Shown here: positions 1 to 64,000 of the stretch, one piece after another
How the letters are laid out: each line of letters begins with the position of its first letter
How positions within the stretch are numbered: position 1 is the first letter of the stretch
DNA from: Desulfosoma sp.
Lineage (GTDB): Bacteria; Desulfobacterota; Syntrophobacteria; Syntrophobacterales; DSM-9756
DNA: 64,000 bases
Assembly (NCBI GenBank): GCA_037481835.1
Contig: JBBFKW010000015.1
Coordinates: 32,001 to 96,000, forward strand
Direction: 5' to 3'
The notes under the pieces: model-generated
Seen by the model: the letters and a program-made list of their open reading frames with translations, nothing else
Database searches by the model: none
What the model was told of the DNA's origin: nothing
Position numbers and translations under genes: made by a program

Positions 1-493
1 CGGCGGAACGGCCATCATGTGGCGCACGGGTCATTCCCTGATCAAGGCCAAGATGAAGGAAACCGGGGCCGATCTGGCGGGGGAGATGAGCGGCCACATG
101 TTCTTCAAAGACCGCTACTTCGGATTTGACGACGGAATCTACGCCTCGTGCCGGCTCCTGGAAATCCTGGCTCGAACCCGCAAGAGAATTCCCGAACTCT
201 TGGAAGGGGTGCCGGAGACGGTGACCACGCCCGAGATCCGGGTGGCGTGCCCCGACGAAATCAAGTTCGCGGTGGTGGAACGGGCCGTGGCCTATTTCAA
301 GAAGGAAGGCTACGACGTGATCGATGTGGACGGGGCGCGCATAGTGTTCCCGGACGGCTGGGGGCTGGTGCGGGCTTCCAATACCCAGCCGGTCTTGGTC
401 CTTCGCTACGAGGCGGAAACCGAGGCGCGGCTCAAGGAAATCCAAAACCTCATCGAAGAAACCATCGAAAAGATTCGATCGGGGGCCTTGTAA
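1..493 (+). CDS. phosphomannomutase/phosphoglucomutase, C-terminal part (starts before window)
   Basis: GEMSGH sugar-binding motif, FDDGIYA, and C-terminal WGLVRASNTQP, typical of AlgC/ManB family. Confidence 0.9.
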   Translation, partial: GGTAIMWRTGHSLIKAKMKETGADLAGEMSGHMFFKDRYFGFDDGIYASCRLLEILARTRKRIPELLEGVPETVTTPEIRVACPDEIKFAVVERAVAYFKKEGYDVIDVDGARIVFPDGWGLVRASNTQPVLVLRYEAETEARLKEIQNLIEETIEKIRSGAL

Positions 494-504
494 GCCCCCC
501 GGAG

Positions 505-1818
505 CTAGGCTTTGACGATCTTTTCACGCCCTTCCGTGACGTGCTTCGTGGCATTTCGGGTGTCGATCACCAAGGGGGCGTGGCGCACAATCCAGGGATA
601 GTCGTAGGCGCTGTGGTCCGTCAGGATGACCACGGCCTCCACGGACGAGAGGGTCTCTTCCGTCAGCGGCACCGATTCCTGGTCGAAGCGATGCTTGCGG
701 CCGGGTTTCAGTTTGGGGATATGAGGGTCGTTGTACAGCACGACGGCCCCCCGGTCCTGCAAAAGCTGCATCACTTCGTAGGATGGGGACTCGCGGTCGT
801 CGTCGATGTCCTTCTTGTAGGCCACCCCCAGAATGAGGATGCGCGAGCCTTTGAGGCATCGGCACCGGTCGTTGAGGGCCTCCGTGATGCGCTCCAGCAC
901 GTAGTAGGGCATGGAGACGTTAACTTCCCCGGCCAGCTGGATGAAGCGGGTGGCGAAGTCGTATTCCCGGGCTTTCCACGACAGGTAAAAGGGGTCGATG
1001 GGAATGCAGTGACCGCCCAGGCCGGGCCCGGGGTAAAACGGGGTGAACCCGAAGGGCTTGGTGGCCGCCGCTTCAATGACTTCCCAAATGTCGATCCCCA
1101 TGCGGAAGGCCAGGACTTTGAGCTCGTTGACCAGGGCGATGTTGACGCTGCGGTAGATGTTTTCCAGGAGCTTGGTCAGTTCTGCGACACGGGTGCTGGA
1201 AACGGGCACGACCCGCGTGACGGCGTGGCCGTAAAGGGCCTTGGCGCATTCCAGGCAGGCCGCAGTGACCCCGCCCACCACCTTGGGAATGTTTCCCGTA
1301 TGGAAGCTCGGGTTGCCGGGATCTTCCCGCTCCGGGGAAAAGGCCAGGAAGAAATCCCGGCCCACGCGGAGCCCCGTGCGCTCCAGCTTGGGCAGCATGA
1401 GTTCTTCGGTCGTTCCGGGATAGGTGGTGCTTTCCAAAACCACGAGATGCCCCGGGCGCAGGTGCTGCGCGATGGTTTCCGTGGTGCTTTCAATATAGCG
1501 AAGATCGGGTTCCATCTTGTCCGTGAGGGGCGTCGGCACGCAAATGACGATGCAGTCCGCTTCACGAAGTCGTTCGAAGCTGATCGTGACATCCAACTGC
1601 CCGGCTTCGAGAAACTTTCGGACGGGCTCGATGGGAATATGACGGATGTAGCTCTTGCCGTGGAGCAATGCGTTGATCTTGGCGCTGTCCACATCGAAGC
1701 CGATGAGAGGAAATCCGGCTTCGCCGAAACGGATCAGGAGGGGGAGCCCCACGTAGCCCAGACCGATGATTCCCACGACAGCTTTTCGCTCTTGGATCTT
1801 TTGAAGCAGTGCTTCCAT
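505..1818 (-). CDS. nucleotide-sugar dehydrogenase (UDP-GlcNAc/UDP-glucose 6-dehydrogenase family)
   Basis: GIIGLGYVG Rossmann motif, ICVPTP, ESTTYPG, GGHCIPIDP catalytic Cys; ATG at 1818 preceded by GGAGG. Confidence 0.92.
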   Translation of the reverse strand: MEALLQKIQERKAVVGIIGLGYVGLPLLIRFGEAGFPLIGFDVDSAKINALLHGKSYIRHIPIEPVRKFLEAGQLDVTISFERLREADCIVICVPTPLTDKMEPDLRYIESTTETIAQHLRPGHLVVLESTTYPGTTEELMLPKLERTGLRVGRDFFLAFSPEREDPGNPSFHTGNIPKVVGGVTAACLECAKALYGHAVTRVVPVSSTRVAELTKLLENIYRSVNIALVNELKVLAFRMGIDIWEVIEAAATKPFGFTPFYPGPGLGGHCIPIDPFYLSWKAREYDFATRFIQLAGEVNVSMPYYVLERITEALNDRCRCLKGSRILILGVAYKKDIDDDRESPSYEVMQLLQDRGAVVLYNDPHIPKLKPGRKHRFDQESVPLTEETLSSVEAVVILTDHSAYDYPWIVRHAPLVIDTRNATKHVTEGREKIVKA

Positions 1819-1907
1819 AGGTGAGCAGCCTCCGTTGTGTGTTGATTTTTCGAACGAGGAAAAGGTGACATTGGGACGCATTGTGCCCAAGGAGAAGGCA
1901 AAGAGCA

Positions 1908-2894
1908 ATGGAGAAAAACGCACGCGGTTCTTTTCGGTGTCTTGTGACGGGAGCGGCGGGTTTCGTCGGAAGCCACCTGTGTGAAAAGCTTTTGGCCCTA
2001 GGGCATACCGTGGTGGGCGTCGATAATTTCTTTTCCGGACGTCGCGAGAATCTCGACTCCTTCTCGGCCCATCCCCGGTTTTTTTTCCACGAAAGATCCA
2101 TCGTGGAACCGGACCTGCTCGAGGAGCTCCATGCGGCCCACGGCCCCTTGGACACCGTGTTCCATTTGGCGGCCATCGTCAGTGTGCCCTATTCCTTGGA
2201 TCATCCTGAAGAAACCTACGACGTGAATTACCGAGCCACGGTCCGTCTGTTGGACGAAGCCGAAAGGCTTCGGGTGCGTTCTTTTGTGTTCGCGGGTTCC
2301 GCGGCCGAATACGGGACTCAGGATCGAATGCCGCTTCGTGAGACCGATGCCGGGGACGGCACCCGATGGCTCAGCCCCTACGGAGAAGCCAAGTACCGAG
2401 CCACCATGGCCGTGGCCTCCCGCCGAAGCCCCCTGCGAGGGGTGTCCCTTCGATGTTTTAATATCTACGGGCCCCGCCAGGACCCTTCCAGCCCTTACAG
2501 CGGCGTCATTTCCCGTTTTGTGGACATGGCCGTGGCCGGCAGGCCTTTGACCGTCTTCGGAGACGGACTGCAGACCCGGGATTTTGTGTTCGTGGATGAC
2601 GTGGTGGCTGCCTACTGTCAGGCGGCGGGAGCTGCGGATGGAGCCGGAAGCGGTCCCTGCGGGATCTATAACGTGGGTTCGGGCCGACCTACGGCTGTCC
2701 TGGATCTTGCCCGTTTGATTTGCCGCTTGACAGAGCGTCCGGAATCCATCACGTTTTGTCCAGAACGACCCGGGGACATCCGACACAGCACGGCAAGCAT
2801 CCAATCCGCCTTGCGAGAATTGGGCTGGGCGCCCCGGATCGGCCTGGAAGAAGGCCTGAGACGAACCATTCAGTGGATGCGGGGTGCCGCGTAA
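1908..2894 (+). CDS. NAD-dependent epimerase/dehydratase (UDP-glucose 4-epimerase-like)
   Basis: TGAAGFVGSH, YxxxK (YGEAK), FNIYGPRQ, GDGLQTRDF. Confidence 0.9.
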   Translation: MEKNARGSFRCLVTGAAGFVGSHLCEKLLALGHTVVGVDNFFSGRRENLDSFSAHPRFFFHERSIVEPDLLEELHAAHGPLDTVFHLAAIVSVPYSLDHPEETYDVNYRATVRLLDEAERLRVRSFVFAGSAAEYGTQDRMPLRETDAGDGTRWLSPYGEAKYRATMAVASRRSPLRGVSLRCFNIYGPRQDPSSPYSGVISRFVDMAVAGRPLTVFGDGLQTRDFVFVDDVVAAYCQAAGAADGAGSGPCGIYNVGSGRPTAVLDLARLICRLTERPESITFCPERPGDIRHSTASIQSALRELGWAPRIGLEEGLRRTIQWMRGAA

Positions 2895-2957
2895 CTCTTG
2901 GAGGTCAGAGCCTCTCCCAATGTCAACGGAAGTCAGAAAAAAACGAAGGAGGGAGCT

Positions 2958-3773
2958 GTGAAGAAGGCGATCTTTTTGGGTGTGGCGTGTCTTGCGGTGG
3001 CGGTTTTGGTGATGACCTGCAAGCCGTCCGGAGACGGCGGCAAGCTGCCGGTGAGTCGGGCCCTCGAACCGTATCGTGCTGTGGACTTCAGCCATCTCCT
3101 GGGCATGGAAGGCTTCAGCGACGCCCTTCTCAGGATGCATTTCACCCTGTACCAAGGCTATGTGGCCAATACCAACGCCCTCTTGGAGAAGACCCGGGCC
3201 TTGGCCAAGGAAGGCAAGGCCGACGGTCCGGAATACGCCGAACTGAAAAGGCGGTTGGGCTTCGAATTCAACGGCATGAAGCTTCACGAGTACTACTTCG
3301 GCAACTTGGGTGGATCCGGCGTCCTGCCCAAGAACAACGCCCTCTATGCGGCCATTGAGGAAAACTTCGGCAGCTTCGAAAACTGGAAGGCGGATTTCAT
3401 CGCCACAGGAAGGATGCGCGGCATCGGCTGGGTTGTTCTGTACCAGGATCCGGCCACGGGCCGTCTTGTGAACACGTGGATCAACGAACACGAAACCGGC
3501 CATTTCGTCGGCTGTGTGCCGCTTTTGGTCATGGATGTCTTCGAACACGCCTACGTAACGGACTACGGTTTGGACCGAAAGGCCTATATCGAGGCCTTTT
3601 TCAAGAACTTGAACTGGAAAGTGGTGCTCCAAAGGTTCGGTCTTGAAGTGAACGAAGCCGATTTTCCGAAGCCACCGACGCAAGCCGGCGCCGCCAAGGC
3701 AGAGGAGGCCGGCCCGGCCAAGGCTGAAAAGACCTCCGCGGAACCGGCGCCGCCCAAGGAACAGAAATCGTGA
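2958..3773 (+). CDS. Fe/Mn superoxide dismutase with N-terminal signal/lipoprotein peptide
   Basis: Metal ligands in HFTLYQGYV, LHEYYF and MDVFEHAY; GTG start after AGGAGG; hydrophobic N-terminus ending VMTC. Confidence 0.88.
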   Translation: MKKAIFLGVACLAVAVLVMTCKPSGDGGKLPVSRALEPYRAVDFSHLLGMEGFSDALLRMHFTLYQGYVANTNALLEKTRALAKEGKADGPEYAELKRRLGFEFNGMKLHEYYFGNLGGSGVLPKNNALYAAIEENFGSFENWKADFIATGRMRGIGWVVLYQDPATGRLVNTWINEHETGHFVGCVPLLVMDVFEHAYVTDYGLDRKAYIEAFFKNLNWKVVLQRFGLEVNEADFPKPPTQAGAAKAEEAGPAKAEKTSAEPAPPKEQKS

Positions 3774-3785
3774 GGAACAAGGGCT

Positions 3786-3816
3786 GCAGGTCGGGGTGAG
3801 GGCAGCGAACCCCAAC
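3786..3816 (+). repeat. GTAG-type REP palindrome (degenerate copy)
   Basis: gcaggtcggggtgagggcagcgaaccccaac matches the consensus gtaggttggggtgagcgcagcgaaccccaac, seen 6 more times in the window. Confidence 0.75.
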
Positions 3817-3934
3817 AATAACGGTAATCCTTACCCCGGGTAGAAATCCTTGCCTCATCGGCGACCCGCTCGGCTTCAAGAAGTCGGCCGAAGCGGGATT
3901 CTTTTTCCCCATAGCGAGGATCCCGGCTGGAGAG

Positions 3935-6541
3935 ATGGTCATGGAAAGCATCGTGGAATCCCTGAAGAAGCAAAGGGAGCAGGTTCTGCACAGTTCGGAC
4001 GAGGAGACGCTGCGGCGGCATATGAGCCTACTGGAGATCGCCGTCATCAGCCTCCACAACCGATTGGTCAATCGCATGGCGTCGGAATCGGAACGGTTCC
4101 GATCCAGCGGCGCCATTGTGGCCATGGGGAATTTGGGCCGCGGTGTGTTGGGCCCCCAAGATCCTGTGACTTTGTTATGGCTCCGTACGGAAACCTTTCC
4201 CTGGGACGAAACGGCCCAGCAGGAAATCACCGCCCCGCTGGTGGAAGCCGGGTGGCGGGTGAGCCTGCGCTGCGCGACCATTCCCGAGCTCCTTGAAGAG
4301 GCGGAATCGCACCTGGCGTTTTTTTTCGAACTCCTGGACGCGCGGTACCTTTCCGGCAACCGCCAGTTGATCGGGGAGCTGGATCATGCCCTGGATGATT
4401 TCATCGCTGAGCATCAGCAGGTCCTTTTCGATGAGCTCTACGTGGGGATTCGAGGTCGCCATGCACGGTTTTCCAAGGCCGAAGACTGGCTGGAGCCCGA
4501 TGTGCTGGAGAGCCCCGGAGCCCTCAGGGACATTGACTCCATTCGTTACGCCGCACGCATCCTATTGGATGTGCGCTGCTTCGACGACGCCATCTTTCAG
4601 GGTTACCTCACGCGAAAGGAAGTGGACCGGCTGCAAGGCGCCGAAAAGAAGCTTCTCAAGTGGCTGAACCTGCTTCGAACCGTCAAGGGGGACCGGCAGA
4701 GCGTGCTGGATTTTCAGGTTCAGGAAATCCTAGCGGAAAAATTGGGCTACAGCGGACGGTCCGGGTTCCTTCCCGTGGAATCGTTCATGCAAGAAGTCCA
4801 TGAGACCCTCCATGAAGTGTTCTGCGTCAGTTCGGAGTTTTGCGAGCGACTCCAGGAGACGGGAAAGATCGCAAGCGCCCCGGCGCCTCCCGCCGAGCGC
4901 GTCCATGTGGAAGAAGGGATGAGCCTCCTCGGCGGGAGGCTCCACGTGGATCCGGCGCGTTATGAACCGTCGGCGGCCAACGTGATCCGTCTCTACAGCC
5001 TGGCCGCCCGCCACAAGGCTGGTTTTTCCAGCGCCACGCGCCGGTGGCTGCACCATCACCGCAGCGTGGTGGAAACCGCCGCCGCCGATCCCGGCGTCCA
5101 GGAAGCCTTCCTGGACCTGGTGGCCTCCGATGACGGCCACCTGTCCGTCGTCCGAAGGTTTTACAACGACGGGTTTCTACGGGCTCTTGTTCCGGAAACG
5201 GCCTTGGTCCACGCCCTGGTGCAGCATGACGCGTTCCATGTCTATCCCGTCCATGAACACCACCTGAGGACTCTTCGGGAAATTAAGCGATTGCAGGCGG
5301 GCGAGTATCGCGACGAGGAGCCGGAGCTGACGGTCTTGGCGCAGGAGACGGCCGAGAACCGGTGGCTCCTGCTGGCGGCCTTGTTCCACGACATCGGCAA
5401 GCACGTGGGAAGCCGTCACGCCAAGCACGGAGCCGACATGTTCCCGCTCATCGCACGGCGCCTCGGCTTGAGCCCCGAGGGCACCGAGCTGGTGACCTTC
5501 CTCATTCGCCATCATCTGCTCCTGATGGACACCGCCTCCATGAGGGACCTGGGGGACATGGAACTCCTCGTGCAGTGTGCCCGGACCGTGGGGGATCCGG
5601 AAAAACTGCACCTGCTCATGATCTTGAGCTTTGCCGACATGATGGCCACGGGCCCCCGTGCCGCGCAAAAGTGGCGGGAAACCCCGGTCCGGGAGCTGTA
5701 CCAGCGGTTGGCCGATCTTCTGGAGAAGGGAGAGCCCGGTGAGGAGATCCTGGCGGAACGTGTACAACGCCTGAAAGAGGCGGTCTTCGAAAGGGTGGCC
5801 GACCTGGTGGATCGATCCCGCCTGGAAGAGCATTTCCGCGACATGCCGCCGCGCTACGTGCTGACCAGTTCGCCGGAAGCCGTTGCCCGGCATTTGAGGT
5901 TGGAAATGGAGCTCGGCCCTGAACCGGACGCCTTCGTCTGGGAAGTGCAGAAGGAAAACGGCGGCGTGGAAATCACGGTGCTCAGTCGGGAAATGCCCGG
6001 GTTCTTGGCCAAGTCGGCCGGGATCCTCACCCTGCACGATTTGGATATCCGGGATGCCAGGATCTTTACCAAGAAAAACGGGGTGATGATCCTCGTCTTT
6101 CGGTGCGGTTTCGTTTCGTCGTCGTCGGTGGAACCCGATTGGGCCTTGGTGCGGGCCGACTTGCGCCGACTCCTGGAAGGCCGGCTGGCCCTGGATTATC
6201 GGATCGCGTTTCACGCCGCTACCAGAGGGGCGGGGCGAACTCACCCCTTGATTCCCAGCCCCAGCCGTGTTCTGGTGGATAACGAGTCGGCGAGGGAATA
6301 CACGATTGTGGAAGTGTACACCATGGACCGCCCCGGGCTCTTGTACACCATCACGCGCACGCTGCTGGATCTCCAGGTGCGCATCTACGTGGCCAAAATC
6401 ACCACCAAGGTGGATCAGGTGGCCGACATCTTCTACATCAAAAATCACCGGGGGGAAAAGGTGACCGACCGGGAACAGGTGGAGGAACTCCGTCGGGCCC
6501 TGCTCTTTTATCTGGACGGGCCGCCCCGGGCGGCGACTTGA
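3935..6541 (+). CDS. glnD: GlnD-like protein (NT-like, HD and two ACT domains) with degenerate nucleotidyltransferase site
   Basis: QHDAFHVYPVHEH and FHDIGK (HD domain), DRPGLL ACT domain, KITTKVDQVADIFY C-terminus. Confidence 0.85.
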   Translation: MVMESIVESLKKQREQVLHSSDEETLRRHMSLLEIAVISLHNRLVNRMASESERFRSSGAIVAMGNLGRGVLGPQDPVTLLWLRTETFPWDETAQQEITAPLVEAGWRVSLRCATIPELLEEAESHLAFFFELLDARYLSGNRQLIGELDHALDDFIAEHQQVLFDELYVGIRGRHARFSKAEDWLEPDVLESPGALRDIDSIRYAARILLDVRCFDDAIFQGYLTRKEVDRLQGAEKKLLKWLNLLRTVKGDRQSVLDFQVQEILAEKLGYSGRSGFLPVESFMQEVHETLHEVFCVSSEFCERLQETGKIASAPAPPAERVHVEEGMSLLGGRLHVDPARYEPSAANVIRLYSLAARHKAGFSSATRRWLHHHRSVVETAAADPGVQEAFLDLVASDDGHLSVVRRFYNDGFLRALVPETALVHALVQHDAFHVYPVHEHHLRTLREIKRLQAGEYRDEEPELTVLAQETAENRWLLLAALFHDIGKHVGSRHAKHGADMFPLIARRLGLSPEGTELVTFLIRHHLLLMDTASMRDLGDMELLVQCARTVGDPEKLHLLMILSFADMMATGPRAAQKWRETPVRELYQRLADLLEKGEPGEEILAERVQRLKEAVFERVADLVDRSRLEEHFRDMPPRYVLTSSPEAVARHLRLEMELGPEPDAFVWEVQKENGGVEITVLSREMPGFLAKSAGILTLHDLDIRDARIFTKKNGVMILVFRCGFVSSSSVEPDWALVRADLRRLLEGRLALDYRIAFHAATRGAGRTHPLIPSPSRVLVDNESAREYTIVEVYTMDRPGLLYTITRTLLDLQVRIYVAKITTKVDQVADIFYIKNHRGEKVTDREQVEELRRALLFYLDGPPRAAT

Positions 6542-6561
6542 ACGGCCGAGGAGAAAGCCCC

Positions 6562-7584
6562 ATGTCTCTCTATATCCGCCGCACCCGCGAAGGGCGCCAA
6601 ACGCATTACGTGCTGAGGGAGTCCTATTGGAACGGGTCGTGTTTTGCCGCGCGAAACATCCTGGATTTGGGCACCGATCCGGCGGAGCACATCGTCTATG
6701 CAGGCGGCAACGGATTCTACTTCAGCGATGCGGTGGAAGAGGCTTTCTCCCGAATGGGACTCGAAAGGGAAACCGAAGATCTGGAACAGGCTTTCCTCAA
6801 TTACCTGGATCCGCACATCCGCCGCATCATCGAAAATTTCACCACGGGAAGATCCCCGGCCCATCCCTCATGGAATTCCGAGCAACTGGCCCATCGGCAG
6901 CGGTTTCTCCATCCGTTCGACAAGCGCCGCATGCATTTCCTCCGGTGCGGTCGGATCGACATCGGCTCCTTGGACGGCCGCAGCTGGAAGTTCTTGAACG
7001 TTCTGTGCGACAAATGCCGGGATGAAATCGAGCATGTCATCGAGGGGTTGGAAAAGGATCTCAGGCCCCAGGAACGGCGCAATTATCTCTTCACGGCCCT
7101 GGAACTCCAGAGGTACTTCCCCAGCCACCTTCTCAAGAACAATCCGGCCGCGTTGGATCCCCAAAAGGTGGATGCGTATTTCCTGGAAGAAATCTGCAGG
7201 CTGAACGAGGATCCAACGTTTTTCGTGGGCGTCGAAGACCACAGTCCCAAGAGGCTCCATCCCTATCTCGTGAAATACGTCATCATGTATTTCGATCACA
7301 CCTTCACGCCCCAGTCTCTGTGGGAACGGATCTTCGAGGACTTCGTGAGGCAGCGGCAGTTTCGTTTTCAGCCGGCGGCGCGCCCAGGCCTTTCGGAAGA
7401 GGAGGCGTGCGCCTGCTTAGGGTTGCATCCCAAAGAATACCGGGCCATGAGCGCCCAGGCTCTGGCCCGGCATTATCGAAGGCGGGCGAAAAAACATCAT
7501 CCCGACGCGGGCGGAGACCACGAAACCTTCATTCGTTTGTCCCAGGCCTACGAGTGCCTCGCTCGGAAAAAAACGCGGGCCTGA
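6562..7584 (+). CDS. protein with C-terminal DnaJ (J) domain
   Basis: C-terminal YRRRAKKHHPDAGGD...FIRLSQAYE with the HPD motif. Confidence 0.75.
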   Translation: MSLYIRRTREGRQTHYVLRESYWNGSCFAARNILDLGTDPAEHIVYAGGNGFYFSDAVEEAFSRMGLERETEDLEQAFLNYLDPHIRRIIENFTTGRSPAHPSWNSEQLAHRQRFLHPFDKRRMHFLRCGRIDIGSLDGRSWKFLNVLCDKCRDEIEHVIEGLEKDLRPQERRNYLFTALELQRYFPSHLLKNNPAALDPQKVDAYFLEEICRLNEDPTFFVGVEDHSPKRLHPYLVKYVIMYFDHTFTPQSLWERIFEDFVRQRQFRFQPAARPGLSEEEACACLGLHPKEYRAMSAQALARHYRRRAKKHHPDAGGDHETFIRLSQAYECLARKKTRA

Positions 7585-7621
7585 ACGGGGCTAACGGGTT
7601 CGGGTGCCGCTTCGGCATTTT

Positions 7622-8578
7622 TCATCGCAGTTCGCACTGCAGGAGGTCCTGGACCACGCTGTAGGGGTCCGTTTCCCGGGCGGTGACTTTGCGCACCAGG
7701 TCGTCCAGGCTCACCCCCCGGCTTTCCATGCGCCGAAGGAGTTCCGCAAGCGCTTCTTCCCGCAGGGTTTCCAGGAGTTGCGTCTTGGCTCGCTTCTGGG
7801 TGACCGCTTCCCACTGACTCCGGTCGTTTTCCAAAAGGTATTGGCGATGGCGTTCCACGGCGTCCATGAGTTCCGGGATGCCGCGTCCTTTCAGCGCCTC
7901 GGTTTCGATGATCGGCGGCTCCCAGTGCTGGTCCCCGAGGCGGCGCAGTCCCAATTCGATGAGGTTTCTCAATTCGCGCACCGTCTTGCGGGATCCTTCC
8001 CGGTCGGCCTTGTTGACCACGAAGATATTGCCGATTTCCATGATCCCGGCCTTGATGGCCTGGACTTCGTCGCCCATGCCCGGAATGGTCACGAGCACGG
8101 TGGTGTGGGCGCAATTGGCGATGTCCACCTCGTCCTGCCCCACGCCCACGGTTTCCACCATGATGATGTCCTTGCCCATGGCATCCAGGACGGTGATCAT
8201 GTCGTTGGTGGACTTGGTGAGCCCCCCGAAGTGGCCGCGGGTGGCCAAGGAGCGGATAAAGACGCCGCCGTCCAGGAAATGGCGCTGCATGCGGATGCGG
8301 TCGCCGAGAATGGCGCCTCCGGTAAAGGGGCTTGTGGGGTCGATGGCCAGGATGCCCACGGTCAGGCCCTTCTTGCGGTATTCCATGGCCATCTGGTCCA
8401 CGAGGGTGCTCTTGCCGACCCCGGGGGATCCCGTAAATCCCAATATGTACGCCCTGCCCGTATGAGGGTAGAGTTCCTTGAGGATTTCCCGGGCGGACGG
8501 CATCTGGTCGTCGATGTCGCGCAGGAGACGCGCGACGGCCCGCACGTCCCCCGCGAGGATTTGGTCCACGATGCTCAT
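7622..8578 (-). CDS. meaB: MeaB/ArgK-type GTPase chaperone of B12-dependent mutase
   Basis: GSPGVGKST, DPTSPFTGGAILGDRIRM, ETVGVGQ, NKAD. Confidence 0.93.
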   Translation of the reverse strand: MSIVDQILAGDVRAVARLLRDIDDQMPSAREILKELYPHTGRAYILGFTGSPGVGKSTLVDQMAMEYRKKGLTVGILAIDPTSPFTGGAILGDRIRMQRHFLDGGVFIRSLATRGHFGGLTKSTNDMITVLDAMGKDIIMVETVGVGQDEVDIANCAHTTVLVTIPGMGDEVQAIKAGIMEIGNIFVVNKADREGSRKTVRELRNLIELGLRRLGDQHWEPPIIETEALKGRGIPELMDAVERHRQYLLENDRSQWEAVTQKRAKTQLLETLREEALAELLRRMESRGVSLDDLVRKVTARETDPYSVVQDLLQCELR

Positions 8579-8593
8579 GGTCCGTGTCTCTTC

Positions 8594-9013
8594 CTAGGCG
8601 ACCATCGCCTTGCGTGGTTTCACATGGGTGCGGACCCACTGGACGATGTCGTCCAGTTTGGCTCCGGGCTCAAAGATTTCCTTGATGCCGATGGCCTTGA
8701 GTTTGGGGATGTCTTCCAAAGGGAAAATGCCGCCGCCGATGACGGTGATGTCTTCGGCGTTGTTTTCCTTCAAAAGTTCCATGATCCTTGGGAAAGAATA
8801 GCGGTGGGCCCCGGAAAGAATGCTCAGGCCGATCAGGTCCACATCCTCCTGAATGGCCGTGCTCACGATCTGTTCAGGCGTCTGATGGCATCCGGTGTAG
8901 ACCACTTCAAAACCTGCATCCCGGAAAGCCCGAGCGATGACGCGGGCCCCTCGGTCGTGTCCGTCCAATCCCGGCTTGGCGATCAATATGCGCAGTTTCC
9001 TTTCTTCAGCCAT
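8594..9013 (-). CDS. B12-binding small subunit of acyl-CoA mutase
   Basis: [10 protein letters not shown] (DxHxxG), SILSG, GGGI motifs. Confidence 0.93.
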
Positions 9014-9137
9014 GGAAACCATCCCTCCTGTGTCGTCGTCGTTGACCGTTGATTCTGCATTCGAAGCCGCCCGGGGCAGGCCTCCGGCGCAAAGGCGGAA
9101 CACCGCCGCCCGGCCCCGGCCTCATGGATGCCCAAAG

Positions 9138-10838
9138 CTAGAACGTTCCCGGGTCGGAATAGGTGCCGAAGACCTCGCGATAGAGATCGCAGCATTCCTG
9201 TTCCGTGGCGCCGGCCCGCACCGCGTCGATGAGCGCCGGCATGACGTTGTTTTCCCAACACGGAGGCCCTTCGCAGCGTCGGCGCAGTTCGTCCATGGCC
9301 TTCTGGAGCTTCACCTTGTCGCGCTTTTCCTTGAACTGTCGGGTGCGCTCGATCTGGAAATTTTCCAGCTCGTCGTCGATGCGCAGGACGAACTCCAAAT
9401 CGGGTCGAGCGCTGGGGAACTTGTTCACCCCGATGATGATCTTTTCGCCTTTTTCCACCTGCTGTTGGAAATGATAGGCGGCGTCGGCGATTTCCATCTG
9501 GGGATAGTCCTTTTCGATGGCGGCCACCATCCCTCCCAGCTCATCCAGCTTTCGGATGTAGACCATGGCCTCTTCTTCCATCTTGTCGGTGAGGGCTTCC
9601 ACGAAATAGGAGCCGGCCAGAGGGTCGATCACGTTGGCCACCCCGGTCTCATCGGCCAGGATCTGCTGGGTGCGAAGGGCGATGCGCACGGCTTCCTCGC
9701 TGGGGATCATGTACACTTCATCCAGCGAGTTGGTGTGCAGCGACTGGGTGCCTCCCAGGATGGCCGCCAGGGCTTCCGTGGTGGTCCGGATGATGTTGTT
9801 GTAAGGCTCTTGGGCCGTAAGAGAGCACCCCGCCGTCTGGGTGTGGAAACGGCACATCATGGAACGCGGTTTCTGGGCCTTGAACCGATCTTTCATGAGG
9901 CGGGCCCATAGCCTTCGAGCGGCGCGCATCTTGGCGATTTCTTCGAAGAAATCGATATGGGAGTTCCAGAAGAAGGAAAGGCGCCCGGCGAAGTCGTCCA
10001 CCTTGAGGCCCCGCTTGATGCATTCTTCCACGTAGGTGATGCCGTCGTAGATGGTAAAGGCCAGTTCCTGCACCGCCGTGGCCCCGGCTTCCCGGATGTG
10101 GTAGCCGCTGATGCTGATGGTGTTCCAGCGGGGCACTTCGTACGTGCCGAATTCCACGGTGTCCACGACGAGCCGCAGGCTGGGTTCCGGGGGAAGCATG
10201 AGGGTTTTTTGGGCGATGAATTCCTTGAGGCAGTCGTTTTGGATGGTGCCGCCCAATTTCTTGCGATCGAAGCCTTGGTTTTCCGCGTTCGCGATATACA
10301 TGGCCCAGATGACCGAGGCGGGCGGGTTGATGGTCATGGAGGTGGTCACTTCTTCCAGGTTGATCCCGGCGAAGAGCCGCTGCATGTCGTCAATGGTGTC
10401 GATGGCCACACCGCATTTGCCGCATTCACCGCGGGCCACCGGGGCGTCTGTGTCATAGCCCATGAGCGTCGGGAAATCGAAGGCGGTGCTCAGTCCCGTT
10501 TCCCCGTGTTCGATGAGGTAATGAAAGCGCTTGTTGGTGTCTTCGGCGGTTCCCAGGCCCGCGAACATGCGCATGGTCCACAGTCTCGCCCGGTACATGG
10601 TGGGCTGGACGCCGCGGGTGAAGGGATATTGGCCGGGAAAGCCCAAATCCTGGGAATAATCCTTGTCCTTGATGTCCAGAGGCGTGTAAAGGGCTTTCAC
10701 TTCCATGTCCGAGACGGTGGAAAACCGCTCCAGCCGTTCCGGCATTTTCTGCAAGGCCTTCCCATATTCCTGCAACCAGTCCTGGTACTCCTTTTCCATC
10801 CGATCCAGTTCCGCTTCTGAAAACATCTTTCGGCCCAT
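9138..10838 (-). CDS. acyl-CoA mutase large subunit, probably isobutyryl-CoA mutase type
   Basis: PGQYPFTRG, GTIQND, SISGYHIRE, GGTQSLHTN; specificity positions F (RMFAG) and Q (KEFIAQK). Confidence 0.88.
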   Translation of the reverse strand: MGRKMFSEAELDRMEKEYQDWLQEYGKALQKMPERLERFSTVSDMEVKALYTPLDIKDKDYSQDLGFPGQYPFTRGVQPTMYRARLWTMRMFAGLGTAEDTNKRFHYLIEHGETGLSTAFDFPTLMGYDTDAPVARGECGKCGVAIDTIDDMQRLFAGINLEEVTTSMTINPPASVIWAMYIANAENQGFDRKKLGGTIQNDCLKEFIAQKTLMLPPEPSLRLVVDTVEFGTYEVPRWNTISISGYHIREAGATAVQELAFTIYDGITYVEECIKRGLKVDDFAGRLSFFWNSHIDFFEEIAKMRAARRLWARLMKDRFKAQKPRSMMCRFHTQTAGCSLTAQEPYNNIIRTTTEALAAILGGTQSLHTNSLDEVYMIPSEEAVRIALRTQQILADETGVANVIDPLAGSYFVEALTDKMEEEAMVYIRKLDELGGMVAAIEKDYPQMEIADAAYHFQQQVEKGEKIIIGVNKFPSARPDLEFVLRIDDELENFQIERTRQFKEKRDKVKLQKAMDELRRRCEGPPCWENNVMPALIDAVRAGATEQECCDLYREVFGTYSDPGTF

Positions 10839-11230
10839 AAAGTGTCCCTCCTCCAACGATGAAAACCCTGTGCCCACGGTGCGGATGCGGCGCTTCCCCG
10901 TGCAGCTTCGACCAACGCCACGGGAGCTGCCTCATATCATGAGGGAAATATACGCATAGCGTCTTCGGTCGTCCGCTGCCTTTGCAGGGTCCAAAAGAGC
11001 AGCTTCCGACGGTGCCGTCAAGATTTCTTTCGAAAAGCGATGTCGTCTCGAGGGTGTCCGAGGTGGCATCGCGTGGAATCGAGGGTCTGGACCCGGGGAG
11101 CTTCGCTTGGGGGCCTCTGGCCGTGCCGATTTGATAAGGCCCATGGCAGGGATCGTGTGCGCCCTCTTCGGGCGCTGTGGCCGGAACGGCGTCGCCTGCG
11201 ATCGCCCGAGGCCACGCCCCATCCCCGCGG

Positions 11231-11310
11231 ACCTTAAAAGAGGGGGTTATGCGATGTCAAACAAAATTTTTTTCTCTTGACCATAGCAAAAACCCTGATG
11301 TAGGAAGAAG
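11231..11310. promoter_or_regulatory. possible back-to-back sigma70 promoters for the divergent operons
   Basis: TTGACA on - strand (11255-11260) and TTGACC on + strand (~11277), each with only a weak -10 hexamer 17-18 nt downstream, around an AT-rich core. Confidence 0.3.
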
Positions 11311-11816
11311 CCGAACTGGTACCAAGAACTCGAAAAGAGCGCGCTCCTCCTCGGACTCACGCCGTTCTTCGCTGCAGCGTCTCCCCCGCTCCCCGTTCAC
11401 GACCTCCCCGATCATTGGTACCGATTGGGAAATTTTTCCTTTCATCAAAAGCCGTGCCCTCAAGGGATGCTGTCCATGCGAGATCTTGGTTTCGGGCGGT
11501 TCGATCCTGCGCCGATGCAGGATGTCTTAGATCCTTTCGTAACCCGGCGTTCCATTCCGTTCAGACGGTGCGGTTTTCCCATGATGACCTGACGTGGCGA
11601 CATCCAGACTTACAGTTTCCTCAGCCGATGCCACCCCCGGCGCGCCGCAGGGCGAAGCGCCTTGGCGGGGGCGAAGGCGAAGGGGGGTATTGTTGTGCTT
11701 TTGGACGTTCGTGGATTCCTGCCGACGGAAAGGGGGTGGTGGACGAGCTCGGTCAATGGGGTGAGGGGCTTTGTGAGGGCAACGTGTTTTGAGGGTGAGT
11801 GAATAGGGAGGTTACA

Positions 11817-12053
11817 ATGTTTAAGGGGATGCCGAAAATTTTCTGGATCGGTATGTTGCTCCTTTACGGCTGGTTTTTTCTTTTCTTCATCCTAGAAATT
11901 ACCGTTCCCAAATTTCCTCTGATGAAATTCCTCGGGGTTCCTGCATGCTATGTCTACAATTGGATTGTGGGTCTTTGGATCATCAATATGATTGTCGCCG
12001 CTATTTTCTATCTGGCCGAGGAAGCCCGGGAAGCTCGGCTGGCCAAGAAATAA
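11817..12053 (+). CDS. small two-TM membrane protein, symporter accessory subunit (DUF485-like)
   Basis: Two hydrophobic segments, GGGAGG RBS, immediately upstream of an SSS gene. Confidence 0.75.
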   Translation: MFKGMPKIFWIGMLLLYGWFFLFFILEITVPKFPLMKFLGVPACYVYNWIVGLWIINMIVAAIFYLAEEAREARLAKK

Positions 12054-12063
12054 GGAGGAAAGA

Positions 12064-13659
12064 ATGGGTGCGAATCCAGTTGTTATCGCAGGAGCCCTGA
12101 TCTATTTCGCCATCATGATCGCCATCGGCTATTTCACCCGGAAAGCCGCCTTGAACGCGTCCGATTATTACGTGGCCGGCCGCAAGGTGGGCTCGTTCAT
12201 CAACGGGGCGGCGCTGGCTTCCACGTATCTGAGCCCGGCCAGCTTCTTGGGGCTTCCGGCCTTTATCTTTCTTTTGGGCTATCCCTTCTGGTGGGCCCTG
12301 GTGGGGATCATCGGCGGCATGCCCATCGCGACCCTCTTGACGGCCGCTCCCTTGCGCAAATACGCTCCCACTTCTTTTACGGACTACTACGCGGACCGTT
12401 ACGACACCAAGTGGATGCGCCTCATCGCGGGCGTTCCCACCATTATCGCCGGTTTTGCCTACGTGACCCTTTCCATCGTCGGGACGGCGCTCTTCATGCT
12501 CGCCATCTTGAAGCTCAACTACAATATTTCGGTGGTCATCGGGGCTCTGGTGGTTTTCATTTACGTCTTTTACGGCGGGATGGTGGCCACCACCTGGTCG
12601 GCGGCTTTTCAAGGGGTGACCATGGCTGCGGCGGCGGTCATCGGCGCCATTTACACCATCGCTCATTTCGGCGGCCTGAATCCCATGACGGATGCCATTC
12701 TGAGCGTGACCCCGAACTTCTTTAATTGCCCCTACGTCAGCGAAAAACCGTCCAGCGCCCTCATGGGCATGTGGACCGGCATCGTGGGCTTTTACTTTAC
12801 GTGGCATTTCGGTTTTGCGGCCATGCCATACACGGTGGTGCGCTTCTTTACGGCCCAGGACATCAAGTCGGCTCGGCGAAGCGTTTTCTGGGCCATCTTT
12901 TTCGGCGGTTCCATGTACGTGGGGTTGATCATTATCGGTTCGGCCGCCCGGGTGCTCATCGAAACCCTGCACCCCTACATGTCGGTTGAAGGCGTCAAAG
13001 ACGCCATGGGCGTGCTCAAGCACATGAAAGGCGTCTACGGCGTGGGTGGGGCGGCTGTCACGGACTACTCCATGATCGCCGCCATGGAAGGCTTGAAGAG
13101 CCCGTTGCTGTTGGCCGTGATCTGCGCCGGCGGTTTGGCCATCGCCATGTCCACGGCGGCCGGCTGGACCATGGTGCTCAACGTCCTGCTGGGCCGGGAC
13201 CTCATCGGCAAGGTCTTCGGGAGCAAATGGCCTGAGGAAAAGCCGGTCCAGGTGACCCGGATCATGACCGTCATCATCACGGTCATCTGCACTCTGGTGG
13301 CGTTCAGTCCACCCGCGCTGGTTCTGGATATTTCGGGCGCGGCCTTCATCGTGATCCTGTGCTCCGTCGGTCCTCCGCTCATCCTGGGGATCTGGTGGGA
13401 CAAGGCGAACACCACCGCGGCCGTGATCAACATCATTGTCATGACCGTTTTGTCGACCTACTCCTGGATGTACGCCAACAGCAAACTGGGAAGCGCTCAC
13501 TGGTTCTTCCTGAGCCAAAAAGGTGGTATTGTGACACCTCACCAGTTTTACTGGGTGTTCGTCGGGTTCGTATTCTTTGTGTTGGTCAGTTTGGTGACCA
13601 AGCCCAACAGGCCTGAGGTGATCCAGAAGTATTCTTACAATTTGAGACCGGAAAACTAG
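12064..13659 (+). CDS. sodium:solute symporter (ActP-like monocarboxylate permease)
   Basis: DYYVAGR, ASTYLSPASFLG, GGMVATTW, RFFTA...ARRS; many TM segments. Confidence 0.9.
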   Translation: MGANPVVIAGALIYFAIMIAIGYFTRKAALNASDYYVAGRKVGSFINGAALASTYLSPASFLGLPAFIFLLGYPFWWALVGIIGGMPIATLLTAAPLRKYAPTSFTDYYADRYDTKWMRLIAGVPTIIAGFAYVTLSIVGTALFMLAILKLNYNISVVIGALVVFIYVFYGGMVATTWSAAFQGVTMAAAAVIGAIYTIAHFGGLNPMTDAILSVTPNFFNCPYVSEKPSSALMGMWTGIVGFYFTWHFGFAAMPYTVVRFFTAQDIKSARRSVFWAIFFGGSMYVGLIIIGSAARVLIETLHPYMSVEGVKDAMGVLKHMKGVYGVGGAAVTDYSMIAAMEGLKSPLLLAVICAGGLAIAMSTAAGWTMVLNVLLGRDLIGKVFGSKWPEEKPVQVTRIMTVIITVICTLVAFSPPALVLDISGAAFIVILCSVGPPLILGIWWDKANTTAAVINIIVMTVLSTYSWMYANSKLGSAHWFFLSQKGGIVTPHQFYWVFVGFVFFVLVSLVTKPNRPEVIQKYSYNLRPEN

Positions 13660-13741
13660 CGGGAGCCGGACGGACCGGGGGAAGCCTCGGTTCGTCCTTC
13701 CCGCACGTCGCAGATGCGGGAAGGCACACCAGAGGGGATTC

Positions 13742-13975
13742 ATGGCGGAACAGAGTCACAACGAAAGATTGGAGCGCTGGGAGCGGCACCGTCGGCGATG
13801 GTATCTTTTATATTTTTACGTCGGGGTTGGGATTAACTTGTTGCTCTATTTTACAAAGCCTTACGGGTTCGATCCCAGCGGCAGTCTCTTCTGGGGATCT
13901 TTTTATGGTATTGGGATTCCCCTGTGCACCATGTTTCTCGGGGTTGCAATCCACCGAAAGCTTTTGGGCGCCTAA
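13742..13975 (+). CDS. small membrane protein, unknown function
   Basis: 77 aa, two hydrophobic segments, RBS-like GAGGGG, operon spacing. Confidence 0.6.
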   Translation: MAEQSHNERLERWERHRRRWYLLYFYVGVGINLLLYFTKPYGFDPSGSLFWGSFYGIGIPLCTMFLGVAIHRKLLGA

Positions 13976-13983
13976 ATTCTCGG

Positions 13984-14892
13984 ATGAAACCTATTCTGTT
14001 GCTTCCCGTCGTTTTAATCGTCTTGGGGGTGTGTGCATTCATCACGGAAGGCTCCGTCGCTTCGGCGGAGGTCACCTTTGTCCATGAGGTGGAAGCGGAA
14101 GATCTTTTTTCCGGCAAGAAGGTCGTCACATTGACCACCGGTTACGGGGCTGATGGGATCTACATGGACCAGCAACGGCAGTACACGGGATCCTGGATGC
14201 GACTGCTCTTCGGGGGGGTCCGCCGGGACCGCCGGACGGTGGTCATCTCCCTGGCCGGCGGGGACATTCGGGAGCTCGATTGGGGCCGGGATAAATGCCG
14301 CATTTTTCCCTTGGATCGGCTGAGGGATCCCTCGTGGATCCACAGCCTGGAAAAGCCTCGGGAGGATCTGCAGCCGCTCATGGCCGACCGGTACCAGGTG
14401 CAGGCTCCCCAGCTGACGATTACGAGCGACGAGGCGGAAGAACGCATCGGAAACTACCGATGCCGGCACGTGAAAGCGCACCTGCGGCTGGACACTTTCG
14501 ACAGGTTGCGGGAAGCGCACAGCGTGACCGAAGTGCAGCAGGATTTGTGGCTTTCGGACGAGGTGCCGGGGTTGGCGGAAAGCCTTCGGGTGCACCAAAG
14601 CCTGGGGGATCTTCTCGGGTTGGAAAAAGAGCGGTTCGGGCCCCTCTCTTTCCTCTTGTCCTATTGGCAGGGCCCTTTGCTGCCCATCGCCGTTGATTTG
14701 GAAAAGGTCCGGGGGTACCCGGTCAAAAGCACGGTGCGCGTTACGGCGCACTACATCCCCAAAGAAGGGGAATCGAAGAAGGTGAGTCGTGTCGTTAACG
14801 AAGAAACCAGTATGTTGAAGGAGGTCATCCCGGCCCTGGACAAAGCCTTGTACGCGGTTCCTCCCCATTTCTCAACGGTTCGTGTTCCTTAG
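13984..14892 (+). CDS. exported protein of unknown function (possibly DUF4412-like)
   Basis: N-terminal signal peptide; [10 protein letters not shown] and LWLS...GYPVKS pattern. Confidence 0.65.
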
Positions 14893-14938
14893 GTGTTCAA
14901 ATGGGTTAACGTATCGTTCCAACGAAAGGGAGTCATCC

Positions 14939-16282
14939 ATGGCACGAGAAGACTATTTCAAATGGGCGGAAAGCGTTCTCGATCCTTCCAAGACTTTTGA
15001 AAAGCCGGAAGCTTTGGCGGACATCAAGATTGTGGAGCTCTGCACCTTGATCTTGGGGCCTTCGTTGCCCGCATACTTATCCGAACTCGGCGCGACCGTC
15101 TTCAAAGTGGAACTGCCCGGTATGGGCGACACCATGCGGTCCCTGACGCCTTTCGCCAAGTTTTTCAACGGAGCGGCCATGGGATGGCTGAAGGAAGCCC
15201 GAAACAAGTATCATTTGGCCATCGACGTGCGCGTGCAGGAAGGGGCGGAGCTCTTCAAAGAGCTGGTCAAGCGCTCGGACGTGGTGGTGGAAAACCTGCG
15301 GGCCGGCACCATGGACAAATGGGGGATCGGCTACCGCCAGCTCCGAGAAATTAATCCGCGCATCATCTACATCGCCTTGAACGGGTTCGGCCAATGGGGC
15401 CCGTACTTGGAACGGCCGTCCTACGACGCCATCGCCCAGTCGGAATCGGGGGAAGCCTGGATCAGCGGCTTTCCCGATAAGCTGCCCATGAAGGCCGGCA
15501 TTTGGTTGGCGGACTATTACGGAGGCCTCGTCGGCGCGGTCGGAGTGCTCGCCGCCCTGGCCCACCGGGACCGCACGGGACGCGGCCAATACATCGAATA
15601 CTCCCAGGCGGAAAATCTCATGCGGGCCATGGACTGGACTTGGCTTTACCAGCACTTCACCGGCAAGTGCCGCGAGCGGTACGGCAATCGGGACGTGAGC
15701 ATCTGCCCGGCGGATATTGTTCCCAGCAAGGACGGCGAAATGGTGGCCATCGGCGCCGCCACGGACAAACAGTTCCAAGGATTGTGCGAGGCCATGGGAA
15801 AGCCGGAACTGGCCCGGGATCCGCGTTTCGCCACCCACCTGGAACGCCTCAAGGAAGAAAACGCCCTGGAATTGTTGGCGACCATCCGCCAATGGGCGGC
15901 TGGGAAGACCTATGGGGAAATCGACGAGCTGGCCGGCCGCTACGGGTTCGGCGCCCAAAAGGTGTCCAACGGCAAGGACCATTTCGAAGACGAACACCTG
16001 CGCAAACGCAATTTCACGTATTACGTGGATGATCCCATCTATGGCGATTTTTATGAAGAGGGCATTGCGCCGAAACTTTCGGAAACGCCGGGTCGGATCA
16101 AATGGGCCGGAAAGCCCGTGGGCTTCGACAACGAATACGTGCTCAAGCGCTTCCTCGGGCTGAAGACCAAGAAGATCAAATACCTCAAGGAAAAGAACAT
16201 TATCGGCAAATGGGTGGATGTGCCTCCCGGCCGCAAACCGCCCGAAAGGTGGGACGGCAAATCGGGCATCCTTCTCGCCTAA
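14939..16282 (+). CDS. class III (CaiB/BaiF) CoA-transferase, subunit retaining catalytic Asp
   Basis: [49 protein letters not shown]. Confidence 0.9.
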
Positions 16283-16338
16283 GCATTAACGAAGCATCCT
16301 TTGTGACGGAAAACTCTATGGTTTCAGGGAGGACATCG

Positions 16339-17661
16339 ATGCATATGGAAAAGGAAAAAAGCTGGGGCGATTGGATTCGGGAACTGGACGATCCGGCGAA
16401 GAACCGAGAAAAACCCGAAGCGCTCGATCACATCACGGTGCTGGATGTGAGCTATGCCAATATGGCGGGGTGTTTCTGCACGTCCACGCTGGCCGAATTC
16501 GGGGCCAACGTCATCCGCATCGAACCCCCGGACGGGGATCCGGCCCGCACTTTCTCCCCGTGGGGCTACATGCACATGGGGACCGGTTTGGGGTACCTGA
16601 ACGAAGGGCGGAACAAGCACCACGTGACCTTGAACCTAGAGTCCGAAGAAGGGCAGGAGATCTTCCGAAAGCTGGCCAGGAGAGCCGATGTGGTGGTGGA
16701 AACCTTCCTGCCGGGAACCATGGATGCCTGGGGCATCGGCTACAGGCAGCTCAAAGAACTCAACCCGCGCCTCATCTACTGCGCCCTCTACACCTACGGG
16801 CAGTTCGGCCCCAAGGCCGCGTGCGGCAAAGCCGACGTGGACGTGGTGGACCAGGCCTATTCGGGCGTGGTGTCGGTGAGCGGCGAACCTCCGGAAGATC
16901 CCCAGAATCCCAAACCCTCGGAAGTGCCCACCAAGCAAGGGAACTGGATGGGCTGGTATGCCGGCGGGGCCTGGGCGTCCGTGGCCATTCTCGCCGCCCT
17001 TCACTACAGGGTCGGCTCGGGCAAGGGCCAGTTCATCGACGTGTCCCCGGCGGAAGCCTACGGCCGGTGCATCAATTACGGGATCACCTATTACTACGGC
17101 TTCAAGGACACCATTCCGCGCGTGGGCAACTACGATGTGGGCGTTTTCCCTTACACCTACTTCAAGTGCAAGGACGGCTTTGCCTTCCTGTCCGGGTTCG
17201 CCGACCCCAACTGGAAGGCCTTGTGCACCATTATCAACCGTCCCGATTTGCAACAGCAGTTCCCCACCATTTTCGAACGGCTCAATGTGGACAACATGAA
17301 GGTCATGTACAAGGAAATCGAAAAGTGGACCACGGCCCACACCTACGACGAGATTTTCGATGCGGTCATGGATTACAATAAAAATATCGGCCAGGGCGTG
17401 GTCGTCCCCGGTCGGATTTCCTCGCCCATGGATACCATGAAGGCGGAAAACTGGTGGGTGCGCATGGCTTTGGAAACCATCGACGATCCCCATTACGGCG
17501 AAGTCACCATCGCCAATCACGCCCACAAGATGACGGAAACGCCGCCGCGCGTGAAATGGATTTGTCGGCCCGTGGGGGCGGACAACTACTACGTTTATGC
17601 CAGGATGTTGGGCTACGGGCCCAAGCGGCTGGAAGAGCTCAAGGAAAAAGGGATCATCTGA
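16339..17661 (+). CDS. class III CoA-transferase paralog, probably non-catalytic subunit
   Basis: FGANVIRIEPPDGD, RNKHHVTLN, DVVVETFLPG; MGWYAGG at the catalytic Asp position. Confidence 0.88.
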   Translation: MHMEKEKSWGDWIRELDDPAKNREKPEALDHITVLDVSYANMAGCFCTSTLAEFGANVIRIEPPDGDPARTFSPWGYMHMGTGLGYLNEGRNKHHVTLNLESEEGQEIFRKLARRADVVVETFLPGTMDAWGIGYRQLKELNPRLIYCALYTYGQFGPKAACGKADVDVVDQAYSGVVSVSGEPPEDPQNPKPSEVPTKQGNWMGWYAGGAWASVAILAALHYRVGSGKGQFIDVSPAEAYGRCINYGITYYYGFKDTIPRVGNYDVGVFPYTYFKCKDGFAFLSGFADPNWKALCTIINRPDLQQQFPTIFERLNVDNMKVMYKEIEKWTTAHTYDEIFDAVMDYNKNIGQGVVVPGRISSPMDTMKAENWWVRMALETIDDPHYGEVTIANHAHKMTETPPRVKWICRPVGADNYYVYARMLGYGPKRLEELKEKGII

Positions 17662-17681
17662 TCTCGCAGTGTTGTGAACCC

Positions 17682-17717
17682 CAAAGAAAAAGGCCACGCT
17701 CGTGGCCTTTTTCTTTG
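17682..17717. terminator. intrinsic terminator, possibly bidirectional
   Basis: Perfect inverted repeat caaagaaaaaggccacg-ct-cgtggcctttttctttg just after the CoA-transferase stop. Confidence 0.8.
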
Positions 17718-17743
17718 CGCCGGCTCCGCATCGGGGTGGCCCA

Positions 17744-19552
17744 ATGATTCCTCCAAAAGAATTCCTTCGAAAAATCAAGCCATTTTCTTTTCTCCCCGAA
17801 GAGCACCTCGCGGCCTTGGTGGGGGGGTTGGACGTGGCCATGTACCAGGCGGGGGCCGTCATCTTCAACAAGGGGGACGTGTGCCCGTCTGTCTTCCTGG
17901 TTTTTTCGGGCCTTGTGGGACTCTACGACGGTGACGAGGTGGTGGACCTGGTCGCTAAGGGGGAAATCTTCGGCCTCCTTTCCGCCTTGCACCGGAGCCC
18001 GTCCTATTACGAAGCCCGTGCGCTGGAGGACAGCCTCTGCTACCTCATCGACGCTGAAGTCTTCGAGAGGGTCTATCAGGCGCACAGCGCCTTCGCTTCC
18101 TTTTTCAGCACGTTCATCGAACGGCGCTTTCGATCCTTCTCCATGCTCGCCCGGGATCAAGAGTCGGTCCAGGAGGGCGCGGCTTCCGTTCTCGTAGAAA
18201 CGCTTCTCACCAAGGGACCGGTCATGTGCGCCCCCGATACCCCCGTCCGGGAAGCCGTGCGCATCATGGATACCCATCGGGTGGGTTCGGTGATCGTCGT
18301 CCAAGAAGGCAAGCCCGTGGGCATCCTGACCAACAGGGACATGCGACGGGTGCTCCTTGAAGGGTCTGCGGACAGCCTGGTCAAGGAGTTCATGTCGTCT
18401 CCGGTGACGACCGTGGATCGTCGGGCTTCAGTGCTGGAAGCCTACAGCACGCTGCTCAGGACCGGGATCGACCACCTGGTCGTTGCGGACTCCGACGGAA
18501 TCTGGGGCGTGGTAACAAGCAAGGACGTGCTCTCACAGTTGGAACCGTCCTCGTCCATTCTTTCCCTGTATCGCAAGGTGCTCAAGGCCACGGACTTGGA
18601 AGAGTTGCAGAGCGCTTTTCAAGCCATTCGATTGGCCGTATCGGAAATGGCCCTCAAGGGCACCCATTTTTATCAATTGTCCCGCATGATCACCTCGGTC
18701 TACGATATGGTGGTCATCAAGGTGATTCAAAGGCACACTGGGGAGGAGGGCGAAGGACAGGATTTTCTATGGGTGCACGTGGGCAGTTCCGGCCGCAAGG
18801 AACAGATTCTCACCACGGATCAAGACAGTGCCCTCATCTGCGGTCTTTCGTGCCCGCGTGTGGACGCCGCCGAGCGCATCAGCAGCGATCTAGCAAAAGT
18901 CGGCATTCCCCAGTGCCCTGCGGGGTACATGGCCTCCAATCCCCGTTGGCATCTCAGCCTCGAGCAGTGGAAGGAGCAGTTCCGGCGCTGGTTCTTGGAA
19001 CCGATTCCGGACCATGTGCGTTACCTCACAGTGTTCTTGGACCTGCGGGGAGTCTACGGCCGGATGGAGCTGCTCGGCAGCCTCATCGATTACATTCACG
19101 AGACCGTCACCAATCAGGCAGTGCGCTTTCTTGCCTACGATGCGGCTCTTCATGAACCGCCCATCGGCATTTTCGGGATCAAACATAGGGATCGCGGGAT
19201 CGATTTGAAACGTTTCGGCATTTATCCTATTGCCAACGGCATTCGCGTGATGATCCTGGACCACAGGATGCTGCGCATCACCAACACGCGGGAACGCATC
19301 GAAGCGCTGAGGGACGGCGGCGTTTTGGGGAAAGAAACTGCAGGCGACCTCCTCGAGGCCTATGCGTTTCTCCAGGATCTTCGGTTGCGGCACCAGGCCC
19401 GGCGACTGAAACACGGCGGAGCCGAAACGAATCTTCTCATGGCTGAACATCTGGACAAGATGGATCTCCTGGTCCTCAAGGAATCCCTTAAGGTCGTGGC
19501 CTCTTTCCAGAAGAACCTCAAAGCCCGTTACGGCGTCGATCGAGGGCTTTGA
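17744..19552 (+). CDS. cNMP-binding / CBS pair / DUF294 nucleotidyltransferase protein
   Basis: N-terminal cNMP domain (GEIFG), two CBS repeats (GILTNRD, GVVTSKD), GSSGRKEQ...TDQD, CPAGYMASNPRW. Confidence 0.88.
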   Translation: MIPPKEFLRKIKPFSFLPEEHLAALVGGLDVAMYQAGAVIFNKGDVCPSVFLVFSGLVGLYDGDEVVDLVAKGEIFGLLSALHRSPSYYEARALEDSLCYLIDAEVFERVYQAHSAFASFFSTFIERRFRSFSMLARDQESVQEGAASVLVETLLTKGPVMCAPDTPVREAVRIMDTHRVGSVIVVQEGKPVGILTNRDMRRVLLEGSADSLVKEFMSSPVTTVDRRASVLEAYSTLLRTGIDHLVVADSDGIWGVVTSKDVLSQLEPSSSILSLYRKVLKATDLEELQSAFQAIRLAVSEMALKGTHFYQLSRMITSVYDMVVIKVIQRHTGEEGEGQDFLWVHVGSSGRKEQILTTDQDSALICGLSCPRVDAAERISSDLAKVGIPQCPAGYMASNPRWHLSLEQWKEQFRRWFLEPIPDHVRYLTVFLDLRGVYGRMELLGSLIDYIHETVTNQAVRFLAYDAALHEPPIGIFGIKHRDRGIDLKRFGIYPIANGIRVMILDHRMLRITNTRERIEALRDGGVLGKETAGDLLEAYAFLQDLRLRHQARRLKHGGAETNLLMAEHLDKMDLLVLKESLKVVASFQKNLKARYGVDRGL

Positions 19553-20154
19553 TGCTTTTGAGTGAAGCGACCTTTGTGTCCGTGGACGTGGAAACCACGG
19601 GACTGGATGTGCGCCGTGACGAGATCATCGCTGTGGCCCTTGTGCCCATCAAGGCCATGAAGATCCGAGTTCGGGACGCCTATTATTCCTTGGTGAAACC
19701 CAGAAAATATCGACTGGAAACCATGAAATACCATGGTATCGGCATGGACGCCCTTGGGCAGGCGCCGACCTTCGAGGACATTGCTGAAGCGCTGGAACGC
19801 CGGTGCGAGGGGATTCTTGTGGGGCATTGCGTGAACATCGATTACCAATTTCTTCGGCGCCATTTCAAAAGCGCAGGCATTTCATTTCAGAGAGATATCG
19901 TGGACATCGCCGATGTGGAAAAATGGATCGGGCAAAAAACCAGCCATCGGCCCACCTGCGATGAACTCAGCCTGGACGCCTTGATCACACGATACGGCTT
20001 AAAGGAGCACTACCGCCACCACGCCTTGGCGGACGCGTTTTTCGCCGCCCAGATTTTTCAGATTCAGATGACCAAACACGGCGTGCCCGCCGTGGAGCAG
20101 CTCTTGGAGCTTCTCAGGAATCAGAAACTGTGCGACGCTTCGTTTTTGTTTTGA
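19549..20154 (+). CDS. DEDDh 3'-5' exonuclease (DNA Pol III epsilon-like)
   Basis: VDVETTGL, GH...D, HHALADA; overlaps the DUF294 stop codon. Confidence 0.88.
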   Translation: MMLLSEATFVSVDVETTGLDVRRDEIIAVALVPIKAMKIRVRDAYYSLVKPRKYRLETMKYHGIGMDALGQAPTFEDIAEALERRCEGILVGHCVNIDYQFLRRHFKSAGISFQRDIVDIADVEKWIGQKTSHRPTCDELSLDALITRYGLKEHYRHHALADAFFAAQIFQIQMTKHGVPAVEQLLELLRNQKLCDASFLF

Positions 20155-20323
20155 AGTCGGATGCGCCCGGGTTTCTCTCCGCCGCAGTGGGGGGCGGAAA
20201 AAAGCTTTGTGATGGGGAAGCGTTGTGCTAGTCAAAAAAAGAGTGAGCCAGGCGACGAGAATGGGGCATTGAAGGGGTATCGGTAAGGGGTTACGAGTTC
20301 AACGGGTGAAAAGGAGTCGGGTT

Positions 20324-21151
20324 ATGAAAAAAGGGCTGATGGTTTTGGGGCTTGCCGTGGCGATGGTTGCGGCTGTCGTGGTGGCGGGCCGGGCGGCGGA
20401 CATTGAGCTGGCCAAGAAATCCACTTTGGAGGAGATCCTCAAGAGAGGGGAGCTGCGGGTTGGGTTTGAAGCCGGCTACATGCCTTTCGAGATGACCGAC
20501 AAGAAAGGCAATTTCGTGGGCTTCGACATCGACATGGCCAAGGAAATGGCCAAAGCCATGGGCGTGAAATTCGTTCCGGTGAACACGGCGTGGGACGGCA
20601 TCATCCCCTCTCTCATCACCGGCAAATTCGACATCATCATGAGCGGCATGACGGTGACCCAAGAACGGAATCTCAAGGTCAATTTCGCCGACCCTTACAT
20701 CATCGTCGGGCAGACCATCCTTTTGAACAAGAAACATGAAGGTGCGGTCCACTCCTACAAGGACTTGAACGATCCCAAGTACATCGTCACTTCCAAACTG
20801 GGCACCACCGGCGAACAGGCCGTCAAGCGCCTCATTCCCAAGTGCACTTACAAGTCCTTCGAAACGGAAACGGAAGCGGCTCTCGAAGTGGTCAACGGCA
20901 AGGCGGACGCCTTCGTTTATGATCTTCCCTTCTGCGTCGTCTTTTTGGCCCAACAGGGAGCCGGCAAGCTGGTGTTTTTGGATCAGCCGTTTACCTATGA
21001 ACCGCTGGCGTGGGCCGTCAACAAGGGGGATCCCGATTTTCTGAACTGGCTGAACAATTTTCTCCGCCAGGTGAAAAACGACGGCCGTTACGAGCAAATC
21101 TACAACAAGTGGATCAAGAGCACGGAGTGGATCCAGGACGTGGCCCAGTAA
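20324..21151 (+). CDS. polar amino acid ABC transporter substrate-binding protein
   Basis: Signal peptide, YMPFE, GFDIDMA, WDGIIPSL, SGMTVTQER. Confidence 0.92.
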   Translation: MKKGLMVLGLAVAMVAAVVVAGRAADIELAKKSTLEEILKRGELRVGFEAGYMPFEMTDKKGNFVGFDIDMAKEMAKAMGVKFVPVNTAWDGIIPSLITGKFDIIMSGMTVTQERNLKVNFADPYIIVGQTILLNKKHEGAVHSYKDLNDPKYIVTSKLGTTGEQAVKRLIPKCTYKSFETETEAALEVVNGKADAFVYDLPFCVVFLAQQGAGKLVFLDQPFTYEPLAWAVNKGDPDFLNWLNNFLRQVKNDGRYEQIYNKWIKSTEWIQDVAQ

Positions 21152-21199
21152 GAAGCACGGCGTCCCTGACGCGATGATCTGGGCTGAGGATACGGTCTC

Positions 21200-22201
21200 A
21201 TGGCGAGAGCTTCACAGCAGATGACCCGAGGGGCTTATGCCTTTTGGGTCATGGTTTTCTTCGTGATCGTTTTCGGGGTTGTGGCCGCCCTTTACTATGC
21301 CACTCGCAAGGTGGACTACGTGTGGCGGTGGTACCGCGTGCCCCAGTATTTTCTCTACAAGGAAAAGGCCGAGGTCCGTTCGGAAATCCAGGGGCGCGTC
21401 CAAGACGTTGTCCGAAACGGCGACAACGTGCTGATCCGCGTCACAGGAGATGAACAGACGGCCCAGTATACGGTTCCGGCGAAGGATATCCGGGTGGATG
21501 CCGGGGATACCGTCTATCCCGGCGATGTTTTGGGCGTGTTCCAGAGATGGAAGGTGGGCATCCTCATGCAGGGACTGTGGCTCACCCTCAAGGTGAGCCT
21601 CATTTCCATCATGTTGGGGATCGTCATCGGCCTCATCGCCGGGCTGGCCCGCATCTCTTCCAACCCGGCTCTCAAGTGGTCCGCCGTGACCTACGTGGAA
21701 ATCATCCGAGGCTCTCCCCTGCTCGTCCAGATCTTTATCTGGTATTTCGTCCTCGGCACGGTGATCAACACGCTCCTGGCCAAAAACGGCATGATGCAGC
21801 TGCCGCCCCTCTGGTACGGCGTCGCGTCCCTGGCCTTTTTTTGCGGCGCTTACGTGGCTGAAATCGTGAGGGCCGGCATTCAATCCATTCACCGAGGACA
21901 GATGGAAGCGGCCCGGTCCCTGGGGATGAGCTACCCCCAGGCCATGCGGCATGTTATTCTCCCCCAGGCCCTCCGGCGGATCCTGCCTCCCCTGGCCGGT
22001 CAGTTCATCAGCCTGATCAAGGACTCCTCCCTTCTGGGCATCATCGCCGTTCGAGAACTCACCAAGGCGACCCGGGAAGTGGTCACGACCAGCCTGCAGC
22101 CCTTCGAATTGTGGTTCATGTGCGCCCTGCTCTATCTGGTGCTCACCTTCGGGCTGTCCATGTTTGTCCAGTATTTGGAAAGGAGGACCGCGGTTTCGTG
22201 A
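21200..22201 (+). CDS. amino acid ABC transporter permease
   Basis: [29 protein letters not shown] (EAA motif), KDSSL. Confidence 0.92.
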
Positions 22202-22929
22202 TCACGGTGGACAAGGTTTCCAAAACGTTTCATGCACCCCATGAGGTCAAAGCCCTCCAGGACGTTTCCTGTCGAGTCGCCAAGGGCGAAGTCGTGGTCA
22301 TCATCGGCCCTTCGGGATCGGGCAAAAGCACTCTGCTCAGGTGCCTCAACCGCCTGGAACATGCGGATACCGGGCACATCTACATCGACGGGGTGGACAT
22401 CCTGGACCGCAAGACCAACATCAACAAGGTCCGGGCCGAAGTGGGCATGGTGTTCCAGTCGTTCAATCTGTTTCCCCACAAGACCGTGCTGGAAAACGTC
22501 ACTCTGGCCCAGCTGGTGGTCCGCAAGAGATCCCCCAGGGAAGCCCGTGACAAGGCCATGGCCCTCTTGGAAAAAGTGGGCATTCCGGATAAGGCGGCGG
22601 TTTATCCCGATCGGCTTTCCGGAGGCCAACAGCAGCGCGTGGCCATCGCCCGGGCTCTGGCCATGGATCCCAAGGTCATGCTCTTCGATGAGCCCACATC
22701 GGCTCTGGATCCCGAAATGATTGGGGAAGTGCTGGATGTCATGAAAAACCTGGCCCGGGAGGGGATGACCATGGTGGTGGTCACCCACGAAATGGGGTTT
22801 GCCCGGGAAGTGGCCGATCGGGTGATCTTTATGGATCAGGGCCGCATTGTGGAGGAAGGCACCCCGGAACATTTCTTCACCAATCCGACGCACAATCGGA
22901 CGAAACTTTTCCTGAGCCAGATCCTTTAA
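22198..22929 (+). CDS. amino acid ABC transporter ATP-binding protein (GlnQ-like)
   Basis: [38 protein letters not shown] overlaps the permease stop. Confidence 0.93.
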
Positions 22930-22946
22930 ACCTGGGAGGCGAGGCT

Positions 22947-23804
22947 ATGGAAAAACATCTCCTGATCACCGTAAGCGATGAAATGTCCCATCTGTACGGG
23001 GTGCGCTTTGTGGCCAATTTCTTTCAGCAAAAGGCCTCCTGCCGCCTCACGCTCCTCTACGTGGCGCCCACGCAGATGACAGGCGACTGGAAAGCCGACA
23101 GGCCTTCCGGGCGCGCCAAGGTACCCGAAGAAACCCGGGTTCGGGGCGAAAAAGCCTTGGACCGCAGCGCCGAGATTCTCGTCGAGGCGGGCTTTGCGGA
23201 ATCCCAGATCCAGTCCAAGTTGATTCCCAAGGAAATGGAAACGGTCAAAGAGATCGTCATGGAAGCCCGGCGCGGCAACTACGACGCGGTGGTTTTGGGA
23301 CGCCGCGGCTACGCCGCCTTTGCCGGGGTGTTTTCCACGAGCATCAGCACGGAAGTGCTTCGCCAGCCGATGCCGTGCCCGCTGTGGATCTGCCGAAATC
23401 CTGGATGGGAACGGGAGCGCGTTCTCCTGTGCGTGGACGATTCCCATGCCAGCGGGCGGATCGTGGACCACGTGGGGTTCATGGTTCGGGACGAGCCGCA
23501 CAGGATCTGCTTGTTCCACGTCATCACCGATCGAGGGCGCCAGACCCGGGAAATCGTGGACAACGCCCGAAAGGTCCTGGTGGAAAACGGGGTGGCTGCA
23601 GACCGGATCGACTGGAAGATCACCGTTTCTCAAAACGTCTCCGAAGCCATCATGGACGAATGCCGGGAGGCGCCGACCTCGGTGATCGCCATGGGCCATG
23701 AAAACGACGGAAGCGGCAGCTTCTTTGGGGGCCTTTTCTCCGGATCCGTCTGTTCCGGCGTGCTCAAGCGTTTCGAAAACGGCGCCCTGTGGATTTCCAA
23801 GTAA
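22947..23804 (+). CDS. tandem-domain universal stress protein
   Basis: Two USP-like halves (YDAVVLGRRG; VLLCVDDS...IAMG...GSV). Confidence 0.8.
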   Translation: MEKHLLITVSDEMSHLYGVRFVANFFQQKASCRLTLLYVAPTQMTGDWKADRPSGRAKVPEETRVRGEKALDRSAEILVEAGFAESQIQSKLIPKEMETVKEIVMEARRGNYDAVVLGRRGYAAFAGVFSTSISTEVLRQPMPCPLWICRNPGWERERVLLCVDDSHASGRIVDHVGFMVRDEPHRICLFHVITDRGRQTREIVDNARKVLVENGVAADRIDWKITVSQNVSEAIMDECREAPTSVIAMGHENDGSGSFFGGLFSGSVCSGVLKRFENGALWISK

Positions 23805-23820
23805 GCGCAGGGCGGGTCGC

Positions 23821-24846
23821 TCAGGCGAGGCGAAAACGCTCGCGAAGGCGGCGGCTCAAGACCCGGATGGCCTCGAAGGCTTTTTCCACCGTCCGGGTGC
23901 CGTCCGGGTTGACCAGGCAACAAGTGGCCGGAGACAACAGGCTCTGGGCCACCAACTCTTCCGTGTCGATCCCCTTTCGGGCTAGGGTGTGCCAGAGGCC
24001 CAAGAGGCGCGTTTCCAGGGAATCGACGGATTCGGCTTCAAAAGGTTCCACGTTGGGGGGCACCATGCCCCAGATCAAAATGCCTCCCCGGTCCAGGAAG
24101 CGCCGGATCGCCCCCGCATAGGACACGAAGATCTCCCCGTTGGAATACATGTCCAAGGACAACACGTCGAGATCCAGGTTGAGCAAAAAGTCCCAGTCCG
24201 GGTTGCCGCACAGGTGAATCCCTCGGGGTCTGTCGATCTTGGCGAAGAAATCCTCCATGTCGGAGCGGGCGGTGAGGTGATTGTAGCCGCTCAGGGCGCT
24301 GAAGATGAACTGGAGGCCCGGTTCATCGACGAACATGAACGCGTTGGGGTGGAGCGCCTTGAGTCGCTTGAGCTGGACGTTGACCCTTTGGGCCATGAAT
24401 TCGAAAAGAAAGGGGCGCACCGTATCGTTGAAGAGAATGGGGCGTTCGGCTTCATCCTGCACGTTGAACCCGAAGCTCACGGGCCCTTCCAACTGCCCTC
24501 GGATCGCCGGCCGGTCGGAAAAGTCCATCTCAAGGAACCGGTGATAGACCGCCGAATAGGCCGGGCTGATGTCGAACAAGGAAGGGTCTTCGAAGCGGGC
24601 GAGGACGTCCGGGAGTTCCTCGATGAATTTTTCCGTGGAAAAGCGAAGCGTGCGATGTTCCACATCCAGCAGGATCCCCGGGAAATGCTCCGACGCCTGG
24701 ACGTACATGTCCTCGTAGTAGTTGAGCAAAGGCAGTTGGGGCCAAAAAGGGATGTCCAGGGACAGGGCCACGGAAAGGGCGCGTTCCACGTCGCGGTGCG
24801 GCATGACGGCCATGGCCGTCGTCAGCAGGTTTCCCGGTATGGGCAT
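23821..24846 (-). CDS. core MetE-like (cobalamin-independent fold) methionine synthase homologue
   Basis: Single barrel with PFWPQLP, RGQLEGP, FVDEPGL, GIHLCG, LSLD, WGMVP, SPATCC. Confidence 0.65.
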   Translation of the reverse strand: MPIPGNLLTTAMAVMPHRDVERALSVALSLDIPFWPQLPLLNYYEDMYVQASEHFPGILLDVEHRTLRFSTEKFIEELPDVLARFEDPSLFDISPAYSAVYHRFLEMDFSDRPAIRGQLEGPVSFGFNVQDEAERPILFNDTVRPFLFEFMAQRVNVQLKRLKALHPNAFMFVDEPGLQFIFSALSGYNHLTARSDMEDFFAKIDRPRGIHLCGNPDWDFLLNLDLDVLSLDMYSNGEIFVSYAGAIRRFLDRGGILIWGMVPPNVEPFEAESVDSLETRLLGLWHTLARKGIDTEELVAQSLLSPATCCLVNPDGTRTVEKAFEAIRVLSRRLRERFRLA

Positions 24847-25070
24847 AAAGTGTCCTCCTTGTTCGGCGGTTTGGTCCGGGCGCGGCACGCCGGGTCCGGA
24901 TGGGCCGAGTCCTCAAGCGCCCCCTTTCCGGGGCCGCCCCTTCCCCTAGACTTGAAAGCTTATCGAGAAATGGCTCCTGCCTGGGACCGTGGGCGTCTCA
25001 CCCGCCTGTTGTGCGGTTAGAAGGTTTTCGTTCCCAGGACAATGCGCCCCGAAACACCGGCTCGGACGCG

Positions 25071-25202
25071 TGCCTCGTCTCAGAAATCCGTTCAGCATCC
25101 GTCGCCGTTCCCGCGAAAGCGAGGAGCCAACTTTTCCAGCCGGATATAGACTCCTGCTTTCGCGGGAGCGACGGTTCGACGAGTCCTCGCCCAGGCTTCT
25201 AG
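25071..25202. repeat. degenerate MITE-like unit enclosing a CGTC-type palindrome pair
   Basis: cgttcccgcgaaagcgaggagcca...gactcctgctttcgcgggagcgacg; ends caggcttCTAG overlapping the hcp stop. Confidence 0.55.
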
Positions 25203-26830
25203 GACCCGAGAATGGCCTTCAGATCTTCTTCCGGCGTGCTGATGGGCTTGACGTCGAAATTCTGGACGAGCACCTGCAGCACGTTGGGAGTGATGAAGGC
25301 CGGCAAAGAAGGCCCCAGCCGGATGTTCTTGATGCCGAGGGCAAACAGGCTGAGGAGGATCGCCACGGCCTTTTGTTCATACCAGGAAAGGACCAAAGAC
25401 AAGGGAAGATCGTTGACGCCGACGTTGAAAGCCTTGGACAGAGCCACGGCGATCTGCACCGCCGAATAGGCGTCGTTGCACTGCCCCACGTCCATCAAGC
25501 GCGGCAGGCCGCCGATGGTGCCCAGATCCTTGTCGAAAAACCGGAACTTGCCGCACGCCAAGGTCAGGACGACGCAATCTTGGGGGACGAGTTCCACGAA
25601 TCGCGTGTAGTAGTTCCGGCCGGGCTTGGCCCCGTCGCAGCCGGCCACCAGGAAGAAATGGCGGATGGCGCCGCTTTTCACCGCTTCGATGACTTTGTCG
25701 GCCACGCCCAGAACGGTGTTTCGCGCAAAGCCGACCATGACGTGAGCGCCGTTCACATCGTCGGCAAAGCCGGGCAGTTCCAGGGCTCTCTGGATGACCG
25801 GCGAGAAATCCCGGCGATCCACATGTCGCACCCCGGGCCAGCCCACGACGCCGCTGGTAAAGATGTTGTCCTTATAGGTTTCCTGCGGCTTTTGGATGCA
25901 GTTGGTGGTCATGAGGATGGCTCCGGGGAAAGCGGCGAATTCCTTGGCCTGGTTCTGCCATGCCGTGCCGTAGTGCCCGTAAAGGTGCTCGTACTTCTTC
26001 AGTCCCGGATACCCGTGGCAGGGAAGCATTTCCCCGTGGGTGTAGACCGTGATGCCTTTTCCTTGGGTTTGCTTGAGGAGCTCTTCCAGGTCCTTGAGGT
26101 CATGGCCGGAAACGAGGATGGCCTTCCCCTTGCGGTGTCCCAAAGGCACCTTGGTGGGGACGGGATGACCGTAAGTACCGGTGTTGGCTGCATCGAGGAG
26201 CTCCATGGCCCGGATGTTCACTTCGCCCACGCGCAGAACCCGGGCGACCCAGTCGTTCAGGGTGAGATCCAGGCGCAGCGTGTCTGCGAGGATTTCCTGA
26301 AGAGCCGCGTAGACGGCATCGTCTTCCTGGCCGAGGATCTGGGCGTGGTCGGCATAGGCGGCGACGCCCCGTAGGCCGAAAATGGCCGTGTGCTTTAAGG
26401 ATCGAATGTCCGGGTTCGGTTCGGGATCTTTGTCGAAAGCCACGGTTTCCCCCTGCCGGACCATTTCGAAAAGGGTCGATGCCGGCTGAAAAGCCGCCGG
26501 GCCGTTCCCGAAGTCCACGGTGCCGCCCGCCGCCTTCACCTTCGCCTTCAAACCTTCCCGGAGTTCCACCGTCTTTTGGATGAAACGCACCAGATCCTCA
26601 GGATCGAAGTTCACATTGGTCAGCGTGCTGAACAAGGCTTCGCACGTAAAGACGTTGACGGCTCGGTCGTTGATGCCCACCGCACGGCCCGCCACGGCCA
26701 CCTGGCTTAAGCCCTTGAGCAGATGCGTCAAAAGATCCTGCAGGGCGGCCACATCCGGTTGCTTGCCGCACACGCCCAGCTTGGTGCATGCTTCGTTCTT
26801 CGCCGTCTGTTCGCATTGGTAACAAAACAT
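25199..26830 (-). CDS. hcp: hybrid cluster protein (hydroxylamine reductase)
   Basis: MFCYQCEQT...CTKLGVCGK, SGHDL, THGEMLP, TTNC, GCDG, LACGK, GQCND, WYEQKA. Confidence 0.97.
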   Translation of the reverse strand: MFCYQCEQTAKNEACTKLGVCGKQPDVAALQDLLTHLLKGLSQVAVAGRAVGINDRAVNVFTCEALFSTLTNVNFDPEDLVRFIQKTVELREGLKAKVKAAGGTVDFGNGPAAFQPASTLFEMVRQGETVAFDKDPEPNPDIRSLKHTAIFGLRGVAAYADHAQILGQEDDAVYAALQEILADTLRLDLTLNDWVARVLRVGEVNIRAMELLDAANTGTYGHPVPTKVPLGHRKGKAILVSGHDLKDLEELLKQTQGKGITVYTHGEMLPCHGYPGLKKYEHLYGHYGTAWQNQAKEFAAFPGAILMTTNCIQKPQETYKDNIFTSGVVGWPGVRHVDRRDFSPVIQRALELPGFADDVNGAHVMVGFARNTVLGVADKVIEAVKSGAIRHFFLVAGCDGAKPGRNYYTRFVELVPQDCVVLTLACGKFRFFDKDLGTIGGLPRLMDVGQCNDAYSAVQIAVALSKAFNVGVNDLPLSLVLSWYEQKAVAILLSLFALGIKNIRLGPSLPAFITPNVLQVLVQNFDVKPISTPEEDLKAILGS

Positions 26831-26930
26831 GGGTGCCTCCTTTTGTGTTGTGCGTCCTCTCATGCGGCATCACAACGCCGCTTTTCCGCCTTCGATGAGC
26901 ACACCATAAGACGGCGCGGCACCGGAATCC

Positions 26931-26944
26931 TTGACCTAGGTCAA
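26931..26944. promoter_or_regulatory. Crp/Fnr-family (HcpR/Fnr-like) binding site
   Basis: Perfect palindrome TTGACCTAGGTCAA about 100 bp upstream of the hcp start. Confidence 0.7.
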
Positions 26945-26958
26945 AAGGGCGAGATTTT

Positions 26959-28104
26959 TTACAGATACTGGCCCCCCAGCTCCTCGATGACGGCGTCAAT
27001 GTTCTTGCCGGTTTCCTGTTCCAATTCCCTTCGGGCCCTTTCCAGGCGGGGGCGAAAGGCCGCAAGATCGTCCACGCAGCGCAAAGCGCCCCCATAGCGC
27101 CCCAGGCGGTACAGGATGCGGTCGTCGTCGGAAAGAGCCAAGTACTGGTCGATGATGCCCAGCATCTTGGCCTTGTCGCGGGGGAAGGTCCCTTCCAGAT
27201 TTTCCAGGAGGTTTCGCATGTGGTCGGAGGTGAGTGTGCTGTGAATGTTTTTCAGGTTCTCGATGAGAAGGCGGATTTCCCGCACCGTATCGTCGTCGGA
27301 AAGGGTCTGGAACGCGCCGGACGCCAGGTGATCCCAAAGCGGCGTATTGGGCGGGACGCGCAGGGTGCGCAGGCGGATGAAGTGAGGGTCGATGGCTTCC
27401 AGGACCCGAGCCGTCTCCAGGGCGTGTTCGCGGCTCCATCGCGTGCCGCCGAGCCCCGGCATGATGTATTCGGACAGCGTCATGCCCGCTTCCTTCACTT
27501 TGAGGCCCGCTTCAATGTGCTGCGCGGCGGTCGCTCCCTTGTCCATGAACTTCAGGACCGTATCGGATCCGCTTTCCAAGCCGATATGGATTCGGTCCAA
27601 ACCCGCCTCCCGGATTTCCCGCAGCTCCTCCACACTCTTTCGCGCCAGGGTGGCGCTTCGCCCGTAGGACGTCACGCGCGTGATGCCGGGGACTCTTTCC
27701 TTGAGGTAGCGCAGGGCTTGGACGAGATCGGCCGTGCGCATGATGGGGTTATTGGCGTCCTGCAAAAAGACCGTGCCGTCCCCGTGATAGAGCCAGACGG
27801 CCACGTGGCGCTCACAGCCGCTTCGAGCGGGATCGGTGAGGATCCGGTTGATGACCGGCGCGCTCACCGCTCCCCCTTCGCCCATGGACCACGAAAGGGC
27901 TTTCACGTCATCCACGATGGCCCGCACCGTGTCGATGTCGGCTTTGATTTCGGCCAATGATCTCCGACTGAAGGGCCGTCCCTTGTAGACGGGACAGAAA
28001 GCGCACCGATTCCACGGACAATTTCTCGTAAACCGCAGGAGCAAACTCCGCGATTCACTGGGCGGCCGGATCGGTCCCTGTTCAAAATGAAAACGCATTC
28101 CCAT
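26959..28104 (-). CDS. radical SAM protein
   Basis: IRPPSE...RNCPWNRCAFC (CxxxCxxC), FLQDAN, IGLESG. Confidence 0.88.
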   Translation of the reverse strand: MGMRFHFEQGPIRPPSESRSLLLRFTRNCPWNRCAFCPVYKGRPFSRRSLAEIKADIDTVRAIVDDVKALSWSMGEGGAVSAPVINRILTDPARSGCERHVAVWLYHGDGTVFLQDANNPIMRTADLVQALRYLKERVPGITRVTSYGRSATLARKSVEELREIREAGLDRIHIGLESGSDTVLKFMDKGATAAQHIEAGLKVKEAGMTLSEYIMPGLGGTRWSREHALETARVLEAIDPHFIRLRTLRVPPNTPLWDHLASGAFQTLSDDDTVREIRLLIENLKNIHSTLTSDHMRNLLENLEGTFPRDKAKMLGIIDQYLALSDDDRILYRLGRYGGALRCVDDLAAFRPRLERARRELEQETGKNIDAVIEELGGQYL

Positions 28105-28221
28105 GCCTCCACTGCCCTTCTTCGATCCCCGCAGGGTTGAGTTTCCCAGGGGCACTCAGTATATTCTTTTCGTTCGCTGGGTCCATGGACAAGAGCCCAC
28201 TCCAACCGAGGAGTTCATCGC

Positions 28222-28545
28222 ATGACCGAAGAAAAGTTCACGGCCGTTTACCTCATGGTGCGAAAGGAAGAACTGCGTCCCGAAGACGAGGGGTCCTACG
28301 AAAAACCGCTGGCGGCCCAGCGGGAAGCATGCCTTGCGTTCATCAAGGAAAACCTGCCGGCGGAAGACCACGAAAGGGTGAGCTTCTACACCAGCCGGTC
28401 CCAACTTTTCATGGACATGGATCGAAAGAAGGTGAAAAGCCTCGTGGTCTACGAATTGGACCGACTGGCGGCGGATGAAAAAGAGCTGGAAGGGATCCTC
28501 TTTGAGTGTCGATCCGCCGGCGTTCCCGTCCTCGCGGTTCGTTGA
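28222..28545 (+). CDS. small protein with degenerate serine-recombinase catalytic fold
   Basis: AVYLMVR...AAQREAC...SRSQL...LVVYELDRLA; GAGGAG RBS. Confidence 0.6.
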   Translation: MTEEKFTAVYLMVRKEELRPEDEGSYEKPLAAQREACLAFIKENLPAEDHERVSFYTSRSQLFMDMDRKKVKSLVVYELDRLAADEKELEGILFECRSAGVPVLAVR

Positions 28546-28553
28546 AATGGAAA

Positions 28554-28578
28554 GGGCCGGTGGTGATGCCACCGGCCC
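28554..28578. terminator. hairpin between convergent genes
   Basis: gggccggtgg-tgatg-ccaccggccc. Confidence 0.6.
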
Positions 28579-28594
28579 GCAGTGTTCGTGAAGC

Positions 28595-28993
28595 TCAGCT
28601 CGTCTTGACCACGACCTTTCGGGGCTTGGCCTTGTCCACCTTGGGCAATGTCAGGGTCAAGACGCCGTCCTTCATGGCCGCTTCGATTTTCGACTGGTCG
28701 ATGATGCGGCCTAGAGTGAACTGGCGGTAGTAGTCCCCCACGCCGTATTCTCGCAGGAGCACCGTTTCCCCTTCCCCTTCCAAGGTGACGGTGCCGCGAA
28801 TGGTCAGCTGGTCGTCCCGGATGTCGATGTCCACATTGTCCGGGGACACTCCCGGCATGTCGGCCACAAGGGTCAAGGCCTCTTCCGTCTCATAGATGTC
28901 CACCGCCGGGATGTAGACGGGAATGTTCCGCGTGGTCTCCGACTGGGTCTGCACTTCCTTCTTCTCCCTCACCTGGATGTCCTTCTCGGCCAT
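28595..28993 (-). CDS. Hsp20/alpha-crystallin small heat shock protein
   Basis: PAVDIYET, ADMPGV, YYRQFTL, AAMKDGVLTLTLPK. Confidence 0.93.
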   Translation of the reverse strand: MAEKDIQVREKKEVQTQSETTRNIPVYIPAVDIYETEEALTLVADMPGVSPDNVDIDIRDDQLTIRGTVTLEGEGETVLLREYGVGDYYRQFTLGRIIDQSKIEAAMKDGVLTLTLPKVDKAKPRKVVVKTS

Positions 28994-29037
28994 GGTCGTC
29001 ACCCCCTTCTCCAATGAAGCGCTTCACGTCTCGACTC

Positions 29038-29502
29038 TTATGCGGTCTTGACCGCGATCTGTTTCGGGCGCACTTCTTCGGCCTTGGGCAACGTGATCCG
29101 GAGAATGCCGTTCTTGAAGACCGCTTCCACCTTGTCGGTGTTAATGCGCGTCGGCAAGGTCAAGCTGCGGCGGAAACGGCCGAATTCCCTTTCGCGACGA
29201 TGATAGCTCACATTTTCTCCCACCTCGGCGCTCTTGCGCTCGCCGCGAAGGGTCAAGGTGTCGCCTTCCACGGAAATTTCGATGTCGCCGGGGTTGATTC
29301 CGGGAAGTTCGGCACGCACATAGAGGTTATCCTTGTCCTCACTCACGTTGAGCGGCGGAAACACCCCGACCCTCAGCGGCCGAAACCCGCGGAATCCCGT
29401 GAACAGCCGATCCATTTCCCTGCGGAGCCGATCCATTTCCCGTTCCATTTCTTCAAAGGGGCGAAAGAGATCTCCCTGGTCGGACCAGCGAATGAGTGCC
29501 AT
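29038..29502 (-). CDS. Hsp20/alpha-crystallin small heat shock protein
   Basis: PPLNVSE, AELPGI, RREREFGRFRRSLTLP, NGILRITLPK. Confidence 0.93.
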   Translation of the reverse strand: MALIRWSDQGDLFRPFEEMEREMDRLRREMDRLFTGFRGFRPLRVGVFPPLNVSEDKDNLYVRAELPGINPGDIEISVEGDTLTLRGERKSAEVGENVSYHRREREFGRFRRSLTLPTRINTDKVEAVFKNGILRITLPKAEEVRPKQIAVKTA

Positions 29503-29563
29503 GGCGGTGTCCTCCTTTCCTATTGAATTTATTTGAGAATCATCGTTTGTTCGGTTCGGTCAA

Positions 29564-29592
29564 AAATTAAGTTCGGCTCACAAACCTGTCAA
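29564..29592 (-). promoter_or_regulatory. sigma70-type promoter of the hsp20 pair
   Basis: TTGACA-17 nt-TAATTT on the - strand, about 60 bp upstream of the ATG. Confidence 0.65.
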
Positions 29593-29677
29593 GACGACCC
29601 CATGGTCGTTGACAATGGGGGGAGAATCTCTTACGAGTCGCCGTGATGGGGACATCTCGAAAGGAGGGCGACGGGCG

Positions 29678-30502
29678 GTGAGGACTTTTGAAAAAGAAGA
29701 CCCGCGGTTGGAAGGGATCGGCTGGGTGGCCGATTCGGGACCGTGTTCGGGGGCCTATGTCCTGGATGGAGGGCGTTTGCTCATCGACACGGGCAACATG
29801 GTGGGGCTTGTGGACGAAATCCGGGAAATGGCGCCGTTGGAAAAGTTGGAGCGCATCGCCCTCACCCATACCCACTTCGACCACGTGGGGGGGATGGCCG
29901 AAATCTATCAAACGGTCGCCCCGGATGTTCTCATGCATCGGATGGCTCGGGAATACGCGCGGTTGCTTCGTCATCCCTTTCCGGAATTTTTCCAGAGCCT
30001 GGAAGAAGCGGGAAAGATCCACTACGTGAAGGACGGCGAGGACATCCCCGGCGTCGGCGTGCACGCCCTTCATCTTCCCGGGCACACGGCGGGAGACCTG
30101 TGTTTTTATATGCCGCAGGCACAGGCCCTTTTCAGCGGTGATGCCGTCCTTCCCCACCAGGTGCGGTTTGCGGCGATTCTTTCCAAGCCCGATGAAATCT
30201 GCGGCGGTCGCATGAAGGACAAAGTGGAAAGCCTCAGGCGGCTTCTTCGTCTCCCCGTGGCGCACCTCTTCCCGGGACATGGGGAACCCGTGCTCCACAA
30301 AGGCGGTCATCAGATCAAAATCGCCCTGCTGACCCTCTATCAAGCCCTGTACGAAACGCCCCCCGAAAAGGCCTGGCTTTTCATGGCCGAGGACCTCCTT
30401 GAGGCCGACCAGCCTGAGGAAGCCTACGAATGCGTGAAAAAGGCGCGGGCCATCGCCCCGGATTCGGAAGCGGTGGCCCGTGTCGCCGAAAAGTTTCGTT
30501 AG
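29678..30502 (+). CDS. MBL-fold metallo-hydrolase with C-terminal TPR-like helices
   Basis: LIDTG, THTHFDH, PGHT, FSGD, PGHG. Confidence 0.85.
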   Translation: MRTFEKEDPRLEGIGWVADSGPCSGAYVLDGGRLLIDTGNMVGLVDEIREMAPLEKLERIALTHTHFDHVGGMAEIYQTVAPDVLMHRMAREYARLLRHPFPEFFQSLEEAGKIHYVKDGEDIPGVGVHALHLPGHTAGDLCFYMPQAQALFSGDAVLPHQVRFAAILSKPDEICGGRMKDKVESLRRLLRLPVAHLFPGHGEPVLHKGGHQIKIALLTLYQALYETPPEKAWLFMAEDLLEADQPEEAYECVKKARAIAPDSEAVARVAEKFR

Positions 30503-30572
30503 CCGTCCGGCCCGATCCGGGATCGGCGGCGGATTCCCGATGCCCGGGCCTCATGCCCTCTTGAACAAACCC

Positions 30573-30603
30573 GTAGGTTGGGGTGAGCGCAGCGAACCCC
30601 AAC
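30573..30603 (+). repeat. GTAG-type REP palindrome
   Basis: gtaggttggggtgagcgcagcgaaccccaac. Confidence 0.85.
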
Positions 30604-30676
30604 ACCGCGCCCAACAATAATCCCGGTCGCGCTCACATGTCGCGCTCTCACAAGGAAGGGTGAAGCTGGAAAACCT

Positions 30677-30799
30677 GGAGCGTGTCCGACAATAACTTCC
30701 TTCCGGGAGCGCGGGCATCCCGCCCGCCCCACAGGTGAGCCGCAGGCCCAAGCTCCCAGGAAAAACATCCCCATTCTTTATTGTGGGACGCGCGGCTAG
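30677..30799. repeat. MITE-like unit enclosing a GGAGCGCGGGCATCCCGCCCGC palindrome
   Basis: Inverted ends gcgtgtccgacaataa / ttattgtgggacgcgc (14/16), ending in CTAG. Confidence 0.6.
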
Positions 30800-30902
30800 G
30801 AGGCTGTCCGACAATTCGATTCTTGCCGATTTCAGCAACGTAAATTCAGATAGTTACGATGCCACAAACCACCAAAATCGGCATTCTCGGACAAGCTCCT
30901 AG
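30796..30902. mobile_element. 107-bp MITE-like element, copy 1
   Basis: CTAG at both ends; TIR ctaggaggctgtccgacaat / attctcggacaagctcctag; about 92% identical by eye to 44634-44740 in inverted orientation. Confidence 0.8.
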
Positions 30903-31267
30903 TTGGTTCCCACCAGCAAAACGATCTGGGTCTTTTCCTGATCTTTGGTGACCACCACGTGAACCATCTTGTCGCCTTTTTTCCAGTGGCCTTGGAGGCC
31001 CTCCGTGTGGGTCATTTCCATCTGGGTTTCCCATCCGGCCTTGGTGAGGGCTTCCTTGTAATAGGCGTAGGCTTTCTGAGGCGGATCCGAACTCGTCAGG
31101 ACCACGTGGGAGCCTTGCGGGGTTTTCATGGCCATTTCCACCTGAGCGCCAGGATATTGCGCTACGATGGCCTTGAGCTCCTCGGGGTAGTCGACTTGCG
31201 CCAGGGCAGGGGCGACCAGAAAGAAGGTGCACAGGACGAGGGCGATGGGCATAAGCCGAGGGTTCAT
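30899..31267 (-). CDS. exported hypothetical protein
   Basis: Signal peptide ending ALA-Q, GGAGG RBS. Confidence 0.75.
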   Translation of the reverse strand: MNPRLMPIALVLCTFFLVAPALAQVDYPEELKAIVAQYPGAQVEMAMKTPQGSHVVLTSSDPPQKAYAYYKEALTKAGWETQMEMTHTEGLQGHWKKGDKMVHVVVTKDQEKTQIVLLVGTN

Positions 31268-31377
31268 CTTAGCCTCCTGCATACATGAAGGGTCAACACA
31301 GCGCAGGCTTCACGACGGCGATCCGGCCGAAACGACGCCATCTTAGAGGCGGGAGCTCACAGGGGCAACGAAAAATT

Positions 31378-31400
31378 AAGGCCGGGGGGGCCCCCGGCCT
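31378..31400 (-). terminator. terminator downstream of katG
   Basis: aggccgggg/ccccggcct stem followed by a U-rich tract on the - strand. Confidence 0.55.
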
Positions 31401-31406
31401 GCCGGC

Positions 31407-34065
<2,659 letters not shown>

Positions 34066-34349
34066 GCGCCATCCTTGGGTTTTCGGCGGATCCGTTTCGG
34101 AAAATGATTCTTGCAAGAAAACGTATCGTAAGAAAAAGACCGAGGCAAGAAAAAAATGGTTTGTGTGAAAATAATTTTAGTGGCAATAAATGGAGCGCCC
34201 AGGTCGAAAGGTTCCAGGCTGCGGGGGGATCCGCTCCTTCCGGGTCGTTTGGCTCATGGGAATCCGCAATAGCCCCATGGGCATCCAGCCGATCGGGGGG
34301 ACGCGGAAGTGTCCCAAGCAGGGCCGGCTGACCCCGAAAAAGAAAAGCC

Positions 34350-34496
34350 ATGGAATGGAAAAACATCTTCATCCCTTTGGAACCAATGGGTCAGCCGGCG
34401 GATGGTGCGGCGGCGGTTCTCTTTTTGGTTTCCGATGAGGCCGGCTATATTACGGGCCAGACTGTGAACGTGAGCGGCGGGTTGGCCACGGTCTGA
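34350..34496 (+). pseudogene. C-terminal fragment of an SDR (FabG-like) oxidoreductase
   Basis: My translation MEWKNIFIPLEPMGQPADGAAAVLFLVSDEAGYITGQTVNVSGGLATV matches an SDR C-terminus; no Rossmann domain upstream. Confidence 0.75.
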
Positions 34497-34536
34497 AAAC
34501 CCGCTTTAAGACGTCGGTGCAGGAGAAAAAGATCCC

Positions 34537-34971
34537 ATGCTCTTTAAAGAATGCCTTTGCTTTCAGTTCGCGTCCCTCAGTCGCTCCATTTCGCGCTCAT
34601 ACCGGGAGCGGATCGCCCCTTACGGCCTCACCCAGGCGCAATTCTTCATGCTCATCGCCCTCTATGAAGAAAACGGAACCCTTCCCAGTCGCCTGGCTGA
34701 AAAGACCCATCTGGACCGACCCACCGTGACGGGCCTCATCGACCGGCTGGAACGGGACGGCTGGGTGGAGAGGCGCTTGGACCCCGAGGATCGGCGGTCG
34801 TTAAGGATTTTTCTCACGCCCAAGGCTATGGAACACCGTCAGGATCTCTTGGCCGTCTATGATGAGGTGAACGGGTTTTTCTTGCAAAAGTTCAGTCCCG
34901 AGGAATGGCAAAGATTCCAGGAGTTCCTGGGGCGGCTCCGAGACGACGAGTCAGGAACCGCGGGGACGTAA
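34537..34971 (+). CDS. MarR family transcriptional regulator
   Basis: GLTQAQF, LDRPTVTGLIDRLERDGWVER...DRRS...LT. Confidence 0.92.
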   Translation: MLFKECLCFQFASLSRSISRSYRERIAPYGLTQAQFFMLIALYEENGTLPSRLAEKTHLDRPTVTGLIDRLERDGWVERRLDPEDRRSLRIFLTPKAMEHRQDLLAVYDEVNGFFLQKFSPEEWQRFQEFLGRLRDDESGTAGT

Positions 34972-34995
34972 TGAGGCAAGGAAGGACGAAGAGCG

Positions 34996-35631
34996 ATGAA
35001 GGTTTTGGCGATAAATGGAAGCCACCGAAAGGGGATGAACACGGCCGCCATGCTCCAAATCGTCCTGGACGAGGCCGCTCGGGGCGGAGCGGAAACGGAG
35101 CTGGTGGAACTTGTGGACTGTCGCATCGAATACTGCCTGTCCTGTAACCAGTGCCTCCGGGAACCCCGGTGTTCCATCCAGGATGACGACATGGCGGCGA
35201 TCGCCGAAAAGATGCTGGCCTCCGATGCCGTGATCCTCGGCTCCCCGGTCTATTTCGGCAACGTCACGGCCCGATTGAAAACCTTCATGGACCGAACCCG
35301 GTGGCTTCACATGCGTGAAAACCTTCTGGAGGGAAAGTTGGGGGCGGCCCTTACCCATGCGGGCTTAAGAAACGGCGGCCAGGAGATGACCCAGATGATC
35401 CTGGAGCGGTTCCTCTTGTCCCACGGCTTTCAGCTTGTGGAACCCCGGGAACCCGGCCGGCCCATTTACAATTCGGCGGTCATGGGAACCCTTTTTGACT
35501 CGCTGGACGGTGAGCGGTTCCGCTGGCGAAAGGGGGCCCTGGAAGATGATCTCGCCGTGGCCATGTGCCGGGCCTTGGGCCGAAATGTGCTGCGCCGAGC
35601 TGCAGCGCGCAAGAGAGCGGAAATCCCTTGA
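34996..35631 (+). CDS. iron-sulfur flavoprotein (Isf) / NADPH-dependent FMN reductase family
   Basis: INGSHR..NT, CLSCNQC...C, GSPVYFG, RNGGQE. Confidence 0.88.
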   Translation: MKVLAINGSHRKGMNTAAMLQIVLDEAARGGAETELVELVDCRIEYCLSCNQCLREPRCSIQDDDMAAIAEKMLASDAVILGSPVYFGNVTARLKTFMDRTRWLHMRENLLEGKLGAALTHAGLRNGGQEMTQMILERFLLSHGFQLVEPREPGRPIYNSAVMGTLFDSLDGERFRWRKGALEDDLAVAMCRALGRNVLRRAAARKRAEIP

Positions 35632-35730
35632 GGAACAGGGCGACGGGGCTGTTGCCATATGAACAGCTGGGGGCCCGGAAATGTCTTGGGTTCCGCATTG
35701 TGCCCGCGGTTCTGCGCTTGAAGGGGGGCC

Positions 35731-36144
35731 ATGGTGTCGCAGGATTTTGAACATATTTACGAAAGGATGTCGAGAATTCCAGCGCTTCACTTCTTGGGGG
35801 TTCGTCTTGTGGGTCTGGAGCCGGGTCGGGCCAGGCTTCACTTGCCCTTCCGGCAGGAGTTCTGCAATTCGATGGGGATGCTCCAGGGAGGTTTCATCAC
35901 CGCGGTGGCGGACGCTGCGGGCGGCCTGGCGGCCCTCACCACGGTGCCCTCCGGCTGGGTGGCGCCCACCATTGAATTGAAGCTAAATTTCCTGGAACCC
36001 GTCCGTTCCTCGGTGGTGGCCACGGGGACGGTCCTTCGCAGCGGATCCCATGTGGCCGTTAGCTATGTGGAAGTGCACTTGGAAGACGGCACCCTGGCGG
36101 CTGCAGGCATCGCCACCTTCCGGCTCATAGGTCCTGAAGGGTGA
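35731..36144 (+). CDS. PaaI family thioesterase
   Basis: NSMGMLQGG...VADAAGG, TIELKLNFLEP. Confidence 0.88.
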   Translation: MVSQDFEHIYERMSRIPALHFLGVRLVGLEPGRARLHLPFRQEFCNSMGMLQGGFITAVADAAGGLAALTTVPSGWVAPTIELKLNFLEPVRSSVVATGTVLRSGSHVAVSYVEVHLEDGTLAAAGIATFRLIGPEG

Positions 36145-36280
36145 TGCGCGGCAACGGAGCCCGTCCATTCAATGCGAAAGAAAAGAGCGCCTCGGCGGCT
36201 TGGCGCGAGGGAAAAAAGGTCTCGCGCAAAGACGCAAAGGCGCAAAGAAAGCCTCGTGAGCGGAAGTGGGACACCTTTAT

Positions 36281-36675
36281 ATGAAGGTCTCCCTAATATA
36301 GCGTAATCACTAGACTTTCATGCTTCGTTGTCACGGGCTGCCCGTGATGGGGCTTTATGGAAAGTCGCGGTCGAAATCCGGGAGGGCAGGACTTTCAGGG
36401 TTCGTTGTCTCGCCGGATCCAGGTCTGGGTTGGGGTTCGCTTTGCTCACCCCAACCTACGAGTTTATTCAAGGATTTTGGCCGGCGACTGTAGGTTGGGG
36501 TGAGCGCAGCGAACCCCAACAAAAATCAGGGATACGCTCGCACGTCGCGGTGACACAATGAAGGATGACACGAGAGCCCCCCGGAGCGGGTCGGAGAATC
36601 TTCAAATGAAAGTCTCGGTAACACACCGTAACCACAAGACTTTCATCCTTCGTTGTCTCGCCCCGCGTGATGGGG
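36281..36675. repeat. composite repeat: two ~70-bp direct repeats bracketing an inverted GTAG-REP pair
   Basis: 36281-36352 resembles 36606-36675; REPs at 36429-36459 (-) and 36490-36520 (+). Confidence 0.7.
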
Positions 36676-36778
36676 GTGATTGTCAACTTTCATCCATGCG
36701 GGGTGGCCTAAGGGCGACCGTGATCGTTTAGAGCGATCCCTTTCGGGCCGGGGCGAGCGCGCTCGGGAAAGGAGACGG

Positions 36779-38893
36779 ATGTCGGCCATGGATCCACTCT
36801 TTCATCCACAATCGGTCGCTGTCGTTGGGGTGTCGACCTCAGCGGACAACCTGGGGAAGAACATCGTCAAAAACCTCTTGAATTTCGGTTACGAGGGAAA
36901 AATCTATCCCGTGGGGCCTCGCCCGGGCCGGGTGGAAGGATTGCCGATTTTTTCATCGGTTGCGGAGCTTCCGGAGAAGCCCGATGTGGCCGTTATTTTG
37001 ACCCCGGCCCGGTTTGTTCCCGATATTGTTTCCCAATGCGGGGAACGGGGGGTTCGCTGGGCCGTCATTCAGACGGGCGGCTTTCGGGAATCCGGGCCGG
37101 ACGGGATGGCCTTGGAAAGGCGCCTGCTTGAGTCGGCCGATCGCTATGGTCTTCGCTTTGTGGGCCCCAACTGCCTGGGCGTTATGAATACCTTCACGGG
37201 ATTTTCCGTTCCTTTCATCACGCTGCCTTCCACGTACCGCAAAGGACCCGTGGCCGTCATGGCCCAGAGCGGCGGCATGGGCCTATCCCTCGTCGAACGG
37301 CTCAGCACGTCGGGCGTGGGGTTCGGCAAGTTCGTGAGCCTGGGAAACAAGCTCGTCCTGGATGAAGTGGACTACTTGAGCTATCTCATCGAAGATCCCC
37401 AAACGGAGATCCTCTACTTTTATCTGGAAGACTTTAAAAGGGGTCGGGACTTCTTCCGGCTCGCCGCGAAGAGTCCCAAGCCCATCATTCTGCACAAGTC
37501 CAACACATCGCCCATCAGTCGAACCATCGCCCAGTCCCATACGGCGGCTCTTGCGGCCGATGACCGCCTGGTGGACCAGCTGGCCCGGGCCGCCGGCGTT
37601 GTGCGGGTCCGGTCGGTGTCCCAGGCCGTCCAGGCGGCCAAGGCCTTCTCCATGCCGCGGCTTCGCGGGAACAATCTGGCGGTGCTTTCCCGGTCGGGGG
37701 GCCATGCCGTGGTCGCGGCGGACACGTGTGGTGAGTTCGGCTTTCGCTTCCCGCCGCTCTGCCAAGAGGTCCTGGAGGAAATCCAACGGCATGCGCGTGC
37801 GGGTGTGATCCGGCCGGGCAATCCGCTGGATCTGGGAGATATTTACGATCTGAACGTCTATTTCGGCATCGCGGAAAAGGTCTTGAAGCAGCCCGATATA
37901 GACGGGGTCGTCCACGTCCATGTCTCCCACATGCCCGTCGAAAAGGACGCCACTCGGAAACTGCTCGCAAAACTGGAGCGCCTGGCGGGGGAGTACCGCA
38001 AGCCTGTCTCTGTCGTTGTGGAAGTGCCCTTCGAGGATCGGACGGCCGTGGAAAAGGAGGCTTCCTATCCGTTCTTTTTGGATGTGCGGGAGGCCGTGGA
38101 AGCGCTGGCCATGCACCGCAGAGTCCCCTCGCAACCAGGCGGTGGCCCTGAGGCTCTTTTAAAGGAAGGCGCCGCACCGCCTTGGTACGATGCGGCGGCG
38201 ACATGGATAGAGGCGCAACGCCCCCTGCAACGCCAGCCCATGGTTCACGAAGGCCTGGAGCTCCTTCGGATCCTGGACATCCCCACGGCCTCGTGGGCGC
38301 TCACCCGGTCGGTGGACGATGCGCGGGATGCCGCCGCGTCTTTTGGCTATCCCGTGGTCCTGAAGGCGGTGGGGAAGTCCCTGGTGCACAAGAGCGATCT
38401 CGGCGGGGTGGCGGTCGGCATCGAGGATGAGGGCGCGTTGGTGGAAGCCTGGCGGCGCCTTGCTTCGCTGTGCGACGATCTGGAGGGCGTCCTGGTTCAG
38501 AAGATGGTCAAGGGCATGCGCGAGCTGATTGTAGGCGCCCATCGGGACCCTGTTTTCGGTGCCGTGGTCCTTGTGGGGCAGGGAGGGATCTTGGTGGAAC
38601 TCCTTCAGGATGTGAACATGCGGCTTGCCCCTGTCGATGAGGCCCTGGCTCTGGAGATGATCCAAGAGCTCCGATGCTCCCCCGTGCTGGGCCCCTACCG
38701 GGGTTTCCGAGCGGCCGACATCGCCTCGGCGGGGGATGCGCTGGCCAAAATTTCCCTTTTGATTCATTGTTTTGACGTGATCCGGGAAGTGGACATCAAC
38801 CCGATCCTTTTGGGAGATCGCGGGGAACAGGGCGTGGCCGTGGATGCACGGGTGCTTCTGGAGATGCCGAACCATGAAGATCCTCTAGTGTGA
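36779..38893 (+). CDS. ADP-forming acyl-CoA synthetase (fused alpha/beta)
   Basis: SVAVVGVS, GPNCLG, QSGG, SLGNK, QSHTAALA, NPLDL, HKSDLGGV, DINP. Confidence 0.9.
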   Translation: MSAMDPLFHPQSVAVVGVSTSADNLGKNIVKNLLNFGYEGKIYPVGPRPGRVEGLPIFSSVAELPEKPDVAVILTPARFVPDIVSQCGERGVRWAVIQTGGFRESGPDGMALERRLLESADRYGLRFVGPNCLGVMNTFTGFSVPFITLPSTYRKGPVAVMAQSGGMGLSLVERLSTSGVGFGKFVSLGNKLVLDEVDYLSYLIEDPQTEILYFYLEDFKRGRDFFRLAAKSPKPIILHKSNTSPISRTIAQSHTAALAADDRLVDQLARAAGVVRVRSVSQAVQAAKAFSMPRLRGNNLAVLSRSGGHAVVAADTCGEFGFRFPPLCQEVLEEIQRHARAGVIRPGNPLDLGDIYDLNVYFGIAEKVLKQPDIDGVVHVHVSHMPVEKDATRKLLAKLERLAGEYRKPVSVVVEVPFEDRTAVEKEASYPFFLDVREAVEALAMHRRVPSQPGGGPEALLKEGAAPPWYDAAATWIEAQRPLQRQPMVHEGLELLRILDIPTASWALTRSVDDARDAAASFGYPVVLKAVGKSLVHKSDLGGVAVGIEDEGALVEAWRRLASLCDDLEGVLVQKMVKGMRELIVGAHRDPVFGAVVLVGQGGILVELLQDVNMRLAPVDEALALEMIQELRCSPVLGPYRGFRAADIASAGDALAKISLLIHCFDVIREVDINPILLGDRGEQGVAVDARVLLEMPNHEDPLV

Positions 38894-38930
38894 CAACCCA
38901 GGATTTGGGCTCTGGGAAAAGGAGGCGAAG

Positions 38931-41069
38931 ATGCACAAGCACGGCGGTGAAGATTTTGAGACTTTTCAGGCCCTGTTTTCTCCCCGGTCTGTGGCGGTGG
39001 TGGGGGCGTCCACCCACGGCGGCAAGGTGGGAAATTTTGTCCTGCGCTCGGCTTTGGCATCGGGCGTGGAAAAGATCTACCCGGTCCATGCGGGCGGGGC
39101 GCAAGAGATCCTGGGCCGGCGGGCCTACCCGTCCATCGAAGCCATTCCGGACGATGCGGTGGATCTCTTTCTTTTTGCCGTTCCCCAGCACCATATCCTG
39201 AAAGGGTTCGAAGCGGCCGTGGCCAAGGGATGCCGCGGGGCCGTCATCTTCACGGCCGGGTTCCGTGAGGCGGGGGAGGAGGGGCGTCGCGATCAGCAGC
39301 GTTTGAAAGCCATGGCCGATGAAGCAGGGGTGAAGATCATCGGGCCCAACACCATGGGCTTTTTCCGGTCGCAGAGCCGCACGAACGCGACGTTTATGCC
39401 GGTGCTGTCCGATTTTTTCACGGAACCCGGCACCATTACCGTGGTGAGCCAAAGCGGCGGAGTGGCGGGTTTTGCGGCCATTCGCTTCTTGGAAGACCAT
39501 ATCCCCATGGGCACGCTCGTCTGCCTGGGCAACCGCGCCAATGTGGAATTTGCCGACATGCTCGATTTTTGCGCAAAAGACGACAAGACTGCGGTCGTGG
39601 CCCTTTTCATCGAGGGGTTGGACGATGTGCGGCGCTTTTATGAAGCAGCGGTGCGGTGCGCGTCCCGAAAACCTGTGGTCGTCCTCGGCGCCGGTTATAC
39701 GGAGGCCGGCCGCAAGGTCGCTCGATCCCACACGGGCAGCATGGCGCAGTCGCAAGCCATCTACGAAGCGGCGTTTCGTCAGGCGGGCTTGGTTCAGGTG
39801 CACACGGTGGAAGAATTGGTGGACACGGCCAAGATTCTTGCTTTGAGCCCGCCACTGCGGGGGAACCGTGTGGCCGTGATCACCCACACGGCGGGTCCTT
39901 CCGTGTTGGCCTCCGATGTCCTGTCTCGAAAAGGCCTGGTTTTGGCGGACCTCGCCCCAGAAACCAAGGAAGCCCTGGTTTCCCGGAAGGTTCTCGCCTC
40001 TTTTATGCCCGCGGATAACCCCGTGGATCTCACCACGTTCGGTTACCTGGATCGCCGCCTCTATGTGGACACATTGGAGGTCTTGGGCACGGATCCCGGG
40101 GTGGACGCCACGCTGGCCGTCTGCATTTCCGCGCTGGGGGACCCTCAGGTGGACCCATTCCCCATGGAGGAGTTCGGACGCAGGGCGAAGGAATCCGGAA
40201 AGCCCGCCGTCTTTGTGTGGGGGGCTCCGTCTTCAGCCGCCGATGAGTTCAAAGCCTGGATGCGGGCCGGTGTGGCGGCCTATCCCACGGCGGAACGGGC
40301 CGCGGCGGCCCTGGCCAACCTCCATCGGGCGTCCCGACTGCGAGAACGCCCGAAGGATGCCGCACCCCCGCCGGAATTTCCTCGGGAACTTTCCGATGCG
40401 GTGGCCGAACTTCGATCGTCGGGCCGGGGGCACCTCTTGGAACACCAGGCCAAGTGGATCCTGGAACTGGCCGGCATCCGGACCGCCCGGGCCGTTTTGG
40501 CTTCCAGCGAGGACGAGGCGGCTTCCATGGCGCTCAAGATCGGCTATCCGGTGGCGCTCAAGATCGCATCGGAAGACGTCGCCCACAAGAGCGACGTGGG
40601 CGGCGTGGCGCTCCACCTTGCGGATGAGGAGGCCCTTCGCCGGGCTTACCGGCGCATGATGGAGACCGTGGCCCGGAAGGCTCACGGAGCCCGCCTGGAA
40701 GGGGTGTGCGTGCAGCCCATGGTGCCGGCGGGAACGGAGATCATCGTGGGCGGAGTCCGGGACCCCCAGGCCGGCCCGGTGGTCATGTTCGGCCTGGGCG
40801 GGATCTGGGTGGAAGCCCTCCGGGACGTGGCGTTCCGGTTGGCCCCCGTCACGGAAGCGGACGCTCGGGAGATGATGGCCGAGATCCAAGGGGCGGCCGT
40901 CCTGGACGGCCTCCGGGGGGCGCCGCCCGTCGATAAGGACGCCCTGGCGCGCCTCATCGTCGCCGTCTCCCACCTCATGGCCCGCTACCCGATCCGGGAA
41001 TTGGACTGCAACCCGGTCATCTTCCACGACGACACCTACACGGTGGCCGACGCCCGCATGACCTTGTGA
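38931..41069 (+). CDS. ADP-forming acyl-CoA synthetase (fused alpha/beta), second paralog
   Basis: SVAVVGAS, GPNTMG, SQSGG, RSHTGSMA, NPVDL, HKSDVGGV, LDCNP. Confidence 0.9.
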   Translation: MHKHGGEDFETFQALFSPRSVAVVGASTHGGKVGNFVLRSALASGVEKIYPVHAGGAQEILGRRAYPSIEAIPDDAVDLFLFAVPQHHILKGFEAAVAKGCRGAVIFTAGFREAGEEGRRDQQRLKAMADEAGVKIIGPNTMGFFRSQSRTNATFMPVLSDFFTEPGTITVVSQSGGVAGFAAIRFLEDHIPMGTLVCLGNRANVEFADMLDFCAKDDKTAVVALFIEGLDDVRRFYEAAVRCASRKPVVVLGAGYTEAGRKVARSHTGSMAQSQAIYEAAFRQAGLVQVHTVEELVDTAKILALSPPLRGNRVAVITHTAGPSVLASDVLSRKGLVLADLAPETKEALVSRKVLASFMPADNPVDLTTFGYLDRRLYVDTLEVLGTDPGVDATLAVCISALGDPQVDPFPMEEFGRRAKESGKPAVFVWGAPSSAADEFKAWMRAGVAAYPTAERAAAALANLHRASRLRERPKDAAPPPEFPRELSDAVAELRSSGRGHLLEHQAKWILELAGIRTARAVLASSEDEAASMALKIGYPVALKIASEDVAHKSDVGGVALHLADEEALRRAYRRMMETVARKAHGARLEGVCVQPMVPAGTEIIVGGVRDPQAGPVVMFGLGGIWVEALRDVAFRLAPVTEADAREMMAEIQGAAVLDGLRGAPPVDKDALARLIVAVSHLMARYPIRELDCNPVIFHDDTYTVADARMTL

Positions 41070-41127
41070 CGGGCGCTCCCTGGTGTCGGCCCCCGACAGG
41101 GGCGCGCAAGCCGGAAAGGAGGATGTC

Positions 41128-41874
41128 ATGGCCGTTTCCATGGAAGAGAGCCGTCCCTATCGGAAAATGGCAACCACGTGCCGGACCCGTCCGGTGACCG
41201 AAAAGAGGATCGTGTGGCCCCGGCTGGATCCCCTTTTGCTGGAAGGCGGCACATACCGCGTGGGCCTCCTTCGCCGGGATCTTATCGATTCCGCGGCGCG
41301 CCTCTGGCGGCTGGGCTATCCGGAACTCTACGGATCCCCCCACGAGTTCCTGCTGGATCCGGACGAGTACGAGCGGTGGGTGGCCCTGTGGGACCGATGG
41401 GAAGAGGATGCGCGATCCAAGGTGTATTGCATGGCGGTGCTGGAAGAGGTGAAAAACGGGGACGTCCTGTCCGGCTCGGTGCTCACCAAGTTCGAGCGCA
41501 ACCTCCAGGTGGAGTTTTCCTTCGTGGCGACCCTTCCCGGCTTCCGCCAAAGGCGGCTCACGGACGAACTGCGCCGTTTCGTGAGAAGGATCGCCGCGGG
41601 CACCGGCGCGGAATATTTCACCACCTTCTGCGAAACCTGGCATGACATCACCCAGAGGTGGTGTCTCAAAGGGGGCTGGAAGATCGCCGGAATCTTTCCC
41701 GGAAACTTCGTGCGATGGAACGGCGGCAACGAGGAGTACCGCGGCTGCACGGTGCACTTCTACCGCTTCGCCCGAGGGGCCCTGGACTACGTCACCCGCC
41801 CCGAGGAATGGCACCTGGCTCCCGAGGTGCAAAAGGTCTGGGAAGTCCTCGCCGAAGTCAACGGAGGCCTTTGA
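41128..41874 (+). CDS. hypothetical protein, possible GNAT fold
   Basis: VATLPGFRQRRL resembles GNAT motif A; GWKIAGIFPG; AGGAGG RBS. Confidence 0.55.
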   Translation: MAVSMEESRPYRKMATTCRTRPVTEKRIVWPRLDPLLLEGGTYRVGLLRRDLIDSAARLWRLGYPELYGSPHEFLLDPDEYERWVALWDRWEEDARSKVYCMAVLEEVKNGDVLSGSVLTKFERNLQVEFSFVATLPGFRQRRLTDELRRFVRRIAAGTGAEYFTTFCETWHDITQRWCLKGGWKIAGIFPGNFVRWNGGNEEYRGCTVHFYRFARGALDYVTRPEEWHLAPEVQKVWEVLAEVNGGL

Positions 41875-41961
41875 GCCGGACCGCGGCACGCCATCTCATT
41901 CAACGCCCAAAGCCCAAGACTTCCGGCGGTTGATCCTGCGACGGGGATTGGATAGGCTCCG

Positions 41962-42219
41962 GTGCCTTCCACCATTGCCATCGAGATACCCCGTGAAGTC
42001 TTTCATGCCGCACGGATGACGCCGGAAGAGATGAAGCGGGAATTGGCCGTCCACTTGTTTCAGCGGGGGAGGCTATCGTTCGGCAAGGCCCGAGAAATGG
42101 CCGGCATGACCGTTTGGGAGTTCCAGCAATTGCTGGGAAGCAGGGCTATCCTCGTTCACTATGATCTGGAAGATTACGAGGAAGACCTGAACACGCTCAA
42201 GGAAATCGGGCGACTATGA
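41962..42219 (+). CDS. UPF0175 family protein (putative antitoxin)
   Basis: ELAVHLFQRGRLSFGKAREMAG...YDLEDYEEDL. Confidence 0.85.
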   Translation: MPSTIAIEIPREVFHAARMTPEEMKRELAVHLFQRGRLSFGKAREMAGMTVWEFQQLLGSRAILVHYDLEDYEEDLNTLKEIGRL

Positions 42220-42338
42220 GCGTCGTCAGTAACGCTTCCGCTGTTAGTCCGTTCCTGAATGCGTTACGGGATATGGCCGGGTTCCGCGTAAGCGATGCGC
42301 TTTACATTCGTGTGTTGCAGGACGAGGGGGAGGCCTGA
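42216..42338 (+). pseudogene. internally deleted DUF3368-type PIN protein
   Basis: MSVVSNAS joined to PFLNALRDMAGFRVSDALYIRVLQDEGEA, resembling the family N- and C-termini only; ATGA overlap with UPF0175. Confidence 0.7.
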
Positions 42339-42375
42339 TACCGTTGATCCTACACGGGACAAGGGTCCTTCCCGA

Positions 42376-42546
42376 TCAGGAGCTTGTCTGAAAAAGGTTC
42401 ATTTGCCCCTTCCAACCTCCGTCCGTCATCCCCGCAAAGCTTGTCCCCGGCTTGAACGGGGAGCTGAAACCCAGAATTTCCGGAAAGTTATGGACTCCAG
42501 CTTGCGCGGGAGTGACGGCTGGGGGAGTTCTCGGACAACCTCCTAG
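42376..42546. repeat. MITE-like unit enclosing CGTC-type palindromes
   Basis: Ends ggagcttgtctgaaaa / ttctcggacaacctcCTAG; internal cgtcatccccgc...gcttgcgcgggagtgacg. Confidence 0.7.
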
Positions 42547-42686
42547 CATTGGGGCTTCGTCGGCGGGGCCCGAGGCAATGCGCTTTTCCAAAGCAGTTGC
42601 CGAAGCCCATGCCGCTGGGATAAGAAAGCCGTGTAGGGCCGGAGCCCCGCAAATCGGGAGCTTTTTGGGGAATTGCAGAGGTTGCC

Positions 42687-43655
42687 GTGTCTTTCAGCGT
42701 CCAGCTTTATCAAGCCATCGACGAACTCGATCCGAAGATCAGGAAGGTGCTCATCGACCTTTTGAACGAAGTCCAGGTTCACATGAGCCGCGTGGCCACA
42801 CGCGAGGACTTTCGGGAACTGAAAAAGGTCGTGGAGAGCCTTGCCGTCACCACGAAAGAGCTGGCCGAGGCGCAGCAGCGGACGGAAACCCGGGTCGAGG
42901 AGCTGGCGGAAGCGCAGAAGCGCACCGAGCAGCGCGTCGAGGAGTTGGCCGAAGCGCAGAAGCGCACCGAAAAGCGCCTTGATGAGCTGGCGGAGGCCCA
43001 AAAACGCACCGAGCAACGCGTTCAGGAGCTGGCGGAGGCCCAAAAACGCACCGAGCAACGCGTTCAGGAGCTGGCGGAAGCTCAAAAACGCACTGAGCAG
43101 CGCGTCGAGGAGTTGGCGGAAGCCCAGAAGCGTACCGAAAAGCGCCTTGATGAGCTGGCGGAAGCTCAAAAACGCACCGAAGCCCGGCTGGAGAGGCTGG
43201 CCGAAGCGCAGGCAAAGACAGAAACGGAGCTCAGGAAACTCGTCCAAGAGCATCGCAAGACCCGGGAACAATTGGGCGGCTTGGCCCACACCGTGGGGTA
43301 CCGCCTGGAAGACGAGGCCTTCAAGGCGCTTCCGGCGCTTTTGAAGCGAGATTTGGGCGTCGAAGTCCTGGGAAGGCTGAAACGCGACTTCCTTGAAATC
43401 GGCAAGGATCGGTACCTGGAAGTGAACATTTACGGTACCGGCATGCACGACGGAGCGGAATGCCTCATCATCGGGGAAGCCAAAACGCAGCTCAAAAAGA
43501 AGGACGTGGACACTTTTCTCCAGAAAGCCGGCCAGGTGGCGAGCCTTGTGCCCAAGGAACAGGTCAGGCTTCTCGTGACCTACCAGGCGTCTCCGCCCGT
43601 GCAGAAGTATGTGCGGGATCAGGGGATCTTTCTTTACTTCTCGTACGATTTTTAA
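42687..43655 (+). CDS. coiled-coil repeat protein with C-terminal PD-(D/E)xK-like domain
   Basis: 14-aa repeat [15 protein letters not shown]-terminal GYRLED...EVNIYG...IGEAK. Confidence 0.8.
42858..43235 (+). repeat. in-frame 42-bp tandem repeat, 8 full copies plus 1 degenerate
   Basis: gagctggcggaagcgcagaagcgcaccgagcagcgcgtcgag-like units. Confidence 0.9.
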
Positions 43656-43669
43656 TTCCAAGGGATCGC

Positions 43670-44104
43670 GTGCTGCGTTTTCATCTGGAACGGGCCTCGC
43701 GGCGTTTCCGTGTCGGTCTGCGGGCGAATTGCGCCCCCGACGCGGTGTGGGCGGTCCTGAGCGACACGCGCCTGTGGCCCCGGTGGGGCCCCAGCATCAC
43801 CAAGGTCGAGGTGGACGGGACGGATTCCGTGGTTCACGAGGGCATGCGCGGTCGCGTGCGCACCGTCTTCGGCCGGATGTTTCCTTTCGTACTGGAGGAC
43901 GTGGATCCGCCCAGGTCTTGGGGCTGGCGGGTGGCCGGCGTGAAAGCCACCGGGCACGAGGTCATTGCCGAAGGCGACGGCGGGGCCTGGATCGTCTTCA
44001 GTATGCCCTGGTGGGCCTTTTTCTATGCCCCCGTGTGCTTGTGGGCGGCCCGGCGGATCAGCGCTTTGGCTCGAACAATGTCGCCTCCCGGAGGAATCCC
44101 CTGA
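43670..44104 (+). CDS. SRPBCC/polyketide cyclase-like protein
   Basis: VWAVLSDTRLWPRWGPS, WGWRVAGVKATGH. Confidence 0.75.
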   Translation: MLRFHLERASRRFRVGLRANCAPDAVWAVLSDTRLWPRWGPSITKVEVDGTDSVVHEGMRGRVRTVFGRMFPFVLEDVDPPRSWGWRVAGVKATGHEVIAEGDGGAWIVFSMPWWAFFYAPVCLWAARRISALARTMSPPGGIP

Positions 44105-44278
44105 TGGGCTCGGGGATCGTCCTTCGGCGAGCCCTCTGCCCCCTGAGGGCGGGGCAGGGGCGGTATTCCAAGAGCCTGTCCGACAATGGCTGATTTGCCA
44201 TGTTTGCGTGAAAGGCGAGCTCAGAGTCTCGGAAGGCCGGATTTTCATGGTTCGTTGTCCGGCCGGGGCAAGACGGAT

Positions 44279-44432
44279 GTTGGGGTTCGCTGCGCTCACC
44301 CTAGCCTACGGGATGTTTATAGATGTCGGCCGGCGAAATGACTGTTGGGGTTCGCTTCGCTCACCCCAACCTACAAGTTTATGGATGTCGGTCGGGGAAA
44401 TGTAGGTTGGGGTGAGCGAAGCGAACCCCAAC
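44279..44432. repeat. cluster of three GTAG-type REPs
   Basis: 44279-44309 (-), 44344-44374 (-), 44402-44432 (+), with mutually similar spacers. Confidence 0.85.
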
Positions 44433-44491
44433 AAGAATCACGGGCACGGTCACACATCGCGGTGCCACAACGAAGGATACCCACACCCCGC

Positions 44492-44637
44492 GGGCCGGTT
44501 CGACAATGGACCATGTGCCGCCTCTTCCGCATCCACTCGTCATGCCCGCGGAAGCGGGTATCCAGAATTTACAGGGCGTTGTCGACTCCCGCTTGCGCGG
44601 GAGTGACGATTTGAAGAGGTTTTAGACAGCCTTCTAG
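44492..44637. repeat. MITE-like unit enclosing CGTC-type palindromes
   Basis: gggccggttcgacaatgg ... cgtcatgcccgcggaagcggg...gactcccgcttgcgcgggagtgacg ... gacagccttCTAG. Confidence 0.6.
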
Positions 44638-44740
44638 GAGCTTGTCCGAGAATGCCGATTTTGGTGCTTTATGGCATCCTAACTATCTGAATTTACGTTG
44701 CTCAGATCGGCAAGAATCGAGTTCTCAGACAGCCTTCTAG
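44634..44740. mobile_element. 107-bp MITE-like element, copy 2
   Basis: CTAG-bounded, with TIRs; inverted near-copy of 30796-30902. Confidence 0.8.
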
Positions 44741-45117
44741 GCTGCCCCGATCAAGGGCAGTTCCTTTTCGATGGCGAAAAAGACAGCGAATTCCTTCGCT
44801 CCCGCGTCCTCCGATCTCGTGGGGTAGCTTTTGCGGCGCAGGGATTCGAGGAGTTCCGGATCTTCCGATTCCTTGATTTTCTTGAGAAAGAAACGCTTTC
44901 CCTTGTATCCTCCACCGTCTTCCCTAAAAAGATAGGCGGCTTTTGGGTTCGACTGCAGATTGTGATGGGTCAGGCGATCTTTCATGATGAACGCCAAGGT
45001 TCCATCCTCCATGACGTGCGGTCTGGCGTAGACCGCCGCATCCACACGGCCTTCCGCATCGGCGGTGGCAAGGACACCGAATCCTTTGGTCTGTTCGAAG
45101 TAGCTCTTGAGATCCAT
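44737..45117 (-). CDS. pyridoxamine 5'-phosphate oxidase-like FMN-binding protein
   Basis: GVLATADAEGRVDAAVYARPH, THHNLQSNPKA. Confidence 0.85.
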   Translation of the reverse strand: MDLKSYFEQTKGFGVLATADAEGRVDAAVYARPHVMEDGTLAFIMKDRLTHHNLQSNPKAAYLFREDGGGYKGKRFFLKKIKESEDPELLESLRRKSYPTRSEDAGAKEFAVFFAIEKELPLIGAA

Positions 45118-45239
45118 GGCGCGCTCCTTGTGGGCCTTCACCGTTTTGTGAGCGAAACTTTTTCGAGTTCCTGATTCCCTTTGTTATACGAATATAAGGA
45201 TCAAGGTCCCTTGTGCGCCACCGTCATGGCCTTGGGGAT

Positions 45240-45497
45240 TCATTCCACCGCGATGGGTGTGGCTTTTTTTTCGCCGCTCTTTTCGCCCTTTTTCCTTTCC
45301 AAATGGTCGATCCGCTCGTCGATGAGACTCCTCACAGCCCGAAGGACCTCAATGCGGGCGTTGGTTAGGTGCTCCCAGAAGGGCTTTGCCGAGCCCTTCC
45401 CGCTGCCCAGGGCGTGCATCATCTGGCACATGGGGCAGCGACACCGCGTCTGTTCCGATCGTTCCGTCTCGACGTCATGCTTCTCATGCCGGCTCAT
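45240..45497 (-). CDS. small hypothetical protein (CxCxxC plus amphipathic helix)
   Basis: GGAGG RBS inside the ArsA gene 3' end; 14-bp overlap. Confidence 0.7.
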   Translation of the reverse strand: MSRHEKHDVETERSEQTRCRCPMCQMMHALGSGKGSAKPFWEHLTNARIEVLRAVRSLIDERIDHLERKKGEKSGEKKATPIAVE

Positions 45498-46680
45498 GAC
45501 CACCTCCAAAGGTTATGGTCAAAGTCTCTTTTTCCAGTCGGGCCTTTTCGGGGTGCAGCCGCGCGAAGGCGCGAGGCAACACCAGGTTCTTCTTGAACAC
45601 CCCCATGCGGATGACGAGTTCGTCCCCCACCTTGGTCAGGGCGATTTCTTCCCGGCTGACGAAGGGGAAATGGATGCGAACCATGGGGTTCCCGTTTTCG
45701 GAAACAAAACTGACAGGCTGGTGATGGTAGAGGATGTCATGGGGCGGGGTGTCGCCGTAGAGGGCCTGAGCCAGGGCTTTGAGGCGGCCGTAGCCCAGCG
45801 TTTCGTGCTCGAAATAGGGCGCGGTCAGGACGGGGATGGGATCGAAGGACGAGGTCACCAGGTTGAGATATGACCGTTGCTGCTCGAGGAGAGCCTTGAG
45901 GAAGGGATCTTGTGAATCTTCGGCGAATACGCGGTTGACGATGATGGCGTCGATCCCCAGTTGGTGCAGGGAAAAGAACATGAAACTGCGCTGCGTCTCG
46001 CGGATGACCATTTTTTCCAGGTTGGTCACAAGGCGCACCGACGTCCTGTGCGTGTCGGTCAAAAGGGCGTCCACACCGCGCAGCCTTTGAAACAGCCTTT
46101 CTATGGAGGCGAAATAGGCGTCTTCGGGCAGCGGCACGTCGGAAAGTCGCCGGACCACCGGGCGGGCCATGCGGAAGAGGTTTCGCTCCATGCGGAAGAT
46201 CTTTTCCATGTACCATTCGAGGGCCTTGGGGACACTCACGAATCGAATGGATTCCGCGGTCGGCGCGCAGTCCAGAATAAGGACGTCATAAGCCTCGTCC
46301 TTGGCGTAACGGTTCACGTAAAGGAGGGCGCTCACCTCTTCCATTCCCGGGAGGACCGCCAGTTCTTCGGCGAGCACACTGTCCAGCCCCGAAACGTTCA
46401 GCAGGAGACTCAGATACTGGTGCACTTCCCCCCAGTGTTTTTGGATTTCCTCGTGAACGTCCAGTTCCTGAATCCACAAGTTTTCAGCCACGGCGACCGG
46501 CCGGCCTCGGTTCACGTCCATGAGGCGCCGGTCCAAGTCGAAGGCATCACTGAGACTGTGGGCCGGATCCAGGGACATCACGAGGGTCTTGAGGCCTCGT
46601 TCGGCAAGGAGCACGCCCGTTCCGGCGGCCACACTGGTTTTGCCCACACCGCCTTTTCCGGCAAAAAGCATGATGCGCAT
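45484..46680 (-). CDS. ArsA/Get3-family ATPase with C-terminal alpha-crystallin-like domain
   Basis: GKGGVGKT, SLDPAHSLSD, DCAPTAE, C-terminal FPFVSREEIALTKVGDELVIRMG. Confidence 0.88.
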   Translation of the reverse strand: MRIMLFAGKGGVGKTSVAAGTGVLLAERGLKTLVMSLDPAHSLSDAFDLDRRLMDVNRGRPVAVAENLWIQELDVHEEIQKHWGEVHQYLSLLLNVSGLDSVLAEELAVLPGMEEVSALLYVNRYAKDEAYDVLILDCAPTAESIRFVSVPKALEWYMEKIFRMERNLFRMARPVVRRLSDVPLPEDAYFASIERLFQRLRGVDALLTDTHRTSVRLVTNLEKMVIRETQRSFMFFSLHQLGIDAIIVNRVFAEDSQDPFLKALLEQQRSYLNLVTSSFDPIPVLTAPYFEHETLGYGRLKALAQALYGDTPPHDILYHHQPVSFVSENGNPMVRIHFPFVSREEIALTKVGDELVIRMGVFKKNLVLPRAFARLHPEKARLEKETLTITFGGGHEPA

Positions 46681-47058
46681 GGTTTTCATCCGTTTTGGTC
46701 GGTTGCAGCGTCCACGGCACGGCCGAACCCGAGACAATCACCGGGGCGGCCCTCCGTGGACTCTCGAAGAGATCCCCTCCCATTAAAATCCATGGCAGAG
46801 TCGGTTTCAAGTCCGAGACCCGCTTGTGTGAACAGGAAGGCCGTTGCCCAAGGACGGTCTCGGGTGTAGAAAGCACAAACCGAGAAGTCCCGTGGGCGCC
46901 GCACAAGGTGCAAGGAAAGGCTGCGACGACGGGGCACCCGAAACGGTCTTTTCGACCGAGGTGGGCAAGGATTATGGGATGGATCCGGCGTGAGCGGGTT
47001 GCGGTAAGAAGCGCTTAGGTGCACGGCGCGTCGGATCTGGTTCGGGAGAGGAAGGAGG

Positions 47059-47346
47059 ATGAGTCCAGAAAAAATTTGGTTGGGCGTCGGGTTTTCGGCA
47101 CAGGCGCTTTTTTCCGCCCGGTTTTTTGTCCAGTGGATTGCCAGCGAGAGAGCCGGACGAAGCGTCGTTCCCGTGGCCTTTTGGATCCTCAGCGTCTTCG
47201 GTGGAGCGCTCCTTTTGGCTTACGCCCTGTGGCGGCGGGATCCGGTCTTTATCGTGGGGCAAGGAGCGGGGCTCATCATCTACGGTCGAAACCTCTATCT
47301 CATTTACCGGGAAAAACGAGCATTGCGGGAGACGAAACGTGGCTGA
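47059..47346 (+). CDS. lipid A biosynthesis N-terminal (LAB_N) domain membrane protein
   Basis: FSARFFVQWIASE...SVVPVAFW...DPVFIVGQ...YGRN. Confidence 0.88.
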   Translation: MSPEKIWLGVGFSAQALFSARFFVQWIASERAGRSVVPVAFWILSVFGGALLLAYALWRRDPVFIVGQGAGLIIYGRNLYLIYREKRALRETKRG

Positions 47347-48901
47347 GTACACGAGCCGCACCACCTTGCTGGGGCTCGCCCTTTTGTGCGCCCTCGTCGG
47401 CGCCGTGGCTTTTCAGGGCAGCCGAGGCCTCTACGAGTCCACGGAAGGCCGTTACGCGGAATGCGCTCGGGAGATGATCGTAACCGGAGATTACCTTCGG
47501 CCCACTCTGGACTTTGCCCCCCATTGGACCAAGCCTCCCCTGACCTATTGGGCCATCGCTGCAGGAGTGCAGATCCTGGGTCGAAACGCCTGGGGGGCGA
47601 GGGGCTTCCTCATCCCCACTTTTTTCCTCACGGTTCTGGGCGTTTACTGGCTGGGCCGCTGGCTTTGGGCCCCCCGCACGGGATCCGTTGCCGCACTCAT
47701 TTACGCCACTTCGTGGGGGCCGGCGGGAGCGGCTTCGACGGTGAACGCGGACTCCTTGCTGACCCTCTGGGAGACGCTGGCACTGGCCTGTTTCTGGTGG
47801 GGCGTGCGAAGCCGCAGAAATCGAGCCGCCGGGCTCATGTGGTTTTTCTTCGGCATGGCGTTTTTCACCAAAGGGCCGCCCGCGCTGCTGCCACTTCTGG
47901 CCCTGGGGGTTTTTCGCGCACTCACCCGGGACCGCTCCGTGCGCTCCGCCCCCTTTTTCGTTCCCGCGGGCATCGGCCTCTTTTTGGCAGTGGGCCTCTG
48001 GTGGTATGCCCTGTCCATGGTTCGCTACCCAGGCCTTCTTCCCTATTGGCTCAAGCACGAAGTGGTGGGGCGGGTGGCTACGGAAGAGTTCCATAGGAAT
48101 GCCCAGTGGTATAAGATGTTCACGGTCTACTGGCCATTTTTGCTGGGAGGGGCTTTGCCCTGGCTTGCCGTTACGGTTTTGGGGCATGGCCGCGCCCTTT
48201 GGGCGTTCTTTGGGGGCTTCCGGCGCTGGCGTCTTCCGGACGCTTTGTCCGACCTGAAAACGACGTTTAAGGACCTCAGTGCTGAAGGCCTGTTTCTCCT
48301 CGTGGCCTTTTTCGTGCCGCTTACGGTGTTTTCCTTGAGCCGATCCAGAATGCCACTCTACATTCTGCCTCTTTTTCCCGTCGTCGCCTGCTTTCTGGCA
48401 CGGCATGTGGACTCACTTGCCGCCCGTGGCTTCGGGTCCCGGCGGAAAATGGCCGCAGTAGCGTTGGTGAGCACTGCTATCATCATAACGGGCAAGGGGG
48501 TGGCGGCCCACTGGCCGTCGAAGAGAGATATGGGGGCGATTTTCCGGGCTTTGGAAGCCGCCGTCCCTCCAAAGGATCGATCCGGCACGCCTCTCTATCT
48601 CGTCTCCCAGAGCCCGTGCTATGGATTGCAGTTTTATTGGGGAGATCCTTTCATTCGAATCCACCGGTCACCGGACGAAGCGCCGGATGTGGGATTCCTC
48701 CCGTTTTCCGCCCTTTGGGCGGATATGGGCCTCAATCCCACCTCCGGCTCGGCAGGGCGCCTTGCGGTCACACGAAAAGAAAACGCCCCGTTCTTGGAAG
48801 ATGCGCTTCAGCGCAGAGGGCACCGCGTGGCTACGAAACCCCTGACTCCCCATTGGAGCCTTCTCGAAGTCTCGCCTCCTGACGGCGGGGTCAAGGAATA
48901 G
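47339..48901 (+). CDS. ArnT-like GT-C glycosyltransferase
   Basis: EGRYAECAREM...KPPLTYW, FFTKGP, many TM segments; GTG overlaps the LAB_N stop. Confidence 0.87.
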   Translation: MAEYTSRTTLLGLALLCALVGAVAFQGSRGLYESTEGRYAECAREMIVTGDYLRPTLDFAPHWTKPPLTYWAIAAGVQILGRNAWGARGFLIPTFFLTVLGVYWLGRWLWAPRTGSVAALIYATSWGPAGAASTVNADSLLTLWETLALACFWWGVRSRRNRAAGLMWFFFGMAFFTKGPPALLPLLALGVFRALTRDRSVRSAPFFVPAGIGLFLAVGLWWYALSMVRYPGLLPYWLKHEVVGRVATEEFHRNAQWYKMFTVYWPFLLGGALPWLAVTVLGHGRALWAFFGGFRRWRLPDALSDLKTTFKDLSAEGLFLLVAFFVPLTVFSLSRSRMPLYILPLFPVVACFLARHVDSLAARGFGSRRKMAAVALVSTAIIITGKGVAAHWPSKRDMGAIFRALEAAVPPKDRSGTPLYLVSQSPCYGLQFYWGDPFIRIHRSPDEAPDVGFLPFSALWADMGLNPTSGSAGRLAVTRKENAPFLEDALQRRGHRVATKPLTPHWSLLEVSPPDGGVKE

Positions 48902-48913
48902 AGCCCGTAAGAT

Positions 48914-49093
48914 TCAGGGGGCTTTTTTGAAATCGCCGGCGTAGCGCCCGACGGTGGCGTCGTCCACACAGGATTCCCGTTCTTCGGGCGTCAGCTCCGA
49001 AGGGTCTTTCAAGGCATCCACGGCGCAGTAAAATTCGTTTCCCGCCCGATCGGTCACCCGAACCAAAGTCTCACCTCTTGTGAATGCAGCCAT
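48914..49093 (-). CDS. 59-aa protein, paralog B
   Basis: VTDRAGNEFYCAVDALKDP...EERESCVDDA; paralogous to 49206-49382. Confidence 0.75.
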   Translation of the reverse strand: MAAFTRGETLVRVTDRAGNEFYCAVDALKDPSELTPEERESCVDDATVGRYAGDFKKAP

Positions 49094-49130
49094 CGCGCCT
49101 TCTCCATACAGAAAGTTCATAGGGTTCAAC

Positions 49131-49170
49131 AAAAAGAGCCCGTCCGGCTCTCGTGCCGGTGGGCTCTCTT
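49131..49170 (-). terminator. terminator-like hairpin between the two small genes
   Basis: agagccc..ccggc / gccgg..gggctct stem with U-tract on the - strand. Confidence 0.6.
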
Positions 49171-49205
49171 ACGCATCTCAAAAGACCTTAGGCCTCAGAT
49201 GATCG

Positions 49206-49382
49206 TTACCCCCCGGCAAAGGGCTGGACGGTCTTCGCGTCGTCAACGCAGTTTTTGAGTTCTTCCGGTTTCATGGATTTCGGGTCTTTCAAGACATCCA
49301 CCGGGCAGACGAATTCATTCCCCGCCTTGTCCTTGACCCATACGAATTGCTGCCTCTTGCTCGGTTGTGTCACATCGGCCAT
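49206..49382 (-). CDS. 58-aa protein, paralog A (not in ORF track)
   Basis: MADVTQPSKRQQFVWVKDKAGNEFVCPVDVLKDPKSMKPEELKNCVDDAKTVQPFAGG; AAAGGAG RBS. Confidence 0.8.
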   Translation of the reverse strand: MADVTQPSKRQQFVWVKDKAGNEFVCPVDVLKDPKSMKPEELKNCVDDAKTVQPFAGG

Positions 49383-49577
49383 GGTAGAACTCCTTTCATG
49401 TGCGATCCTTGGACTGAAACCCTTTTGCCTTGTCTTGAGATCAATCTCATCACGATCCGCGAGATCTCAAGGGCAACGTTTTGGGGGGAAATTGGTAGGG
49501 CATCCCACCGAAAAGGGCGCCGTGCCCTGCCCCGCCGCGCTCGGACTCGAAGGCCGGAGACTTTTTTGAGGATAAGC

Positions 49578-50504
49578 TCAGCTCAAAGCTAAAAGCTTTT
49601 CCCGCAGGTTTTGGGATTTTCCGTGGATCTGGAGCTTCCTGCGGATGTTTCGGCGATGGAAGCCCACCGTTTCCGTCGAGATATTGAGAAGCGAGGCGAT
49701 CTCCTTGGAAGAACGTCCTTCACGCACGAGCATGGCCACTTGAAGTTCCATGGGGGTGAGGCCCAGTTGGCGGCCTGCCAGGGCGCGGATGGAAGAGGCG
49801 GAGAGTTCCCTGAGCGTGACTTCCAAGACTTCCAGTTCCTTCTTAAGGCCTTCGTCGAGCCGAGCCATCTTGAGGCGTTCCAATGCCGGGACGAGGAGTT
49901 GCCGGATGGCGGAAACCATGGCCGCCTGGAGCTCCGTTTTTTCCGATTCTCGAAGGTCCAGGATGGTTTTGAGAGTGATGTTGGATTCTTCCAACCGCTT
50001 GGCATAGGCCGAGAGTTCTTCTTCACGAAGGGCGAGTTTGTCCTGAATTTCTTTGAGGGGGGTGATATCTTCGTGGACAATGATGATGCGAAGAGGTCCA
50101 GCGCCCGCAAAACGCGTCACCCGCATGAAAAACCAACATTTTTCCGACGGGGAGTGGCACGGATAATCCATGCGGAATTCGCTCAAGGCGCCGTCCATCA
50201 CGGCACGAATACCCGCAGCGGCTTCCTCGGCCCCTTCGGAACCCTCGCCCCGGGCTTCGTCGCACACACGCAAATAATTTACACCGATGGTGTCCGGAGG
50301 CAGCCGCAGCTGGTTGGCTTCGGCGTATCTTTGCCACGGCTTGTTGGTCTTGATGATGACGCCCGATTCGTCCAGCACGGCGATGTGGGCGTCCAGGGAG
50401 TCCAGGACGTTTTCGAGAAAAGTCCGGTCGTTTTGGAGTTCTCGCACCTGCTGTTCCAAAAGCGACACGCGAGTCGAACCTGCGCGGGCATCCATGGCCG
50501 CCAT
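49578..50504 (-). CDS. PAS-domain LuxR family transcriptional regulator
   Basis: PAS domain (IAVLDESG...YPCHSP...WF...HEDIT) plus LTPMELQVA...SKEIASLL...HRRNIRRKL. Confidence 0.9.
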   Translation of the reverse strand: MAAMDARAGSTRVSLLEQQVRELQNDRTFLENVLDSLDAHIAVLDESGVIIKTNKPWQRYAEANQLRLPPDTIGVNYLRVCDEARGEGSEGAEEAAAGIRAVMDGALSEFRMDYPCHSPSEKCWFFMRVTRFAGAGPLRIIIVHEDITPLKEIQDKLALREEELSAYAKRLEESNITLKTILDLRESEKTELQAAMVSAIRQLLVPALERLKMARLDEGLKKELEVLEVTLRELSASSIRALAGRQLGLTPMELQVAMLVREGRSSKEIASLLNISTETVGFHRRNIRRKLQIHGKSQNLREKLLALS

Positions 50505-50658
50505 CCCCCCTTTCGCGGGTTATCGCACACGGAGAGAAAACCGCGGCGATGAATGCGTGATATTTTACACATTAAAGGGGGAACGGGCAATGTGCGGAAG
50601 AAACCCGAAGGGCGGAAGGGCCGGAGCGCGCCGAAGCGCGCCCCGTAGGGTGGTCTAG

Positions 50659-51162
50659 CTATTGAGCCGATCGCATGGGCCGAAGCAATCCCGGGCCGAA
50701 AGGAGCGCCGCCGCGTTCTTCCATCCAGGCTTTCACTTTGGCTTTTTGCTCTTCCGTCAGAAGAGGCATGACTTCCCGGCGCACCTTGGCCCTCAAGACC
50801 GCAAGATCCTCCTGGGCAGCGGCCGCCGCCTTGTGGGCTTCCCGAACGGCGGCTTCCGTTGCATTGTCCTGGGCAATGGTTTCGTTGAGCTTTCGGTGAG
50901 CGTCCGCGAGTTTCTTGAACGTTTCCTGAAATTCGCTGCGATGGGTTTTAAGGACCTCCAAAATTTTTTCCTGCTGCTCGGGACTGAGTTTCAGTTCCAC
51001 GACGCGTTCGAGAAACTGGAAGAACATTCCGCTGGCTTCCCCGCCGAAGGGGCCCGGTCCGTTGCCCGGAAAACCGAAGGCGCTGCATTCGGTCCTGGAG
51101 AGGCCGGTTACAAGGGCCAGAGCGAAAAACATTCCAACAAGCTTCTTGGTGCGGCGTTTCAT
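50659..51162 (-). CDS. Spy/CpxP family periplasmic protein
   Basis: Signal peptide, LSPEQ and LTEEQ (LTxxQ) motifs; divergent from cpxRA-like pair. Confidence 0.85.
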   Translation of the reverse strand: MKRRTKKLVGMFFALALVTGLSRTECSAFGFPGNGPGPFGGEASGMFFQFLERVVELKLSPEQQEKILEVLKTHRSEFQETFKKLADAHRKLNETIAQDNATEAAVREAHKAAAAAQEDLAVLRAKVRREVMPLLTEEQKAKVKAWMEERGGAPFGPGLLRPMRSAQ

Positions 51163-51291
51163 GGCAACCTCCTTTGATAGGTATGGATGGATTCTCGCGT
51201 GTCGCTTACGGGGCTCCCGGGAAAGCCGAACCCCGCCCGAACACGCATGGGAGGCATACCCCGGTTTTCTGTCAAGGTGTGCGAAGAGTCG

Positions 51292-51337
51292 GCAAAGAAG
51301 GGCAAAAAATTGTAAAGAACCCGTAAGATTTCTTTAC
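51292..51337. promoter_or_regulatory. tandem CpxR-like boxes
   Basis: GCAAA-N5-GCAAA-N5-GTAAA-N6-GTAAG plus an inverted TTTAC, between the spy-like and cpxR-like genes. Confidence 0.65.
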
Positions 51338-51417
51338 AATTCTTGACGTGGGGCCGAGACCCCAATGGGGTATGCTGGTATCGCAAGAAAAACGGACAGC
51401 GACCGGAGGGGGCGACT

Positions 51418-52143
51418 ATGGAAAAGGCCATTCGAGTCCTGGTGATCGACGACGATTGGGAGCTGTGTGCCCTCCTGGAGGAATACCTCGAACCTTTCGG
51501 TTTTTCGGTGGTCAGCGTGCACGACGGGGAAAAGGGAGTTCGAGCCCTGGAAGAACGAACTTTCGATGTGGTGATTCTCGATGTCATGCTGCCGGGGCGG
51601 GACGGCTTGGATATCCTGAGGTCCCTTCGGGCTCGAAGTGACGTGCCGGTGCTCATGCTGACGGCGCGGGGCGAAGATGTGGACCGCATTGTGGGCCTTG
51701 AGCTGGGGGCGGACGACTATCTGCCCAAGCCGTTCAATCCCAGGGAGCTTCTGGCCCGGTTGCGGGCTTTGCTCCGGCGCAGCCACCGTGCATCCGCTGA
51801 GGAACCCTCGGGCCGCCTTGAAGATGCAGCGCCCCGCGCGGATCCCATCGCGATCGGCGATGTGTCCTTGTCCCCCGCAACGCGCACGGTCCTATGCCGG
51901 GGTGAGCTCGTGCCTTTGACCGCGGTGGAATTCAACCTGCTCGAAGCCCTCATGCGATCCGCCGGGCAGGTGATGTCCCGTGAGGACTTGAGCCTCAAAG
52001 TGCTGGGTCGAAAGCTCCATCCCTATGACAGGAGTCTGGACGTGCATGTGAGCAATCTCCGCAAAAAGCTGGGCGATTCTTCCGAAGGCGGCGAAAGGAT
52101 CAAGACGGTTCGGGGCGTAGGCTATCTCTATGTGGCCGTCTGA
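51418..52143 (+). CDS. cpxR: OmpR-family response regulator, CpxR-like
   Basis: LDVMLP, GLELGADDYLPKPFNPREL, DRSLDVHVSNLRKKL, TVRGVGY. Confidence 0.85.
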   Translation: MEKAIRVLVIDDDWELCALLEEYLEPFGFSVVSVHDGEKGVRALEERTFDVVILDVMLPGRDGLDILRSLRARSDVPVLMLTARGEDVDRIVGLELGADDYLPKPFNPRELLARLRALLRRSHRASAEEPSGRLEDAAPRADPIAIGDVSLSPATRTVLCRGELVPLTAVEFNLLEALMRSAGQVMSREDLSLKVLGRKLHPYDRSLDVHVSNLRKKLGDSSEGGERIKTVRGVGYLYVAV

Positions 52144-52218
52144 TCGGGTTCCTTTCTCATCGGCAGTATCCGGGGCAGGGACGGACAGAGCCCTGTCGCC
52201 GTCGTTTGGGGGCGAGGG

Positions 52219-53598
52219 ATGAGAGGCGTTTTCGGAAAGATCTTCTTGGCCTTCTGTGGGAGCATTTGCGCCGGAGCTTTTCTTTCCGCGCTGGTTCTCG
52301 GGTATTTGTTTCCGAGGAAAAACTGGCTGGAAGGCTGGTGGCAGGCGACCCGGCATACGGTGCGCCTTGTGGGCATCACGGGGTTGTCCATTTATGAGGA
52401 GCGCGGCCCCGATGCCTTGGCTCGGTTTGTTGAGCAATTGGAAAACGACCGCTCAGTCCGCTACTTTTTCTTGGACGGTTCGGGCCGGGAGCTTTTGGGC
52501 CGTCCCCTGCCGAAAGACCTGCCGTGGAATCCTCCCATGCCGGCGCTGCGTCGTCCGGATCACCGGCTGCAGATTCTTCCCTCACCCATGGAGGTCGTGG
52601 GGCTCACCGGCCCATCCGGCGCCCCTTATACTCTCCTTCGCCATCTTGTGGCCCCCATGCCGCCTCCGCCCCGCTCGCGGCTCGTCCCGCAAGCAGTGAC
52701 CCTCGGAGGCCTCCTGTGCGCGGCTTCCGTGCTCTGCTTTTTCCTCGCCCGAAATTTCGTCGCGCCTTTACGGGCCTTGCAACACAGCGCCCGCCTCTTG
52801 GCCGCGGGGGATTTCGGGGCCAGGGTGGGGAGCGAGGTGCGGAACCGAAAGGACGAATTCGGTGTCTTGGGCCGGGACTTCGATCACATGGCCGAGCGGC
52901 TCGGCCGGCTTGTGGAAGCGCAACGCCAGCTCCTGCGGGATGTCTCCCACGAACTGCGCTCTCCGCTCACACGCCTCGGCGTGGCTGTCGAACTCACGAG
53001 AAAGCAAGCCCCTCGGGAACTTTCCCCGTTTTTCGATCGCATTGAAAAGGAATCGGAAAGACTCAACACGCTCATTTCCCATGTGCTCACCTTGGCTCGA
53101 CTGGACCACGGGGGACCGGTCGTGCCTGAAGAGCGAGTGGCTTTTCATGGGCTTGTGGAAGAAGCGGCTCGGGACGCCGATTTCGAGGCCCACAGTAAAG
53201 GGGTCGCCGTGCACTGGTCGCTCGAACCGGCCGAGGTGATCGGTTCTGCTGATCTTCTTCGGAGTGCGGTGGAAAACGTCATTCGAAACGCGGTGAAGTA
53301 TTCCCCGGCGGGCGGTGTCGTCCGCGTATCCATGGAACGGCGCCCGTCCGAACAGGGGCAGCGCATCATCCTTCGCGTGGAAGACGAAGGGCCCGGTGTG
53401 CCTGAGAGTCATCTTCCCGAAATCTTTCGGCCGTTTTATCGGGTGGCGGAAGACCGTAACCGCACGACGGGGGGCTCGGGTTTGGGCCTGGCCATCGCTT
53501 TCAAAGCCGTGCAGCGGCACGGGGGCACGATGAGCGCGGCCAACCGGCCTGAAGGGGGGCTGTGTGTCACCCTGGAATTGCCGGCGGCCCCTTCGTGA
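52219..53598 (+). CDS. cpxA: sensor histidine kinase, CpxA-like
   Basis: Two TM segments, HAMP, DVSHELRSPL, ENVIRNA, DEGPG, GSGLGL. Confidence 0.85.
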   Translation: MRGVFGKIFLAFCGSICAGAFLSALVLGYLFPRKNWLEGWWQATRHTVRLVGITGLSIYEERGPDALARFVEQLENDRSVRYFFLDGSGRELLGRPLPKDLPWNPPMPALRRPDHRLQILPSPMEVVGLTGPSGAPYTLLRHLVAPMPPPPRSRLVPQAVTLGGLLCAASVLCFFLARNFVAPLRALQHSARLLAAGDFGARVGSEVRNRKDEFGVLGRDFDHMAERLGRLVEAQRQLLRDVSHELRSPLTRLGVAVELTRKQAPRELSPFFDRIEKESERLNTLISHVLTLARLDHGGPVVPEERVAFHGLVEEAARDADFEAHSKGVAVHWSLEPAEVIGSADLLRSAVENVIRNAVKYSPAGGVVRVSMERRPSEQGQRIILRVEDEGPGVPESHLPEIFRPFYRVAEDRNRTTGGSGLGLAIAFKAVQRHGGTMSAANRPEGGLCVTLELPAAPS

Positions 53599-53605
53599 CG
53601 CAGGG

Positions 53606-54199
53606 TCACTTCCTTCGGTACCAATACCATGCCGAGGGGTGGCCCTTTTCTTCCCCGATCACATAGCGTTCCCGCGTAAAGGCCGCGCTGAAAAGGGCTT
53701 CCACCTCTTCGGGGGAAATGCCCCACAGGCCGCCCCGCCATGGGCGGGGAAGCCAGGCATAAAGCATGTACCAGGCCTTGGAGACCGTGAGGCGTTCCAG
53801 TTCGCGGGCGTATCGGCGCCGTCCCTTGTCGTTCAAGGCAAAAAGGCAGCCGATGTCCAAGACGTAGTCATAGGGGCCATGGAGCATGGACAGGTTGGTC
53901 ACATCGGCGACGTAGAAAGTGATGGAAAGCCCCGAGGCGGCGGCTTTCTTTCGCGCTTTTTGGATGGCCTTGGGAGAAAAATCCACCCCGGTGACGTCCC
54001 ACCCGTGCCGCGCCAAGGTGATGGCGTTGGTTCCCGTGCCGCAGCCCAAGTCCAAGGCCTTTCCCGGAGGAGTCTGCGACAGGAATTCCATGACTTCGGG
54101 CGGCGTGATCCCCGTATCCCACGGCGTTTGTCCGCGAAGGTAGCGCCATTCAAATCCCCAGCGGCTCCTCATGAACCAGTCTCTCAGGCTCTGCCACAT
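53606..54199 (-). CDS. class I SAM-dependent methyltransferase (TPMT-like)
   Basis: TPWDTG, LDLGCGTG, GVDFS, LDIGC. Confidence 0.88.
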   Translation of the reverse strand: MWQSLRDWFMRSRWGFEWRYLRGQTPWDTGITPPEVMEFLSQTPPGKALDLGCGTGTNAITLARHGWDVTGVDFSPKAIQKARKKAAASGLSITFYVADVTNLSMLHGPYDYVLDIGCLFALNDKGRRRYARELERLTVSKAWYMLYAWLPRPWRGGLWGISPEEVEALFSAAFTRERYVIGEEKGHPSAWYWYRRK

Positions 54200-54535
54200 G
54201 CCGGATGTCCTTCCCTATCGTGTCCTTAGAAAACCTCGAGGCGGGACCGGCCAAGCCGACGATTCCAATCGCTCGTGGATCGCCGCCGCGCTTCTGTCAT
54301 TTCTCATGAAAAGCCTTGGCGCACAAGGCCGTCTTAGCGGCCCGGCTCGGAGAATGATCCTTTTCGAGGCGCGGCCGTGTCCGGCAAGGGGCGAGAAAGC
54401 CTCCCCATGCCGGGGCTGACAAGCGCTCAAAGGGCGAATGGTTCCGCCGTTCTTCACATCCAAGCGGGGGTGTGCCATAGTAGCGGACACGGTCGAGGGC
54501 TTAAGGAGGCAACCCGGGGGAGGAGGACCTGGATC

Positions 54536-55972
54536 GTGTCGGTCCGAAAGTGGGGTTTTGTCATCGCCGCGCCGCACAGCGGTTCGGGAAAAACCACGGT
54601 GACGTTGGCGATCCTGGCGGCGCTTCGGAAGCGGGGCGTCGCGGTGCAGCCTTTCAAAGTCGGCCCCGATTTCATCGACCCCGGTCTTCACACGCGGGTC
54701 ACGGGCAGAGCCTCCCGAAACCTCGACGGCTGGATGCTTTCCCGCGAAACGAACCGGGCCCTCTTTTCTCGGGCCTTGGCTGAAGCCGACGCTGCCGTTG
54801 TGGAAGGTGTCATGGGCCTCTTTGACGGCTACGACGGCATTTCGGAAGCGGGCAGCACGGCGGAAATGGCCAAGTGGCTGGGCCTGCCGGTCGTCCTTGT
54901 CGTGGACGCCCGAAGCATGGCTCGAAGCGTCGCCGCCTTGGTCCACGGCTTCTGTTACTTCGATCCCGAACTCCGTTGTGCCGGCGTCATCTTTAACCGG
55001 GTGGGCAGCGACGCCCACCTGGACTTCCTCAAGGAAGCCATGACGGCGAGCCATCCCAATCTTCCCGTCCTGGGCGGTTTTCCCCGTGACGATGGGGTAA
55101 GACTTCCGGAACGTCACCTGGGCCTGGTGACAGCCGAAGAAAGCCCCTTGGATGAGGCCTTCGTGGAATCCCTGGCCCGTGCCGCCGAAACCCATCTGGA
55201 TCTGGACGCTTTGCCGGCCGCAACGGCTCTGGTCTTGCCAATGGACGAGGCGGCCTCGGTCCAATGCACGGGAGCGCCCGGGGGAACTCCTCGAGATTCA
55301 TCCACGGTTCAGGAAGGCGGGTCGGGGCCCGTCATCGCGGTCGCCCGGGATGCCGCCTTTTGCTTTTATTACGAAGATAACCTGGATCTTTTGAAAACTT
55401 ACGGCGCTCGGCTGATCTTTTTCTCGCCCCTTGCGGGGGAAACCCTTCCGAAGGACGCCGGGGCGTTGTATCTCGGCGGAGGCTACCCCGAAGTGCACGC
55501 GCAAGCCCTGCGACGAAACGAGCGTTTCTTCAGCGACCTGAGAGCCTTCGCCGCCGCCGGACGGCCCGTTTACGCCGAATGCGGGGGGCTCATGGTGCTC
55601 AGCCGAGCCATCCAACTCCTTTCCGGGGACATCGTTCCCATGGCCGGGATTCTTCCCTTTGCCACGCGCATGCTGCCCAAACGCAAGGCCCTCGGCTACG
55701 TGGAGGTGCTCCTCAGCAGGCCGTGCCTTCTGGGCGATGCGGGAACCCGACTGCGGGGCCATGAATTTCATTATTCGGAAATCGTCGGCGATCCGGCCCC
55801 GGATTCCCTGTCCCTGTGCTATCGACTCACGGCGCGAAAATACCGCCCGGAACAGGACGAGGGATATCAGGTAGGCTCGGTCCTCGCCAGCTACGTGCAT
55901 CTCCACTGGGGCAGCGCCCCTCACGCCGCGGCCCGCTTTGTGGACGCCGCTCGAAAAGCCCGTGGAAAATGA
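54536..55972 (+). CDS. cbiA: cobyrinate a,c-diamide synthase
   Basis: SGSGKTT, FKVGPDFIDP, EGVMGLFDG, ERHLGL, GGGYPE, AECGG, GHEFH. Confidence 0.95.
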   Translation: MSVRKWGFVIAAPHSGSGKTTVTLAILAALRKRGVAVQPFKVGPDFIDPGLHTRVTGRASRNLDGWMLSRETNRALFSRALAEADAAVVEGVMGLFDGYDGISEAGSTAEMAKWLGLPVVLVVDARSMARSVAALVHGFCYFDPELRCAGVIFNRVGSDAHLDFLKEAMTASHPNLPVLGGFPRDDGVRLPERHLGLVTAEESPLDEAFVESLARAAETHLDLDALPAATALVLPMDEAASVQCTGAPGGTPRDSSTVQEGGSGPVIAVARDAAFCFYYEDNLDLLKTYGARLIFFSPLAGETLPKDAGALYLGGGYPEVHAQALRRNERFFSDLRAFAAAGRPVYAECGGLMVLSRAIQLLSGDIVPMAGILPFATRMLPKRKALGYVEVLLSRPCLLGDAGTRLRGHEFHYSEIVGDPAPDSLSLCYRLTARKYRPEQDEGYQVGSVLASYVHLHWGSAPHAAARFVDAARKARGK

Positions 55973-57534
55973 AGCATCGACGTGCCAAGACCCTCATGTT
56001 TCTCGGGACGGGATCGGATGTGGGAAAAAGCATCCTGGCGGCCGCCTTCTGCCGGATCCTGAAACAAGAAGGCTATCACGTGGCGCCTTTCAAGGCCCAA
56101 AACATGGCGCTCAACTCCTTCATCACGCCGGAAGGCGGCGAAATGGGCCGAGCCCAGGTGGTCCAAGCGGAAGCGGCCGGAATCCCGCCCCATGTGGACA
56201 TGAACCCCATTCTCCTCAAACCCACCTCGTCCATGGGCTCCCAGGTCATCGTTTTGGGCAAGGCCGTGGGCACCTTTTCCGCCAAAGAATACTACGCCTA
56301 TAAGAAAAAGCTGGTGCCGGTGGTTCGTGAGGCCTTCCGACGCCTTGCCGCCCGATACGACGTGGTGGTCCTCGAAGGGGCGGGAAGCGCCGTGGAACTG
56401 AACCTCAAGGAGCACGATCTTGTCAATTTGGCCATGGCCCGCATGGCCCAGGCCCCGTGCCTTCTCGTCGGGGATATCGACCGCGGCGGCATTTTCGCCT
56501 CCCTTTTGGGATCGTTGATGCTCATGGACCGCGAAGAACGGGAGCGGATCGCCGGATTCATCGTGAACAAGTTTCGGGGCGATCCGGACCTGTTTCAGCC
56601 CGGAGTCCGCATTCTCGAAGAGCGTTCAGGACGTCCGGTGCTCGGTGTCGTGCCCTATTTCCAGCACATTTCCATCGCCGAGGAAGACAGTGTGGCTTTG
56701 GCGAAACGCGTTTCCAAGGGAGCGGAAGAAGGCGCCTCCCATGATCTTTTGGACATCGGCGTGGTGCGGCTTCCGTTCGTTTCCAACTACACGGATTTCC
56801 AATGCTTGGAACAGGATCCCCGGGTCCGTCTCGTCTATTTCGAAAAACCTGCCGCCGTCTTCCGCTGCGATGCGGTCATTGTGCCGGGCAGCAAGAACAC
56901 CATCGAAGACATGCTGGCCTTGGAGCGCTCGGGAATGGCCGACGCCCTTCGCGCCTACCACAAAGCCGACGGAGTCTTGGTGGGCATTTGCGGCGGCTAT
57001 CAAATGCTCGGCCGGCGCATCCTCGACCCTCACGGCGTGGAAAGCGGTGTTCGCGAAACGAAGGGATTGGGCCTTTTGGACATGACCACCGAGATGGCTT
57101 CGGAGAAGATCACCACGCAAGTGACGGCCCGACTTCGGGATCCGAATCCTCTGGGATCCGAAGACCTTTACCCCCTTTACGGATACGAAATCCACATGGG
57201 GCGGAGCCGCTTCGAGAGCGCTTCCGATGTTTTTCCTCTTTTTTGCATTGTGCAGCGAAACGGGCGGGACGTCCCGAAGGACGAAGCCCAGGACGGCGCC
57301 TGGGCTTACGGGGGGCGGGTCTGGGGGACTTACATCCACGGTATTTTCGACAACGACGCCTTCCGGACGCGATTCCTCGCCTTTCTTGCGGCGCGCAAAG
57401 GCAAGGCTCTGGCGGTCCACGACGGATCCTTCGGGTTTTCCCGCTGGAAAGAGCAGCAATACGACCTCTTGGCCGACCATGTGCGCCGCCATTGCGACGT
57501 GGAGCGCATCATGAGCCTCATGGGCTTGAGGTAG
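55969..57534 (+). CDS. cobQ: cobyric acid synthase
   Basis: GTGSDVGKS, PFKAQNMALNS, MNPILLKP, EGAGS, DIDRGG, SNYTDF, ICGGYQ, GYEIH. Confidence 0.96.
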   Translation: MKHRRAKTLMFLGTGSDVGKSILAAAFCRILKQEGYHVAPFKAQNMALNSFITPEGGEMGRAQVVQAEAAGIPPHVDMNPILLKPTSSMGSQVIVLGKAVGTFSAKEYYAYKKKLVPVVREAFRRLAARYDVVVLEGAGSAVELNLKEHDLVNLAMARMAQAPCLLVGDIDRGGIFASLLGSLMLMDREERERIAGFIVNKFRGDPDLFQPGVRILEERSGRPVLGVVPYFQHISIAEEDSVALAKRVSKGAEEGASHDLLDIGVVRLPFVSNYTDFQCLEQDPRVRLVYFEKPAAVFRCDAVIVPGSKNTIEDMLALERSGMADALRAYHKADGVLVGICGGYQMLGRRILDPHGVESGVRETKGLGLLDMTTEMASEKITTQVTARLRDPNPLGSEDLYPLYGYEIHMGRSRFESASDVFPLFCIVQRNGRDVPKDEAQDGAWAYGGRVWGTYIHGIFDNDAFRTRFLAFLAARKGKALAVHDGSFGFSRWKEQQYDLLADHVRRHCDVERIMSLMGLR

Positions 57535-57541
57535 AAACGGC

Positions 57542-58513
57542 GTGGCGGGGATTTTCTCTTTTTCCGCACCCTTTGTGCTCGCAGCCTTCGCCCTGGACCT
57601 GGTCCTGGGGGACCCGCCCCATTGGCCCCATCCCGTGCGATGGATCGGGCGGCTCATCCAAACCACGGAAGGCGTGTTCTACAAGGGCGGCGACACGCCG
57701 ACGGGGCAGCGCCTTCGGGGTGTGCTTTTTTGGATCGTCAACGTCTGCGCCGTGTCAGGCTGTGTTGCGGTACTCCTTGCGGCGGCCAACTGGATCCATG
57801 GCGGTTTCGCCGCGTTGTGTTCCCTCTGGATCGCCTATACGGCCCTGGCAACCCGAAGCCTCTACGACGAATCCAAGGCGGTGGCGACGGCCTTGGAATC
57901 CGGCCGCATCGACGAAGCGCGCCGGCTTCTTTCGCGGATCGTCAGTCGCCAAACGGAACACCTGGATGCCGAAGGCATCTGGAAAGCCCTCCTTGAAACG
58001 GTTTCCGAAAACCTTTCCGACGGGGTTATGGCCCCTCTTTTCTATTTGGCCCTGGGCGGCCCCCTGGGGGTCATGGTTTACAAAGCCGTCAACACCATGG
58101 ACTCCATGGTGGGCTATAAAAACGACCGCTACATCCATTTCGGCTGGTGGGCGGCTCGCATGGATGATCTCGTCAACTGGATTCCCGCGCGGCTCACGGC
58201 CCTCGCGCTCGTGGCGGCCGGTGCCGCCTGGGGCCTCAACTGGCGCCGCGGCTGGGCCGTTATGAGACGGGACGCCCGGAAGCACAAGAGCCCCAACGCA
58301 GGATTTCCGGAAGCGGCCGCCGCCGGCCTTCTGGGCGTGCAGTTGGGTGGGCCCGGGGTCTATTTCGGGCGCGTGGTGGTAAAGCCCGCCTTGGGAGATC
58401 CCCTAAGGCCGGTGGACGGGGAGTCCTTCCGGATCATGGTGCGCCTTCTTTTTACGACCTCGGCCCTGGGGGCGCTCTCGGCCGCCCTGGTGCGCGCCCT
58501 GTGGGGGGGATGA
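57542..58513 (+). CDS. cbiB: adenosylcobinamide-phosphate synthase
   Basis: GDPPHWPHPV, ETVSENLSDG, YKAVNTMDSMVGY, SPNAGFPEAA. Confidence 0.95.
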   Translation: MAGIFSFSAPFVLAAFALDLVLGDPPHWPHPVRWIGRLIQTTEGVFYKGGDTPTGQRLRGVLFWIVNVCAVSGCVAVLLAAANWIHGGFAALCSLWIAYTALATRSLYDESKAVATALESGRIDEARRLLSRIVSRQTEHLDAEGIWKALLETVSENLSDGVMAPLFYLALGGPLGVMVYKAVNTMDSMVGYKNDRYIHFGWWAARMDDLVNWIPARLTALALVAAGAAWGLNWRRGWAVMRRDARKHKSPNAGFPEAAAAGLLGVQLGGPGVYFGRVVVKPALGDPLRPVDGESFRIMVRLLFTTSALGALSAALVRALWGG

Positions 58514-58593
58514 GTGACGGGGGCCCGGTGTGGAGGACGGAAAGCCGAACCCGGGCGGCATCTTGTGTGCCCATGCGGAAGAGAAGGGAGGAG

Positions 58594-59721
58594 ATGGCGA
58601 GTAACGGCAGCATGGAAAGAATTCATGGCGGAAACGTCTACGAGACGGCCCGGCGCCTGGGATGCGCCCCTGAGGACATCCTGGATTTCAGCGCCAGCAT
58701 CAACCCCCTGGGGCCTCCGCCGGGGCTTTTGGATGTCCTGGTGGCCGCCTACGGCCGGGTGCAGCACTACCCGGACATCCACAACAGCGCCTTGCTGGAA
58801 GGGCTGTCCCGGCGCCACGGTGTGGCCACGAATGAGGTCGTAGTGGGAAACGGCTCAACGGAACTCATCTACGCCCTCCCCAGGATTTTGCGGGCTGGCC
58901 GGGTGCTCACGGCCCTTCCGACCTTTACCGAATACATGCGGGCTTTTGCCATAGCCGGGGCGGTGCTGGACCGGTGTTACGGGACCTGGGAAAACGGGCT
59001 GCAGCCCACCGCCAAAGAGATCTCGGAACGCCTTGACCAGAAACAGCCCGATGCGGTGCTGGTGACCCATCCGGGAAGCCCTTCGGGAACGCTCCTTTCC
59101 GAGTCCATGCGGGCGTGGCTCGTGGAGGAAACCCGGCGGCGGGGCATCACTCTGGTGGTGGACGAGGTTTTCATCGATTTTTGTGAAGAGGCGTCCTTCT
59201 TGCCCTACCTTGCCGAACATCCCCGCCTGGTGCTCATCCGGTCCATGACCAAGTTCTACGGCATCCCCGGGCTTCGACTGGGGTATCTACTGGCCTCCCG
59301 GGACATCGCCGCTGCCGCCGCCAGGCATCTCCCCCCCTGGTCCGTGAACACCCTGGCCCAGGAAGCCGGGCTCCACTGCCTGGATCAGGAAGAGTACCGT
59401 CTGGAGACGCTCCGGCTGGTAAGCGAGGAAAGATCGATGCTGAAGCGGGCGTTGGAGGGGATGGGAGGGTTTTCGGTGCTGCCCGGCCGGGCGAACTACC
59501 TGCTGGTGCGGATGGCGGAAGACCATCCGGACGCCCTGGCACTGAAAGAGGCCCTGCTTTTCCGGGATCGGCTGCTCATTCGCGAATGCGCCTCCTTCGA
59601 CGGGTTGACTCGCCGGGATTTTCGCATCGCCGTGCGTCTTCCCGCCCAAAACGACCGGCTCCTCACCGCCCTCCGCCGCTGGCTCCGCGATGCAGGCCGA
59701 AAGAGCGCCCCGCCCGCCTGA
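58594..59721 (+). CDS. cobD: L-threonine-O-3-phosphate decarboxylase
   Basis: HGGN, LDFSASINPLG, GNGSTE, DEVFIDF, RSMTKFYGIPGLRLGY. Confidence 0.9.
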   Translation: MASNGSMERIHGGNVYETARRLGCAPEDILDFSASINPLGPPPGLLDVLVAAYGRVQHYPDIHNSALLEGLSRRHGVATNEVVVGNGSTELIYALPRILRAGRVLTALPTFTEYMRAFAIAGAVLDRCYGTWENGLQPTAKEISERLDQKQPDAVLVTHPGSPSGTLLSESMRAWLVEETRRRGITLVVDEVFIDFCEEASFLPYLAEHPRLVLIRSMTKFYGIPGLRLGYLLASRDIAAAAARHLPPWSVNTLAQEAGLHCLDQEEYRLETLRLVSEERSMLKRALEGMGGFSVLPGRANYLLVRMAEDHPDALALKEALLFRDRLLIRECASFDGLTRRDFRIAVRLPAQNDRLLTALRRWLRDAGRKSAPPA

Positions 59722-59726
59722 GCGCT

Positions 59727-59864
59727 TCACCAAGACTGGCGTATGATGGAATGAAGTGTGCCGATTCTCATTTCCTCACGGTCAGGAACGGGAACCGTTA
59801 TGGTAGCCTGAGGAAGTTTCTTCTGCATCACGACATGACTGCCCCGCCGACGCACTTCAATAAA
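59727..59864 (-). pseudogene. HicA toxin fragment
   Basis: FIEVRRRGSHVVMQKK...TITVPVP...IGTLHSIIRQS; no HicA N-terminus in frame and no hicB. Confidence 0.75.
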
Positions 59865-60164
59865 GCAAGGAGTTCGGGCTTCTCGTCGGTCGGACGCTGG
59901 ACATGGCGACGGCGGTCCTTGGGGGTTCCATGCTCCTCGGCACAGGGGGGGAGCCCAGCGGAGAAAAGGTTCGGGGGAGCGTGTCCATCCGTGTGAGCCG
60001 ATGGATCAAGGCGCTCATTTGGACTTTTACCATGGGCTCTTCGCTGCTCCTAAGCAAGCACGAGCCAACGCTGATAGAGTCGCTCCGTAATCGGCTGACG
60101 GCCGGTCCGTTTGAGAAGAATGCCAGGTGTTTCCGCGGCTCGGTATGCGCTGTGGGTGCAGCCG

Positions 60165-60434
60165 TCAGTGGGAATGACCCTCTTCTTTGAGGAAGTGGGC
60201 GTGGTATTCGTTGTCCGAGAGGTGCTTTCGCATAAGGTCCGAGAGAAGTTCGAAGAGGGTTTCCATTTCCGAGTTGGAAAGCCGGGGGATGAGCACCTTC
60301 AGAAGGGCGTCGTCGGAAAATTTTTGCAGGTAGACCATGAGGGTCTTTTCGTCGAGCTCACGCGAGAAGCCGAAGGCCACCATGCCGTCGTAATCTTCCA
60401 CGAAGCGGTGCGAATGCTTGGATCCCATCCCCAT
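60165..60434 (-). CDS. small hypothetical cytoplasmic protein
   Basis: Compact ORF with GAGGAAGG RBS; YLQKFSDD, EYHAHFLK. Confidence 0.75.
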   Translation of the reverse strand: MGMGSKHSHRFVEDYDGMVAFGFSRELDEKTLMVYLQKFSDDALLKVLIPRLSNSEMETLFELLSDLMRKHLSDNEYHAHFLKEEGHSH

Positions 60435-60586
60435 CCTTCCTCATCGTGCAGGGCCGCCGAACCGACGAGCCCGAAAAAGGGGCGAAAGACGTCGGCGGGC
60501 GCCGGAGTAAGCCCCCGCCGTGCATCACCCATCCTTCGCCATCTCCTTTTCTTCACCCATCACTCAAGACTCAAAAACCTTATGTT

Positions 60587-61927
60587 TCACTCCTCGCCCA
60601 TGTAGTAGTCCAGGCCGAAATGGGTGATCTGTTCTTCGCCCATGAGGTATCTCAAGGTGTTTTTGAGCTTCATGAGCTGGATGAAGAGGTCGTGTTCGGG
60701 ATAGAGGCCTTCCTTGTGCATGGGGCTCTTGAAGTAGAAGGAAAGCCATTCCTGGATGCCCGACATGCCGACGCGCTGGGCCAGGTCCGTAAACAGGACA
60801 AGATCCAGGCACAAGGGGGCGGCCAGGATGCTGTCCCGGCACTGGAAGTCCACCTTGATCTGCATGGGGTAGCCCATCCAGCCGAAAATATCGATGCAGT
60901 CCCAGCCTTCCTTGTTGTCGCCCCGGGGCGGGTAATAGTTGATGGTCACCTTGTGGTAGTAGTTCTTGTAGAGGCTGGGATAGAGTTGAGGCTGGAGGAT
61001 GTATTCCAGAACGGAAAGTTTGCTTTCTTCTTTCGTTTTGAAGGAATCCTTGTCGTCCAGGACCAGGCCGTCCCGGTTGCCGAGAATGTTGGTGGAATAC
61101 CAGCCTTCCAGGCCGAGCATGCGGGCTTTAAGGCCGGGGGCCAGGATGGTTTTCATGAGGGTTTGGCCGGTCTTGAAGTCCTTGCCTGCGATGGGGACCT
61201 TCTTTTCCTTGGCCAGGGTCACCATGGCGGGGATATCCACCGTCAGATTGGGCGCTCCGTTGATGAAGGGAATGCCGCTTTCCAGGGCCGCCAGGGCATA
61301 GATCATGCTCGGGGCGATGCGCGGATCGTTTTTCTTTACGGCGTCCAGGAAGGCGTCCAGGGACTGGTGGGGCTCTTCGGGCTTGAGGTAGACTTCGGTG
61401 CTGCCGCACCAGATCATGACGCAGCGCTCAATCCCCTGATCTTCCTTGAACCGGGCGATGTCTTCCTTGAGGGCTTCCGTGAGGGCCCGCAGATCGGCCC
61501 CCGCCTTGATGTGGTTGCCGTCCAGGTTCTTGACGAAACGGCGGTCGAAGACCGCTTTCATGGGCTGGATGGTTTCGAGAAAGTCGCGAATGGGATCCAG
61601 GTGCTCTCTGCGAAGCACCCTGGCGAACAAGGCGGCGTCGTATCCGTTGGCTTCGTAGATGTCCCAGCCTGCGAAAACGATATCCTCGAGCGAGGCCAAG
61701 GGGACGAAATCCTTGATGCGGGGGACTCGATATTCGTTGCGCTTTCCCAAACGGATGGTGCCCATTTGGGTCAGGGAGCCGATGGGTTCTGCAAGGCCCC
61801 GGCGGACGGCTTCCACGCCGGCGACGAACGTCGTGGCCACGGCTCCTCCGATTCCGGGAATCAAGACTCCAAGTTTCCCACGGGCCGGTGCAATATCCTG
61901 CTTGCGCTTGAGGTCCTTTTCCAGCAC
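60587..61927 (-). CDS. ino1: myo-inositol-1-phosphate synthase
   Basis: GSLTQ, GWDI, GKDFKTGQT, NILGNRDG, YYPPRGDNKE, RDSILAAP, SFYFKSP. Confidence 0.93.
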   Translation of the reverse strand: MLEKDLKRKQDIAPARGKLGVLIPGIGGAVATTFVAGVEAVRRGLAEPIGSLTQMGTIRLGKRNEYRVPRIKDFVPLASLEDIVFAGWDIYEANGYDAALFARVLRREHLDPIRDFLETIQPMKAVFDRRFVKNLDGNHIKAGADLRALTEALKEDIARFKEDQGIERCVMIWCGSTEVYLKPEEPHQSLDAFLDAVKKNDPRIAPSMIYALAALESGIPFINGAPNLTVDIPAMVTLAKEKKVPIAGKDFKTGQTLMKTILAPGLKARMLGLEGWYSTNILGNRDGLVLDDKDSFKTKEESKLSVLEYILQPQLYPSLYKNYYHKVTINYYPPRGDNKEGWDCIDIFGWMGYPMQIKVDFQCRDSILAAPLCLDLVLFTDLAQRVGMSGIQEWLSFYFKSPMHKEGLYPEHDLFIQLMKLKNTLRYLMGEEQITHFGLDYYMGEE

Positions 61928-62063
61928 GGTCGTTCCTCCGTTTGTCCCAAGATGGAAGTCCCCCTAAGGCTCTCGCTTTGCGCCGCCGCCGCACTTTTTT
62001 CGATGTGCGGCGCGGCTTTCCTATAGGCCCGGGGTTGCTAAGGTGTCAAGAAAAAGGCCGCTT

Positions 62064-62639
62064 TCACGGGCCGGTCCCGAGGCCGCCCGTCGTGATGCCT
62101 TCCAGGCGGAGCAGGGCCTTTTTCAGGTCTATCCCTCCGGAATAACCGCCCAGGGACCCGTTTTGACCCACCACTCGATGGCACGGCACGACGATGGCTG
62201 TGGGGTTTTTACCGCACGATTGTCCCACGGCCCGAGCCCCTTTCGGGCATCCCACACTTCGGGCGATGTCCCCGTAGGTCACGGCGGCCCCGTAAGGAAT
62301 TCGGCACAGCTCGCGCCAGACCGCGCGCTGGAAAGGCGTTCCCCCGATCCAGTCCACGGGGACGTCGGGATGTCGTCCTGAACCACGGAGGTAATCCGTC
62401 AACGCTCGCCGGGCCGCTCGGGACACGTCGTTCCCCTCCCAGAGCACGTCATGGCCGGGAAACAGGGCGCGAAAAAAGGGTTCGGCCACGGCCCGCATGT
62501 CGGAAGGCTCAGGGTCTCCCGGCGCGTGGGGAAACCCGGGGCCGAACACGTGACAGGCGCAGAGTCCCTTCGCTGTTGCCCCCGTAATGATCCATCCCCA
62601 TGAAGGCTCATGGAACCCATCGATCCAGATCACGGCCAC
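62064..62639 (-). CDS. ogt: methylated-DNA--protein-cysteine methyltransferase
   Basis: GTPFQRAVW...IPYG...ARAVG...NP...VPCHRVV. Confidence 0.92.
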   Translation of the reverse strand: MAVIWIDGFHEPSWGWIITGATAKGLCACHVFGPGFPHAPGDPEPSDMRAVAEPFFRALFPGHDVLWEGNDVSRAARRALTDYLRGSGRHPDVPVDWIGGTPFQRAVWRELCRIPYGAAVTYGDIARSVGCPKGARAVGQSCGKNPTAIVVPCHRVVGQNGSLGGYSGGIDLKKALLRLEGITTGGLGTGP

Positions 62640-62644
62640 GGCTC

Positions 62645-63298
62645 TTATCCTTCGTCGTCCATGAGAAAGTCGGTGATGTACGGGTTGGTTTCCATCTCCC
62701 GGCCTACCGTCGATGTGGGCTGATCGCCGTAGTCGTGTCCCGGCCAGACGATGGTTTCCGGAGGAAGGCGTGTGATCCTTCGGAGGGATTCCAAGAGCTG
62801 CTCGAAAGAGGCGCCGGGAAGGTCGGTGCGGCCGACGGCGCCCACAAAGAGCGTATCCCCCGTGAAAAGATTTCCGTCGATGAGGATACAGCAGGCGCCG
62901 GGAGTATGGCCCGGGGTGTGGATGAAACGCATCGTGAGGGAACCGAAGGTCAGGGTGTCGCCGTCCTGGACCCGCACATCGGCCGGAGGGCTGATGGGAA
63001 ATCCCATGGCCAGGGCGAAAGCCTGATTTTCCGGCATCTGGAAGAAATCGTCGTCCAAGGCGTGCATCACGATGGAAGCGCCCGTCAGTTCCTTCATGCG
63101 CCGGTTGCCGCACGTGTGATCCGCATGCCCGTGGGTGTTGACAATGTAGCGACAAACGGCTTTATTGGCTCGAAGCAGCGCGGCCAGCTCCTCCTCGTTC
63201 CCCGCGGGATCGATCAAAATCGCCTCCCCCGTCGCTTCATCCATGACGAGGTAGCAGAAGACTTCCATCACGCCGACCGGCTTTTGCACGATTTTCAT
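62645..63298 (-). CDS. MBL-fold hydrolase (glyoxalase II-like)
   Basis: THGHADH, HTPGHTPG, FTGDTLF...GRTDLPG, PGHDYG. Confidence 0.92.
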   Translation of the reverse strand: MKIVQKPVGVMEVFCYLVMDEATGEAILIDPAGNEEELAALLRANKAVCRYIVNTHGHADHTCGNRRMKELTGASIVMHALDDDFFQMPENQAFALAMGFPISPPADVRVQDGDTLTFGSLTMRFIHTPGHTPGACCILIDGNLFTGDTLFVGAVGRTDLPGASFEQLLESLRRITRLPPETIVWPGHDYGDQPTSTVGREMETNPYITDFLMDDEG

Positions 63299-63380
63299 GG
63301 CGCTTCCCCCTTTTGAGATCCATCCGATCCGCTGGTAAACCCGCCGTCGGTTGTCCACAAGCCGTGGAAAGGCTTTTAAA

Positions 63381-64000
63381 ATGGATCAGGATGACCCGAA
63401 TGTCAAAAGATCTCCATCGGCTGCAGCCGAAGGCGAGCGCCCGCACCCGACGGCTTCCCCGGAAAGCCTTTGCGTTCTGGAATGCCTGGTTCCGGCCGGG
63501 GCAAGCGGGGACATCCGCTGTGAAGGCTTGCTGGGGAGCTGGCGCGAACCGCCTTACGCCTATTTTTTCTTCGAAGGCCGTGCGGGAGACAAGGCGACGG
63601 CCTCTGTGGAGGCCATGGGCTTTCGCGTGACGGGCCGCTACGAGTTGGCCTATGAACAGTGGCAGCGCCTGCCGAAGCGCCTCCTGGATGTGGGCCCGTT
63701 TCGGATCGCCTTCGAGCCCATTCAAGAAAAGAGGCCCCCGGACGTTCGCCACGTCATCGTCCTCAATCCCGGCTTGGTCTTCGGCTCAGGCATGCACCCC
63801 ACGACACAGCTGTGCCTGCGCCTCCTCGGCCGGGTTTTTCGCCCCGACGCCATGATGACCGTGGTGGATTTGGGCACGGGAACGGGGGTTCTCGCTCTAG
63901 CGGCGGCTCGGCTGGGAGCCCGCCGGGTCGTGGCCGTGGATGTGAACCCTCTGGCCGTTCGGGAAGCCGCGGCCAATGTTCGGCAAAACGGCCTGTCGGG
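63381..64000 (+). CDS. prmA: PrmA-like ribosomal protein L11 methyltransferase, partial (runs off window; not in ORF track)
   Basis: My translation includes [19 protein letters not shown]...[14 protein letters not shown]...AVDVNPLAV. Confidence 0.8.

Follow-up and report, generated by a model that had tools for sequence, protein, structure and literature searches.

The window, a 64,000-nucleotide stretch of Desulfosoma sp. DNA, contains two divergent gene arms that probably form a single module for the import of isobutyrate or butyrate, its activation by CoA transfer and its B12-dependent isomerization, in a catabolic or isomerizing role. The most likely net reaction is the conversion of isobutyrate to butyryl-CoA. 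A short branched or straight monocarboxylate would enter through a sodium:solute symporter family (SSF) transporter with small membrane partners. Two adjoining paralogs, acting together as a heteromeric class III CoA-transferase, would then form the CoA thioester with an existing acyl-CoA as donor, at zero ATP cost, and an AdoCbl-dependent isobutyryl-CoA mutase (large subunit, small subunit and MeaB chaperone) would interconvert isobutyryl-CoA and butyryl-CoA, the latter feeding into a beta-oxidation pathway whose genes lie elsewhere. Both operons, the one for the mutase and the one for the transporter and CoA-transferases, would be transcribed outward from one conserved control block. The butyrate/isobutyrate physiology is known already, while the gene set looks undescribed. 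Every gene that a first-pass annotation of this DNA had named is present in its place, and 75 related loci (L-numbered below) were compared, comprising 31 close loci, with 72% or higher identity in CoA-transferase 1, and 44 with more distant CoA-transferases.

Mutase genes and their active-site residues

The minus-strand arm encodes a MeaB-type G-protein chaperone of the mutase (7622..8578; Pfam MeaB, E 6.9e-93; NCBIfam TIGR00750, 354 bits, cut-off 240.75), a B12-binding small subunit (ORF 8594..9103; Pfam B12-binding, E 6e-25; TIGR00640, 162.8 bits against 57.45) whose translation has a DxHxxG motif, and an acyl-CoA mutase large subunit (ORF 9138..10877; Pfam MM_CoA_mutase, E 6.1e-216). The true start of the small subunit is probably near 9022 or 9013, inside the listed ORF. 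Homologs of the large subunit are 566 aa long, and its true start therefore probably lies about 13 codons into the ORF. MeaB also adjoins the mutase genes in L001-L009, L016, L037 and L040.

Alignment of the large subunit places Phe105 at Tyr89 of methylmalonyl-CoA mutase (MCM), a position fixed by the Y89F entry 5req, Ala132 at Asp117 of 2-hydroxyisobutyryl-CoA mutase (HCM), which is the Asp of the HCM 'stDfd' motif, Gln223 at MCM Arg207 and His260 at MCM His244. In MCM, Arg207 holds the carboxylate group of the substrate, and the Ile and Asp of HcmA at two of the compared positions are residues that define HCM. Crystallized IcmF also has Phe, Ala, Gln and His at the four positions in the alignment, and so do all 21 of the full-length mutases that neighbor the pair of CoA-transferases, of which the split type is 62-96% identical to the window protein and the fused type 35-37%. 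The fused mutase of L014 is an ortholog of the crystallized Cupriavidus IcmF (1356 bits). By overall sequence the nearest solved large subunit is that of 2-hydroxyisobutyryl-CoA mutase, at 578 bits versus 484 for human MCM. Judged by these aligned residues, the signature of the window mutase is of the isobutyryl-CoA type and of neither the methylmalonyl-CoA nor the 2-hydroxyisobutyryl-CoA type. Such a signature sets isobutyryl-CoA-type enzymes apart from MCM and HCM, and related substrates would still be compatible with it. The B12 rearrangement step of the first-pass annotation is supported by the residues at the substrate-defining positions.

CoA-transferases, import genes and the likely substrate

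The plus-strand arm includes class III CoA-transferase subunits 1 (14939..16282; Pfam CoA_transf_3, E 3.9e-110) and 2 (16339..17661; CoA_transf_3, E 2.3e-94), which are paralogs with 37% identity. Orthologs of subunit 1 with 72-95% identity occur in 31 loci, and subunit 2 adjoins subunit 1 in 69 of the 75 related loci. Neither reaches an NCBIfam equivalog cut-off (subunit 1 scores at best 220.6 bits against 700), and their best matches there, all far below cut-off, are succinyl-CoA:mesaconate and succinate-glutarate transferases. Characterized class III CoA-transferases mostly use dicarboxylic, hydroxy or aromatic acids, and since the NCBIfam matches point the same way, a simple fatty acid would be an unusual substrate for this class. 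Pairs that are 65-69% identical are found in Aquificota without a mutase, where the neighbors are aminotransferase, aspartate kinase and LeuA-like genes. A model of the two subunits as a heterodimer scored 0.97 versus 0.00 for the best control, which supports binding, although this score does not discriminate between a heterodimer and two homodimers. Of 157 solved complexes 116 attain the mark for such support, as do 2 of 215 mismatched pairs; contacts coincide between the model runs to 98% or more, with a partner pLDDT of at least 93. The score may stem from resemblance to class III dimers of solved structure, among them the benzylsuccinate CoA-transferase 9fn0.

Upstream on the same strand, the SSF transporter (12064..13659; Pfam SSF, E 7.5e-52) is likely a carboxylate importer; both of its best NCBIfam matches fall short of their cut-offs, the VC_2705 family with 212 bits against 320.75 and ActP with 163 bits against 750. 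Directly 5' of it is the protein that the first-pass annotation called an accessory, a 78-aa small membrane protein (11817..12053, plus strand) with two hydrophobic segments in its translation, no Pfam or NCBIfam match, and 58-83% conservation in L001-L003, L006 and L040. The two "unknown proteins" of that annotation correspond to two further plus-strand genes. One encodes a 77-aa small membrane protein, recognized from its translation (13742..13975), which had no match in family searches and is 65-94% conserved in all five loci with the symporter. The other encodes a 302-aa exported protein (13984..14892) with a signal-peptide-like N-terminus and no Pfam match, which evolves fast (38-68% identity among relatives) and has a LolA-like predicted fold. 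The model (mean pLDDT 83.3) has as its best PDB folds LolA, LolB, RseB and LprG (E from 1.7e-5, TM-scores no higher than 0.56), and an Atlas search gave DUF4412 as a lead, present in 20% of one cluster. The predicted fold hints at a ligand more hydrophobic than isobutyrate.

The symporter cassette is found in five complete loci and an unrelated membrane protein of ~430 aa in 18, the two never together. A transporter gene is always present in the close mutase-linked loci, being the symporter cassette in L001-L003, L006 and L040 and the conserved ~430-aa protein in 14. The transporter of the module is interchangeable, and the import step proposed in the first-pass annotation is supported in the sense that an importer beside the enzymes is constant in relatives, though its type varies.

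The same architecture could serve another substrate, such as pivalate or isovalerate, a branched fatty acid with a longer chain, or a hydroxy acid, which we consider rather unlikely. IcmF, whose signature is identical, interconverts isobutyryl-CoA and n-butyryl-CoA and also converts pivalyl-CoA and isovaleryl-CoA, according to PMC10481361. The status of 2-hydroxyisobutyryl-CoA mutase as nearest solved large subunit, the hydrophobic ligand suggested by the LolA-like model, and the sterol-carrier-type thiolase, ChsH2-like OB-fold partner and two acyl-CoA dehydrogenases of IcmF-type loci also lean this way. Set against this, the Ile and Asp of the HCM motif are replaced by Phe and Ala in the window mutase, all four checked positions are identical to crystallized IcmF, and the protein collection includes an 88% identical mutase encoded by Desulforhabdus amnigena, an organism named in the title of a paper on butyrate-to-isobutyrate conversion. 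A propionate module, with the mutase as an MCM and the CoA-transferases as succinyl-CoA:propionate transferases, is extremely improbable: it would suit the Syntrophobacteraceae host, the kinship of the symporter to monocarboxylate carriers and the labels of all the named close mutase homologs ("methylmalonyl-CoA mutase" or "acyl-CoA mutase family protein"), but Arg207 is replaced by Gln and Tyr89 by Phe in the window protein and in 21 of 21 linked full-length mutases, and genes for a carboxyltransferase or epimerase are absent from the module.

Linkage of the two arms and the DUF294/exonuclease pair

In 20 of the 31 close loci an isobutyryl-CoA-type mutase, either split or IcmF-fused, lies nearby; when only the 19 close loci with adequate flank (at least 5 kb upstream and at least 9 kb downstream) are considered, the figure is 17. 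Among the 44 loci with more distant CoA-transferases, only 2 have a mutase within the fetched flanks; L021 and L043 are well-covered close loci with no mutase nearby. The linkage takes three forms: a divergent split mutase, a same-strand IcmF fusion, and the order seen in Methylomirabilota. In L014, IcmF is on the same strand as a thiolase, a 3-hydroxyacyl-CoA dehydrogenase and two acyl-CoA dehydrogenases, and L057 contains an adenosyltransferase, mutase, enoyl-CoA hydratase, thiolase and acyl-CoA dehydrogenase. The recurrence of the arrangement in related genomes marks it as more than chance. Most of the close loci come from one family, so the linkage is in part shared ancestry.

The mutase and transporter arms are separated by a spacer of 940 bp, in which alignments of relatives reveal a conserved control block (11233..11310, unstranded). 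It has opposed -35-like hexamers, TTGACA toward the mutase genes and TTGACC toward the transporter arm, and an A/T-rich tract separates the two. TGTCAAACA is invariant in the spacer of all 14 split-mutase loci, and in 12 of these 14 the outward TTGACC is followed 17-18 nt on by a TAG-type -10-like hexamer. The block is kept as well in L004, where the transporter differs. From this conservation we infer a two-way promoter joining both arms. The mutase in 17 of 19 adequately flanked close loci, together with the conserved divergent promoter block, leads us to regard the arms as linked; the first-pass annotation had called for a synteny check and named as its refutation that the arms be unlinked in relatives and not co-induced by any substrate, and in the relatives the arms are linked. 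Two spacer ORFs (11177-11530 and 11415-11792) were rejected as genes, having no family match and not being picked by a codon-usage gene caller, in a region that aligns poorly among relatives. The cobamide genes that the annotation had noted are indeed in the same window (54377-59721; two CbiA/CobQ-type genes, CbiB and a CobD-like aminotransferase), though 34 kb away from it.

Following CoA-transferase 2 is a terminator-like hairpin (17682..17717, plus strand; A-run, G+C stem, U-run) of -25 kcal/mol (z -7.67; as stable in 0 of 200 shuffles), which is missing from the output of the consensus scan; a strong hairpin is at the matching place in L001, L002 and L003. Beyond it is a plus-strand gene for a protein with Pfam cNMP-binding, 2x CBS, DUF294 nucleotidyltransferase and DUF294_C domains (17745..19552). 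As its start, the ATG at 17745, with which the N-termini of relatives agree, is more probable than 17702; its translation has a GS...DxD motif, and a sequence search with the transferase half found no solved structure. The next gene encodes a DEDDh (DnaQ/RNase T-like) 3'-5' exonuclease (19552..20154, plus strand; Pfam RNase_T, E 1.2e-21; NCBIfam TIGR00573, 103.8 bits against 71.5) with acidic and His motifs in its translation. Its ATG overlaps the DUF294 stop as TGATG, which suggests translational coupling, and it comes after DUF294 in 8 of 8 loci, as it does in all 5 of the public records that were inspected.

We consider it decidedly unlikely that this pair is the module's own post-translational switch, as the first-pass annotation had it, (de)nucleotidylylating the mutase, CoA-transferase or symporter on cyclic nucleotide or adenylate signals. 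The idea draws on the cNMP-binding and CBS domains, the GlnD/GlnE-like nucleotidyltransferase with its helical partner domain, the intact catalytic-looking motifs and the shared strand with the plus arm, and protein modification is already suggested in print for the Pseudomonas pair PP_0354/PP_0353. The pair, however, occurs in no more than 8 of the 31 close loci, where it invariably adjoins the symporter block or lies downstream of it, is absent from 15 of 20 close mutase-linked loci, and accompanies the symporter block rather than the enzymes in L006, L040, L013 and L068. It also occurs in Proteobacteria: among the five inspected records it directly follows DUF485 and acetate symporter genes in three (Paracoccus, Pseudomonas and Microvirga), and in two there is no symporter at all. 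The hairpin stands between it and the CoA-transferases, the Pseudomonas deletion mutants have only mild phenotypes, and the partner belongs to a nuclease family, for which a substrate such as a nucleic acid or an oligonucleotide is at least as good a fit. By its gene neighborhoods the pair is best described as a putative portable two-gene accessory of monocarboxylate symporters, outside the module core, and the proposed switch is not supported. Very improbable, too, is a neighborhood without shared function, in which mutase operon and plus arm were merely co-inherited within one family. Most linked loci are from Syntrophobacteraceae, and synteny extends to flanking genes whose role is not evident (DnaJ-like, radical SAM, ABC transporter and cobamide genes); against this, Desulfobaccales MAGs have the linkage with both the mutase architecture and the order of genes changed, a Methylomirabilota MAG has it in yet another order, it survives transporter exchange, and the two-way promoter-like block is conserved in the spacer.

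Relation to known systems

Among the closest known counterparts of the proposed isobutyrate/butyrate module is Slip_0757-0760 of Syntrophothermus lipocalidus, a split isobutyryl-CoA mutase cluster (IcmA/IcmB) with MeaB that has been proposed for isobutyrate degradation, its mutase being related to a sulfate-reducer group, as stated in the main text of PMC5017805. As far as that text describes the cluster, both share large and B12-binding small subunits, MeaB and an anaerobic fatty-acid-degrading setting, whereas the window mutase comes with a transporter and a pair of class III CoA-transferases, and the adenosyltransferase gene of Slip_0757-0760, also present in L057, has no equivalent in the window cluster. 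The main text of PMC5017805 nowhere has the strings "transferase", "ligase" or "activat". At the four compared active-site positions the window mutase is matched by fused IcmF of Cupriavidus metallidurans (PDB 4xc6), although IcmF-type enzymes are only 35-37% identical to the window mutase. HcmAB of Aquincola tertiaricarbonis (PDB 4r3u), the best-scoring solved relative, has the split architecture in common and differs at two positions, with Ile/Asp in HcmA versus Phe/Ala.

The plus arm resembles the proteobacterial run of acs, DUF485 (YjcH), acetate symporter (ActP), DUF294 and exonuclease genes in having a small membrane protein before an SSF symporter, a cNMP-CBS-DUF294 protein followed by a DEDDh exonuclease, and a (here proposed) short-chain fatty-acid setting; in Pseudomonas putida, PP_0354/PP_0353 are under MxtR/ErdR control. 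The differences are that the window symporter is below the ActP and VC_2705 cut-offs, its small protein does not match DUF485, the symporter is additionally followed by genes for a small membrane protein and for a LolA-like one, the CoA-transferase pair and hairpin are interposed before DUF294, and the acetyl-CoA synthetase appears to be replaced by CoA transfer plus mutase.

Succinyl-CoA:malate transferase SmtAB is a heteromeric class III CoA-transferase. Benzylsuccinate CoA-transferase BbsEF (PDB 9fn0) likewise consists of two adjoining CoA_transf_3 paralogs in an interlocked heterodimer, as in the confident model of the window pair, with both of its subunits detectable but distant relatives (against whichever 9fn0 chain matches better, the window subunits score 141 and 87 bits). 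BbsEF-type systems belong to a dicarboxylate pathway, in contrast to the window CoA-transferases, which lie beside a mutase of non-carboxylate signature. Two-way isomerization between butyrate and isobutyrate, reportedly performed by strain WoG13 and Desulforhabdus amnigena, with the acids said to be activated by CoA-transferases in WoG13, is the overall chemistry predicted for the window module.

Identity of the mutase

The window has a G+C content of about 60%, and every gene named by the first-pass annotation in the region discussed here was recovered with Pfam and NCBIfam. The genes form two divergent arms in which intergenic gaps are short. The minus-strand arm encodes a mutase large subunit (ORF 9138-10877; Pfam MM_CoA_mutase, E 6.1e-216), a B12-binding small subunit with DxHxxG in its translation (ORF 8594-9103; Pfam E 6e-25), and MeaB (7622-8578; Pfam and NCBIfam, above the NCBIfam cut-off), a dedicated chaperone that adjoins the mutase genes. 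An MM_CoA_mutase large domain together with a B12-binding domain carrying DxHxxG is the composition expected of an isobutyryl-CoA mutase.

Methylmalonyl-CoA mutase (MCM) or acyl-CoA mutase family protein is the public name of all close homologues that have been named, and the nearest solved relative of the large subunit by overall score is 2-hydroxyisobutyryl-CoA mutase (HCM). We reject both the MCM and the HCM identity on account of signature residues. Alignments to 1req, 5req, and 2xij place Phe105 of the window mutase at the MCM Tyr89 position and Gln223 at that of the carboxylate-binding MCM Arg207 (residue numbers of the Propionibacterium enzyme, with the Tyr89 position fixed in the alignment by the Y89F entry 5req). 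The score of the window mutase against PRK09426 is 615 bits versus a cut-off of 876. In the alignment to HcmA (PDB 4r3u), the window mutase has Phe and Ala at the positions of Ile and Asp, which we take to be the residues that define HCM. The fused isobutyryl-CoA mutase IcmF of Cupriavidus (PDB 4xc6) has Phe, Ala, Gln, and His at four compared positions, as does the window mutase, and the same four are present in every one of the 21 full-length mutases that neighbour the CoA-transferase pair. The fused mutase in one of these related loci, L014, is an orthologue of the crystallised IcmF (1356 bits). IcmF is described as interconverting isobutyryl-CoA and n-butyryl-CoA and as acting less well on pivalyl-CoA and isovaleryl-CoA (PMC10481361).

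Because its active-site residues match those of IcmF, which converts isobutyryl-CoA and n-butyryl-CoA, and those of the 21 linked mutases, we file the window enzyme, on the strength of its sequence, as an isobutyryl-CoA-type mutase. The MCM label on homologues with the Phe/Gln signature is probably a systematic misnaming.

Paired CoA-transferases and their linkage to the mutase

The plus-strand arm contains two class III CoA-transferase genes (14939-16282 and 16339-17661; CoA_transf_3 E 3.9e-110 and 2.3e-94). Each product covers the whole CoA_transf_3 profile, which places both in the class III (CaiB/BaiF/Frc) group, and they are 37% identical to each other. Both have the D-x-x-x-Q motif, the Asp of which is presumably the catalytic nucleophile of class III CoA-transferases. 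Asp163 and Gln167 are invariant in 22 subunit-1 sequences, Asp168 and Gln172 are invariant in 25 subunit-2 sequences, and Asp163 aligns with Asp168. The window CoA-transferase shares 96% identity with a Desulfosoma sp. protein and 91% with a protein of Desulfacinum hydrothermale, which marks the source as a Desulfosoma-like member of Syntrophobacteraceae. The two window proteins are distant relatives of both benzylsuccinate CoA-transferase chains. Neither window protein reached an NCBIfam equivalog cut-off, and we infer their substrate from gene context alone.

A complex model of CoA-transferases 1 and 2 supports binding, with a score of 0.97 versus 0.00 for the best control, a level that 116 of 157 solved complexes attain, as do 2 of 215 mismatched pairs. 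Contact agreement between runs was at least 98%, and partner pLDDT was at least 93. Class III CoA-transferases are interlocked dimers. Since such dimers interlock and like complexes have been solved, the pass may reflect mere likeness, and the modelled score does not separate a heterodimer from two homodimers.

The first-pass annotation had proposed that the two arms together import a branched-chain carboxylate, activate it by CoA transfer, and isomerise it with B12, and a synteny search found the arms linked in relatives. A single scan of GTDB genomes with an alignment of CoA-transferase 1 orthologues yielded 75 loci, and the window proteins were placed on these by tblastn. CoA-transferase 2 adjoins CoA-transferase 1 in 69 of the 75. 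The other six comprise four contig ends, an artefact in L044, and one real miss in L046; in L044 (10001-11339), CoA-transferase 1 is broken into two ORFs by a frameshift or an assembly error. Among the 31 close loci, in which CoA-transferase 1 is at least 72% identical to that of the window, the mutase is found in 20, as a split operon in 13 and as an IcmF-type fusion in 7. When the count is limited to the 19 close loci whose flanks reach 5 kb or more upstream and 9 kb or more downstream, it is found in 17 and is absent from L021 and L043. Among the 44 more distant loci, the mutase is found in L037 and L057 only.

The arrangement of these genes differs between lineages. In Syntrophobacteraceae, the mutase is divergent from the CoA-transferase arm. 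In Desulfobaccales MAGs, the genes lie on the same strand together with a thiolase, a 3-hydroxyacyl-CoA dehydrogenase, two acyl-CoA dehydrogenases, and a third CoA-transferase, and in a Methylomirabilota MAG they are accompanied by an adenosyltransferase, an enoyl-CoA hydratase, a thiolase, and an acyl-CoA dehydrogenase. Shared ancestry accounts in part for the linkage of mutase and CoA-transferases, but we argue that three layouts and two mutase architectures favour a functional connection.

In Aquificota, pairs of CoA-transferases with 65-69% identity lie beside amino-acid biosynthesis genes, have a tandem second pair, and lack a nearby mutase; paralogues with 55-59% identity in Syntrophobacteraceae also have amino-acid biosynthesis genes beside them. 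Since no mutase is near them, these distant pairs probably have another function. They occur as tandem double pairs or next to aminotransferase, aspartate kinase, and LeuA-like genes (L027-L036, L039, L042, and L055 in Aquificota and unclassified MAGs; L045-L054 for the Syntrophobacteraceae paralogues).

Alternative carriers and the DUF294/exonuclease pair

Upstream of the CoA-transferases, the plus-strand arm begins with a block of four genes encoding a 78-aa membrane protein whose translation has two hydrophobic segments (11817-12053), a sodium:solute-family symporter (12064-13659; Pfam SSF), a 77-aa membrane protein (13742-13975), and a 302-aa exported protein (13984-14892). The symporter belongs to the general SSF family in Pfam and falls outside the ActP/VC_2705 type, with scores below the curated cut-offs of TIGR03648 (212.1 versus 320.75), PRK09395 (163.4 versus 750), and TIGR02711 (138.3 versus 1099.25). 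YjcH/ActP has the same layout, with a small two-helix protein upstream of the symporter, whereas the small window proteins match no family. The 78-aa protein had no match in NCBIfam or in Pfam up to E 10 and so is not placed in DUF485 or with the VC_2705 small subunit. Pfam and NCBIfam likewise gave no match for the 77-aa and 302-aa proteins or for a membrane protein of about 430 aa found in relatives, and an Atlas search returned unnamed clusters only. The model of the 302-aa protein (mean pLDDT 83.3) has its best fold matches in LolA, LolB, RseB, and LprG (E from 1.7e-5, with low TM-scores), which agrees with a weak DUF4412 lead. A speculative reading of this model is a periplasmic protein that binds a hydrophobic ligand. 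Between the symporter gene and the next small gene, an 82-nt gap (13660-13741) contains two stacked G+C-rich hairpins with no U-run after them (raw folding energy -44.4 kcal/mol).

The complete symporter block is found in L001-L003, L006, and L040 only. In 18 other loci, including D. hydrothermale and all seven IcmF loci, the ~430-aa membrane protein is encoded instead, next to the CoA-transferase pair (L004:8585-9865, L009:8508-9794, L014:13107-14405, and 15 further loci), and no locus has both. The transporter of the cluster is interchangeable. The ~430-aa protein is polytopic, 70-90% identical among loci, and rich in Trp and His, and its three spaced 'PQP' motifs suggest an internal repeat; its structure model is poor (mean pLDDT 55).

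Downstream of the CoA-transferases lie a gene for a cNMP-CBS-CBS-DUF294-DUF294_C protein (17745-19552; Pfam domains) and one for a DEDDh exonuclease of the RNase_T family (19552-20154), both on the plus strand and sharing one base (TGATG). The motifs of both proteins look catalytically intact in sequence. A PDB sequence search with the DUF294 protein matched the CBS and cNMP parts only, leaving the transferase half without a solved structure. Of the 31 close loci, 8 have these genes, always both of them and with the exonuclease after DUF294 in all 8. The symporter block of L006, L040, L013, and L068 is followed by DUF294, the exonuclease, and the CoA-transferases in that order, while DUF294 in the window and in L001-L003 is separated from the block by the CoA-transferase pair. 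Four genes and a hairpin thus separate the symporter from DUF294 in the window, and two small genes only in L006 and L040. In L067 (2116-9886), a second, distant symporter (25%) and a DUF294 paralogue belonging to it (28%) lie upstream of the DUF294/exonuclease/CoA-transferase run, and a mutase fragment is present at the contig edge.

The pair is also found beside other transporters. A tblastn search of plasmids and chromids gave 94 records, and in all five that were inspected an exonuclease gene follows DUF294, with two small genes between them in Paracoccus. DUF485 and a cation/acetate symporter directly precede DUF294 in three of the five (Paracoccus, Pseudomonas aeruginosa, and Microvirga), and in two of these three acs precedes them in turn; the other two records have no symporter near the pair. 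In Pseudomonas putida, PP_0354/PP_0353 is reported as a target of MxtR/ErdR, and its deletion mutants as unimpaired on acetate and succinate and moderately affected on propionate and pyruvate; the authors propose control by protein modification and leave the function open (PMC9927547, bioRxiv 10.64898/2026.09.07.749794).

This distribution does not bear out the proposal that the module has its own post-translational switch, since the pair goes with one version of the transporter, in 8 of 31 close loci, and with acetate symporters in three of the five records inspected elsewhere. Because of this distribution and the Pseudomonas record, we regard the pair as an already known, unexplained companion of monocarboxylate symporters and not as a device of this module. 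A more ambitious joint reading, which we think improbable, makes DUF294/DEDDh a reversible switch of the cassette that adds and removes nucleotides, the CoA-transferase pair the missing isobutyrate:acyl-CoA transferase, and the ~430-aa protein a new short-chain fatty-acid carrier. In that case, the DUF294/DEDDh proteins would respond to cyclic-nucleotide and adenylate signals by gating monocarboxylate symporters or co-made messages or proteins, the cassette would move between the acetate (Acs/ActP) and isobutyrate (CoA-transferase/mutase) pathways, and the missing transferase would be that of anaerobic butyrate/isobutyrate isomerisation. A natural contrast is offered by Desulfacinum infernum (L003), with the symporter and DUF294/exonuclease, versus D. 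hydrothermale (L004), with the other membrane protein and neither of these genes, and this could help to reveal the role of the widespread pair.

Butyrate/isobutyrate interconversion is routinely observed in anaerobic digesters and sediments, and the reference list of the paper that states this includes a 1996 title on isomerisation of butyrate to isobutyrate by Desulforhabdus amnigena and a 1992 title on strain WoG13 (PMC7082340). D. amnigena encodes a mutase 88% identical to that of the window. For Syntrophothermus, PMC5017805 proposes a cluster with a split isobutyryl-CoA mutase and ties it to a group of sulfate reducers. In the literature examined, the mutase is the only gene so far assigned to this interconversion, and searches there for an isobutyryl-CoA mutase joined with class III, family III, or CaiB CoA-transferases, or for a report pairing Desulfosoma with isobutyrate, found none. 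The physiology and each single part are already known; what appears to be undescribed is the combination of a CoA-transferase pair with a mutase that is either split or fused and with either of two carriers, the symporter version being accompanied by DUF294/exonuclease. If the CoA-transferase pair and the two carriers do belong to the pathway, isobutyrate-using sulfate reducers and syntrophs could be recognisable from their genomes, and many "methylmalonyl-CoA mutase" database entries would need renaming.

The divergent spacer and neighboring genes

The 940-bp spacer between the arms contains a conserved block at 11233-11310, which was followed among relatives by blastn. Within it, TGTCAAACA is invariant in all 14 split-mutase loci and, read towards the mutase, gives the hexamer TTGACA. 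In the outward direction, 12 of the 14 have TTGACC followed after 17-18 nt by a TAG-type hexamer. From these hexamers we infer that the block is a putative pair of divergent promoters. A consensus promoter and terminator scan gave fewer promoter-like sites than its shuffles. Rfam returned 0 matches over the whole window at gathering thresholds, and therefore no known riboswitch accounts for the spacer. Two ORFs in the spacer (11177-11530 and 11415-11792) were dropped as genes, having no family match and poor alignment and being skipped by the gene caller. From the promoter-like block to the first plus-arm start codon there is a long leader of about 500 nt (11311-11816; about 765 nt in D. hydrothermale, L004) that is poorly conserved and has neither an Rfam match nor a convincing ORF.

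After CoA-transferase 2, a hairpin at 17682-17717 (-25 kcal/mol, z -7.67) is flanked by runs of A and U, and strong hairpins are found at the matching place in L001-L003. It was picked by eye and by folding, having been missed by the consensus terminator scan.

In 11 related loci, a radical SAM gene is convergent after CoA-transferase 2. Regions of the window (26959-28545 and 54377-61927) were compared with L016 (15703-21335) and L037 (9024-17613). In L016 and L037, the radical SAM gene is followed directly by a small resolvase-like gene and cobamide genes, and in L037 the run goes on with genes for CbiB, a CobD-like protein, and inositol-1-phosphate synthase. The window has the radical SAM and cobamide genes about 26 kb apart, and the DNA between them carries HSP20 genes, KatG, Fur, a pair of acyl-CoA synthetases, and other genes. 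Because they are joined in L016 and L037, the cobamide genes are old neighbours of the cluster that have been split apart in the window.

On the other side, a GlnD-type uridylyltransferase gene (GlnD_UR_UTase, HD, ACT; 3935-6541) lies 1 kb from MeaB, within a left flank that is conserved in L001, and by position has no relation to DUF294. Farther downstream, two tandem ADP-forming acyl-CoA synthetases of 737 and 712 aa (36680-41069; CoA-binding, Succ_CoA_lig, and ATP-grasp_5) are preceded by a 4HBT thioesterase gene (35731-36144).
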